DNA of 64,000 bases, taken from contig CM074806.1 in the NCBI GenBank assembly GCA_037447605.1, positions 620,001-684,000 of the forward strand, in the 5' to 3' direction. The position numbers and the translations under genes were made by a program. Positions 1-64,000 of this stretch are shown here, piece after piece. This DNA is from Zygnema circumcarinatum SAG 698-1b. Lineage: Eukaryota > Plantae > Zygnematophyceae. Under the pieces are notes generated by a model. It searched no databases. It saw only the letters and a program-made list of their open reading frames with translations, and was not told where the DNA came from. Position 1 is the first letter of the stretch. Every line of letters begins with the position of its first letter.

Positions 1-1071
1 ACTTCCCGCCGCGCCGCTCGCTGCGGAAGTAGCCGACATTTCAGGATGACCCGATACGATACGGCACGGCACGATATGATATTTTCTCAAAGGACGATAC
101 GGTATCATACGATGCGATCGAGTGCAGAATGGTGCTCGGCGTTTGACGATATTGTCGAAGGTGCTCTATAAGGGGAGTTTGAGACGAAGGAAAGTTCGGT
201 TATCGGGGTAATAGATGAATGAGGAGGGGGAGGTTTGGGGGAACGTGTAAAGGATGAGGGAGAGATTGCGAACACGTGTAGAGAGGGTATCGAGTAGGTT
301 CATTTCATGGCCTCCCTTTTGTCTCTCTCTCTTTCCCACTGTCTCCCTTCCTGTCTCTCTCTTCTCTCCCTTCTCTGCTTGGGAGGTTCCAGGTTTAATC
401 TTTGTAGGAATTTGTCCTTTTCAGGTTGCTTTTAGGCCGTTGGAATAAGTAACCATTCAAATGGTTCGAGACAGGCCGCAGCCTCTCCATGTTGCCAAAG
501 ACTGTAAAAAGGAGAACGCCGGTGACATGTTTTCATCCACCTATTTCCATGATAGGCCCTGTCAAACTTCTGAACTGGTGCTGTACAATATAGAATTTTG
601 CCGGCCAACGTAATGACCGCAGAGCACTCAATCGTGCTTTGCCAAGAAAAAATGTCGACAACTTTTTATCATTTTGTTTGTCTTTACGGGTGCGTTTCTA
701 AGCGGACAAAGAAATAATCATGATCTCACGCATGCGATGCCATCAAGTGTACATGTTCAATATCATTATGGGGAACCACGAGGACTGCTCACCAAGGACC
801 TAAGGGCAAAAGAAAAAAGCTCGTTCTCCGTTCTGCTGATTAGGATCGACTTCTCGGTCTCATATAACACGTGGAAGATCTAACGGTCAAGATTGCCATC
901 CCGGACAATTCGGCTCCTCTCAGCCGTCGATCGGCGATGCCTCCGCCGCATCGAATCCGCAAGTGCAGACCGCCCCGCGAGTGGCTCCGCCCTGAACGGT
1001 CCTACGAAGCGTAGGATCGTACGGACGACCGTTAGCTGCATCTTACGCGCGCTCCGATTCGCGGAATTTGT

Positions 1072-1216
1072 GTTCCGTACAGTGGTCCTGATGGCAATTG
1101 CCGTACAGTAGTTCTGACGGCGGTTGCCGTACAGTGGTCCTTTCGGCTGTTACCGTACAGTGGTCCTGAGTCCTGACGGCAGTTTTCGTACAGTGGTCCT
1201 GACGGCAGTTGCTGAC
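1072..1216. repeat. Degenerate ~27-bp tandem repeat (CCGTACAGTGGTCCTGACGGCAGTTG-like), about 5 units
   Basis: CGTACAGTGGTCCT-like cores recur about every 27-35 bp. Confidence 0.8.
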
Positions 1217-1307
1217 AAATGGCGGCACGTGGCATTTGCCACGATGCCTTCCCTGCTGGACCGTCGCTAGTCGACCGGGCAGGACCGAAAAATTTGAGGG
1301 CGCGATG

Positions 1308-1790
1308 CTTCCGTTATTGCCGTCAATGTCATTGTCAACGTAGAGGTACTCTTTCGAGAACGCATGTGGGCTCATAATGTTGTGCGCGACGCGACTGAAG
1401 CAATGGCGTAAGAGGCAAACTTCCTTGTGCAACTCGAGCCGAGTGACATTGTGTCCCCTCGACTGACTGTTCGTGGCGAGCGCGGAGTTCACACTGAGTT
1501 GGCCCTCCCTCATGGACGGTGCTAAGCGCATTTTTGGGGATGTTGTGTTGACCGATCCGACACGTCTCGATTTATTGTCGCGTGCAGAGCACCATGAAGG
1601 CATGGCTGCTCGCGATGGGGCCCTTCGCAAGGAGCGCGCATATGCCCACCGGAAACGGCCGACGAGTTTGTTCCTATGGCTATTGAGGTTTTTGGTTGCC
1701 TCGACACCCGTTTGCATACCTTCCTTCGCTAGTGCGCTCATCGCATTAGTGACCTTCGCTGCAAATGCTGCGTTGTTGCGCTTAGGCATA
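1308..1790 (+). pseudogene. Decayed 3' fragment of a CRE-like non-LTR retrotransposon (Zn-knuckle remnant plus restriction-like endonuclease domain)
   Basis: Joining frames across frameshifts and stops gives C..CHC.RRG...HNVVRDATEAMA*EANFLVQLEP...RIFGDVVLTDPTRLDLLSRAEHHEGMAARDGALRKERAY...DEFVPMAIEVFGCLDTRLHTFLR*CA. This matches the H-x-VRD / DV-x-I-x-DP / AA..K..Y / F-x-P-x-A-x-E-x-x-G layout of CRE/RLE element C-termini. Confidence 0.7.
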
Positions 1791-2025
1791 GTTTTTTGCT
1801 CCTAGCTTTTTTCTTTTGTGTTGAGGTCCTTAGCGATCTGTCCCTCGTGGTTCCCAATGCTGATTTTGTCCATGTACGTTGGATGGCCTAGCCATTGTGA
1901 GATCAATGCCACTTCCTTTCTTTTTGTATGGAAATAGGAGATGTGGCATTGATTAAAAAGAAAATAAGTGGCATTGATCTCACTGATCTCTTTTGTGAGA
2001 CAACAATTTTTAAAGGAAAATTCTA

Positions 2026-2399
2026 GGAAAATGATATTTCGCCCCCTTTTTGGGTTATCCCGCCCCATTTTTTTTGAAATGCCGCCCTCCCATTTTTGCT
2101 ATTCCGCCCCCTGTTTTGGATATCCGCCCCTCCACATTCTGGATATTCACCCCCCTGTTTTCTCCTTCTCACACACCAGCGCAACGTTTGTAAAGAAAGC
2201 AAAGCAGAGGAGAGACGAGGAGAGAGAGAGCAGGGGACAGCGGGACAGAAGGAGAGAGCAGAGGAGAGAGCACAGGAGAGAGGGAGCAGAGGAGAAAAAT
2301 AATTGGGTGGGGCGGGCCTTGAACAAAAATCTTGGAATGGGAGGATTTCAAAATAAATGGGCGGGATATTCCAAAAAGGTGGGCGAAGTATCATTTTCC
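2026..2399. mobile_element. MITE D (374 bp) inserted in the left TIR of element C
   Basis: TIRs GGAAAATGATA.TTCGCCC / GGGCGAA.TATCATTTTCC; 8-bp TSD AAATTCTA at 2018-2025 and 2400-2407; CCGCCC subterminal repeats in inverted orientation. Confidence 0.85.
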
Positions 2400-2846
2400 A
2401 AATTCTATACTCACACCTTTTTTGTCTACACACAGACCCTTTTTCGACGGGCAGGTTTTATTTTAGAAAAAAAAGGATCAAAAACGAAAAATGCTTTTTC
2501 ACACCTTTCTGGAATCGATACAGACCTTTTTCCGTCGGGCAGATTTTACCCATGATGTCGTTTTGGAGAGAAAAAAGTAACGGCCTGCCTGAATCTTCTC
2601 AGAACGGAAGATCCGTCCGCCACGAGATCGTTTGCGGGTGTGCGTCCTTCGCACTTGTATTGAATCTCCGCCGTCGACTAACTCGCAGATCGCACCATGG
2701 CAGATCACCGTTCGACCTGCAGTCGGGCTCGGTCCCAGCGCATTGGCACGTGCCCACGTGTTCCGTGCTAGAGCGCGCTTCCCTCGGCCCAAGATCTCCG
2801 CAAAATTATGAGCTGGACCGGCCAGCCCTGCGGTGGCTAGACCATT

Positions 2847-3005
2847 AGGGGGTGTCAGACTTAACAAAATCTTACGAAAAGCGTTACGAAAAAAAAGGTT
2901 ACGAAAGTACTCCGCCGCACGAGGATCGCTATAATACTGGAGTACTCGTTCTGATGTCAAACTTACGAACACGCGTACTGAAATTTTTTAAGTCTGACAC
3001 CCCCT
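2847..3005. mobile_element. 159-bp MITE with AGGGGGTGTCAGACTTAA TIRs (PIF/Harbinger-related by 3-bp TSD)
   Basis: Perfect 18-bp TIRs; TSD ATT at 2844-2846 and 3006-3008; near-identical inverted copy at 3678-3836. Confidence 0.9.
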
Positions 3006-3677
3006 ATTGACAACTAATAGCCAATCACCATCTGGAGCGGGTTATCTTCAATGACGGTCCAGCCAGTCAATATAACGGTATTCTGCCTTTCCTCGAAGTT
3101 GTGACCGTACAGCAATTGTACAAGGGGTAGTGATATTTCCACCCCTTTTTTGGATCCAAACACCCCTTCCCGGCCGGGCAGATTTCAAAAGGGATTAAAA
3201 AGGGAAAATGCTTTTTTAACACCTTTTTGGAATCGATACCCACCTTCTTCCGTCGGATGATTTTATTTTTGCTAACCAAGGAAAATGATACCCCGTCACT
3301 GCATTTTGAATACTGTATCCCGCCTCCCTGAATTTTTTTTTGAGGGAATGAAATATCTGCCTGCCCGAATCCGCTCGAAGCGGAAGATCCGTCCGCCACG
3401 AGATCGCTCGCGGATGTCCGTCCTTCACACGTGTGTGTCAATCGCAGCTGTCGATTCCCTCGCAGATCGCACCACTGCAGGTCACCGTTCGATCTGCAGC
3501 CGGGCTCGATCTTAGCGAATGGAAAGCGCCCACGAGTCCCGTCAAAGCCGGATCGCAAGTACGAGTGCGCGCGTCCCTCGGCCCGAGATCTCGTCATTGT
3601 TAGTTCCCAGCCAATAAAACTCTGCCACGTGTTTCATTTTTTGTCGTGGAAAATTTTGATTGGTCCAAGCTCTCAAT

Positions 3678-3836
3678 AGGGGGTGTCAGACTTAAAAAAT
3701 TTCAGTACGCGTGTTCGTAAGTTTGACATCAGAACGAGTACTCCAGTATAATCGCGATCCTTCTGCGGCGGAGTACTTTCGTAACCTTTTTTTTCGTAAC
3801 GCTTTTCGTAAGATTTTGTTAAGTCTGACACCCCCT
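3678..3836. mobile_element. 159-bp MITE (same family as 2847-3005, opposite orientation) nested in A
   Basis: TSD AAT at 3675-3677 and 3837-3839; the empty site TCTCAATGTACG is seen in the other A copy near 11560-11570. Confidence 0.9.
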
Positions 3837-4078
3837 AATGTACGAAATTCTGGGTTCCTTAAGTTGCGTCCGTACGACATTTGTACGGACAAACTTTTGA
3901 GACGACTTTGGCGGGATACGTGGGCCCGTGCCATTCGCTGTGACCGAGCCCGGCTGCAGATCAAATAGGGATCTGCCGTGTTGCGATCTGCGAGGGAATC
4001 GACGGCTGCGATGACCGCACGCGTGAAAAAAAATTCAGGTAGGCGGGATATTCAAAATGGGGTGACGGGTTATCATTT

Positions 4079-4927
4079 GGGTAGTGATATTTCCACCCCT
4101 TTTTTGGATCCAAACACCCCTTCCCGGCCGGGCAGATTTCAAAAAGGATTAAAAAGGGAAAATGCTTTTTTCACACCTTTTTGGAATCGATACCCACCCT
4201 CCATCGGCAGATTTTATTTTCGCGAAACAAGGAAAATGATAACCCGTCAACCCATTTTGAATATCCCGCCTACCTGAATTTTTTTTCACGCGTGCGGTCA
4301 TCGCAGCCGTCGATTCCCTCGCAGATCGCAACTCGGCAGATCACTATTTGATCTGCAGCCGGGCTCGGTCACAGCGAATGGCAAGTGCCCACGTACCCCG
4401 CCAAAGTCGTCTCAAAAGTTTGTCCGTACAAATGTCGTACGGTCGCAACGTGAGGAACCCAGAATTTCGTACATTGAGACCTTGGAACAATCAAAATTTT
4501 CCGGCTTTGACGGGACTCGTGGGCGCTATCCATTCACTGAGATCAAGCCCGGCTGCAGATCGAACGGTGATCTGCAGTGGTGCGATCTACGAGGAATCGA
4601 CAGCTGCAATTGATACGCACGTGTGAAGGACGGACACCTGCGAACGATCTCGTGGAGGACGGATCTTCCGCTCCGAGCGGATTCGGGCAGGCAGATATTT
4701 CTTTCCCTCAAAAAAACAAATCAGGGAGGCGGGATACAGTATTCAAAATGCGGTGACGGGGTATCATTTTCCTTGGTTAGCAAAAATAAAATCAGCCGAC
4801 GGACGAAGGTGGGTATCGATTCCAAAACGGTGTGAGAAAAGCATTTTCTGTTTTTAATCCCTTTTGAAATCTGCCCGGCCGGGAAGGGGTGTTTGGATCC
4901 AAAAAAGGAGTGGAAATATCACTACCC
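4079..4927. mobile_element. Element B: internally deleted copy of family A (849 bp) inserted in inverse orientation into A's own right TIR
   Basis: GGGTAGTG...CACTACCC termini; 8-bp TSD TATCATTT at 4071-4078 and 4928-4935; the empty site GGGTTATCATTTTCCTTG is present in the 11011-11957 copy. Confidence 0.9.
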
Positions 4928-6047
4928 TATCATTTTCCTTGTTTCGCAGAAATAAAATCTGCCGATGGAGGGTGGGTATCGATTCCAAAAAGGTGTGAAA
5001 AAAGCATTTTCCGTTTTTAATCCTTTTTGAAATCTGCCCGGCTGGGAAGGGGTGTTTGGATCCAAAAAAGGGGTGGAAATATCACTACCCTTGTACAAGC
5101 CCACTTTGAGCCGGATTTGGCGAGACACGTGGGCACGTGCCCTTCGCTGAGACCGAGCCCGACTGCAGATCAAAGGTGATCTGCCGTAGTACAATCTGCG
5201 AGTTAGTCGACGGCGGAGATTCAATACAAGTGCGAAGGACGCACACCCGCGAACGATCTCGTGGCGGACGGATCTTCCGCTCTGAGAAGATTCGAGCAGG
5301 CCGTTACTTTTTTCTCTCCAAAAAACATCAGGGCTAAAATCTGCCCGACGGAAAAAGGTCCGTATCGATTCCAGAAAGGTGTGAAAAAAGCATTTTTCGT
5401 TTTTAATCCTTTTTTTCCTGAAATAGAATCTGCCCGACGAAATAAGGTCTGTGTGTAGACAAAAAAGGTGTGAGAACAGAATTTTCCTTTTTAAAAACTA
5501 GATACAACCATAAGAAATATTTTTTCCCGTGAAAGTGAATTTTTAGTTCGACATGAATTTGTCCGTTTGGCCATCACGGATCGCCTTCTCGCAACCTCGT
5601 CCTACGTGGCCAATCGAACGGTCACGATCTCCTTCCCTGGTGCTCCGGCTCCTCGTCGTCGTCGATCAGCGATGCCACCTTCGCGTGCAGGACCGCTCCG
5701 CGAGTGGCTCCGCCATCAGCGGCCCATCGCGCTGTATGGACATTGTACCAACAATGTACGGACTACCTTGCACTGCCTTGGACGCACATAAACAAACGGC
5801 TGCCGTACGCGTACGGGTACAGAGAATGGGTCAAAAGTCGCAAAAAACGGCGCTTTCCCATACGTCCCCAGACAGCGTCAGCGCTTGTGAGCCAGTTGCG
5901 GTGGCCCGCCGCCGGCACTCCGCTCTACGGCCTCCCCCTCTCGCACTATTTGTCCTTCCCCGTCTCCCTCTCACTCTCACTCGCACTGCCCCTCTCCCTC
6001 CCCCTCTCCCTCACTTCGCTCTCCTTTCCTCTCCTGTGCGCGGCGCC

Positions 6048-9000
6048 ATGGCGTCCGCCACCGCCCTCGTCGTGGCGGCGCTGCTCTGCATCGCCGCCTC
6101 TGCGGACGCCGCGCTCGTGAAGGCCGCGCAGCAGAGTGAGTGGCGCGCAGGCACGCGAGGGCGCGCAGCGCGCGCATGCATGCATGTTTGCATGGCTGCC
6201 TGCGTGAAGGAGGCTGACGGGGAGCGGTCGGGTGGGCGGGCGCAGCGGCGCTGCAGGCCGTGAAGGCGAGTCTGCGGCTGACGGACCCGAAGCTGCCGAA
6301 CTCGTGGAAGGCCTCCTCCGACTGCAGCGCGTGGCGCGGCGTCAAGTGCGACGCTGCGGGGAACGTCCTCTCACTGTGCACGCCTCCTCTCCCTCCTCCG
6401 GGCAGAAGATAATCATTTGTTACTTCTTTCTAGGCGGGCTTGGGAAATTTGCCACCCTCCGAGTTCGTTTTTTTTGTTTTCAAACTGCACTTCTTTTTGC
6501 TTCGTCAGAAGATCTTCCTGTGCCGGGAAAGGCGCCAATGTCTTTCATATTTGCCTGTGCCCATTGCCTCTCATTTTGATTTTTGCCGTCTTATCTGAGT
6601 GCACTTTCTTTTTCTTTCTTATGCTAACGCAATAAATGAGACAACATTTTCTCCACAATTCCTAAAGTCGTGACAAATCCTGGCGACAATCACACAGACA
6701 TTCGAAATTTTCGTTGTTACAGACATTAATGATATGTTCGACTTTTCTCTTGTTTCTTATTTTCTCGTTGATATCTTCTCACTTTTTTACGCAGAACTAT
6801 TACTCCAGTGCCTACTTATATACTTGGCATTGAATTTAATAAGACAGTTCCCAATAAAAATCCACTCACTAACAATGGAACCATCTCTCCAAAGATATCA
6901 GAGCTCAAGAAATTGGAGATCCTGTGAGTTATATTGAAGCCATCTCTAGGCTAAGTGAGCCTGCTTCTCATTCAGTTTGTCTTGATGGTTTCGGATTCCT
7001 TAAAGCCATCAAAAGTTGTAGATGTACATGGGGCTGCTTGACGCTTTAAGTGACTACCATTTGAGATTTTTCGGATGATGAGATTTTTAGTCGGATTCAG
7101 TTTTGGGCGCTGCGGGGTTTCGAATTGTTTAATTGTGGTGGCGTAGTTCTGAGTTGGATTCTATCTCTCCTTACGCTTTCTGAGGATAATTTCACGTCGG
7201 ATGATGGGAGCTGCAGGATTCTTCTTGCGACGGGCCTAGTCGAAGACATACCGGAGGAACTTGGAAATTTGAAAAAACTGAGAATTCTGTAAGAACAAAG
7301 TCCCACTTCACCCAGTGCAGGGGTCGAATTCTGAACATCGTCGTCATAACCGTGTAAAGATTTGGCGACTGCAGAGAGTTTTCCGGGTTCAGAAAATTTC
7401 CTGAATCTTACGAGAAGAATCATAGGACAAACAATTTCTTACCACTCTGCTTTTTCTTGTGTGTTTGGGATGCAGCGAGTTGAGCGGGAACAATTTTCCT
7501 TCCAATATGCCAAACAGTGTAAAAATGTTGACGAGTCTGGAGTACCTGTACGCCGCTTACACTTTTGTCCCCCTCGGCAGCTTACCCATTAGTAGGCAGT
7601 TGCATTTCAAGGGAAAACGACAGACTTTTCAAGCTTCTCCTTCTCCTTTCTTGAAGACATTTCTTCTAACGTGAAGCGTATTGTCATGTCATGTGACTTT
7701 TACAATGCGTGGAGAGTTTAACAGTGTGATTTTTCACTAGTTAGGGTCAGAGTGGCATTAGGATTGCTGTTCCGATCGATGCTTTGAGTTGAGGTGTAAG
7801 GGCCACTGAAAGTTAATTTTTCTCGTATTCTTTCATATTTGTCTTTGAGCTGATTGCCAGAGCTTGCAGCGACTGCATGTTGAAAGGGAAGGTCCCCACT
7901 GGAATCAGCAGCCTCTTGAAATTGCAGTGGTTGTAAGTTCCCTTTCCCTTATTGGCGGCTACTTTTGACTCTTTTTAATATGGAAGAAACTGGCATGTTT
8001 TTTTTTCTTACAAAAAATGCTTTGTGTGGCAGTTGCAAGAACGCTCCCATAAGTCATGAATCGGTTGCATGCTAGAATGCACCAATGTACGAAGCAATGT
8101 TGTGAATATTCTTCTTAAATCAAGAGCTCCCCCATGCCACTACTTCAGGTGGCCTCATGTTTTTGATGCATTGCAAATTGGATTTCGCAGGGATTTCTCC
8201 ACCAATTCGTTAAGCGGTAAAATTCCGCCGGGCATTGTCAACCTGCCAAACCTTTCAACACTGTAAGTGCTTCCAACTGTTGCCATATCAACTTTCATCC
8301 GTGCATTGAAATCCCCGAGGTTGCTGCTTATTGGAGGTTGTTCTGAAATGTTGGTGTGTTGCAGGGCGTTCCAGAATAACATACTAAGTGGCGAAATTCC
8401 TGTTCGCTCCTCAAAGCTGAAACCATTGGCCATCTTGTAAGTAGCCATAGACAAAGCGCTTCAACTTCTTTCCTTCGCATTTTTAGGGAATGTTGCCCAT
8501 GTGTATCTGAGCGATTACCCATGTCAGTGCAATGGCTCAAACGTTCTAAAACATGCCACTTCCTTGCTTAATGGGCTAGTTGTGTTCCCTATTCCTCAGG
8601 GTCATGGGTGTCAACAAGTTCTCGGGCAAAATTCCAAAGTGGGTCTTCACTGTTCCATTTGTGTAAGTTTGCTGACCTGCAGAACCCACCATTCTGAATT
8701 GATCTGCTGAGTTTCAGTGATATGGAGATTTACGGAGATTCCCTGCTCATGAAGATTCCGCTATTTAACAGTCGGAACTGCACTTTCATGCGTGCAGATG
8801 CACAGAGTCTCATGAAGGACAATTGCACTCGTTACCTTTCCATTTTGCACCTATCTTACCCTGCGACCTTCACACTTTCACATTCTGCTTCTTTTCTTTT
8901 TTCCTTCGTCTCTCACCTTCTCTCTCTCTCTCTCTCGCCTTTTCTCTCACGTCCTCTCTCTCCTCTCTCTCTCACGTCCTCTCTCTCCTCTCTCTCTCTC

Positions 9001-10150
9001 TGTCCTTTCTTTTTGTTCTAAATTTCTCGATGTTTTCTGTAATCCACTTTGATCTCAGGTTCTTATTTTCTAACCGGTTGGTTGGAAAAATTCCGAAAAT
9101 TCCAAACTCCACCAATGTATTGTAAGTGCTTGCATAGAAATCAAGAGCGAGTACCTCTGTGCGTTGCAAATTTGATCAGGAAAGAATAAATGGTTGTATT
9201 TATTTTATTGAAACTTAGTTCTTACGAACGATTGAAGTCTTTTCACTGGCCTGCCAAGTCCCTCTGTTCCCCGAAAAAGGTCTGTTTTTTTATTGCTGTT
9301 GGTTGATCTTTGATTTCTTAGCTTCGTTTCATGTTCAATCCAATTTGTTCTTTTGTTTGCGTGAGCTTTAACTGATGCACAGATAGTACAGCTGCTGTCA
9401 TATCTTCTTGCCCGGATACGAAGTTACGGCCACATTAGGACGTCTAGTGTGTCACTTTTTTGAGTAATTTAATGTTTGTGATTCTTGTAATAGATTTTGT
9501 CCTCCATTCTAACCACTGCCCTTCCCACTGACTCCTTGGATGCTGCAGATCGCTGAGCTCAAACTATCTTTCTGGAGAGATAGTGATTTCAGACGAGAGT
9601 CCAGAGTCTTCATTTTACTTCTCTGCGAACTATTTCTCTTCTGTCACTGGAGGAAATCCCAATTATGTATTAGTCGATGACAACTGCTTATCCGGAACCC
9701 AGGCAGTCGAATTCGGACCACAGAAGTCAAACAAAGTATGCAATAATTTCTGCAATGCGAAGCAAAAGGGCGGAGCCTGCGGGAAGAACGGAGTCTGCGG
9801 CCCCGGCGGTGCCAAGGCCCCGACCTGCACTTGCAAGAAGGGCTACTTCACCTTCGTCAAAAAATTCACATGCACGAAAGGTATTTTCCCCTTTCCATTC
9901 TCACTGCTGTTTGTTTTTTTTGTCAGCTTTTATGATTGAGGGTGTATTTGCACTCAAGCCTCCTACCTTGAAGTTTGTTTCTAGCAACGCGCTGTACTTT
10001 CTAAGTTTTGATGGGTTTTGCAAGCGACTCGAGAAAGCCTATCCGGTTAAGTCCTGCTTGTACTAACTCTAGTCCCTGGATGCTCCTGTTTCCTGCCCCT
10101 TAGACGCGCCACCAAGCCCTAGCGCCCCTGCGGTCGGAGGGAGGACTTGA
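6048..10150 (+). CDS. Secreted LRR protein with C-terminal EGF-like Cys domain (paralogue 1), multi-exon
   Basis: Signal peptide MASATALVVAALLCIAASADA; plant LRRNT_2-type cap (W..SSDCSAWRGVKCD); series of ~72-bp phase-2 LRR exons (e.g. DFSTNSLSGKIPPGIVNLPNLSTL); exon with DDNCL...CNNFCNAK..GACGKNGVC...CTCKKGY; last exon 10104-10150 (DAPPSPSAPAVGGRT*). All exons examined are open with GT-AG boundaries. Confidence 0.85.
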
Positions 10151-11010
10151 GCTGAGGGACTTCGTAGCGATTGGACTATTTGCGGGGGAGGGGACGAGAG
10201 CCTTCAACTCTTTGAGGCATTGTGCATCGCAAGGTCGGAAGACAGATTGTGCGAGAATCTCCAAGACCATGAACAACAAACAATGGTGGTATGAATTCAG
10301 GGGCAATTCTTGTACCTTTGGTTATTTGGAATTGGATGGTGATAATGATGTGATGTTTTTATCGTTGCCATGGCAACAAACGAATGCTGGAACACTTCAC
10401 ATGAACTCAAAAAGAGACAATAGCTCTCAAAGTCGACAAGAGTGCAAATTTGTGAGACGGGAGTACTGATTCTGTAGCCCGCCAGCGCACCCTCCTAGGC
10501 CCGCCGTCGTCGCCCGCGCTCTTAAACACCGCTTGAGAGTTGACTCCGAGTCAACCGTGTCCCAAAAATCCCGCGATCATGTCACACGAGCGAAGCCGTT
10601 GCCAATGTAACGGTCGGTGGCCCCTGATTGGCTGCAGCGCTTTTGTTGACGTCACAAAAAATACCTTAATAACATAACAACCCTGAAGTGTCATCTGACT
10701 GGCGGAGGAAGGTGTGTATCTAGACGAAAAAAGCGTGTATAGTATTTTCCGAATTTATAACGCTTTACAACCCGTTATGAAGTTGGGGTCCATGAGAACT
10801 GGGCAGCTATGTACACACCTTTTTTCACTTTTGTTTTTACTTTGAACGGTTCGGATATATTATTTACGGTACGGCCGGTTCAAGTCGACCACTCGCCAGT
10901 CGGTGACATGACGTCGTTGGACGTGACATGATGTCATCCCCAAATTGTTAATGGAATCTATTAATTCCACATTGTTTTTGGCTAGATATACACCTTTTTG
11001 GTTAAATAAA

Positions 11011-11957
11011 GGGTAGTGATATTTCCACCCCTTTTTTGGATCCAAACACCCCTTCCCGGCCGGGCAGATTTTAAAAGGGATTAAAAACAGAAAATGCTTT
11101 TTTCAGACCTTTTTGGAATCGATACCCACCTTCTTCCGTCGGATGATTTTATTTTTGCTAACCAAGGAAAATGATACCCCGTCACCGCATTTTGAATACT
11201 GTATCCCGCCTCCCTGAATTATTTTTTTGAGGGAAAGAAATATCTGCCTGCCCGAATCCGCTCGGAGCGGAAGATCCGTCCGCCACGAGATCGTTCGCGG
11301 GTGTCCGTCCTTTACACGTGTGTGTCAATCGCAGCTGTCGATTTCCCTCGCAGATCACACCACTGCAGATCACCGTTCGATCTGCAGCCGGGCTCGATCT
11401 TAGCGAATGGAAAGCGCCCACGAGTCCCGTCAAAGCCAAATCGCACCTGCGAGTGCGCGCGTCCTTCGGCCCGAGATCTTGCATATTGTTAGCTCCCAGC
11501 CAATCAACATCTGCCACGTGTTACAATTTTGACGTGGAAAATTTTGATTGGTCGAAGATCTCAATGTACGAAATTTTGGGTTCCTCAAGTTGCGACCGTA
11601 CGACATTTGTACGGAGAAACTTTTGAGAGGACTTTGGCGGGATACGTGGGCACGTGCCATGCGCTGTGACCGAGCCCGGCTGCCGATCAAATAGTGATCT
11701 GCCGTTTGCGATCTGCGAGGGAATCGACGGCTGCGATTGACCGCACGCGTGAAAAAAAACTCAGGTAGGCGGGATATTCAAATGGGTCGACGGGTTATCA
11801 TTTTCCTTGTTTCGCAGAAATAAAATCTGCTGATGGAGGGTGGTATCGATTCCAAAAAGGTGTGAAAAAAGCATTTTCCGTTTTTAAACCTTTTTGAAAT
11901 CTGCCCGGCCGGGAAGGGGTGTTTGGATCCAAAAAAGGGGTGGAAATATCACTACCC
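11011..11957. mobile_element. Uninterrupted 947-bp Mutator-like element of family A
   Basis: Long TIRs starting GGGTAGTGATATTTCC; 8-bp TSD TAAATAAA at 11003-11010 and 11958-11965; no coding capacity. Confidence 0.9.
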
Positions 11958-12485
11958 TAAATAAAAACCCTGAAATGGGGAAACTTTCATTGAACTCGCG
12001 ATGGCGAGGCCATCAAACATCATTTCCCATCAAATGCACATGGACAAAGGCAAAATGTGGAACCACGACTGGCTACCGGCGAAAAAGGGTTCCTTCTGAA
12101 ACCTTCTGCTCGGACTCTAGTCACATCCAACAAGGCGGATCGCCTTGCCCTGCGATCCGGCTTCTCTGCGAGGTCGATTTGGGCTGTGCCCCCAACGCGT
12201 CGCGTTCGCGCGTGCAGGACCGCTCCGCGACTGGCTCCGCCCTCAACGGACCTTCGGACTGAAGTGACGTACGGACAAACGGTTTTCGTACAGTAAGGAT
12301 ACGGCAGTCACTTGATTCGCACTCGTCACGGCGACTTCCTGCTCGATTTCCCCTGCGCTCTCCTACGCTCGCTCCCCCTCTCCCTCCCCCACGCCTTCCC
12401 CCTCCCCCTCTCCCTCGCCCTCCCCCTCCTTTCCCTCTCTCTCTCCCCCTCCTCCTTTCCCTCTCCTCTCTCTCCTCTCCTCTCC

Positions 12486-15400
12486 ATGGCGTCCTCCGCC
12501 GCCCTCCTCCTGGCAGCGCTGCTCTGCTTCGCCGCCTCTGCGGACGCCGCGCTCGTGAAGGCCGCGCAGCAGAGTGAGTGGCGCGCAGGCACGCGAGGCC
12601 GCGCGACGCGCGCATGCATGCATGCCTGCGTGAAGGAGGAGGCTCACGGCGAGCGGGTGGGCGGACTCAGCGGCGCTGCAGGCCGTGAAGGCGAGTCTGC
12701 GGCTGACGGACCCGAAGCTGCCGAACTCGTGGAAGGCCTCCTCCGACTGCAGCGCGTGGCGCGGCGTCAAGTGCGACGCGGCGGGGAACGTCGTGCAGCT
12801 GTGCGCGCCTCCTCTCCCTCCTCCGGGCAGAAGAAAATAGATTTTTTACCTTGCACATCTTTCTGGGCGGGCTGGGGAAATTTTCCATCTAGCACTTTGC
12901 TCATTGCAGACAAAGATTTCCTTCTTCCCGGAGGACTGATGTGCGGGCAGAAGAAATTTTTTTTTTTTGCACTTCTTTCTGTGCTGGCAGAGAAAACTTT
13001 GCCATCCTCCACTTCTTTCTGTTTGTGTCATTTTCTCGCAGCACTTTTTTTTGCACTGCTTTCTTTGCCGGGCAGGGCGCTAGTTTCTTTCATCTGAGCC
13101 TGGCCCATTTTTTTTATTTTTCCTTTTGCTATCTTTTCTGAGTGCACATTCCATGCGCTTAAAAGCTTCAAAAGTAGCGCAGGGGACACTCTTTTCTCCA
13201 AGATTCCAGAAGTCGCGAAAAACCTTTGACGAACGTCAGACCGAATTTCGAAATTGTCGTTGTTACAGACTTCTATGACATGTTCGACATTCCTTTTGTT
13301 TCAATCTTTTCGTTGATGAATTCTCCCTTCTTCGCGCAGAGCGATTACTCCAGTCGAATACTATTTAACTTACATTGAGTTGAACAGTACCGTTCCCGAA
13401 GTGTATCCTCTCACCATCAAGGGAACCATCTCGCCAAAGATATCGGAGCTCAAGAATTTGGAGATACTGTGAGTTCTGTTGAAGCCACCTCTAGGATAAG
13501 TGAGCGTGCTTCTCGTTCTGTTTGTCTTGATGGTTTCGGATTCCTTAAACCCACCAGATTATAAATTTAATTTCACTCTCGAGTTTCAAGTTTTTCGTAA
13601 TTTCTGCGGACTTTGAAAGTGAAGGGCTTGGGGCTGCTTGGCGCCTCAATTGACTATAATTTTAGGGTCGTAAGATGTTGAGGGAAATGAAGTTGCTTTG
13701 GGATTTGTGGCGCTTAAGTTGAAATTGTTTAACGGTGGTTGCTTAATCTACCTGCTTTTATGCTTTCTAAGGATAATTTCATGTCGGATGGTGGGAGCTG
13801 CAGTGTTTTTTATACGACGGGCCTAGTCGGAGACATACCGGAGGGACTTGGAAATCTGAAAAAACTCAGATTTCTGTAAGAACAAAGTCCCACTTCACTT
13901 AGTGCAGGGGTCGAATTCTGTGCATCGTCGTTACAACCGTGCAAATCGTTGGAGACTACAGAGAGTTGTAAGGGTTCAGCAAATTTCTTGAATCTAACGA
14001 GAAGAACTACAGGACAAACTGTTTCTTACTGCTTTGCTTTTCCTTGTGTGTTTGGGGATGCAGTGAGTTGAGTGGGAACAATTTCACTTCCAATATGCCA
14101 ACCAGTGTAAAAATGTTGACGAATCTTCAGTTCCTGTATACCGCCTACACCTTTTTCCACTCCATCAGCTAACCATTTTGTGGGCAGTTGCATTTCAGTT
14201 TCTTTCTATATTCGGTTGGAACAAAGAAATCTGGGCTTTGTCTAGATTGGCCTCAAGCTTCACTTTCCCCTTTCTTCAAGACATTTAACATGACGTGAAG
14301 TGTTTTGTCATGCCATGTGACTTTTACCATTCGTCGAGAGTTTAACAGTGAATTTTCACTAGTTAGGTTCAGAGGGGCATTAGGATTGCTGTTCCAGCGA
14401 CGCTTTTCGTTTAGGTAATGGCCAGTGAAGGTCTATTCTTCTTTTCTCACATTCTTGCATGTTTAGCTTGGGCGGTTTGCCAGATCTTGCAGCACCTGCA
14501 AGCTGAAAGGGAAATTCCCCACTGGAATCAGCAACCTCTTGAAGTTGGAGTGGTTGTAAGTTCACTTTTCCTTATTGGTGGCTACTTTGGGCTTTTTGTA
14601 TTTGAAATGTTCTGTTATTCTTAAGGAAAAGACCAGCTGTATGTCAGCTTTTTGAACTCTCTCGTAAGTCCTGAATCGTTTGCGTGTGAAGCAATATTGT
14701 GATGAGACTTGCTCATTCAAGAGCTTCTCCATGCCACTCCTTCCGGTGGTCCCATTTGAATGATGCATTGCAAATTTGATGTCTCAGAGATTTGACCGTC
14801 AATGCATTGAGCGGTAAACTACCGCCGGGCATTGTTAACCTGCCAAAGCTTACAACACTGTGAGTGCTTCCACCTGTTTCAATGCGATATTTCAACTTTC
14901 ATCCGTGCAATTGTCATTGACCGCCACGAATTCGCTGCTTAGTGGAGCTTATTCTGAAATGTGGGTGTGTGGCAGGGCCCTTGCAAATAACACACTAGGC
15001 GGGAAAATTCCTGTTCGCTCCACTCACCTGAAGCCATTGGAGATCTTGTAAGTAGTCAATGTGCTTCATCTTCTTGACTTCGCATTTTTCCTGGTGTGTT
15101 GAGGCTTTAGGGCTATGTTCCCCATGTATATCTGAGCGATAACCCATATCAGTGGAATGACCCAAACGTTAATAAAGCATGCTTCTTTCTTAACGGGCGA
15201 GTTCTGGGCTCTAATCCTCAGTGTTATGGGTTCCAACAAGTTTTCGGGAGAAATTCCAAAGTGGGTCTTCGCCGTTCCATTTGTGTAAGATTGCTGACTT
15301 ACTCAATTTTCTAGATTGATCTACTGAGATTCAGTGATATGGAAACTTCAGGAGACTGCTTGCCTATGAAGATTCCGCTTCTTAACAGTTGGAACTGTGC

Positions 15401-16908
15401 TTTCATGCATGTAGATGCACAGTCTCATGAAGGATAATTGCACTCGTTACCTTTCCATTTTGCACCTTCCACCTTTTCCCTGCTCCCCACTCACCTTTTC
15501 ACTCTCTCCCTCTCTCTCTGTCGATTTCATTTGTTTTAAATTTCTCCTTGTTTACTGTATTCCACTTTGCTCTCAGGCTCTTGGGTAACAACCGGCTGGT
15601 TGGAAAAATTCCGAAACTTCCAAACTCCACTTTTGTTATGTAAGTGCTTGCATAGAAATCAAGATTGAGAACCAAATTTTTTGTTGCAAATATGAATGGG
15701 AAAGATTAAATGTTTGTATTGCTTTCATTGAAACTTAATTCTTACCATTGAAGTGTTTTCGTTGGCCTGCCAATTCTCGCTGCACCCTGAAATGCGTCCT
15801 TTTTTTTTTTTTTGTGGGTTGACTTGTGGCGTCCTAAGATTTGTTTTATGTTCAAATCAATTTGTTATGTTTGTTAGCGTGAGCCTTAACTGATGCACGG
15901 CTTGTACAGCTGCATCATTGGTCTTGCTCTGCTACAAGATTACGGCCACTTTAGGACGTCAAGGGTGTCGCCATTTTGAGTCATTTAATGTTTCTGATTC
16001 TCGGAATAGATTGCCGTGGGTTTCGTTGTAACATATTAAGAAGTTTCATGGTGATTCTCGTAAGTCATTGCCGAGAATTTGAGCGTTTCATGAAGAGCTT
16101 TTGTCCTCCATTCTAACTACTGGTCTTCTCACTGACGCCTTGGATGCTGCAGTGAGCTGAGCTCAAACTACCTATCTGGAGAGGTAGTGATTTCAGAAGA
16201 GAGTTTAGGGTCCTCATTCCTTCTTTCCGGGAATTATTTCTCTTCTATCACTGGAGGAAGTCCCACTTCTGTGATTTTTGTCGATGACAACTGCTTATCC
16301 GGAGCCCTGGCAGTGAAATTCGGAAAACAGAAGAAAAATAAAGTATGCAATAATTTCTGCAATGCGAAGCAAAAGGGCGGAGCCTGCGGGAAGAACGGAG
16401 TCTGCGGCCCCGGCGGTGCCAAGGCCCCGACCTGCACTTGCAAGAAGGGCTACTTCACCTTCGTCAAAAAATTCACATGCACTAAAGGTAGTTCATCTCG
16501 TCCATTTCTACTGCCCCCTTTCTTTTTTCATTTTCTGTATTTGAGCTAAAGCATGCACACTTCGAAGTTTGTTTCTAACAACGCGATGTTTTTTTTAAGA
16601 TTGATGGGTTTTGCTAAAAGACCCCCCTATCCCTATCCCTATCCCTATCTCTATCATCCCTCTCCCTGTCCACCTCTCTCTCCCTCTCCCTCTCCCTCTC
16701 CCCCTCCCCCTCCCNNNNNNNNNNTCCGCCTCCGCCTCCGCCCTGCCTCTGCCTCTGCCTCTGCCCATCCCTATCCCTATCCCCCGTATCGAGAACGACT
16801 ATCCTGTTAGTTCTGTTTGTACTAATTCTTGTCACTTGATGCTCCGGGTCCTGCCCCTTAGACGTACCCACGCCATCAAGCGCCCCTCCGGTCGGAGGGA
16901 GCACTTGA
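12486..16908 (+). CDS. Secreted LRR + EGF-like protein (paralogue 2), multi-exon
   Basis: Same exon structure as 6048-10150 with alignable introns; MASSAALLLAALLCFAASADA; last exon 16862-16908 (DVPTPSSAPPVGGST*). Confidence 0.85.
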
Positions 16909-17620
16909 TCGGAGGCCATTCGCGGCGATTGGGCTGTGCGTGAGAGTGGAGGAGAGTCGTCCACTCGTTGAAGGCATTTTTCATCCTAAGGTCGGAAGAC
17001 ATGATATGCGAGAAGCTACCAGAGAACGAACGAAGGCCACTGGGTGGCTGGATGAGTGTAGAGGCAACGTTTGTAACTTTTTTGCTTTGAATGGGCTGGT
17101 GATGATGATATGAGGATGTTGCCATTGCCATGGTAATACACGAAACTATAAATTAGTGAATGGACTAAATAGTCGAAATCTACTTCTTCAGCAAAAAAAG
17201 GCTAGCATTTCAAAGTTGGTGGAAAGTGAAGAAGTCAAGAACTGATCCAACGTCACCTAAATTTGCGACCAGTAGGTGTGAATTAGTGTCTGAAAAACTT
17301 GTCAATCCACTATCAAATAAGTACTACGCAGGGTGAGGCTGTGCATGTCGCAATTTGGAATATGTTCTCAAAGCAATCCTTCTGCCTACGAATTCACTCT
17401 CAAAATTGTTCGATTAATCGCTTCCTATTTCGAATTTGATGTGTATTAACAGTTTTTCAGTGTGTCACCACCCTTCCTGAAGTCCAAATCATTGTCTAGA
17501 AGCACGCCCGAGCGAGGCTCGGGATAACATTTGTCGCTTTGTGGCTTCAGTAATCGCTCGGGAATTACGGCCGTTCTGCTTTAGCATAAAAACGTGGCCT
17601 TCGCTAGATTGAGTTACATT

Positions 17621-17822
17621 AGGGGGAGTCAGACCTTGACCATCGCCAAATCAATTTCGTAAGCCTGTTGGGCGAATTAAGCATTGGCTAGGTACGCATT
17701 TCGGTACTGCTGGGTACGGCGGAACCGCGGATCCCGACCCGGAATTCGTACACGAAAGATGTGACTTTTAGTATAAGGTATTCGGAAATTTCGTAAGCGA
17801 TGGTCAAGGTCTGACTCCCACT
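17621..17822. mobile_element. 202-bp MITE related to the AGGGGG-TIR family
   Basis: 26-bp TIR AGGGGGAGTCAGACCTTGACCATCGC with 1 mismatch; TSD ATT at 17618-17620 and 17823-17825. Confidence 0.85.
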
Positions 17823-18210
17823 ATTAGAGGAGGGGAGCTACTGTAAAAAGAGGGCCTCTGTGTCCAACGAGGACCACTCCCGCAATGCCACGTGGCATTG
17901 ATGTACGGACAACACGTCACAAATCTAGGGTCGTTTCGTATCCGTCATCAGGTGGTCGACAAACTCAAATCCGCCGCATCATTGAACCTGATCGTAGGAT
18001 TTTTGCGGCGCGGTGGACTCAGATCAACTCTCAAGACTGAGAGAAGGTGCGCTGGCGGGCTACAGAATAAGTACTCCAGTCTCACAAATTTGAAGTCTTA
18101 TCGATTTTGAAAGCTATGGTCTCTTTTTTAGTTCATGTGAGGTGTTCCACTATGTGTTTGATGCCATGGCAACGATAAAAACATCATAGCATCGGGGTGA
18201 GTTTTGCTTA

Positions 18211-18340
18211 GGGTAGTGCTAAATTCACACCTTTTTTGTCTAGGCACAGACCTTTTTCACAGGGCAGATTTTAAAATAGACAAAAAAACATTACAAATGG
18301 AAAATGCTCTTTTCACATCTTTTTGGAATCGATACACACC
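18211..18340 (+). mobile_element. Solo TIR remnant of the Mutator-like family
   Basis: GGGTAGTGCTAAATTCACACCTTTTTTGTCTAGGCACAGACC...GGAATCGATAC; resembles both A and C TIRs; no partner TIR found. Confidence 0.65.
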
Positions 18341-19078
18341 TCCAGCCTCCGGTCGACCCCTGCTCTCACGCGGCGCTTGAACTGAACTTGATTTTTTTTT
18401 TTCTCGCACTAGTTTTAGGATTTCAGGCAATTAACGCATGTGCTGAAATCTGTACATGTCGCGTTACAAGAGTCAATTTAAAATACTGTTTCTCATTTGC
18501 GAATTGAGTCAAGGTTCGGTTCCTGTCTCTGACGTCGCCTTCCTTTTGAGCATTCGCGCGGGCATCCTCCGGTCGGTGCTCTTCAAGGGAGGATCGGGAA
18601 GTATTAGGAAAAATGCAGCAGATTAGGTCAACCTACTTTAGTTGCAAGCATGTATGGTGAGAAAGCTTTGCTTTGCCAAGGTCTTCCTAACCCTTTTTTT
18701 TTTTTTTGACCTTTCGTTGCTAAAATAAGCAATTTGCATTGAGAAGCTTTAGTTCATACTCGCTCTATCTCCTCATTTGTTGCAGCTGTCCTTTTCGTTG
18801 GCACGGCACCAATTAAAACAACCATAAATTCCTCTTTATTGCCGTTCGAATTTATAAATACGGTGACCAATGAACACCACCGACCCATTCGAAAGCAAAC
18901 AAGGTATCGTGTTTCCCACTGCCCTGCCGCCATTGCTTTCTGATTTATTATCTCAAGGCGTCTTGCAGACTACGTAACTTAATGGTGGAGAATATGATGA
19001 TGGAGACTACCTTAGAGCTCATATTTCTCGTCCACTTCCAGAAGCATAGTCTAATTCCCACTATCCTTCCTCTCACTG

Positions 19079-22000
19079 TCAAGTTCTCCTCCGCATAACA
19101 GGTGGTGGCGGAGCGTTTCCTGAGGCGCAATAATCAAAGCATCAAGCGAGTAGTGTTAATGCAGGAGAGGATTTCCCTATACATTTCTAATCTGAAGAGG
19201 AAACGCGTGGAATGTTCAAGACATAGGGCGAAGCTAGGAACAGTGGAGGATTAAACGCAATCACACCCTCAATTAAGAAACACAGAAAAAAATGGAAGAA
19301 AGGCCAGCTACCTTTAGTGCATGTGAACTTGTTTGCAAAATTGAAGTATCCCTTATCGCAGGTGCAGGTCGGGGCCTTGGCGCCGGCGGGGCCGCAGACT
19401 CCATTCTTTCCGCAGGCTCCGCCCGTCTGCTTCGCATTGCAGAAATTATTGCATACTTTGTTTGACTTTTGACTTCCGAATTGAGTTGCGAGGTCGCCAG
19501 ACAAGCAGTTGTCATCTGCAGCGATTGTGCCGCCTAAAGTGACTTTGGAGAAATAGTTCCCAGCAAGATTATAATAGTTTTCAATATTGCCCGGAGTGAC
19601 CACCTCTCCCGATAAGTAGTTCGACTCAACAGCTCTGCAGCATGCACAAGTGCAGCATTGGAAAGCATTTACAATAGAAAGAAAGAATAGATATTATAGT
19701 TTATGATTCAGAAAATGTGGCAAGTACAGAAACGATAACTTCTTCATGGCTTTATAGCCAAAACCCAAAACCAGCTTTCCATACACCACAGTCGTCCCTC
19801 CGGAAGTCCAACTTACACGACGTAGGTATAATTCTGAAGTTTCGGAAGTTTTCCAACCAGTTTGTTATCCCCCAATAGCCTGCGAGCCACACAGAATTAT
19901 GCCCATGTTGATAGGCATAACGTACTTCCAATACGAAAAACTTTTCCAGCCAATGAAAGCAGTCTCCCTCTCCCTCTGCCTCCCACTCCCTCTCCCACGC
20001 CCCCCCCCTTCCGCTCTCCCCCATTCCCGTTCCCATTCCCCCTCACCCCTCTCCCCACCTCAACTGAAAGGCATTTTTGTCGAACTGAAAACTGGAGCCA
20101 GCAAAATCACAATTGCATTGTGGGCAGGTTTCATGCTTTAGTTGAACTCACACGAATAAGGCGGTGAAAATCCATTTGGGAATTGTGCCTGTAAACTGAT
20201 TCACGCTCAAAACCCTGGAAAGAACAGATCATATACCGCCCATTTACCGTAAAAAAGAAGCCAAGATTTCAACCTTAAAGCCACCCAATCGGTACTTTTC
20301 CGTTCACAAATATGAGGAGCAGAGAAGCCCAAAGTCCCCAATGGCTCACAAGTAAGGAATTGGCGCCAATTTGGAAGACCGGACCGGAATATTTCCGTTC
20401 AACGTGTTGTTTATGAACGCCCTGCAACAGTCCGTACAGCTTGAAATCAATTTCCAAAAGCAAATTTCGAAATGAATCCTTTGATGCAGACGTGGCTATC
20501 AATATGCATTCGGTAGCTCGGTGGATAGAATCAGTTGAGTATACTTGAGAGTTTTTTTTTTGTCGAGTGTGTAAGCTAGTTCATTTTTTAAAGGGAGTCT
20601 TTTATTAGTCTTTTTAGGTTTAGAGGAAGTACTCACAGCCATTGTAGATTTGGCAGATTGACAACACTCTGAGGAATTGCGCCGCTCAATCGGTTCGAAC
20701 CTAAATCTCTGCAACAACAGATTTCTCACATGGAGTCAGTTGAATAGGACGCCTGCAGGCCAAACAGCTACAAACAAGACGTGATGTATCTGAAGAATGC
20801 ATGGAGAGGGAGAGGAAGAGGAGGAGAGAGAGAGAGACGTCTCCCTCTTCCTCTGTCTCTCCCTCTCCCTCTCCCACTCTCACTCTCTCACCCTCTCTCG
20901 CCGTCACTTACATTGCCTGAAGTTTCAAGAGGCTTCCGAGTTCGGTCGGAATCTTTCCATTCAGGTTGCAGTCGTAGCAACTTCTGCGCCCCATTTAAAA
21001 GAAAAAAAATGAAAATAATTTCAAAGACAGAAATTGCAAACTTAGCCCCGACTTCAAACCCCCTACGGACCACTACTTTTATCTTTATTAAAATGTAAAA
21101 GAAAAGAGAAGAACATGAATAAAAGTAACTATGCAACGTACAAGTATTCCAAGTTGATTAATTTTTGGATATTTGAAGGCGCTGCTCCAAATTTGTTCCC
21201 ATCGAGTATGCTGCGCCCAACAGGGAAGTCAAAAGGTCGTTAATTTCCAAAAAATAAAAACCGAGATAATATGTCAAAGAATCCTGAGGAGAATTCGATG
21301 AGAGCAAAACCCTAAAATTCTTCACAATTAGTGGGAAAAAGGTGAAAATTCAGTGATTGCATTATTTTTCTCCTTTTCAAAATGGGCTTACAGAAACTTC
21401 AGATTCTTCAAAGTGACAATTTCCTGCGGAATGTCTCCGACGAGATCGAGGTAATAGAGGGTCCTGCAATGTAATAATTTTTAATGGAAAAAATCAGAAA
21501 AAAAAAATTCTTTCAGGCATCTCGATAACCTGAGAAACAAGCACTAGCGGTTCCAGCGAGCCTTTTAAAACCCACATAAAAATTAGAAAAACACTGAAAT
21601 CCCAAAAGAAAAAGAAAAAAAAGACATGCTTGAAAAAACGACTCCAGATAGTTGGGGACAAAAATCTCACAGATTTTCCAATTTTTTAAGCTCCGCAATT
21701 TTGGGCGAGATGGTTCCGCTTTTGGTGATCGGAGAGGTCGCCGTAATCGTCGGATCGATCTGATCGCCGATGAGAACGGACACGATTTTCGTAGTCAGCG
21801 TTCTGTACGGGACAAAAAAAAAAAAAAACCCAAAAAGGCAGAGAGAGAGAGAGAGAGAGAGAGGGACAGAGATGAGGCGCAGCCTGCAACCACTTTCCTC
21901 GCCACAAAATGAACCGCAAAAGCTCCATTTCATCACGCGTAAAGATATAAATAATAATAAATAAATAAGTAAAGAAGCAGAGGACAAGGCCCTCCCTCCC

Positions 22001-22694
22001 TCCACTACCTCCCTCCCTCCCTCCCTCCCTCCCTCCCTCTCCTCCCTCCCCTCCCACCCCTCCCTCCCTCCCTCCCTCCCTCCCTCCTCCCCTCCTCCCT
22101 CCCTCCCCTCCCCTCCTCCCTCCTCCCTCCCCTCCCCTCCTCCCTCCCTCCCTCCTCCCTCCCTCCCTCCCTCCCTCCCCTCCCCTCCCTCCCTCCTCCC
22201 TCCCTCCCCTCCTCCCCTCCTCCCTCCCTCCCTCCCTCCCTCCCTCCCTCCCTCCCGGCCAATGGCGAACAAACTGACAGCGCGACCACGTTCCCCGTCG
22301 TGTCGCACGTGACGCCCGCCCACGTGGCACAGTCCGCGGAGGCCCGCCACGTGGCGAGCACCTTGGGGTTGCGCAGAGCGAGGGCCCCCTTCACCGCCTG
22401 CAGCGCCGCTGCACCCGCCCGCCCGCCCGCAAGCGTCAGCCCCATACATACATACATACATACATACATACATACATACATACATACATACATACATACA
22501 TACATACATACATGTGCGCATGCCTTCATGCATGCCTGCATGCATGCATGTATGGGGGGCATGCTTGGGGGCGGCATCTGGCCAGGCATGCCCGCGCGTC
22601 ACTCACCCTGCTGCGCGGTATTCACACGTGCGGATTCCGCAGAGGTGGCGAGGCAGAGCAGCGCCGCCAGGAGGAGGGCGGCGGAGGACGCCAT
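19079..22694 (-). CDS. Secreted LRR + EGF-like protein (paralogue 3, more diverged, inverted)
   Basis: MASSAALLLAALLCLATSAESA; cap W.ASADCATWAGVTCD; 72-bp LRR exon TLYYLDLVGDIPQEIVTLKNLKFL; EGF exon CNNFCNAKQTGGACGKNGVC; last exon GNAPPPPVMRRRT*. Middle LRR exons were not all traced. Confidence 0.8.
21990..22254. repeat. (CCCT)n polypyrimidine/polypurine tract in intron 2 of LRR paralogue 3
   Basis: Directly visible. Confidence 0.9.
22443..22512. repeat. (CATA)n microsatellite in intron 1 of LRR paralogue 3
   Basis: About 17 perfect units. Confidence 0.95.
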
Positions 22695-23689
22695 GGCGCC
22701 TCCGCGTGGAGAGCTCGAGCCGAGAGGGAGGAGGGGAGGGCAAGGGAAGGGGAGATTGAGAAGGGGGGTGAAGGGAGAGAGAGAGACGGCGAGAGAGAGA
22801 GGGGAAGAGGGAGAGAGGGGAAGAGGGAGAGGGAGAGAGGGCGAGGTAGAGGGAGTGGGAGAGGGAGATAGGGAGAGGGAGAGAGGGATATGGGAGGGGA
22901 GGTGTAGAGGGAGAGGGAGGGACGGGCGGCCGCCAGAGGGCGGGCCGGTCCGGATAGGTCCGGCGGCGGAGCCAATGGGCGGCGAACCCAATGGGCGGCG
23001 GCGCGCACCTGCGGTGTTGAACGCTTGTCGTATTGGCGAGCAGTCAACGCACGGCGGTCAAGGGCAGCCTGGCGCCGCGCCGGAGTGGTCGACGCAGCGA
23101 ATGGGGTGGCTCTGTCACGCGTGGCAATTGCCACGTCGAGAGCGAACCAGCTTTCAGGAGAGTAGTATCTGCAAATCAGAGGGCGACACGTAATTAGTGA
23201 GCTGGCTTCTCTAGTAGGTTGCGTACAATGTTTTGTCGAGAGGCGGGGAATGCTGAGTCATGTAATTTGTCGTTTGCGACGAGACGAAGTATGCCGCGAT
23301 TTTGCCGGTGTATCGGTGACTATTGCCGACGACAACCGGTCGGAAACTCGGCCGGCGGAACTTCTGCCGGCTGGTAAAGACACGTTGGCAATACCGTGGG
23401 TGATCCGATATCGGTCGGTCCTGTCCAGCTGGCTAAGTACATGGCAATTTTCTATTGGCCTACATTTACCGACACGCGTTCGAAACCATTTATTATTATA
23501 TTTTTTTGTCGGTCACCTGGCGAGTACGGCTGAAATGGTCCGAAGCCCAGCTAATAACAGAATGCCACGTGTAGATCGCGTCGGTCATTTCAAGATTCCG
23601 CTCAGATCCCTTAATCTTCGGATTCTTTGGCACGTGTCCTGACCCAGTGTCGGCGCCGCTGTCGGCTTCTGCACGAAAGCACCGACAAA

Positions 23690-24000
23690 ACTCACTCGTA
23701 CGGAGTACTGACTATTTATACAGCTGCGCACTGAACCGAACCCACCAAAAACGTACGATCCGTCGCCTTTCATCACCCATTCGTACAGCCGATCGTACGT
23801 TAACGACCATTTGCGTACATTTCCAGTCACCTCTCCGTACATGTTTGTACACTCTCTTCGTCCGTTACCGCCGCCTTCTGCCGCTCACGTGTCCCTGTCT
23901 TCTTCCCCGTCTAAAAGTACTTTTTTACGTACGAAACGCCGTCAGTCCATGCCTTCACTGTACGGAAAAATTTCCGTACAACGTTCGTACTGTACGATTA
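23690..24000. promoter_or_regulatory. Dense GTAC/CGTAC cluster in the divergent intergenic region (candidate SBP/SPL-box sites)
   Basis: 14 GTAC cores counted in ~310 bp, versus about 1-2 expected by chance. Confidence 0.55.
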
Positions 24001-24104
24001 AGGTTTTGTCGACCTCCTTACCGGGAGGACCCGAGGGCTTAGCGGCGAGGGGTGGGGCGGGGTTCGGGGGAGGCGGGGCCTGGGGGGGGCGGCGGGGGGC
24101 GGCC

Positions 24105-27100
24105 ATGAAGGGGGCGCAAGGGGGGTCGCGAGGGGCGCAGAGGCGGCCATGGCGGCCATGGCGGCCGCAGCTCGCCTTCACGCTCTGCGGGCTGGCGGTG
24201 GTGGCGTGGCTCGCGGGGGGCATGCTGCGGGACCACTCCGCGCTCTCGCTGCGCAGCCATGGCTCCGCGCTCCTCGCGCGGCGAACCCTAGAAACCCTAA
24301 AACCGCTCAGCGCGCTGCTGGAGACGGAGGAGAAGTCTCTGGAAGGGCGGGCCGGGTCCCTGGAGGCTCCCAAAACCCTGACGCTCTCCTCGGAGGGTTC
24401 AGACGCCCTCCGTCCTGCAGCAGACGCGGCGGCGGTTCTGCTCTGCGGGGGCGGCCTGGAGGAGCGCCTGCACGCCATCTGCACGGCCAAGGCGCTGACA
24501 GACGCGGCGGGAGGCATGCCGCTGCGCATCGTGTGGAGCTCGGATCCATGGCTGCCAGCCACACTCTTCGGGGAGCTTTTTTCTTCCACCAATGGGGACT
24601 TGGACGTGGTAGACGATCCCTCTGGAAGCTTCCGGCTGCCGGCCACGTGGCAGCCGTGGGAGTACGTGGCGGAGGTGATCACGGACGCCTGCAGGGCGCC
24701 ACGTGGCAGTGGGGGGGAGGAGCTGGGGCCTGCCAACTGGGACCGCCAGGTGGCACCTCCTCGGGGGCTCCACGTCAGCCCTAATGTGACCGCATGCGAG
24801 TTGCGGCAGGCCCCGCTCGGACCAATGGCGGTGTGCCAAGTGGCGGAGAGTGTGCGCGCGTGCTACCGCCAGCTGGCAGTGGTTGCTGATGTCACTGACA
24901 TGCTGGCAGGTCTCAATTGGTCAAAGATCGAAGCGAGCGTCGGAGTGCTCGCGCAGAGCAGGCCTCCCTCGGACCCACCTTCCCGGAAGCTTCCTCAGTG
25001 CAGAATTCTGGGCACGAATGCGACACGAAATGTGATGGGCCGAGAAAGTAAAAATTTTAAAGATGGTGGGAAGTGGAGCTTGCAGCTTCCAAGAAGGTGC
25101 GTGGAAGCTTCTCAGTCGCGGGAAAGTATTGCGAACCAGACGCTGATTGCCATGGTGGAGGAGGTGCTGAGGGACCCAAAAGTAGATTTTTTTATGGGGG
25201 GGTCGGCGCTGGAGGTGATTGATTGGATCGAGGGGAAAATTCATCCGGATCGGAAGATTGAGCGGTTGGGATATGCAACACTCGGAATGCGGGTGAGAGC
25301 TTGTTTAAAGAAGCATTTGCGAGAAAAATTGAATCCTCTAAAGTCTAAAAGCAGAAATTAACGGTGAGGCGTAGAAAGCGCACATACCTTCTGCTATCTT
25401 ATGTTCAGAACTTACTCTAACAATGGAAGGAAGAGCGTGCTCTTACTTTGTCTTAGGTTGAACAAACGACAGTGTCCTGTGTTCGCCCTGTGCGCATAGA
25501 AGGTTTTTTAGGTCTGGAACCCGACAACCCTAACAACCCTTCAAATTATTCGCAAAATTTTCCGCGTGGGTGCAGCTTCTGTGCCAAGGCTCAGACTCCG
25601 ACAACGAGGGCCTTCAAAAATGGAGCCTCGAAGATGTTCAAGCAGTGGGCGTTAAAAGAATGCCACTTGTCGCCTGCGCGAGGCGCCAGCTGGCAGAGCT
25701 TCTTGTTCTCTCACGCACTAAGTCCCTGATCCATATGTTTCACAGTGGAGGATCGGAGTTCATCGAAGCTCGGAGGAAGGGAGAGGGGCAGGGAGGGGAG
25801 GGAGGGGAGAGGAGCAGGAGGGAGGGAGATGACATGGTTGCTACAGTGAGTCTCTGCGATAATGCGCCTCTTAAAACGATTCAGAAGCGGCAGTGGACGG
25901 CATACATTGATGTGAACGGTGAGGAGGATAATGCAGTGAGGTTTTCCTCAGTTTAGAGCAGCTACTCTTGAATTCCCGCGTCACATTAACTTCATAATTT
26001 TGGTCAAGAATAGAGGGAAGGGTTGTTGGTTTTTCTTACCCCTCCTCTCTCTCTCTCGTCCGCCCAGCCCATACCTTGATACCTCTTAGCTTTGATTGAA
26101 AATGGGAAGGAGTGTCTGAGTTGTCTCCTATACTCCTCCGCTTCCTCCTTCCCCCCCCCCACCATTCGTTCTTTCCCATTTTCGCTTCCCTTAATCTAGG
26201 TTAGGCCTTGTTCAATTTGACAGATGAAGTTAATTTTTTGAGGTTGTGTGGGGGTGCAGAGAAAGAAAAGTTGTTGTATTGTGCGATGCCTAAGGTCGCC
26301 TGCACGACTTTGCGATCATGGCTTCGCCGACTCAAGGGCCTTCCCGGTAAGCTCGTGAAGGTCCTTATTAAACTCCAAAGGCTCGTTTTTAAGCTGTTTA
26401 ACTCAGTGCCTTGTGCATTTTGGGATTGAAAAACGTCGGTTTCTCTGCACTTTCTCAAGGTTTCAGCTTTACAGCAGGTTTGAGATATTCTAGATTCAGA
26501 AGTTTCGATATTTTTTAGTGTTCAAAAAGGTGTGTTGTAGGCTTCTTAGGACCTTTAAACATAGGCGCATTTGAAGGTTTTGGTTTCTTCAAATTGGTCG
26601 AGAGGACTAGATTTTTTTTTAAAAGTTGAAGGATGTGAGGCTCCTTCGTTCAACTTCTCAAGTTCTCTGTGTCTTAATCCCTTACGGACTTTAGATTACC
26701 TAGACTTTTTGGACATTTTAAGGAGATTGGATAGGCTGTCTTTAGTGTTGGCTTCGGAATGAGACGATGAAGATGGCTTTTAGAGTTCTTCGACTGACTG
26801 AACTGAAGTGTGCTGTTCATGGAACCGCGTCGACGACTTCAAGAACAGACTTGAAAGAACCCGAAGACATTCACATCAAAAGTACGCCATTCTTCTTTCC
26901 TTCAGATGGAATGGATACCACAGTAGATGGGTTGATGCAATTTAGGGCTTTTTCTGTTAAAAGACCTTTCCTCTTCTTGTTTGTGAAAGGTGAAGAAAGT
27001 TGGGACTGCATCATTAACATTTGCTTTTGGAAAAACTTGGGTCCTTGTTTTCAGAAAAGAATGGTTTATCAGTTCTTCAATCCCACTACTCGGAGAGCCA

Positions 27101-27680
27101 AATCATTCAACTCCTGACTGATCCCAGGATGTTCCGATTCACCTTTGTACGGAATCCTTGGAACCGCATCCTCTCCGCCTACTTGGACAAGCACATCTTG
27201 GGAGGTGTCGTGGAAAAAAATCGACACATTTGGAACGAAAGATTCTTCTGGTCCCTTCCCAAAAAACTCATTCCCAGCCGAAAAACCGACGGATTGATGA
27301 GCTTCCATGACTTTGTCGTGAACGTGGGCCGAGTCATCCTCGCCAACCGAGCCTCAATGGACCCCCACATTGCTCCGCAGATCGATCTGTGTGCTCTGAA
27401 TTCAATCAAATATCACTTTGTGGGTCGGTTTGAGCAGTTTTCAGCGGATGCTAAGAACCTCTCCTCCCTGCTTAAGCTCGCAGAGAGGGGTTTGGCTCAG
27501 CCCCACTACGACCAGTCGGCGCACAGGACCCACTCGGAGAGGAAGATCGAGGAGGCCTACGACCGGCGGACGGTGGAGGAGGTCTCCGAGGTCTTTTCTA
27601 TGGACAGAGCGTTTCCGTTAAACGGTGTCAGTTTTGAGCCGCCTCCGCTGCAGTTAAGCAAACAGTCGGCGAGCAGGTGA
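24105..27680 (+). CDS. Type II membrane protein: fucosyltransferase-like (GT-B) domain fused to a Sulfotransfer_2 carbohydrate sulfotransferase domain
   Basis: Predicted exons 24105-25292, 25576-25845 (or 25935), 26205-~26345, ~26849-26881, ~27053-27680, with compatible phases. Signal anchor LAFTLCGLAVVAWLAGG; GT-like GGGLEERLHAIC..A..L....LRIVW and QLAELLVLSRTKSLI; sulfotransferase 5'-PSB KLLYCAMPKVACTT, 3'-PB FTFVRNPWNRILSAY, and DPHIAPQIDLC / YHFVGRFE. Confidence 0.7.
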
Positions 27681-29572
27681 AGGGAGCTGCTGCTGCTGCT
27701 GTTGGGGGTGGGGATTTGATACCAATTCTTTTTCTATTCGTTTTTTTTTTTTTTTTTTTTTTTTTCCCCTTTCCGTGCACTAAAAAGTGCCCAATAAATG
27801 TAGTTATTACTTTTATTTACCGTAAAACCGAACAGGTTGAGAAATTTTTAAATGATTTTACTTAATTTCTCAATTCTCAATCTTATCGAAGAGGCTTGAA
27901 CTTTGGATACTCGATGTCGAAACTTTTTCGATTTAAGAAAACGACAAGGCTTAAGAAAAAAGTTCAACGACTCAACATGTTCGGCCGCACGTGTGGACTC
28001 CACTTTCTGTCACGTTGGTTCCGTACGACTCGAGGGATCTGGTTAACCCAGGGTCCATTTTTGCCGTACGACACTTCCCATGATCAGATCAACAATTTCT
28101 GTACATACGACCGGATCCACGCACTTTGCGCTTTCCAACGTGGCCACTGACGTGGCGCCGTCCGCGAGGCGGCGGACCGTCCGCTGATGAGGCCGCGAAG
28201 TTAAACAGAGAGCGAGTAGCCGTATGGTACGGTCTTAGGGTACAACCTGCCAGGATGTACGGTGGCGCACCGGGGGGAAAATGGACGGTCAGGATTGAAC
28301 GATGCTAGGCGTCAGAAAAAACCAGTTTGTGGGAAACTGGAAACCTGTACGGACGATAACAGCACATCCCTGTATTGACGGCCAGATTGTGTGGCAGAAT
28401 CAGATTTTTTATCTACCAATATGAAAACGCCACGTGGCAAGCTTGTCGTGGATTGTGCTAATAGTGGGACCTGAAACACGATACGATTACGATGAGATCC
28501 GCATTTGGCCAACCAGAGCACGTCACGTGTCGTCTGTGGCAGAAAATAACTATTAGATCGCGACAGATTCTCCCCGTCCATTAATTTCAATTTTGCCCGC
28601 CGTACCGTACCTATTTCAGCCCCCATTTTAAGAAATCGATGTTCTTGTTTTTTTTGCGGCGCCGCAAAAATTCCAGAAATTCCGATTCTCCGAACCTTCC
28701 ACGCGCGCCGCTACGTGGCGCCATCTGAGCGCTTCTTCGCCACGTGTACACCACCCATTGCCAGTCACTCCGATTCTGTCCACGTGGCCGCCACCTCCCT
28801 TCGTCCCTGCCTGCCACGTGGCCCATCGGTCGCCGGTCAACCATCCCACTGGCGCGCGCCGCGTGCCGGCAGGCCGCGGGCCGGCCGTACGGACGGGTGC
28901 CACCTGGAGGGCCCATGGCGCGCGTCCCTTCCCACCGCCGTACAAATTGGGGCTCCATGCTGTTCCGTTAAACAGGCAAAGCTCGGCCAGTCAGGTGCCG
29001 CCACGTGGTTAACCCTTTGGACGGACGCGCGTCTGGCAGCGCCGACAACGGGCCGCGCCTTGGACGGCGCCGCCTTTTGCGGTCCGTGAAACGCGGAGCA
29101 ATAGTTTTGGGGAACGGACGTTTGGAAACTTTTGACGCTTAGACAGCGTGTGGACGAATTCGAGCGCGCCACGCGTCCCAAAACTGCCCGCAGAACCGTC
29201 CGGGCAGGAAATAATTTCTTGGTGAGGCTCCTGCGCGGAACGGCCCGAAAAGTTGACTGGGCGGGGCTGCACGTGCGAGCTGTCACGGGCGGACTGCGGA
29301 CCGCCGCTGGCAGTCAGGGCGGGGGATTGGTGGGAGGGAGTGGCAGACAGAGAGGAGAGGGAGAGGGGGAGAGGGGGAGAGGGAGAGGGAGAGGGAGAGG
29401 GAGAGGGAGAGGGAGAGGGNNNNNNNNNNGGGAGAGGGAGAGGGAGAGGGAGAGGGAGAGGGAGAACGGGGAGAGGGAGAACGGGGAGAGAGGGAGGGAG
29501 AGGGAAGAGGGAGAGGGAGAGGAAGAGGAAGAGAGAGCGGAGGAGGGAGGGAGGGAGGGAGGGAGGGAGGGG

Positions 29573-32500
29573 ATGGCTCTGGGAGAGCGGGTGTTCAAGG
29601 CGGCGCCGCCGCCTCTTCCCCTGAAGCCCTTCCCGGGGAGCTTGCCGAAATTCCTGAGCCGGCGGGCGCTGCTGCTGCCGCTGATGCTCGCTACGTGTCT
29701 GCTGCTGCGCGCGGAGATCCCGCTGCTCTCGGCCAGTCGCGGCCGCGCACGTGGCGTCGCGATGATGATGGAGCCCATCGCCCTGGAGATGATCAGCGGG
29801 GGCCCGCAGCTTCGCGCCGCGTGGGAGGGGGGGGGGAGAGCGCGCGCCCGGGGCGGGGAGAGGGAGGGAGTGCGAATTGGGGAAGGGCGGGAAGTGGGTT
29901 TTTTGGAGGGGGAAGAGGAGGAGGTGACACGTGTCGAGGGGGGAGGAGGGAGTACAGATGGCGCAGCAGTAGTGGAGTATGACAGTGCGGGGGGGGCGTA
30001 TGAGTTGGCGATGGCTGGCGGGGGAAGGGGGGGGGAAGGGGGGAATGGGACGGAAGCTTCTATGGAGGCGCGAGGGTATGTACTGACGCAGGAAGAGAGT
30101 GATGTAGTGAGGGAGACAAGTGATGTTGCAGATGGCGCGAGGGGGAGGGGAGAGGGGAAGGATGTGCTGAAGCAAGTGGTGGGGAGTGGGAGGAGGGTGA
30201 GTGCGGGAGGGGAAGTGGGAGAGGGAGAGAGAGGAGACGGAGGGGGAGAGGGAGAGGAGCGGGAGAGGGAGGAAGGAGGTGGTGGTAGTGAACAGGGAAG
30301 CGGTTCATCTCAATCCGCGTATTCGCGGGAGATTCACGATAGCAGTGATGATGAGGAGGATGAGCGGCAGCAGAGAGAGGATCTCACGGCGACTGCAGCG
30401 CAAATGTTTCGACAGTAAGTGGAAGCTTGAGCTGCCCAACTCTCACTGCGAATATCGAGATTTTATGACCGCTTTAACGCATTCTTAACGTATTCACTTC
30501 CTTTCACCCATTAGGTTTTTTTAATGCACATCATCCTTGGAGTTCACCTCCGCTTGCGCACTCATAGAAGTAGTTCGCTGTCGAACTACTTCTATAGATT
30601 TGTATGTCCTGTATGGTTTCTCTCTAAGGTGGTTTTTAACCTATAACCTTCTGGGGACCCGTAGTTTATGTGTAACTAGTAAATACAGTGGGAGTTCAGC
30701 GAGCACGCTTAACCCTAATCGGTTAATCCTTCCTATCTTAAAAACCTTGGTTAGTGTGAACCTAGCTAAAGTAATCACTGTTTGTTGTGGCTGTCGAAGT
30801 GACATGAAACCTACATGCAACATCATTTTGTTGCTTGTTTTCTCTTCTCCTTTACCCAACTACACACGCTCTCTATCCCTCGTCCTATCTCCCTCCCTCT
30901 CCTTTGTTCTGTCCCGCAGTCTCCTTAGTTTTTTTTGGTATTTGAGTAGGTAATGATGCGACCCCATATCTGTTCTACACGCTTATTTTAAAACTTCCTC
31001 CTTTGTTCTTCCTGAAACAATGATATCACAGGAAATATCATCAATGAAGCTACAGATTTTGTGAAGTCATCTTCAATTCCATCTGCCCCATTTCATTTTC
31101 ATTTTTTTTTTGCCCCCCCTCTTTTCGACTGGTCGAGTCCATAGCTTTTCTTCTGAAGGAAAGAATCGCCCATAAAGTTTGGACACCGCTTCTTTAGAAT
31201 GCACTGTAGTATGATGTGACCTGACGTTCTATGTGTCCCGTTTTCCGTTCAGCAGACCTGCACCAGTTCCTCATGAATCTCCGTCGGCGAGGAACCGGCG
31301 CTGCTTTGGGCGATATATTTACATGTACGACCTTCCCCCCATGTTCAACATGGACTTTCTCGCGAATTGCCGAAAGATTCACAGAACTCACAATATGTGT
31401 AAAGCCTTCAACAATTCGGGAATGGGACGACCTGCTCGAGTGAGGAGAGGGAGAGACGGGACAGACTTAGAGCTCCTTCCGAGAGGTTCATGGTTCGAGA
31501 CGGACCAATTTTCCCTGGAGATAACGTTCCATGCGCGGATGATGGAGTATTCGTGCCTCACAACGGACCCGGAACAGGCAACGGTGTTCTATGTGCCGTA
31601 CTATGCGGGTCTCGCGATCTTCCGAAGTTTGTATGAGAGCGACTTTGAAGAGAGAGATCGCCACAATAGGCTTCTAATGGCTTGGCTGAAGGAGAGACCC
31701 TGGTGGGGGAGGTTCCATGGGAGAGATCATCTTTTTGTTGTGACGAGAGTCATGATCGACTTTGCGAGGACTATTGTTAAGAAGGAATGGGGCAACACTT
31801 TGATGAGGTGCGTTCTGAAACATTATTAGGGAATTCGGTTCTATGGTTATTCACGTGATGGGGTTTCTGAAGGGAGAAGAGGGGGGGGGGGGGGGGGGGA
31901 AGGGAGGGAGTGAGGGGGGTGAGGGAGGGAGATGGGGGGAGAGGGAGAGGGGAAGGGAAAAAGGGGGAGATAGAGGGAGGGAGAGGGTTGGGAGGGAGAG
32001 TGGGGAGGAGGGGGAGGGAGAGGGGTGGGAGGGAGAGTGGGGAGGAGGGGGAGGGAGGGGGGGGGGGAGGGAGAAGATTAGGAGGGCCTATTCATGTTCC
32101 TTGAATCGTTGGCAGTACAAGTTTATAAACTTCAAAACCTCTTTAAAGTCAAACCCAGAGAATAGAGGAACTTATTTCTTTTTCCCCTCCCCACTCCTCT
32201 TTTCTCTTCTCTGTCTCTTTCTACCTTTGCACCACAACAGCATGTCCCACATGAGGAACGCTACAGTTCTCTCCATAGAAGGACACCACCATAGGCAATT
32301 ACTGAACACAGTTTCAGTTCCGTATCCCACATCCTTCCACCCCGAAACGGAGGAAGAAATCAAGACGTGGCAAAACCTTGTCCGAACTTTTCCGCGAAAG
32401 TACCGAATTGCGTTCGGAGGAGTTGGCCACGGAATGGGAGCGAAGATTCGCGGAAGGCTCGCAGACTTGTGCATTCGGGCGAAGCCGTACTGCCGACTTT

Positions 32501-33169
32501 TCCACTGCGGAAAGCGAATGTGTATGAGGCCCCATAATGTGATATGGCATTACATGGGGGCAGATTTCTGCTTCCAACCGCCGGGAGATACTCCGACTCG
32601 CAAAGGAATGTTCGACTGCATGTTGGCGGGAGGAATTCCGGTCATTTTCCACGAACTTACGGCGTTCCGGTGAGGCTTCTTTTAGATAGAAAACATGTCT
32701 GCATCTTTGTTTCTAAGACTTTAGAAGCCTGCTTCCGAAATCTGTTTGAAGTTCTTGAGTCCCCAGAGCCTTAAAAAATCTCGATTAAAAAAAGCTTGCG
32801 ATCCTACCCCAGACCTTGTTCTATGTTTTAACTCGGGCCTTTCCTGGAGGTTAATTTCTCAGGTATTTCTGGCACCTTCCGAAGAATCACAGCACTTATT
32901 CCGTATTTCACAGTCGAGAGGATTTCTGGAAAGATAAGGGAGCGTCGTTGATGCGAAAACTTAGGGATATTTCTCCGGAAGAGGTGCAGAGAATGCGGGA
33001 AACTGTGATTCAGTTAATTCCGCAGCTTCTGTATGCGAGACCGGGGGAGAGGCTGGAGGGGACGAGGGATGCTTTCAGCACGTCGGTGGAGGGGGTTGTG
33101 CAGAAGGTGTCGAAATTGAACATGAAAGATCATCCGAGGTTGAGAATGGCTGACTGGTCGAAATCGTGA
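29573..33169 (+). CDS. GT47 (exostosin) glycosyltransferase, MUR3/KATAMARI1/XLT2-like clade
   Basis: TM anchor then a Gly/Glu-rich stem (exon 1 to 30414); C.GRYIYMYDLP..FN; WFETDQFSLEITFH.RM..Y.CLT.DP..A..FYVPYYAG; GRDH; VPYPTSFHP; FCFQPPGDTPTRKGMFDCMLAGGIPVIF; last exon YFWHLP...MRETVIQLIPQLLY. Confidence 0.9.
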
Positions 33170-33313
33170 GTGTGCAGAGAGAGAGAGAGAGACGTATTGA
33201 GCACGGGACAGTCTTGCTCTGGACGGATGTGGAAGCAGAGGAAGTGGAAGGAGTGGGGTGTACATGGAACCTTTTGGCGGGTTTGAAGCTTTCTAGGTCT
33301 CAGGGTTGGGGTG

Positions 33314-33369
<56 letters not shown>

Positions 33370-33817
33370 GTGCGTGCGATGGTGACAGGGAGGAGCCATT
33401 TTTTAGGGGGCCTGGGAGAGGGGGAGGGGGTTCATTTTTTATGGAGAAAAATAAGGTTATCTGCCGCTAATCGCTGACAGCGCGGGATCGAGGGAAACGC
33501 AAATTGCAAAAAAGCAGTTCGTGTTTGCGGGGGCATAAAGGGGGCTGCTGCATGCGCGCGGTAGGAATTCCGCGGCACTTTTGAGCACCACTAGGTGTAG
33601 AAACGTAGAGAGAGAGAGAGAGGGAGAGAGGGGGGGGGGAGAGAGGAGAGAAAGAGAGAGAGTGAGTGGGAGAGAGAGAAAGGGGGGGAGAGAAAGAGAG
33701 AGAGAGATGTGGCTTGAATTGAGTGACTAAATCGATCCCAGTCTCAGTAGCAGTCAGTCATATAGCCCATCTCGGAGCTGCCGTAATGATGATGTCAGGA
33801 AGGGGTCATGTAAATTT

Positions 33818-36800
33818 CGGAGGGAGGACGAACCCTGGCTGGGCACTAGGTTGTAGCTTTAATTCATATATATATTTTTTTTTTGATGGAACGGCAGCAT
33901 TTGCCTGAGACATCCGTGTACATGCGACCTTTCATATTATTCATATCAGGCGGCCGCTTATGGCAACTTCCAGTTTTTCTCTTTCATCTTCTGTGTTTTT
34001 TTCCGATTCTTCTTTTGTTGGTTTGGAGCCTCTCTCTGCTTCTTCAGCGATAGCTATTGAAATAAAAATAAAAAAGTAAAAAAAGCATCAGAGCGCAAGC
34101 GATTCGCCTCTGCAAAACAATAATTGTAATTTATAAAAAAAAAAAAAAAAAATAGCTAGTCAAATATACAAAGGAAACCTCTGATCTCATGTATATCACC
34201 GCGTACACTCTTCTTTTGTACGGTCATGTACGGACGACTTCGTCCTCTCTGCTACATGGCAAAAAGCCAAGGAGGGCCGGACTCCATTGTCTGTACAAAC
34301 CAATCAGACCTTGCCACGTTAGCAAAATATGTCAACGTGGCAGAGGCTGATTGGCTTACAATTAGGAGGGTACCTTCAATTGTGAGCCACCCCAAAAGAA
34401 GAGGGAAGTGGAAGAGAGAAACCGAAGGGCAAACATTAAGAGTCTCTCCACATCCATGGCGGGGCATCTGGGCCCTCCCGCTCCCTCTCCTCTCCTTCCC
34501 GTCCTCCCCTCCGCCATAGCCGGATGCCCCGAGCTTCTCTCCCTCCTCGACGAGTTCCGCCCGGAACTCGACACTCTGGAATTGCCACGACACCTGAAAA
34601 CGGGACAGCAACTGGAAACGGAGCAGCCACAGCATGTAGAGCCATTCACAGATGCCACGTGGCTGGCCCACTTGGAGCTGCTCTTCGTCCTCCGCTCGCA
34701 CCGCTCTGAGGCCTTTCGGGCCTTTCGGAAGGCGCTGGCGGCGGGCCCCGCGAGCAATGGGGAGGAGGCGGCTGCCTCAGCGAGGTGGATGTTTTGTTTT
34801 CCGACTGGTTTTTCTTTTTGACATTTTTTTTTCTTTGAAGCAAAGGTATCGAAGTTTGCACAAGGGAGAGGTTGGTCTTAAATTGAGTATCATTTCGATT
34901 TTTTTTTGCCTTGTTTTAATTGGTTTCAAGAGCCTATACAAAAGCTCTCTTTCGTGAATTGGGTCCTTCAAAAATCTTGGGGTTTGAGTTCTGGGTTTTG
35001 AGGGGATTTTGGGTTTTTAATCTCTAGTCTTCGGTGGGGTTTCGGTATAATTTATTTAACTACGGGGTACTTGCATTTGAGGATGTTTAGTAGTTTTCAA
35101 GCAGGAAATGAGTGAAGCGATTTCTGAAGAAATAGTGTTACTGTTACTTGTATTTTCCATTTTTCTAGCACTCTATCCCCTTGCCCCAAATTTTATCCCC
35201 TCAGTTTCCTCTTTTCCACAGCATTCTCTCCTTCATACCTCAACTTGCCCTTCCTTCCCTCTCCCTTCCCCCCCTCTCCCTCCCTCACCCCTCCCCCTCT
35301 TCTCCTTCTCTCCCGTTTTTCCCCCCTCCCTCCCTCCCTTCCTCCCTCCCCCCTCCCCTCTTCTCCTTCTCTCCCATTTCNNNNNNNNNNCGGAGGGAGG
35401 ACGAACCCTGGCTGGGCACTAGGTTGTAGCTTTAATTCATATATATATTTTTTTTTTGATGGAACGGCAGCATTTGCCTGAGACATCCGTGTACATGCGA
35501 CCTTTCATATTATTCATATCAGGCGGCCGCTTATGGCAACTTCCAGTTTTTCTCTTTCATCTTCTGTGTTTTTTTCCGATTCTTCTTTTGTTGGTTTGGA
35601 GCCTCTCTCTGCTTCTTCAGCGATAGCTATTGAAATAAAAATAAAAAAGTAAAAAAAGCATCAGAGCGCAAGCGATTCGCCTCTGCAAAACAATAATTGT
35701 AATTTATAAAAAAAAAAAAAAAAAATAGCTAGTCAAATATACAAAGGAAACCTCTGATCTCATGTATATCACCGCGTACACTCTTCTTTTGTACGGTCAT
35801 GTACGGACGACTTCGTCCTCTCTGCTACATGGCAAAAAGCCAAGGAGGGCCGGACTCCATTGTCTGTACAAACCAATCAGACCTTGCCACGTTAGCAAAA
35901 TATGTCAACGTGGCAGAGGCTGATTGGCTTACAATTAGGAGGGTACCTTCAATTGTGAGCCACCCCAAAAGAAGAGGGAAGTGGAAGAGAGAAACCGAAG
36001 GGCAAACATTAAGAGTCTCTCCACATCCATGGCGGGGCATCTGGGCCCTCCCGCTCCCTCTCCTCTCCTTCCCGTCCTCCCCTCCGCCATAGCCGGATGC
36101 CCCGAGCTTCTCTCCCTCCTCGACGAGTTCCGCCCGGAACTCGACACTCTGGAATTGCCACGACACCTGAAAACGGGACAGCAACTGGAAACGGAGCAGC
36201 CACAGCATGTAGAGCCATTCACAGATGCCACGTGGCTGGCCCACTTGGAGCTGCTCTTCGTCCTCCGCTCGCACCGCTCTGAGGCCTTTCGGGCCTTTCG
36301 GAAGGCGCTGGCGGCGGGCCCCGCGAGCAATGGGGAGGAGGCGGCTGCCTCAGCGAGGTGGATGTTTTGTTTTCCGACTGGTTTTTCTTTTTGACATTTT
36401 TTTTTCTTTGAAGCAAAGGTATCGAAGTTTGCACAAGGGAGAGGTTGGTCTTAAATTGAGTATCATTTCGATTTTTTTTTGCCTTGTTTTAATTGGTTTC
36501 AAGAGCCTATACAAAAGCTCTCTTTCGTGAATTGGGTCCTTCAAAAATCTTGGGGTTTGAGTTCTGGGTTTTGAGGGGATTTTGGGTTTTTAATCTCTAG
36601 TCTTCGGTGGGGTTTCGGTATAATTTATTTAACTACGGGGTACTTGCATTTGAGGATGTTTAGTAGTTTTCAAGCAGGAAATGAGTGAAGCGATTTCTGA
36701 AGAAATAGTGTTACTGTTACTTGTATTTTCCATTTTTCTAGCACTCTATCCCCTTGCCCCAAATTTTATCCCCTCAGTTTCCTCTTTTCCACAGCATTCT

Positions 36801-36900
36801 CTCCTTCATACCTCAACTTGCCCTTCCTTCCCTCTCCCTTCCCCCCCTCTCCCTCCCTCACCCCTCCCCCTCTTCTCCTTCTCTCCCGTTTCCCCCCTCC
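33818..36900 (+). repeat. 1573-bp direct duplication (33818-35380 and from 35391) joined by a 10-N gap; probable assembly overlap
   Basis: Copies appear identical, and the ORF track is offset by exactly 1573; copy 2 begins at the first base after the Ns. Confidence 0.85.
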
Positions 36901-39900
36901 CTCCCTCCCTCCCTCCCTCCCTCCCACTCCCTCCCTCCCTCCCCTCCCTTCCTCCCTCCCCTCCCTCCCTCCTCCTCCCTCCCTCCCTCCCTCCTCCCTC
37001 CTCCCTCCCTCCCTCCTCCCTCCTCCCTCCCTCCCTCCCTCCCTCCTCCCTCCCTCCTCCTCCTCCTCCCTCCCTCCCTCCCTCCTCCCTCCCTCCTCCC
37101 TCCCTCCTCCTCCTCCCTCCCTCCTCCCTCCCCCCAGACAGTCCGCCCTCCTCGCGGTGGAGGAGCTCCTCCGCGTGGCGCAGTCTGCCTCTTTGCAGCG
37201 TCTCGCGCGGGCCGAGAGCCCTCCCCTCGTGGTCCGCCTCGTGCGGCGGTACGCCCTCCCTCCCGCGGAGGGAGAGCTCCTGCAGCTGCTCTTCATGAGG
37301 GGGGCCTCCCGCTCTCCCGCTGTGAGAGCGGCATCAGGTCGGCACCACTCAACTTTGGGCCTTTTTTTTTGTGTAGAAGCATTACAGACAGGTTTCAGTT
37401 GCAAAGTCGAGAGCTTTGGACCACTGCACTGAATTGAATTGAATTGAACTGCTTGATATGGGCTTACTGATGAGAAGCTTGAGCTCTTATTCTTGGCACC
37501 TTCTACCCCCTGGCTGGGGGCACGTGGAGGCAATCTATTGGGTTTCTAAAGGGTTGAATGTGCTTGCAGCTGCGAAGTGCGATGAGAGAGAGCAGCTTAT
37601 GGAGATGTGTGGAATGAGCTCTTTAGACTTAGAGGAGTTTCTCGACGACAAAAGGACGCATATTGTGGAAGGCATTGTGTTGGAAGCAGGGGTAAGCGGA
37701 GGCTTTATACATGACTGGATGTCGTTCTCACGTGTGGAAAAATTGCTCTGTTGAGATAGCACGGGGACTTTCAGTCAATGGGAAGTGACTTACCAAAGTA
37801 GGAAGCAATCAACGGAATGCAGAAAAAATAAGTGGCCTATTTCAAGCTGCTGTTTGTTTCAAATGCCTTTTATTGTTCTCTATACTCTCTCAGTTTCTCT
37901 TGTCCTCTCTCCTCCCACTTCCCCTCTCTCTCTTGCCCCGCTCCTTTCTCCTCTCTCCAGTTTCTTCGTTCCTCTCACCACTCCTCCATCCCCTCTCTTT
38001 TCCTATCCCCTTCCTCCTCTCCTTCCTCCTTTCCCCCCCATTATCTCCCTTTCTCCTCTCCTAATCGTACCCTTTTCTCTCTCCACTCCCCTCCCTCCCT
38101 CCCCCCCCTCTCCTCACTCTCTTACAACCTCTCTCTCTGCTCCTCCCTCTCAGGATGAATATGAAGGTAAAACCATTCGGATGGCGAGCGAGGCCGTTTC
38201 CGCACTTCTGCGGCGACCTCTGAAAACGGAACAGCGACTGAAACTGAGCAAAACGGAGCTTCTCAACGTCATGGAAGCGAGTGAGGTGCAGAGATGGATC
38301 CTTTGTGGAATTATAATTCAGCAGCTTTTCCAAACATGCTGCATGCTGAAATTCGAATTCTGGAGTCTTTTATCGCTTCTCGATATTTACAGAACGTGGC
38401 TGAAGCCCCTTCTTTGAAAATGTCAAAAAAGGAACTCCCAAACTTAAACAGGGCTACTTTTTCCGTCTGGAAAATTGCTGCAGGGAAAGCCGAGTCCCAG
38501 TCCTGTTGCTGGTTTGACCACAACGGAAGTTCCATGTTACAGTCGTCGAAAGCGAAAACGTGCGAAGAGTGACAATGAGGAGAAGCATTCCATGAGGAAA
38601 ACAGGCGAAGAAGTGGAAGGAGAGGGAGAGGGAGAGGGAGAAGATGAGGGGGAGGGAGATGGAGAGGGCGAAGGTGAGGGAGAGGGAGAAGCAGAAGACG
38701 TCACAGGTAGCGGAGATTTAATGGGTGAGCTCCGACAGATGGGTCTCATGCAGACAGTCATTCCGTTACCCGCAAGAATGGATGAAAAGGTCAGCGAACT
38801 GAACGGAGGATCTATGGAGAGCGAGGCAGTGGACCAGTCCCGGGTTACGGTTCCATGTGGAAACGTTGCCGGAGTCTCCGTTGCGGGAAACAGTGAGAGC
38901 GGTGTGGCTCCATATGAGTCAAGTTTGGAGTATTTGGACGATGCTTTTCAGATTCTGGCCCTGCTTTTGAGAATAGCTAAAGCTCGACATAAGGAGGATA
39001 TGAAGGAAGCTTGTAATGAAGACAGGCCATGGTACGACAGCTTTCGACCTTCAAAGGTGAGTGTGGATCAGAAGCTGGAAGTTTATGAAATCAAAACAAA
39101 TCAAATATTGGTTGTGAAGGTTTTCTATTGTTGATGGTTTGTCGACTTATTCCTAAAGGTGAAGTTTGGGACAGGTGTCGAGCATCCGCGAGCTGCGAGC
39201 GAAGTTGAAGTATGCGCAGACTCGCCAGCAGGAGAGGATGAAGCTGACGGAGGCGAGGCAGAGGCAGGGACTGGGGGAGCTCCCGCGCTTGGAGGTGCAT
39301 GCATGCATGCGGGAGGGTTTAAGGTTTAGGGTTTGAGGTTTAGGGTTTGAGGTTTAGGGTTTGAGGTTTAGGGTTTGAGGTTTAGGGTTTGAGGTTTAGG
39401 GTTTGAGGTTTAGGGTTTAGCACCCTTCGGTCGCCCCTTTGGTCGCCCTTAGTCACTAGTCGTTAGTTAGTCGTTTAGGAGTTGTCACACTCGTATTCTT
39501 GCTATTTGATTTGAAAGGGACCTTAGTAAAAATGTGGGTTTTTAGGGTTTTTAGGGTTTTTAGGGTTTTTAGGGTTTTAGGGGTGGACTGGTCAGAGATT
39601 TTGGGGAATTAGGAATGATGTTTGGACAAAGTAAATAGCAGAAACTCAAGTTTGAGTTTAGCAAGTGGAGGTCTTGTGAAGCTTTAGGGTTTTGGAATCT
39701 CATGTGCGTTTTTCGTGCAGGCCTTGGCGCGGAAATTTGGGCTTGACGAGTTCGAAAAAAGCGTCATTGTTATGCTCGCCGGTCAGTGTTGCATTTTCAA
39801 TGACTAATATTTTAGGGTTTTGGACTTGCAAGGAGTTTTTTAAGACCGCCATTGCTGGGAAAGCAATACTGCTGTCGATTTTTTTTTCCCGTGAACGGGA

Positions 39901-42550
39901 TCTGAGAGTCTGCATTTGCCTATAAGAGGAAGCTTGTTTAGCTGGATAGCTCTCACCTCGCCTCTTCCCCCTCCCCTTTTTTTTTTCCTTATTTCAAATG
40001 TGAAATTCAGGAGTGTCCATTTCTCCCATCGTGAAAAGCATTTTCGAAGAGCACGCCGACTCTTCGTACAGGAAGTCAAGCGACTCCGTTCAGGTGAGGG
40101 CCACTCCGAATGGCGATTGCAATGTTGGAATCGTAGCGGATTGAGCTGTTTTAGAGTTCGAGATGGGTCTTGTCTCTCTCTCTCCCTCTCTCTCCCTTTC
40201 CCGAAATATATGTATCACTCTTTTTCCCTTCCCCTCTCCCTCTCCCTCGCCCTCTCGCTCTCCTTCTTCTTCTCTCCCTCTCCTTTCCGTCTCCCTCTCC
40301 CTCTCCTGCTCGCTTGTCCTCTTTCACCGTCTCTCCCGCTCCCTCTCCCTCTTCCTCTACCTCTCCCTCCCTCTCTTTAGCTGTTGACCACTGCAAATTC
40401 GTCGATACCGAATGTTGCCTCAGGTGAAGGACATGATAACCGTCTTTTTTGACACCTTCAAGCAGCAGGTACTGCGCCACACCACTTCCTTCTATCTGTG
40501 AAGGGAAATGACACATTCTCATTTACAGCATACACATGATGATCACAACACACATTCCTATTGGACCAGCACAGATATCATAATCACTTTCTTTATTTCA
40601 TCAGAGGCCTCAATACAATTCACTTCATCCTCCTTTCCCTCATCCTCTGTTTTTGCTCAGCATTTACGCAGCACTTCCTTTCTGTACTCGCTGTCAACGC
40701 TTCCAAAACACACCTTTCTGAATCCTCTTTCCTAAACCTCATACATTTGCGACGCTTCTCTTGATATTTCTCTTCCTCCTCAGACCTTCCCCAAAACACT
40801 CGCTCGTGCGGTCCCTTTCATCCCTACATTTGTCCGTACAATGTCCGTACATCCCGCGGCATTACAAACCATCACACTATCAATCCCTCCATCCATATGC
40901 AACACGCTCTTGAACTTACTAATGATACCAGCCCTCCCTCCCTCCCATCCCTCCCTCCTTACCTCCCCTCTCTCCCTCCCTCCCTCCCCTCNNNNNNNNN
41001 NGGAGGGGGAAAGGGGAGAGGAGGGAGGAGGGAGGGGGAAGAGGGGAGGTGGGAGGGGGAGGGGGAAAGGGGAGAGGAGGGAGGAAGGAGGGGGAAGAGG
41101 GGAGGTGGGAGGGGGAGGGGAGAAGGGGGGAGAAGGGAGGAAGAATGGGGGAGGAGTGAGGGGGACGAGGAGGGGAGAAGAGGATAGAGGAGAGGATAGA
41201 GGACAGGAGACCGGAGGGAAGAGAGGGGATAGAGGAGCGGAGAGAGGACAGGAGATTGGAGAGAAGAGAGTAGAGGAAGAGGGGGGAAGAGAGGGAGAAA
41301 GAGAGAGGGACTGGCGGGGAGAGGGAGGCTCGGACTTTGACTCTCTGCTTGAGAACGGATGAGGCGATGCAGATAACGATGGAGCAGGTGGTGCTGCCGG
41401 ACGAGCAGAAGGAACTGCTGCTTCGCACTGTGGACAATTTTGCGAAGTTGAAGGAGTACCGTCGCACCGCGGGTCTGGAAGAGGCTTGGAGCTATGGCGC
41501 GGGGCTGGTCATTCTGCTTTGTGGGGCATCCGGGACCGGAAAAACAATGACAGTCAACGCTCTGGCTAACCATCTTGGTCAGCTTTTTGATCCTTCTGAG
41601 GGTTGCTTATGAAGTTTTCAGACTGTTTTAGGGCTTGCAGACGGAAAGAGATCTGTAAGGGCTAAGCGATGAACGACCCAACTCTCAACTACTACTTGTT
41701 TTTTTTTCACCGTTTATGAAATCCAAGATTGTATTCAGATTTTGAGGGATAGATTCGTGATGAGGGTGCAGGAAAGCGGGTGCTTCTGGTTGACTTTCAG
41801 TCACTTTATTCCGGCAGTCTGAGCAGCGGTAGGGGAGAAGACCAGTCGGCAGATCTGCGAGGTCTTTTTCGGGATGCAGGAATGAACGATGCCGTCATCT
41901 TTTTCGATGAATGTGAAGCCATTTTTGCACAGGTTAAAACCCAGCCCTTGCCGGTGAAAATTACTAAAAACACAAAAGCGAAAAACGGATAAAGGATGGG
42001 AGGGCTAGAATTGCTCTGTTGACGGTTTGGTTTTGGCCGTTGAAAGAACGAACAGAGGCTAAAAAAAAAAGTTTTGGGCGAGACGTGGCAGCGGGAGAGA
42101 GGAGGAGACCGAGTCTTGAATTCTCTTCTGACCGAAATGGAGCGCCACGAGGGCATCATCATGCTGGCAACCAATCGACCGTTGGATCTCGACGAAGCCA
42201 TGCATCGGCGAATCACGTCCGTCCATTTCCCTTTCCCGTTTTTCAATCGGTGGTTCATGCCTTTTTTTCTTTATTTGCATCCTGATTCGAATCTCAAGTT
42301 TTTTTTCTGCAGATGTGTGAGCGAATTCCGACCTCCAGATCATACCCAACGGAGGGATATCTGGAGGGTGGCTTCCAAGAAGCTTCCTGTTTCTCCAGAT
42401 ATCGACTGGGACCGGTTGGCTCTTCGGTGATTTTTTTTTCTCTGTTCTCAGATCCTTGCAGGTCGTAATGCGTTCTAGAATGCAAAACTTTCTTGGAACA
42501 AAACGATTTATTAAAGGAGGACATTAACCATACCCTGAAAAATCCCGATA

Positions 42551-42587
<37 letters not shown>

Positions 42588-42865
42588 CGTAGTATGGCGC
42601 CTGTAGCCTGTATGCTGCTCATATGTAATAGCACAAACATTTCGAATGGAATGGGGACCTTCTGTCTACCTTACGCATAGTGATGGCTGACTGACATTTC
42701 GCTATGTTTGCTGAGATGTGAAGGTATGAGTTGACGGGTGGCTTTATAAAGAATGCGCTTGTGAGTGCTCTGCTTGTGGCGATATCGCGGGACGGTACGG
42801 CTCCGCTCGTGGTAGAGGAGGATGTGGTGACCGGCTGCAGTCTGCAGATGAGGGGCAGCCTGCAA
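36029..42865 (+). CDS. AAA+ ATPase with N-terminal winged-helix-like region; multi-exon; 3' part lost in scaffold gap
   Basis: LPRLEALARKFGLDEFEKSVIVMLA; MEQVVLPDEQKELL; Walker A GLVILLCGASGTGKTMT; Walker B AVIFFDECEAIF; LLTEMERHEGIIMLATNRP..LDEAMHRRI; YELTGGFIKNAL; last visible donor at 42866. Some middle exons are uncertain. Confidence 0.8.
39315..39420 (+). repeat. Interstitial telomere-like array in AAA intron: alternating GGTTTAG/GGTTTGA (14-bp unit, ~6 copies); TTTTTAGGG-type run at ~39535-39582
   Basis: Directly visible. Confidence 0.85.
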
Positions 42866-43079
42866 GTGAGCTCAGGGGATGGACCCTTTGGGAGAATTCA
42901 GTTTGTTTTAAGGAAATGGGGGACTTTTTGGGGGGTTTCTTTGTTTTTCCGGTTCTGCCAGGTTCTAAGAAGAAGCCCTATTTTCTTTAATTTATTTTGA
43001 GTTGATCAATTGTAGCTGAAAACGTTGAATGTCTAGAAAATAGATTCTACTAGCCAATAGGTTCTCCGTCCCGCTCTTC

Positions 43080-43179
43080 NNNNNNNNNNNNNNNNNNNNN
43101 NNNNNNNNNNNNNNNNNNNNNNNNNNNNNNNNNNNNNNNNNNNNNNNNNNNNNNNNNNNNNNNNNNNNNNNNNNNNNNN
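43080..43179. other. 100-N scaffold gap truncating the AAA gene and the RabF2 gene
   Basis: N run; both flanking genes lack C-terminal exons. Confidence 0.95.
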
Positions 43180-43302
43180 AACAAACCTAAAAAAATTGAG
43201 TTCGCTCACTACGAACTGCCATACAGTGTTTTGTTGTTACAATACTAATAAGTAGTTGAATTTTTCAGTCAACAAATATGGTAAGGTCCCCCTCATGCTT
43301 AC

Positions 43303-44750
43303 CTCCGTTTCCACCTTCCGCTTTGCCGTCAAATCCGCCTTGTTCCCAGCCAGTGCCATAATGAGATGCGGATTTCCTGCACCTCACACCGCCGCCCTTC
43401 AGCTGTTTTCCTGAACAATCTAGCTAAGTCTAGATAATTCCAAAAAAAAAACCGGAAAACCGGAAATGAAGGTCTCGGAACAAACAAAGGAGTTCGTCCT
43501 TGCTTGTCAATATGATCACTAAGTACTAAGATTTACAACCAGCGCATTGCAATGTAAGCCTCTACACATGCAGAATAAATGACAGTTTTAACTTACCTTG
43601 TCGTTGTAGCTCCTCCACCCACTTTTTTGCCCTCGCAAAAGATTCCTGCAAGACAAGGCATTACCCTCATCATCATACCCAGAGAGTCCCTTACGACTAT
43701 CGAAACCAAAAGTTTAACGTTAAAGACAATGCCCGAGTCCAAAATCACCCTGAACCCACATATACATGAAACAATGGGTGCACTGCTTACCGTGTGCGTG
43801 ATATCATAAACAATAATGGCTGCAGCAGCTCCCCGATAGTACATGGGAGCCAAGCTGTGATACCGCTCCTGCCCGGCCGTATCCCAAATTTCAAACTTAA
43901 CCGTAATATCATTCACTGCCACCGTTTGGGTCAAAAATGCCGCTCCAATTGTGGACTCCTGCAAGCAAACCGATCACGTTCACAAGAACAAGACCATGTT
44001 TTCGTCAGGAAGCAGCAAAATAACACTTAACTAGCAACAAAAACAACAAAGCTCCCTCCCTCTCCTTCTCCCTCTCCCTCTCCCTCTCCCTCGCTCTCTC
44101 ACACACTCACCTGGTAATCGAAGAACTGCCCTTTCACAAACCTCAGCACCAGGCTGGATTTGCCGGCGCCCATGTCCCCCAAAAGGACCTGCAAGCGCGC
44201 ATGCAATCAGAAGTCAAGACTCCCGAGTTCTGACATCGTGGGATTTCGGGTTGAGGAACTTTGGAACCTGTTACTTTATTTGAGCTCAGAGCATGGCGAG
44301 CCTCCGCAGACAGCCATCATGCTGCTCCCTGGAAGAGCGTATCTTTCAACTGTTTCTTTGCAAGTGTCAACTGAAAAGGTATGACTAATCAAGTCACATC
44401 AACCCTTAATTAAAAAAGAAACGAAGACAAGCAGCAGGAGGACGTTCGTAATTATCAAATTAAAAAAGAGCCTCCCTACCAGATACCGCTATTGATTCTT
44501 TTACTTCCGTGTAACTGGAAGCATGGAACAGTACCAATGGGCAACCGGGCAACTCTGTTCTATGTCTCAGTTAGGGCCCAAAAAATTACATTATTGAAAA
44601 AATGGCAAGAATACAGAAATCCACTTTCATGCAAGCATCTACAAAAAGAACATCGTATTCATTCATTCATTCTGAAGACGATGAAAGCAGAACTCTCGAA
44701 TGCATACGCACCAGCTTGGCCTGCATGTTGGTACCGCCCACCGCCGCCAT
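43303..44750 (-). CDS. RABF2: Rab5-family GTPase RabF2 (RHA1/ARA7-like); C-terminal exons missing at gap
   Basis: [13 protein letters not shown]|[26 protein letters not shown]|[55 protein letters not shown]|[16 protein letters not shown]|[16 protein letters not shown]; lacks the ARA6-type N-terminal acylation extension. Confidence 0.92.
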
Positions 44751-46263
44751 TCCTGAACTAGCCCCAACAACCGGTCCAACACTCGAACCTTAACCTCTTC
44801 GACGACTTTCCTCAAATTAAACCGAGCAGAATGCTTTTCTCTTAAAACCGAAGCGAGGAATAGAAAGCCCTCTGTAATGTAAAACGACCCCAAATGCTCA
44901 AATTCCTCCTGCGGCTTCTTCAGCTGCTGTTTCACGCCCAGGAGAACTGCCAACCCTAATCTCCGCCATGGCTACCTTCCTTGAGCTCGAAGCTTCTGGG
45001 ACGACGCGCCTGTCTGCTGACGTTTCCCATCGCCCGGGAGCGAGCCAGGCCCTTTGAATCGACGGCCAGGATCAATTCCACAAATTTAGGAGCATCTACG
45101 ATGCGTTCCTTACACGTGTAATTGAAGCAAGATCCACGCGTGTAATCGACGGTTCATAATAATTCCTTGGACGATCGAGCCAATGATATGAGCAATTTAC
45201 GCGTGCGAAAGGATCAAAGTGAAACCGCCCGTTCAGAGGTAGTTGCGCGGCGCGGCCACGCTGCTATATGCTCGAATCCCGCCGTTAAACTGGGAATTTG
45301 AACAGTTCAACTGGATTCTATCGTGTAGTCGCCTTAACACGGGAACAAGATGTTTGTTATGTTCTGCGCTTTGACGTCACTTTCGTACAGTTATCATGAC
45401 GTGTCCTCTGTTCCGAACGGCAACTTTTTGTCTTTTTGCAAAGATCCATTCTGGGACTGTAACGCGTCACCAGTTGCGGCACATGGAATGCACAAAAGCC
45501 AAAAAGTGGCGTGTCATTATCGACGTCATCGTCACACCACGTCATTCATGGACTCTGCACTCCGTACGCAACTCAGCGCGGTACGGACATTTTATGTACG
45601 GTTCGTACGTCCTACTGTGCGTCAGTACAGTAGGCTTCCCAATTCGCTAAAGCTGGGGGCAGCCTCCACGCTGGTGCGGAATCAACCAATGAAAACACGC
45701 CACGTTTACCGAGTTACACACGTGGCACGCCCCTATTGGTTGAGGCTGGAGCAGGGTTTTCTGCTATGGGCATCGCCTGTCCCCATGCTCTCCCTCCTTC
45801 CATGGCGAGCTGCAGGCAAGAGGGGTCTCCGGTAGCCATGGCCGGGGCATGGGGGGCTGGCCATGGCCGCCGTGCACACCAGAATTAGGGTACCGCCATG
45901 GCTGTCTGCCTGCCGCGTGTCCAATTGAAGCTTCCTCTTCGTCGTTCTTTCTATCGCACGATCGAATTCGGCTCATCACGTTCCCAGACGCACCTCTCAT
46001 AGCCTCTCCCTCTTCCTCCCCGTCCCTCTCTTCTTCCTCTCTTGCTCTTTTCGTTCTCTCCTCTCCCCCTCTCCCTCTCCCCCTCTCCCTCTCCCTCTCT
46101 TGCTCGCTCTCCCTCTTCATCTCTTCTCCCCCCCCCTCTCCCTCCCCCTCTCTCTATCTTCGCCCTCTCCCTCTCCCTCTCCCCCTCCCCCTCCCCCTCC
46201 CTCTATCCGCTCCCTCTATCCTCTCCCTCTATCCTCTCCCTCTCTCCCCGCTGCGTAGCGTCC

Positions 46264-48702
46264 ATGGAGCGCTCATCCAGCTCGAAGCGTTGGGATTTGG
46301 AGGGCCACCGCGACTCCATGTCGGAGCCTGTTCCGTTGCTCGCCCCAACGCTGAACGGCAAGGCGAGCACGGAGCGGCCGGAGGCGCTGGACCTCGAGGC
46401 GGGGGAGGGCGACCAGCCGCAGTGCCGCATCTGCCTCGAAACCAACGGTCAGGGGGGCTCAGGGTTCAGGGTGTGGGGTTGCTGGGTTCAGGGCTATTCA
46501 ATTATCTGAAGGGGAGAGGCTGTATGTTGAGGGTTTTGTGGGGGAAATAAAGAGAGCTTGAGTCGGTGTACGTGAGGAGGAGGGAACTGTGATGGTGTGG
46601 ATGTGAAGCTGATTCCATTGGATACCCTAAGAACCCTTTTAAGTTAATGGTCTTTTGTGAATTTCACATAATTGTGGGAGCTGGACATGATGGGAAGTTG
46701 TGAAGGTGTTTTTCCTGGTTTCTAGGATCGTCTGGTACTCTCCATCCGTCTTTCATCGTTGCATCTTCAAGAACTTTTTTTTTGTTAAGGAAAAAGGGCA
46801 TCCTCTTGACAATTCATTGAGCGGATAGCCGTATTTTTATTGCAGGACGGGATCTAATTGCTCCTTGCCGCTGTCGAGGGTCTGCCAAGTATGTTCATCG
46901 TGGATGTCTTGACAGATGGCGCTCAACGAAGGTATTTTACATTCACAAGCTTCACCTTGGTCTTCCCATTTCTTTTGGCCTCCACCATCGAAGGTTCAAG
47001 CAAACGAATGACAAGGAATAGCGGCGTAAAATGAAAAGTGAGGGGGGCGGGTGGGGGGAGGGGGGAGAGAGGGTGGGGGGGAGAGGGTGGGGGGGAGAGG
47101 GTGGGGGAGGAGTGATGTGAAGTTAGCTCGACAGTAAAAAGCTCAGAGGTATATTGTTCTTATATTAGTAACATGTTCGTATACAACTGATGTTGCTTGG
47201 GCTTTTGCAGGAAGGATTCGCGTTCGCTCACTGCTCTACATGCCGAATGCCGTTCCATCTCCGCGTGCATGTGCCTGCAGATAAACAGTGGAGAACACTC
47301 AAATTTCGATTCTTTGTGACACGGGATCTGTTATTGGTAACAGCAGCTGTTCAGTTGGTGAGTCGACTCATGCTTGCTTGAGTTGCTCGGACCTTCCCTT
47401 CAGCTTCCATGAATTCAGTAAACCGTGTGTAGAGAAATCTCTGAACTTACAAGAAGCTCTGTGTTTTCTCTTCTCAAATAGTAGCTGTGTATGGTCGGCT
47501 TCTCAGTAAAGTAGGATATGATTCGAAAGATGTCACAATTCAATGGGAGAGGTATTCTGATTCATCTCTTGGTTGCGTTCTGTCCTTCTGAACTGGAACT
47601 GGCAGATAATTGTATTGCTTGGGTATGGAGTTTATCGAATCGATCATCTTCAAGCAGAGCACTTTCGAAAAACGTTCAAATTTGATTACGTTGTACCATT
47701 TTACTATTTTTGTGGTAAGAAGAAGGGCCCATTCGCCGCTTCAGGAATGTTTAGAGCTGCCTATAGTGTTAAAATTGCAAAAACCGCTGTGAGAAAACAA
47801 TGTATGGAGTGGCATTGAGGCCAGGGAGAAGCTTACTTTTATGGTACATGTTGTGAGGGATTTTTTCCTTCCTCAGGTGTTGCCATATTTCTTGTTATGG
47901 CTGGAATCATGGGCTGTGTATGGACATGCTACGACCGTCGGATTCGCGCCGATTTTTCGGAGCCCTGCAGAGATGCATGTCTCTGCTGCTGCCATCCATG
48001 GTGCGCTCTTTTTCATACCCTAATTCAGCACCTTTCAGAACTGGCAATGCAGAACTCTTTACCCTGAATGTGCTGGAAGCCAACAATCCAACACTCTGAA
48101 TGAGCTTTCTTGGCCGGAACTGCAGGGTTTGTGGCGACTGTTACATGTGTCTTTGGCTCGACTGCACCACATGCTGTGAGGGCTGTGTTGCCTCCGCCGG
48201 TGAATGCTTTACAGCCGCCGGAAGCATGGGAGAACTTGGAGCGGCATTCTTCATGTTGTTGGCAGTCCTAGTGTTGGGATTTTTGGCGGTGTTCGGACTG
48301 TTCTACAGCCTTTTGGTAGTCACTATGGTGGTGCAACGAATATGGCAACGGCATAACCATGTTTTGGCGAAACGCATGCTGTCGAAGGTATGTTGCTGAA
48401 TGCAGGAACTTGCAAAATGCTATGTCATGTCACATCGAATGCTGTATGGTGATCATGTGGGCCTAATAGCGGAATTTTATGACTTGAAGATGTCAACAGG
48501 TATTGGTGTTAGGTTATATTTTTGCGTTGAAAAAGTTGGGAGGATCATATGATGTTCCTTGTGATGCTGATGTGATGTTTTTTGGGAATTTCAGGAGTAT
48601 GTAGTCGAAGATTTAGATGGAGAAAGCCTATCCTCCGATTGGAGGCCGCCTCCTCTGCCGGCTGAGCACGTGCAGCAGCTCAAAGACCTCGGCCTTCTAT
48701 GA
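46264..48702 (+). CDS. RING-CH (RINGv/MARCH-type) transmembrane E3 ubiquitin ligase
   Basis: QCRICLE..G|RDLIAPCRCRGSAKYVHRGCLDRWRSTK|EGFAFAHCSTC; TM segments; Cys-rich CLWLDCTTCCEGC; plant-typical end EYVVEDLDGE...PPPLPAEHVQQLKDLGLL*. Confidence 0.9.
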
Positions 48703-49668
48703 GAGTTCGCTCACTGTACCAATGTTCAAAAAAAGGGAGTTTCGAACTTCGTCTCCGAAACTCCAAATCATTTAAAACTGCCTCCACATCCTGGAGGCGA
48801 AATGGAAGAACACTCAGTTGAATCTCTGTCTCTCTCGGAGGTTGTACTATGCATGAACTGTTGTTGTGCTTGTAGAGAAGTTTTGCACCTGCAAAATAGG
48901 AGGGAAGGGCTTAGGCTGGTTAGGTTAGGGCAGGCAGGCTGTGACTTAGAAATTTTTTTGGGGTTGAGCGTTGTAGGGCGTAGGCGTAGTTGGGGGGGCG
49001 CAGGCATCACTCCACGGCGGCTTTGTTCAGCTTTGGGTTCACATTTTAGTAAGGATGAGGAGAGAGCATTAGGGAGGCAGAGGCGAAATTAGAGAGGAAG
49101 GAAGGGAGACAGCGAGAGAGATGGCGAGGGAGAGAGAGGGATGGAAGGAGAGAGGGCGCCCTAAGGTCCTTTGTATAGGACCAAGAAGGGCCATTTTCAA
49201 GAAAACTGTATAGGGTTCATTAGTGAACTAGTTCAAAGCTTTGGTTTCGTCTCTGGCCTACTTGGGCTCCTAGTTTATCAATGTCGGCAGTTTTTCCAAT
49301 CTTTGAGTTTTTGGAAAATGGAGAGATTTGGACAAATCCGTAAATGGCCCAAACGCAGATTTATTTTGCATTGCATGAAATGTGCACAATTCGCTGCTGC
49401 CACGCCTTTTCGAGAGCTCTCCTGCAGTGCTTCAAAACAACAGAGGCTGCCTTTCTAACCGTATGGGGGGGAGGGGGCAGGGGTAAACAATAATGAAAAA
49501 ACTTTCTTTTCGCAGGCCGCAGTTCTGTTCTAGTCTTTTCAATAATAGTAATGTTCAATGTTCAACGGTACAACGAAGCGATCTCGATATTGCATAAATG
49601 CTACGACAAAGAAACGAAAAAAAAACGCATAGACCTGAAGTTTTTTTCATGATTTTTTTATGAAAAAG

Positions 49669-49740
49669 CTCTCCGGCCGGGAATTGAACCCGGGTCTCCC
49701 GCGTGACAGGCGGGGATACTTACCACTATACTACCGAAGA
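49669..49740 (-). tRNA. trnD-GTC: tRNA-Asp(GTC)
   Basis: TCTTCGGTAGTATAGTGGTAAGTATCCCCGCCTGTCACGCGGGAGACCCGGGTTCAATTCCCGGCCGGAGAG; cloverleaf folds; A/B boxes; followed by a T-run. Confidence 0.97.
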
Positions 49741-49885
49741 AGCAGATGAATATTTTGTTTCAGTTTTTAATCTAAAGTGTAAACGTAAAGTTTACATCCA
49801 TGACTTGCATTTCTCTCTCCCTCTCTCTCTCCCTCTGTCTCTCTCGCTCTCTCTCTCTCTCTCGCTCTCTCTCTCTCGCACGGCA

Positions 49886-51821
49886 ATGGCGGAAACTTCT
49901 CTGCAGGGGACTCGACCGGACGGACGCGCACCCGAGGATTTCCGCGAAGCTTGTAAGGTTTCTCTGCTTTGAAAGCAATCCCTTCTTCAAATGCACATCA
50001 AACCGTCAATGTTGAGTTAACGCCGCTTGAATCCTTTTTAGTAGAATTTAGATATGTTTTGCCGGAGAATGAGGAAGAAGTTAGGGTTTGCGAACGGAGT
50101 GGATTTTGTGAGATAGGTTGAACCTGAAAGCATTAACAACGTAAGTGATGTCGACGCTGCTGCAGTTATGCGCACCGGCACGGTCAGTCGGGCGGCTGGC
50201 TCTGCATACGCGGAGTTTGGGGACACCAAGGTTCTTGTCGCTGTGTAGGTTGAGCTCTCAAAACTTGGCGAAAATGTAACAATGTTGAGATTTTAGGTTG
50301 AATTGATTTGTGGGATTGAGCGTGGTGGTGGCTCATTAAGCACAGCTTGCTTTCTCTTGTTGAAAATGCATGTCTCAAGAATGTGCTGGAGAGGCTCCAG
50401 GGATGCGTTGTAATGTCGGTAATTTCATTGACCACCTTTGATTGTTACTTTTGAAAACCAGAGGGAGACCATCGTTGTTTGTAGGGATTCCAAGCACTTT
50501 ACTTGGAAAATTGTGGGCTGTGGGAGGACAGGTATGGCCCTCGTGAGAGCAAGAAAGCACAAGCATACAGCGATATTGGACGACTGAATTGTGACGTCAA
50601 AATCGCATCGTTCGCAACAAGCACACGAGGGCGATATGGGCGGGTATGGCTTTTGACAGAATCTTGGTCAAGTGTTTTTATATTACCCTTTTTTTTTTTT
50701 TTTTTTTTTTTTTGATAAGTTCCCATTGCTTGCAGAACTACTGAGAGATAATTACATGGGGTAAGGGCCGTTCTTTGCCCTAATGAATCGTTTGGTTTGT
50801 GTTGATGGAACTGCATGTACCTCCTCTTCTCCGTAAGGGCTCTCTTGATTGAGGATATGCAGGGTACAGAAGAGAAGGAGTACAGCGCCCTTCTTCATCG
50901 ATCTCTTGAGGCAGCCGTGGCCCTACACACATTTCCAAAAACTACAGTAGACGTGTTCGCACTAATCCTTCAATCGGGAGGCTGTAAGTATGCGCATGCC
51001 ACTTTCACCTTATCATACATGAAAGGTGATAAATGAAACGCGCCATTTTGGTTATTGGTTATGACTAATACAAAACATGAGCACAGAAGTTTCACGGTGT
51101 CCTTTGAGCAGTTTCTCTGCTAGAAAGTTTCAGTCCCCATCCTTCACTTAGCTCATCCCATCTTTCATCTTTCTTGGCGTGGAATTTCTAAGTTGTGGAG
51201 GACTATCTTCTTCCGTATGTTTGTTCATCTTTTTTTTTTTGGCTTTTGTTGGGTGGGAAGTGAGCAGCTGATTTGGCTGTCACGATCACGTGTGGATCCA
51301 TGGCACTAGCTGATGCAGGGATAGAAATGTACGACCTCGTGTCTGCGGCATCCTTAGTGAGTTCCTTCCCCCCCCAGACAGGCGCTCTTTACTTCTCTTT
51401 ATGTAAGCCTGTGTCCCTTTCCCTACAAACTCTAAAAACTGCCACACGGAACTCTGTGCAGGTGTGTATTGGCCGACAATTGTTTCTCGACCCTTCGATC
51501 GCGGAGGAAAGAAAGGACGATGGGACGGCCATGGTTGCATGTATGCCGCTGAGGAATGAAGTCACCCAGTTGACTCTGACTGGAAACTGGACCCAAACGG
51601 AAACAACAGAGGTTTGTTTACAATTCCAACTGTGTATATTTGTAAATAAATATTTTGTTCTTCGTCTTTGTCTGAACAGCTAACCCTACGAAGGTTTTAT
51701 GGCTGCTGCGATGCAGGCGATTGAGCTATGCCTGGAGGGCTGCTTGAAGCTCGACCACCTTATGCGCACATGCCTCAGAGAGCAGCAGTTGGCTTCAGAA
51801 GGCAGCATGGAGCAAGGATAG
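49886..51821 (+). CDS. RRP41L: Exosome RNase PH-like subunit RRP41-like (MTR3 homologue)
   Basis: RPDGR; GSAYAEFGDTKV; YGPRESKKAQAYSDIGRLNC; FPKTTVDVFALILQSGG; ALADAGIEMYDL; final exon AIELCLEGC...EQG*. Confidence 0.9.
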
Positions 51822-51991
51822 ACCCCATCAATAAATAAACCAAATTATGCTCTATAAAAAAAAAAAAGCTCATTGTCAAACAGATACCACTGTGAAATGT
51901 ATCGACTTTGAAGGCTTGCAGTGTTCAAGGATTTTGAAATTGAATTCGAAGGAGAGCCCAAGATTGAAAAATGTTAAAGGATAACTTCTGC

Positions 51992-54073
51992 TCAACCCTT
52001 AGAATGAAAGGCTCTGCTCGCCCACTCAGGCAAGGGGGCGGAGATGTTGACCTCCGTCACATTGACAGGATGGACGAAGGAGACGCTCTCTGCATGGAGC
52101 GCATGTGCATGCCAAACCATGTCCCCCCATGACCATGCCTCCGGCCCACCATACCTGACATCGCCAGCTATGGGCATGCCCATCAGCTGGCAGTGCATTC
52201 GTATTTGGTGGGTTCGTCCAGTCAGAGGAAACGCTCTGACCAGAAAAAAATTGCTCTCGTTTTGAACTTCTGAATGCACTGCAGGAGACACTTCAATTTC
52301 AGTTTCGGTCTTGGTTTCGGGTCTGGCTTCCTGAGGAGGAGAGGGTTTTAGAGGAGGGATAGAAAGAACGGGATCACGTTCAGACAAGACTTGCTGTGAA
52401 GATGCATCTGTGGTGAAGACACCATTCTCTCGTCCTCTCTCTTCTCTTTCTTCCTTCCCTCCTCTTTCTCCTCTCACTCCTCCCTCTTCCTCTCCCCCAG
52501 CCGTGTGCGAATTACCGCTGTCCAGCGCAATTGGGCCCTTTACATGAGCCAAAATGACCAGCCTTGTCATCATGTCTTTCACAGAAGAGCCCCCTGGAAG
52601 GGACCTCCCCACATCCTCATGGCTGTAGACTCGCCACAAGCCATGGCGGGATCGGCCATGGCCGGTGACTAGAGAGTGCTCCTTCCAAGCAGGAGGTTGA
52701 CCAAAGCAGAGAGCAACGTAGCTCTTTTTCACTAAACGGTTCGCATATGCGTGTCCAAAAGTGCGCGAAACATTACGGTCCTTGGAAATCATGATAATGC
52801 CGCTCGTATCGCGGTCCAGTCTATTGACAAGATGCAAATTTTGCTGCAAATGTCTCCTTCCGTTTTGTGCTTCTGCTCGGATGGCATGCAAAAAAGAAGG
52901 GGTCAAAGATGTTGGTGACCTAAAAATTCTCACACAGAATCGCATGCGCCAGCAGCATTACAATGAAAAGGTGGAAACAGCTCTGCTCTATGTAGCAGTT
53001 ACTTCATCACAATACTTTCCTATGGATTGTCCAGTCCGTGTAGTTACCTCTCAAGTCAAAAGCTTCATTGACAAAAGATAAACTTTCCTTCTTCTTTCTT
53101 AACTTTCTAAAAACACGAATGGCCTATCTCTGCAGGTTTACTTGGTCGGATCTCAGAGATTCTCGAGTTTGACAAGTTCACAGACTTCACTTCACTCCAT
53201 AGTTTTAACAGGTTCAGGCTCTTTAAAGTCCCAGGAGTGCACGCTTGAGATCTATATTGTTTTCTATGTTCGTCGGAGGCTTTGGAGGTTAGTAGGCACT
53301 TAATTTCTTTGAAATTTTAGGGTTTCTCATGATATCTGCGTTTAGGGTTTTTTTCTTTTGCAAAGAAAGACTTCGCCTTAAACAACCAATGAAGAGGACA
53401 TGTTCCTAGAAGGAAGCGAACAAAAAAAACGGAAAATGAGACGGGAGAGGATTGTTCACTCACTAACTGAAGCCCCATCTTTTGCTCTCCTTCCCTCCTC
53501 CTCTGAGAGCCCCTCCGAGGACGAATGCCCTCCGCCAATGACAGCTTCCATACCCCTCAGAATTTCTTCACAATAAATGCCACAGGGCTTATTGATAACC
53601 AGAAACCATTCATCTTCATACAGCACTATATCATTGCTGATGGTAAAGACTGCATTTTCAGCTATGGCTGCTCTCTCTTTCTCTGCTGCATGAGCTCGCT
53701 CGGACGGACGGGGCGTTATCGGCTGAGGGAACCCTTCTTGCGAGCTCATGTTTAAAGAGTTCGCAGCGGCTGCTGCAGCCTTGGGCGAAGCGTCACTTCT
53801 GCAATGCTGCATGGCAATGTGTCCCCCAGTTGAGAAAAGCTTTATGCGCCGCCTGAACTTGGTGCATTGAGTGAAGGGACCGAGCAGCTCCTCGCCAGTC
53901 TTTTGCTGAAGCCGAGGCAGAGCAGACAGAGCTGCAGCAAAAACTCTGAACCCTGACCTTGATCCTAACCCTAATCCGAACCCTAACCCTAACCCTAATC
54001 CGAACCCTAACCCTAATCCTACACTAATCTGTTTCCAAAAATGAGCCACCGCTACGCAAAGCTGCGAACGCAT
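51992..54073 (-). CDS. RluA-family RNA pseudouridine synthase (start codon uncertain)
   Basis: VLYEDEWFLVINKPCGI; LHLVNRLDRDTSG; KKSYVALC; PLTGRTHQIRMHCQLMGMPIAGDVRYG; HALHAESVSFVHP; one intron at ~52900-53500. Confidence 0.9.
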
Positions 54074-54169
54074 TCGAGATGTCCACTGCACTGCAGTGAC
54101 AGAGCTGTAGAGGTTCGCATATGTGCGTTTACATGTATAAATTTTTAACTTTCTTTCCCGTTCCAACAA

Positions 54170-54241
54170 TCTTCGGTAGTATAGTGGTAAGTATCCCCGC
54201 CTGTCACGCGGGAGACCCGGGTTCAATTCCCGGCCGGAGAG
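54170..54241 (+). tRNA. trnD-GTC: tRNA-Asp(GTC), identical to 49669-49740
   Basis: Same 72 nt; upstream CAA motif; downstream TTTT. Confidence 0.97.
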
Positions 54242-55340
54242 CTACTTTTGGGCAGCTTTCCCTGTGTGACTTTTACATCGAGTGCCTTTTTACCACTCAC
54301 AGCTCGACCAACCAAGCGACGCACGTTGGAAACCCGATGAGGACGCTGGCTCGCCCCTCCGCGCTTTTCTGATGGGCCACGGCTGCTGGTGGCTGCTTCT
54401 TTGGTCGTTGGGTCCTTTGTGACCTGAGGCCTTCGTGGCTTTCTCCATGTGGGTTTTGTGCATGTACTTTCGATAGCATCGGCATGAAGAGATCAATACC
54501 AGTTCATATTTTTTGGACAACATATACACACATAGGACCTCACATCTCATCCTAAATGAGAATGGCGAATGGTAAGTAGTGTGGCTCACACTCCTTACGC
54601 TGTACATCATTTCGTGCGGGTTCGTATCGAGTGCGGCCAACGCTATTAGACGTAAACCGGGTAATGCTGTTCCTTTATCGTGACATAGACAGTTTCTATT
54701 GCAATGAATTGTTCAAATTCATTTGTTCGATTTGAAGAAAAGAAAAAATAAATAATGTATTAATAACATTATCCCTTCTTTCTACATGAATAGGACTTGA
54801 ATAGTGACCTGAATAGTACTTTGTTCATTTTGTGCATATGCCCCCTCTACCGTCTTCTGTTTGAAGACTTATGTCTCCTCTATTCCTTTCTAGTGGGTAC
54901 TGTGTTCGTCCTCATTACTAACAGATTGTGAGGTCATAGTTCTTAAGGCGTTACGTGAAGGGGAACCTCGCATGGACCATTCCGCACAAGGAGTAAGCAC
55001 CGCTTGGCAGTGAGAATACTCCCCCCCCATTCCACACAAGAGGCTCAGCAGGCCGCCATGCGACGCGCTCCGTGAGTCAATGCATTTGTTGAAGAAATGT
55101 TAGGAAGTCGTGTTGCATGTTACTCCATTTCAAGCACATCGGCTCGTGGTTGGGGAACTTAAAGCTATAGGAGGGCAGCCAGCAGTAGGGTCCGCCTACG
55201 TCCACCTGCGCAGTGGACACATGAAACGTTCAATTCCATGTAACGGACAAATTCACACTTTTTCACCCAAAACCCTTCAGTCTGTAAGTGGTATATTTCA
55301 GTTGAGCAGAGGGGGGGGGGGGGGGGGGGGNNNNNNNNNN

Positions 55341-55372
<32 letters not shown>

Positions 55373-55383
55373 CGCAGACTCAC

Positions 55384-58300
55384 TTGCAGCAGACACCAGC
55401 CCAGCAGCGCTCCAAGCGCTGTGGCTACAGGCAGTGACGCCTGCAGAAGATACCGCCCCACAAACACATAGCGTTTTAGGGCTTTAATAACGAGTATAAA
55501 ATAAATTAATTCCAGCATTTCTGCATTCTTAAATTGAGGCTTTCAGGACGTAGCATCCTTCTGCAGCGTAGCAGTTACAAGTCTGTGACTGTTCCTGAAT
55601 TAAGCCTTTCAAAGCCTTCAAATTTATAGCAGGGATAAAGAATGAACAGAAAAACGAGAATTGCCCCTCTGAACAAGGCCGGGGTAAAAAGAAAAAATCT
55701 CTGACCTTGAAAAAGACCACAAGAGCAACTGTAATGAACGCCACACAGAGAGGGCCCCGCCCGTTCACCTGCACGGTGACAGAAACACACTCACATGTAT
55801 CTGTTAGTCCGAACTGCAGGACATGCCTCCAATATTCTACGAACTCATAATCATTCACCGTACGCGGAGCAAGCCAGCCATCACCATCAATGATCTGAAT
55901 CACACCTTCCTCTCCTCAATCATTTTCTTGAGTCTCAGACTGAAAGTAAGGCAGTGGATCGTTGGATCCACGATGCCAAAACCAGGTCCGACTGGTATAT
56001 CCTTTCGGGAATAAACTAATGGAAGTTGCACATGGAAAACCTTGAAACAGCAGACATGGCAACATAGAACTGTCACCAATGACGGAACTGGCGAGAATGA
56101 ATAGGCCATCCAGAAGCTCATGGACGCGCCGTACCACTTGGATGAGCATGCCGGCAGTCAGCCCCACTTCTGCGCCGGTTGCAGCTGTCTTCATCCCCAA
56201 TAGAAGCGCCATAATCAACTGCAGATCACTCTCATTTTTCCCCAAAATTCCCAATCAGGAGGGGACAAAACATGAAGGGATGCTCATCGCCCTCTTGGCA
56301 AGGCTGTCAACAGCTCTATGGGAATGGTCATACATGAGAGCCACCGTGCCAATAGCATAGGATGCATGTTTGGCATGCATGCATGCAACATGTATGTATG
56401 TATGCATGTATATATGTCTGTATACATGCATGCTAGAGCTCACCTTTTCCTGCCTAATGTAGTCCCAAAAGGCGAGTGATCCAAGTGTGATGCAGAGGAC
56501 TGGCAGGGCTACTCCTAATCCTGAGAGAGCTCCGCCCCCAATTTCTGCACGGAGGGAAAGTGAATGATGGCATGCAATGATGTGTGAGCATACGGAATGA
56601 GATGGAACGCTGCCTTTAATGAGAAAACCGGAAACACGGAGATAAAGGCGTATGCATATGTGGAAGACGTATGATGTTCAAAAGGAACCGTCGAATAGTT
56701 TGGCATAGGCATGGGAAAATGCATGGTCTAAGGTGACCCCATGTTAAGAGGGAGTGTTAGGAATTGAAATCTCCACTATACGTGTACATAGTTTAGCTGT
56801 TTGGACTTTAGGAGTACGAGAACATACCCAGAAAGTAGCTCCCCAAGAAAACACAGAGCAGAAATATATGCCCGGGAAGCATGTGAATCTGCACGCAGTT
56901 ATACGTTTTGTAGGAGTCAGTTTTCCGCGTTCCTAAAGCTGAAGCTTAGAGGCTTTACAAGGGGAATTTTTTAGAGGATTATGCAGTCCTCACCACAGCA
57001 AGGCCCAAAAAAAGAATGGTAGCCGGCGGAGTCCCGACAGCCTCCATCTGCTCCCGCAAACCCTAAAACAGCACTGCTCACATTCCCCTCATTGCAGGGC
57101 TGCTTTGTCCATATCTAAGGAGCCTTAGTTTTTGAAGGCTGAAGCAAAATGTAGGAATTTGATCATGAATTAAACCTGATGATGTGCTACCTCATATGAC
57201 GTCAGGTGACTTTAGAATAGACAGGGTGGAGAACGATCAGGGAGAAGGGTGCAGAGTGGGGTGTTTGGGTTCAGAAAAGAATAGAATCAACGGGAAGGAA
57301 GAATTTTCGTTTTTGAAGGCTTTTGGGATTAAAAGATTTTCCACCTCTGCATGGATGTTCGCAATGATGATATAATCGTCACCAAAGGCCATGCTCCCGA
57401 TGCGATAGAACAGATTGAATACGGTCAGGGCTGCATGAGCGACAACGGCCTTCAGAGGGCGCAAAAAGAAGGGAAAAATAAAAGATAGGTGGGGGGGAGG
57501 GGAGGGGATATAGGGAGAAACAGAGGAAAGAAAGAGAAGGGAAAAAAGAAAATCAACAGCTTGATTTCATTCGCTTTGACAGCGATGCGAAGCGGCTCTA
57601 AACCCTCCCCAGGCGATTGCTGAACCCTCACCCGGATTCGACTCCTTCATCACCCGAATGGTGATGAGCACAAGGAGTCCCAACAGCCATAAGAAAATAA
57701 AAATTCGACCCCACACTTTGGATATCCCCATATAGCCCAAGTGTGGCCTCGATCTTCCCTCTCCCGCCGAGCGATCTTCCCGGAACTTCACCTTCTTGGG
57801 TACGAAATTGAGGTTTCGAGCACTTGCAGATCTCTGGTTTATTGAGGCTTCAAGGAGGGCCAGCCCTCCTCCGGAAAGTATGATGGCGGGGTAACCCCAC
57901 CGCCCATAGTGGGGGGGCAGGAATATGACTGCGAGAGCGCTGACTATGGCCAGGGAGGAGGATGCCTTGTCCACACACATCTGCATAGCGCCTCTATGGC
58001 TGCTCCATGTCAGCTTCCATAACTGTGCAACAGTTTTGCAACGGAGATAAGGAAAGGAAAGGCCTCTGTACTAAAGGGAAATGCAAAGCGAAGAAAAGGA
58101 AGAAGGGGGAATGAAGATAGAGGGCGGGAGAGAGGGAGCGATGGGGGGGAGATAACAGAACACAAAGGCATGTGAAGGGGGGGGGGGGTTGTGTTTGAGA
58201 ATCACACCTTCGACATGGAACCCAGGCAGTGGTAGACAATGTAAGCCAGAGCTGCCGGCGGAAACCCAACTGTGAGCTGCACATGGAAACAAGGCCCTGA

Positions 58301-60120
58301 GATTGCGCGCACAGGCGGGCCACAAGAAGACAAGGACGGGTAAGGCTTGGTAAGGTACGTCTGAATCAGTATCATGCAACTAGCGATTTGCGGTGTACCC
58401 ATTTTGCAGCTTTCCAAAGAATGCTGACAAGCGCATCATCATGAGGTGGAGCTCTGCAACTGGTCGAATTATTATTGAAGCATAGCCCTAGAGGCCTAAA
58501 GTTTCCCAATTCAAATCCAAATTCTATGTTGAGATGGGCATGTCATTCCCAAACATGAAGGTCAGATATCTGCATGGCTTGGAAGCGAGTCCGCTATTGT
58601 GAGGAAATCCACGATATACGCCTATAACAATGTACCGTCGTATGTCATTTCCTTTCAGACGCAGACGAAGGGAAGGATACGTACATCTGAGACAAATGCC
58701 AAGATGGGCTTCGGATGGATAGGAGGCCCGAACTCCGTAAACCATTGAACTGAAAACGCTCGTGGATCCACTTCACTTGTTCTTCTAAGGAATAGAGCCT
58801 GTGGGAGGGCAAACAGAAAGGCAGTACAAGACTGAAGATAGGAGGCGGTTGTGCGGAGAATATACCAAGATACACACTTTTCGACTGTGCCATAGCTACA
58901 CTTCTCGCAAAACCTCACAAAATGGCCGTCTAAAACTGCTTCAGAGAGGTGACGGTGCCCATGTGAGCCAAGGCTGGAGAGGAAAGTGAATCGTCTTACA
59001 CATAGATAGGTAAGGACAGCTCCGGGAAGAAGAAACAAAAATCCGGCTACAAAGGCACCTTTTACGCCTCCAAGCCACATAGACCCCATAGCTGCGACTA
59101 TTTGCACACTTGTGGGGCCCGGAATGCTCTGCCCTTCCCATCCATTTCATAAATCTTGTTATTGTTCCTTTCCTTTCGATACCATTCATAGAAACAAAAA
59201 AATAGTCGCTTGGACCTCAAAGAAGGAACCTCAGTAACTGCTTCCTTGTGGTTTCAAACTTCTCAAAAAGATATGATCCGATATGCTTCCAAATGTCCAC
59301 GCTTGAAAAGCACTAACTGGAGCCGCCTAAAGCTTCCCCAATACAGGCTTATAGGTCAAATAGCCACTTTTGGCCCCACTTTTTTTTAGCCGGAAAAGGA
59401 TTTAACATCACAGATGATGAGGAATTTAATCAACTGCTCTACATTGAATTATCAAAGTGCTATGCCTCAAATGCCATGGTACTCCCCTCACTCTCCTGAA
59501 CAAACACAAAACAATAGCTGAAGGTTTCAACTAACCTTTCCAAATACGAGAAGCTCTTTGAATTGATATTCATCCAGCCATAACCTTTTGCATGTCATTT
59601 CTGACCGCAGAAGCTCTACCTGAGCCGTGGATCCGCCGAAATTCCGAAACCTGCTCGAAACAAAACCTCTTCTCCCATTTCAAACAGAGCCTCCGCTTCC
59701 TTAGTCACTGAAACAAACCGAGCCAAAACACTTGGCACAGTCCCTAGATCGACAAAATAAATGCGAAGCTTTTACCGTTTGCAAAAGCGGTAAAAAAAAG
59801 CATTCTATAATCCAGCAGCATATGCCTATGCATGGGCATGCTGCTGGATCATCTTCGATCCAAGTTTCTCACCCCAAGAAGAAGAAGCATCGCACTGCTT
59901 CCCAGGGATCCACCACGGCGCCATCGGCGCTGCCTGTTTTCACCACCTCTGCTTCCTCCTGCCTCCCTTTCTCCACGTCAGAGCACTGCCTGAGCCCCTC
60001 CGAGCTCAATGCTTTCAAACCCTCCGAGCTCCCTCCGACGGAACTGAGACTGCTGAGCTTTCCGCTTGAGCTGAGCGAGCGAACAAATAGGGTTCCAGTC
60101 GCGCCTAGATCGGAACTCAT
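55384..60120 (-). CDS. Long-chain chromate-ion transporter (CHR/ChrA family); 3' end unresolved
   Basis: WEAVRCFFFL|GFRNFGGSTAQVELLRSE..CKRLWLDEYQFKELLVFGK|SIPGPTSVQIVAAMG...GAFVAGFLFLLPG; GFPPAALAYIV; WGYPAIILSGG; second repeat FYRIGSMAFG. Confidence 0.75.
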
Positions 60121-60810
60121 ACTTTAGTATTTGAGAAAGAAGCGAGAATGCGGAGCTTTGAGATAGCCTGAAAAAGTGAGGAACGTGGGAGGGAAAGGGA
60201 GGGCGAGATGTGATGAGACGAGCAAGGAGAAAAGACAGAGAGAGAGAGGAAGAGAGAGAGAAAGAGAGAGAGAGAAAATGGATTAATGGAAGAAAAGAAG
60301 ATAGAACGAAGTGAAGACCGAGAGAGCGTGCCGACTATCAGCGCCTTCCTGTCAGCCGCTCCAAGCGTCGGGCCATGGCTGCCGCTCCTGCGGACGACCA
60401 TCGCAGGAGGACGCCCATCTCTTCCATCACGAGACGGCCCTTGGACCTAATGCAGCGCTACATCGCTCTCCCAAGCCCTAACCCTAACCCTAACCCTAAA
60501 AGCCTCCCCTTCCCCCTCGCCCTCTCCCTCCCGTTTTAGGGTTAGGGCAGCCCCTGCCCGTGCGGGAAGCGGCGGCAGCCCCGCAGCGACAGCCAACCGG
60601 CGTCGGCCGACTCACGTGCAAGGAAACTTCAGCCACTGGTCGTCCTGATTTACACGTGGGAAAAGGAACGGAATGCGGCGTGCATGAAACAGGCGCAGAC
60701 TGTTTCAGAAATCTTCGGTGTCGGGCAGTCAGGGCCACCACCAGCACGGGCGGACTAGGTCGGTCGCCAACCATTGGCCAATGGTAGGGTGCCAATGGTT
60801 GGTCACCACT

Positions 60811-60939
60811 TCGATGGTTCGATGGTTCGATGGTTCGATGGTTCGATGGTTCGATGGTTCGATGGTTCGATGGTTCGATGGTTCGATGGTTCGATGGTTC
60901 GATGGTTCGATGGTTCGATGGTTCGATGGTTCGATGGTT
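60811..60939. repeat. (GATGGTTC)n 8-bp satellite, ~16 perfect copies
   Basis: Directly visible. Confidence 0.95.
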
Positions 60940-61040
60940 GCAGCCATTGTCAATGGTTGTCAACCATTGAATCTTAATGGTTGTCGCTATTATCAAGGGT
61001 TGGCTAGTCAACCACTCAGTGATTGCAACCATTGATCGTA

Positions 61041-61395
61041 GTTGCAACCATTGAGAATGGTTGGCTGGGCCTGCCAATCAGTGGCTTCAAAAATTGAGGA
61101 TAGTTGCAACCATTGGCAATGGCTGGCTAAGTCTGCCAATCAGTGGCTTCGAACATTGAGGATAGTTGCAACCATTGGCAATGGCTGGCTGAGTCTGCCA
61201 ATCAGTGGCTTCAAACATTGAGGATTGTTGCAACCATTGGCAATGGCTGGCTGAGTCTGCCAACCAGTGCCTTCAAACATTGAGGATAGTTGCAACCATT
61301 CGCAATGGCTGGCTGATTCTGCCAACCAGTGGCTTCAAACATTGAGGATAGTCGCAACCATTGGCAATGGCTGGCTGTCCGCCATCCATTGGTTA
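61041..61395. repeat. 62-bp minisatellite, 5 full units plus a partial one
   Basis: Unit starts at 61041, 61103, 61165, 61227, 61289, 61351; consensus GTTGCAACCATTGGCAATGGCTGGCTGAGTCTGCCAATCAGTGGCTTCAAACATTGAGGATA. Confidence 0.95.
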
Positions 61396-62520
61396 CGACC
61401 ACTGGAAATGGTTCACTGGGGGTCCGCCATTCCATGGTTGGAACAATTGGCAATGTGGTTAGACTTAGCATCCAACAGTTGCAAGCATTGGCAATGGAAT
61501 TGGCAATGGTTGGCTGAGTCCGTCAACCAATGGTTGCAACCACGGTTGTTGGTCCTTTGCTCCGACCTGTGCAGTCCTGGCAATGGCCGTTCGACGGAGC
61601 ACGCGACAGTCGAACTGTAACAACAACAATAAGTGGGAAAGACTGAGAATAGTTTCACAGTTCCGACCGTGTTGGCCAACTACGAATCAGAGCGCGACAG
61701 GTAAGTCGTTTCATGCTAAACTAGTTCCGGTTCATTTAACACCCCAACAGTCCATGGAAACCTCTCCGTACTTGAAAAATGGCGACTTTAACCGTCCGTA
61801 TCCGCGGTTGAGATTGAAGACGTTATTAGGGCCATTGCTTTTGTCTATTTATAACCGTATTACCTTCTCCTTCTTTTGCCATCAACCGCTCCTCTCGCGG
61901 TACTTTCCTTCGGACAATTTTCAAAGGCTGCCCATAAATTCTTTCGTGACTGCGCGAATGCTGTATGGATCAAATTAGAAATATTTCCTTGTCGATCCTT
62001 CCCATTCCCAAACACCAAAATGTTTATCCTGCCCGTCACCGTTACCGTACCTTTTGGCAGGTATTGGGCATTCATGATTTCATTGGAAAGCCACAAAAGA
62101 CAGTTATGACCGTTATCCACCGCTGGGCGGTAGCCGAAAGGTCCAAAATCCGAGTCCACCAATCATGTCCCCTTCCTCCCAACCGCCGCTATAAAACAAT
62201 TAGAGTAGCCGAAATCCGTACAATATTGTACCCTATTTGTACACTTCCCAGCACACGGGACGGTTTTTCCGCTTCCCGAACAGCCACCGGCAGTTGGTAA
62301 TTTCCCACAACTGAACAAAACTGGCCGTTTTTCCTTTACTTCGGGACAGGCCGGCCCTGCAGTCGCCTGCTGCCGACCTTACCCGCCAGGCTGAAGGCGG
62401 GGACCGCTATAGAAGAGGAGCAGGCTGCCCCCCCCGCCCTCTGCGCATCCTTTCCGCCTCGACTTGCTGATATTCTCAAATCTTAGAGCTTGCAATATTC
62501 TAAGGGGCTAGAATCTCGAG

Positions 62521-63777
62521 ATGGTTTCCTTAGAGAGGAGGCAGCATGCGCTGGGACTGGCTCTGAGAGTGGCAATTATCTGCAGCAGCTTGGTGTGGGG
62601 CTGCCACAGCGAGGCGGTTTCAGATGGGGGGGTCTCGCTGGGCCCTCTGGAGAGAGAAAAGTCTTTTTTTTTCAATGAGACGGAGTCCTTCGATGCAAGG
62701 GGGCGACTCCGAGGGGAACAGGGAAGGCGACGGCTGCTGGAGATACCGGAGGAGGAGCATGTCTTCACAGATGACGAGCCGGAAAGTCCCGACTATGTGA
62801 AGCTCGTGGAGCATCTGGAGGCCCCAGCACACGAGTCTCTCTTCTTAATCAAAAACTATGTCACCTGCTCCGCAATCCCTATCGAGGCCGTCCCGCCCTC
62901 TGACGGAAGCGCCGGCATCGTCGTGGAATTCGATGGTGAATTCGGATACGAGATGCTCGCCGTTCTCCCCTACGCATATTACCACTACGTTAATGGCGGC
63001 CTCCTCGGAACTGTCAGCTGCGGCGACAGCTCCATGTCCGTGTTCTACTTTTTCAGCCCCAACCACCAGACCAATCCGCGCTGCAAGCGGCACTTTAAGT
63101 GGGAGGGCATCCGCCAGTTCGGTTGGACCCGCGGCCTGCATGAGAGCGACATTCCCAAGGCATGGACCCCGCCTCCTCTCAGCGTCCACTTCTCGCGCTG
63201 CCCCAGAGTCTGGCAGGAAATTCCGAAGGGCGCGAAGCTGGTCATCATCGCGAACAAGTTTTCTCGCGAGTGGGATAAGGCGCCAGTTAATTTCCTGGAC
63301 GTGAAGACCCTCCGCACGGTGCTGAACCTGTTCTTAGAGGCGGGCTTCTACGTGGTCTACAACAGAGCGCAGACGATGATGGAGATGGAGAGCAGGGAGG
63401 AGATGCATGGCGCGCGTCTGGATGACTTCAAGGTTGTGCGGAAGATGTATTTGGACCCGAACGTGGGCAGCCGGATCCGCGTGATGCAGGACATTTACAA
63501 GGGCATTTCGGGCATCTCTTATAATGAGCTGCAGCTGCGCCTGATGTCTCGGGCGAAGTGCTTCACGAGCGTGCAGGGCGGGACGAGCATTCTGTCGAGC
63601 TACTTTGGAGGCAGGAATTTGATCTACGCGCGGGAGGGGCATGAGGTGGAGTTCAATGTGTTCCCGAGGGTCTATCCGCGCCTCTCGGGAGCGGAGATAG
63701 TGGTGACGAATACGTATGCAGATTTCGTGGAGCAGGTCAAGGATATGATCGCAAACGGGCCTTGTGAGACTCAATAG
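62521..63777 (+). CDS. Intronless 418-aa signal-peptide/anchor protein of unknown function, possibly glycosyltransferase-like
   Basis: Long open frame with high GC3; N-terminal hydrophobic segment; globular C-terminal ~290 aa with motifs EFGYEMLAVLPYAYY, WTPPPL, IIANKFSREW..APVNF, NELQL, FTSVQGG.S.LSSYFGG.NLIY. Confidence 0.8.
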   Translation: MVSLERRQHALGLALRVAIICSSLVWGCHSEAVSDGGVSLGPLEREKSFFFNETESFDARGRLRGEQGRRRLLEIPEEEHVFTDDEPESPDYVKLVEHLEAPAHESLFLIKNYVTCSAIPIEAVPPSDGSAGIVVEFDGEFGYEMLAVLPYAYYHYVNGGLLGTVSCGDSSMSVFYFFSPNHQTNPRCKRHFKWEGIRQFGWTRGLHESDIPKAWTPPPLSVHFSRCPRVWQEIPKGAKLVIIANKFSREWDKAPVNFLDVKTLRTVLNLFLEAGFYVVYNRAQTMMEMESREEMHGARLDDFKVVRKMYLDPNVGSRIRVMQDIYKGISGISYNELQLRLMSRAKCFTSVQGGTSILSSYFGGRNLIYAREGHEVEFNVFPRVYPRLSGAEIVVTNTYADFVEQVKDMIANGPCETQ

Positions 63778-64000
63778 AGGAAAGGAGAGAAAGGGAGGGA
63801 GGGAGGGAGAGAGAGAGGGGAGTGGGGTAAATAGGGAGAGAGGTTGACAGACTGACGAGGCTTTTAGATGTTACTATTGTTAATATCTTTTTAAAAAAAT
63901 GAGGTAGTCTTTACGTGATTTTTGAAGGATTCTCGAGCATAAAAGTAGCTGTCAAAAAGGGAAAAAAAAGTTTTCCTGGCCAACAAATGTAGACTGGGGT

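Follow-up and report, generated by a model that had tools for sequence, protein, structure and literature searches.

A gene of Zygnema circumcarinatum SAG 698-1b joins a Sulfotransfer_2 (PF03567) domain to a preceding domain of putative fucosyltransferase-like fold in a single polypeptide. The gene lies in the window, the whole stretch of 64,000 nucleotides that was analysed. Its 758-residue product is predicted to be a Golgi-type, type II membrane protein. The proposed mode of action is as follows. (i) The C-terminal domain, which is HNK-1ST/CHST-like, would be the catalytic part and would transfer sulfate from PAPS to a sugar hydroxyl. (ii) The acceptor would be a secreted polysaccharide or glycoprotein, that is, a wall or mucilage glycan. 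(iii) The N-terminal domain would have the GT-B fold of NodZ/FUT8, POFUT1/2, GT11 and GT37, with the canonical GDP-fucose-handling residues lost and the framework motifs kept. (iv) As a pseudo-glycosyltransferase it may present the sulfotransferase site with one particular glycan, perhaps a fucosylated one. The reading favoured here, with somewhat better than even confidence, is a glycan sulfotransferase of the Golgi in which the fucosyltransferase-fold domain serves to bind or position the acceptor.

The structure of the gene is defined by spliced transcript contigs from four runs of three studies; the runs are presumed, in effect guessed, to be RNA. The transcript contains one in-frame ORF on the forward strand, from 24105 to the stop at 27678–27680. 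The coding exons (1188, 343, 87, 33 and 626 nt) sum to 2277 nt, or 758 codons and a stop. All five are stop-free in frame, all donors are GT and all acceptors AG, and the joints 25292|25576, 25918|26260, 26346|26849 and 26881|27055 are seen in every one of the four runs. A single 1601-nt contig without mismatches runs from exon 1 through exon 2 into exon 3 and so places N-terminal domain and PAPS-binding loop on one transcript. An earlier note on this DNA, made from the letters alone, had joined two ORF fragments into one type II membrane protein; the spliced contigs, and the same architecture elsewhere, bear this out. Its first junction (25292/25576) was exact. Its second (25845 or 25935 to 26205) was wrong, the real one being 25918/26260, and its gene model missed both the 33-nt micro-exon at 26849–26881 and the last acceptor at 27055. 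The gene appeared as two ORF fragments because an in-frame stop (25359–25361) lies inside intron 1. Transcripts that end at 25361, raised earlier as an argument against the fusion, are found only as a minor unspliced form, since intron-retaining contigs occur only at low depth (2–33, versus 88–743 for spliced contigs). Two separate genes, with a first exon belonging to the sulfotransferase alone, are rejected: no other joint into 26260 was seen, and the fused order is conserved. A retrocopy is an unlikely source of the spliced contigs, as the same presumed-RNA runs also hold low-depth intron-containing contigs, which are typical of RNA libraries. The last-exon contig is 1.3–2.5 times deeper than the exon-1 contig; 3′ bias or an extra shorter transcript may account for this. 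The exon-1 ORF had no match in a word-index search of proteins (284–903-aa range), the window's own product included, so the gene is not represented in that protein collection at those lengths. The queries for searching and folding were the exon references and P0002, an orthologous transcript protein, which stand in for the joined 758-aa product.

Table 1. Features of the fusion gene. Positions are those of the window; residues are numbered in the 758-residue product.
Feature	Position	Strand	Description
Minimal 5′ UTR	24072..24104	+	Contigs begin at 24072/24073, so this is the observed start only
Exon 1 CDS	24105..25292	+	Residues 1–396: basic cytosolic tail, signal anchor and stem, then the greater part of the fucosyltransferase-fold domain
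Type II signal anchor LAFTLCGLAVVAWLAGGML	24171..24227	+	Residues 23–41; best 19-aa window, mean Kyte-Doolittle 2.05
N-terminal glycine loop GGGLEERL	24444..24467	+	Residues 114–121; G116, L118 and R121 invariant
Motif-I-equivalent strand SVGVLAQS	24936..24959	+	Residues 278–285; G280 and Q284 invariant 6/6
Motif-II-equivalent strand FFMGGSA	25188..25208	+	Residues 362–368; G365 and G366 invariant 6/6
Intron 1	25293..25575	+	GT..AG, phase 0; joint in 4 runs; holds in-frame stop 25359–25361
Exon 2	25576..25918	+	Residues 397–510 with the first base of codon 511; remainder of the fucosyltransferase-fold domain, Gly/Glu-rich linker, conserved LC...WT.Y.DV lead-in to the sulfotransferase
Motif-III-like segment QLAELLVLSRTKSLIHMFHSGGSEF	25687..25761	+	CA(Q/R)RQLAE(L/M)..L...SLI....SG.(T/S)(E/D)F conserved, 5 loci
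Intron 2	25919..26259	+	GT..AG, phase 1; joint in 4 runs
Exon 3	26260..26346	+	Start of Sulfotransfer_2; 5′-phosphosulfate-binding loop YCAMPKVACTT at 26277–26309
Intron 3	26347..26848	+	GT..AG, phase 1; joint in 4 runs
Exon 4 (33-nt micro-exon)	26849..26881	+	Encodes (D)LKEPEDIHIK(K)
Intron 4	26882..27054	+	GT..AG, phase 1; joint in 4 runs
Exon 5 CDS and stop	27055..27680	+	Main body of Sulfotransfer_2; 3′-phosphate-binding FVRNPWNRILSAY at 27144–27182; DPHIAPQ at 27360–27380
3′ UTR	27681..27725 at least	+	Contigs break at T-run 27726–27777

As judged by sequence, the fusion recurs in several distant organisms. P0002, a complete ORF of 837 aa in a Trinity transcript of EukProt, has the domain order of the window's gene. 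An exact-sequence look-up found it on no contig on record, because the sequence derives from a transcriptome. The environmental contig L003 carries all exons, with intron positions as in the window and the micro-exon too. The micro-exon sequence is itself conserved (ALKEPEDIHDI in P0002, DLPEPELIHKRS in L003). Exons 2, 3 and the last exon are present on a second environmental contig (L007). At a locus of Closterium sp. Yama58-4 (CANIUD010000132.1, about 47.5–65 kb), weak N-domain motifs lie collinear and upstream of the sulfotransferase, and the N-domain-like exons are duplicated there. A hydrophobic N-terminal anchor is also found in those relatives that have an N-terminus (P0002–P0006). Further secretory features are the four N-x-S/T sequons in exon 1 of the Zygnema gene and a number of cysteines that do not vary within the fusion family. 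The 758-residue protein is predicted to reside in the Golgi.

The C-terminal part is supported as a Sulfotransfer_2 domain with intact PAPS-binding motifs, as the earlier note had held, by the PF03567 search and by the aligned motifs. On its own, exon 5 reaches 73.1 bits (cut-off 22; E 5.1e-20), and the 28 aa of exon 3 match positions 8–33 of the profile with an E of 0.0017. For the orthologue P0002 the match extends over HMM positions 4–247, at 87.2 bits and E 2.5e-24. The 5′-phosphosulfate-binding loop (P-K-x-x-x-T) reads YCAMPKVACTT and is kept in P0002, L003 and L007. The 3′-phosphate-binding motif (R-x-P-x-x-R-x-x-S) is likewise intact as FVRNPWNRILSAY, which is the same in the window, P0002 and L003 save for one S for A in P0002. 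PKVACTT, RNPWNRILSAY and H-x-x-P-Q are conserved in these three alignable sequences. Searches of the PDB with the sulfotransferase domain (phmmer and profile) returned nothing. The algal protein shares with HNK-1ST and CHST8-14 a predicted type II Golgi topology, PF03567, the PKVACTT loop, R-N-P-x-x-R-x-x-S-A-Y and H-x-x-P-Q. In those enzymes a short stem precedes the catalytic domain, whereas here some 500 residues do, a GT-B-like domain among them. The animal CHSTs are not the nearest sequences in a profile search. Nearer to the algal domain are sulfotransferase family 2 proteins of about 250 aa from outside the family, mostly bacterial or environmental, one of which is named chondroitin/dermatan 4-sulfotransferase by JGI.

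The N-terminal luminal domain (about 400 aa) is rare. Only six relatives were found among 1.84 billion representative proteins. Ten member sequences searched against Pfam at E up to 10 gave no match to PF05830, PF19745, PF10250, PF01531 or PF03254, and searches of PDB sequences (phmmer and a family profile) gave nothing relevant. Structural comparison points to one superfamily. The best neighbours by structure and by language model are NodZ and FUT8 (GT23), POFUT1 (GT65), POFUT2 (GT68), GT11 and AtFUT1 (GT37). Three structural searches contribute to this; all share one model, that of an orthologue, with a mean pLDDT of 50, confident only over residues 10–190 and poor in its C-terminal half. 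Among 48,161 chains the six best were NodZ, POFUT1, AtFUT1, POFUT2 (two) and FUT8, and the top five of Foldseek were all NodZ entries; the scores (Z only 4.6–5.8 and E 0.04) are of a size that alone would mean little. The Atlas shape search led to NodZ/O-FucT/FUT8_N_cat/GT11 clusters. By an independent method, language-model features, the window exon and P0002 were assigned to the same clan, the two being about 40% identical. In the orthologue model the predicted order of strands and helices agrees with the motif order of the fucosyltransferase superfamily: Gly loop, first strand of the second Rossmann half, strand after a helix, E-L-x-x-L-S helix, S-G-x-T-E-F. The evidence that the domain belongs to the fucosyltransferase GT-B superfamily is weak but concordant. 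The fold suggested earlier has structural and language-model backing of that kind, and no sequence-profile match.

The framework motifs of the superfamily are preserved, and the donor residues appear to be lost. The features named in the earlier note (LAFTLCGLAVVAWLAGGML, GGGLEERL, SVGVLAQS, QLAELLVLS, YCAMPKVACTT and FVRNPWNRILSAY) were all found. Gly loop, motif-I strand, motif-II strand and a motif-III helix with S-x-x-(T/S)-x-F follow one another as in known fucosyltransferases. GGGLEERL presumably sits at the strand-loop-helix that bears GxFGNQ-type motifs in the superfamily. Motif III, present in five loci as QLAE(L/M)xxL(S/Q)xTxSLIxxxxSGx(T/S)(E/D)F, is taken here to correspond to the published (D/E)-(L/M)-x-x-L-S ... 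S-(T/S)-F-S type motif. The domain differs in reading G-V-L-x-Q where G-V-H-V-R is usual and G-G in place of (T/S)-D-D. It differs further in lacking a Pfam or PDB profile match, in an inserted segment, and in its fused sulfotransferase. Across the family the alignment gives (S/G)-G-V-(L/F)-x-Q-(G/S/A)-G-x-P for the motif-I equivalent, which is followed by a variable, disordered insertion of 45–190 aa. The essential HxR arginine of motif I (H-x-R-(R/H)-x-D) appears to be replaced by Gln (Q284) in six of six sequences, where Q284 is assigned to the Arg position by motif order and predicted secondary structure rather than by a residue-level structural alignment, and SVGVLAQS is called a strand from the predicted model of an orthologue. 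The motif-II equivalent, identified from the known motif order, is F-F-x-G-G-(S/G/A)-x, with Gly-Gly in place of the (A/S)(T/S)DD acidic pair. The altered donor motif described earlier is borne out, and more strongly than that note had grounds to say, in all six relatives. To our knowledge the motif-I arginine is needed in every characterised member of the superfamily (FUT8 R365, POFUT1 R240, POFUT2 R294). As the donor residues appear lost in six of six and the framework is kept, the N-terminal domain is likeliest to be an acceptor-recognition or positioning module, probably non-catalytic. The substitutions thereby favour the binding or scaffold role at which the earlier note had hinted.

A true bifunctional enzyme is a less likely alternative. 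An active N-terminal GT-B glycosyltransferase with a non-canonical donor site, for fucose or another sugar, would act first, and the C-terminal domain would then sulfate the added sugar or its neighbour. The superfamily fold and framework motifs persist; among the latter, motif III is well conserved, and in known enzymes (FUT8, POFUT, NodZ) it contacts the nucleotide. At the would-be active site Q284, G365-G366, W144-x-S146-D147 and R121 are invariant rather than drifting, which suggests a function at that site, and the fusion is old and maintained across distant members only 25–42% identical. Set against this are the Gln in place of the motif-I Arg and the Gly-Gly in place of the motif-II acidic residues in all members, and a sequence that points to no donor. 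The invariant Gln, the invariant W-x-S-D and the kept motif III could equally mark a working, non-canonical active site. That the domain is such a glycosyltransferase, with a donor site rebuilt around the Gln and W-x-S-D, adding a sugar that is then sulfated, is a doubtful proposal; if true, one polypeptide would act as a glycosylate-then-sulfate machine in making the sulfated mucilage of streptophyte algae and would found a new GT family.

It is unlikely that the N-terminal domain is a mere stem, oligomerisation or Golgi-retention region in a real fused transcript, its likeness to fucosyltransferases being a modelling artefact or generic Rossmann-like similarity. No structural score reaches what the tools regard as meaningful, and the match lists continue closely with GT9 heptosyltransferases and unrelated Rossmann proteins; glycosyltransferase families give no sequence-profile match to the domain, and prediction of the model's C-terminal half is poor. 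Yet the six best of 48,161 chains come from one small superfamily, the sequence-feature method finds the same clan independently for two members, the motif order agrees, and about 20 residues are invariant although members are only 25–42% identical, which exceeds the needs of a stem.

The substrate is probably a glycan, not a protein or small molecule. AtTPST, the only PF03567 protein of Arabidopsis, is of HS6ST type (PMC12506393). It resembles the algal protein in being membrane-bound and in the secretory pathway, and differs in its length of about 500 aa and in having no GT-like domain. Sulfation of a non-glycan substrate (tyrosine of a secreted peptide, as by plant TPST, a lipid or a small molecule), recognised by the N-terminal domain, is very improbable, even though PF03567 also includes plant TPST (PMC12506393) and the closest proteins outside the family, many of them bacterial, are uncharacterised. 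Searching proteins of 460–1465 aa with the sulfotransferase part of P0002 returned only P0002 itself and no TPST-like protein of about 500 aa, in the PDB the domain profile (E up to 1) picked up neither HS2ST nor HS6ST chains, and the partner domain appears to have a sugar-transferase fold. The motifs YC.MPKVACT (PSB) and FVRNP..R..SAY (PB) are, moreover, those that we take to typify the HNK-1ST/C4ST carbohydrate group.

Sulfotransferases fused to a second domain occur elsewhere. NDST is a type II Golgi polypeptide with a deacetylase and a C-terminal Sulfotransfer_1-type domain, and both activities have been demonstrated. In NDST and in the algal fusion alike, a sugar-modifying domain and a C-terminal PAPS-dependent sulfotransferase would couple two steps or recognitions on one glycan. 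The domains themselves are unrelated, and the activities of the algal protein are predicted from sequence. The brown alga N. decipiens has an mRNA-supported fusion of a sulfotransferase with a second enzyme-like domain in its sulfated fucan pathway. That fusion is missing from two other brown algae compared, whereas the Zygnema fusion is shared with distant organisms; partner domain, lineage and order also differ between the two.

A 2025 survey reported CHST-type sulfotransferases to be absent from streptophytes, charophytes included (PMC12506393). This stated absence of carbohydrate-type sulfotransferases is contradicted by the gene, by its relative in Closterium and by several environmental orthologues. 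As to enzymes, the earlier note was fair in calling sulfation poorly documented among streptophytes (PMC12506393), yet the PF03567 protein of Closterium was already present, unnamed, in NCBI. A fusion of a fucosyltransferase-like domain with a sulfotransferase was not found described in the literature searched. No enzymes are assigned to glycan sulfation among the algae related to land plants, and the gene supplies a concrete, expressed candidate; the fusion protein is a good candidate enzyme for sulfating secreted algal glycans. Its N-terminal domain would be either a GT fold turned to glycan recognition in the service of another enzyme or the representative of a glycosyltransferase family so far unrecognised, and merits definition as a family, having no Pfam model. 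Current gene models need correction. The Closterium model spans the sulfotransferase part only, and metagenome and Logan gene calls of the family read into intron 1 and break off no more than about 20 residues from the conserved boundary of exon 1.

The structure of the gene was established from sequencing data aligned to the window. The ORF list gives a 516-codon ORF (23811–25361) and three downstream fragments (25570–25956, 26208–26429 and 27021–27680). A run search returned seven runs from three studies, each containing 72–80% of the window's sampled words; the RNA nature of these runs is a guess from their records. Contigs from four of the seven were aligned to 23000–28500, and the GT..AG joints 25292|25576, 25918|26260, 26346|26849 and 26881|27055 are common to all four. 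A single 1601-nt contig from run X1 spans 24122–25291, 25575–25917 and 26259–26346 with no mismatches, so the N-terminal domain is joined directly to the PAPS-binding loop of the sulfotransferase. Intron-keeping contigs have depths of 2–33, against 88–743 for spliced contigs, as RNA libraries show when they contain a small amount of pre-mRNA. Exons of 1188, 343, 87, 33 and 626 nt sum to 2277 nt, or 758 codons plus a stop. The intron phases are 0, 1, 1 and 1, donors and acceptors are canonical, all five exons are stop-free in frame, and the three split codons are GAG, GAC and AAA. The fusion proposed in an earlier note is confirmed and its interpretation supported, with the gene model corrected to five exons. 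The junction predicted at 25292/25576 matches a contig joint exactly. The second, from 25845 (or 25935) to 26205, was misplaced, as the contigs give 25918|26260, and the 33-nt micro-exon at 26849–26881, present in the contig joints, had been overlooked. Some contigs in each of the four runs enter or leave the gene with unrelated sequence of up to 255 nt (loose ends at 24167, 24454, 24694, 25814 and 27705). These are probably graph joins via GC-rich or low-complexity words common to other transcripts; they may instead reflect a paralogue or alternative 3' processing of the transcript end.

Pfam matches Sulfotransfer_2 (PF03567) strongly in fragment 27021–27680 (E 5.1e-20; 73.1 bits, cut-off 22). 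The match in 26208–26429 is weak, and the 516-codon ORF and fragment 25570–25956 give none. YCAMPKVACTT (exon 3), FVRNPWNRILSAY and DPHIAPQ (exon 5) are kept in all alignable relatives. Their counterparts in the HNK-1ST/C4ST group are the 5'-PSB and 3'-PB motifs and the segment that contains His. A search with a sulfotransferase-domain profile (A2) reached 893 proteins of 139–443 aa. The top matches are last-exon fragments of the fusion family on environmental contigs (35–64% identity). Next comes a 349-aa protein, unnamed, from Closterium sp. Yama58-4 (E 3.7e-29); beyond the fusion family, the domain's nearest named relative is from Closterium. From E 1e-21 down, the matches are ~250-aa 'sulfotransferase family 2' proteins, many of them bacterial. 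Plant tyrosylprotein sulfotransferase belongs to the TPST/HS6ST branch of PF03567 (PMC12506393). Membership of that branch is argued against by two results: among PDB chains, profile A2 reached neither HS2ST nor HS6ST, and a search of 460–1465-aa proteins with the sulfotransferase part found the orthologue P0002 alone.

Relatives of the N-terminal domain are rare. A word-index protein search with this half gave no match, and an exhaustive phmmer search of 1.84 billion cluster representatives with exon 1 gave six proteins. Five (P0001 and P0003–P0006) were predicted on short contigs from metagenomes or Logan, P0006 being a 175-aa N-terminal fragment. Four of the five stop at most ~20 residues from LG(F/Y)xTxGM(R/Q), the exon-1 boundary in the window, and are evidently read-throughs into intron 1. 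The remaining protein, P0002, comes from a EukProt Trinity transcriptome as a complete ORF of 837 aa, with PF03567 at residues 591–821; judged by sequence, it is the same fusion, independently seen as RNA in another organism. Conservation was checked by tblastn of P0002 on fetched contigs and by reading of contig L003 (Logan SRR9302961, AT-rich). This contig carries exons 1, 2 and 3, the 33-nt micro-exon (DLPEPELIHKRS) and the last exon in an order identical to the window's, with introns at the same positions, and its source is clearly another organism. Contig L007 carries exons 2 and 3 and the last exon; L001 carries exons 1–2 and then ends, its sample also containing a last exon that matches (P0009, L006). 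Run SRR9302961 is the source of L003 and L004, which hold two different members of the N-terminal-domain family (P0004 and P0005), so that organism or community has at least two paralogues or two gene-carrying species.

Closterium sp. Yama58-4, a named zygnematophyte, probably carries a copy of the entire arrangement in diverged form. On its contig L005 (CANIUD010000132.1:47510–64967), the annotated 349-aa model comprises the sulfotransferase part only. Such a copy is indicated by collinear, duplicated family-profile matches upstream on the same strand: LQRLCQASALSTFHNITVDVLWH; CRLYDETMRCYQSLEPSLAVRAMVYGEDVGRVRASTGVLL (E 1.5e-12); and SQLADLFLLADASSLIFTHKSPAFTFVVARGS. A larger gene seems to occupy locus coordinates 2396–9458, with the 349-aa model as just its 3' portion. 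The N-domain-like segments occur in 2–4 copies each (e.g. 4099–4422, 4275–4799 and 4958–5113), which suggests local exon duplications or assembly of haplotypes. The statement that carbohydrate-type (CHST) sulfotransferases are absent from streptophytes (PMC12506393) is contradicted by the Closterium protein regardless, and by the window family too if its host is a streptophyte.

Residues 1–22 are basic, residues 23–41 (LAFTLCGLAVVAWLAGGML) form the most hydrophobic 19-residue window of exon 1 (mean 2.05), and four N-x-S/T sequons follow. The N-terminus is of the same kind in relatives where it is known (P0002–P0006). These features fit a type II signal anchor followed by a luminal body.

The N-terminal domain is likely to adopt a fucosyltransferase-type GT-B fold. 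Three structural searches share one model, the orthologue domain P0002:60–600 folded with a ten-row alignment (A1). Its mean pLDDT is 50; residues 10–190 are good (about 85) and the remainder poor, to which a disordered insertion of 170 residues contributes. Every structural score lies under what the respective tool deems meaningful: Foldseek against the PDB places NodZ entries in the top five (best E 0.04) and AtFUT1 entries further down among unrelated matches; VIA-align against 48,161 representative chains ranks NodZ (Z 5.8), POFUT1 (5.6), AtFUT1 (5.3), POFUT2 (5.2 and 5.1) and FUT8 (4.6) as the six best, with GT9 enzymes and unrelated Rossmann proteins below them; and the Atlas shape search returns NodZ/O-FucT/FUT8_N_cat, GT11 and plant O-FucT clusters. 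Six top ranks within one small superfamily are not what chance would give. Language-model features, a method independent of the structure model, place exon 1 of the window with FUT8_N_cat, O-FucT, XG_FTase, GT11 and NodZ clusters, and the P0002 domain (41% identical) with the same clusters again. The fucosyltransferase superfamily has a three-motif layout, which the predicted order of elements fits: strand ALLFS, loop GDLGSR, helix and strand LRVVWS, then strand GGVLIQ, insertion, helix, strand YFFGG, helix, strand, helix QLAELFALS, strand HLIYNF and the SGATDF helix.

The domain is without any family model, and its putative donor site is consistently rewritten. Among the six sequences covering the region, the G-V-H-V-R-equivalent strand reads G-V-(L/F)-x-Q (G280 and Q284 invariant, 6/6) and the (A/S)(T/S)DD-equivalent strand reads F-F-x-G-G (G365 and G366 invariant, 6/6). 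Motif III is well conserved, as QLAE(L/M)..L...SLI....SG.(T/S)(E/D)F. Also invariant are G116, L118 and R121 of the N-terminal loop G-x-L-x-x-R and the W144-x-S146-D147 segment past the second strand. To our knowledge, the motif-I arginine is indispensable in every characterised member of the superfamily (established for FUT8, POFUT1 and POFUT2), which makes a canonical GDP-fucose transferase unlikely here. Invariance at the site argues for a pocket still in use, for glycan or nucleotide binding or for altered chemistry. Substrate, cellular location and what the N-terminal domain does are inferences; for the last, an acceptor-recognition module serving the attached sulfotransferase is mildly favoured. 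A true second activity ranks next and is rather doubtful.

In concept, the architecture resembles that of NDST, in which a single type II Golgi polypeptide combines a sugar-handling domain with a sulfotransferase, but the sequences are unrelated. A sulfotransferase/hydrolase fusion is on record from a brown alga (PMC6418280), and no fucosyltransferase-like/sulfotransferase fusion is described in the literature searched. The domain combination is new; both component kinds are already known.

About 3.5 kb past the 3' end of the fusion gene, and in the same orientation, lies a GT47 gene, which is compatible with, though no proof of, a wall or secreted-glycan role. Its two ORFs are separated by what appears to be a low-complexity intron or insert rich in Gly and Glu. 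The identical ORF sets indicate a putative tandem duplication or repeat element.

Features of the window surrounding the fusion gene
Feature	Position	Strand	Remarks
GC-rich microsatellite-like tract	22300–23200		Translates as repeated IHTY / Gly-Arg-Glu units; directly upstream of promoter region
Assembly gap (N run; XXXX in translations)	29300–29800		Within GC-rich Gly/Glu/Arg-coding low-complexity tract, between fusion gene and GT47 gene
GT47 exostosin-type glycosyltransferase gene	31233–32673	+	Pfam PF03016, E 3e-29 and 1e-17
Identical ORF sets 1573 bp apart	34252–34821, 35825–36394		E.g. 34252–34701 = 35825–36274, same 149-aa translation
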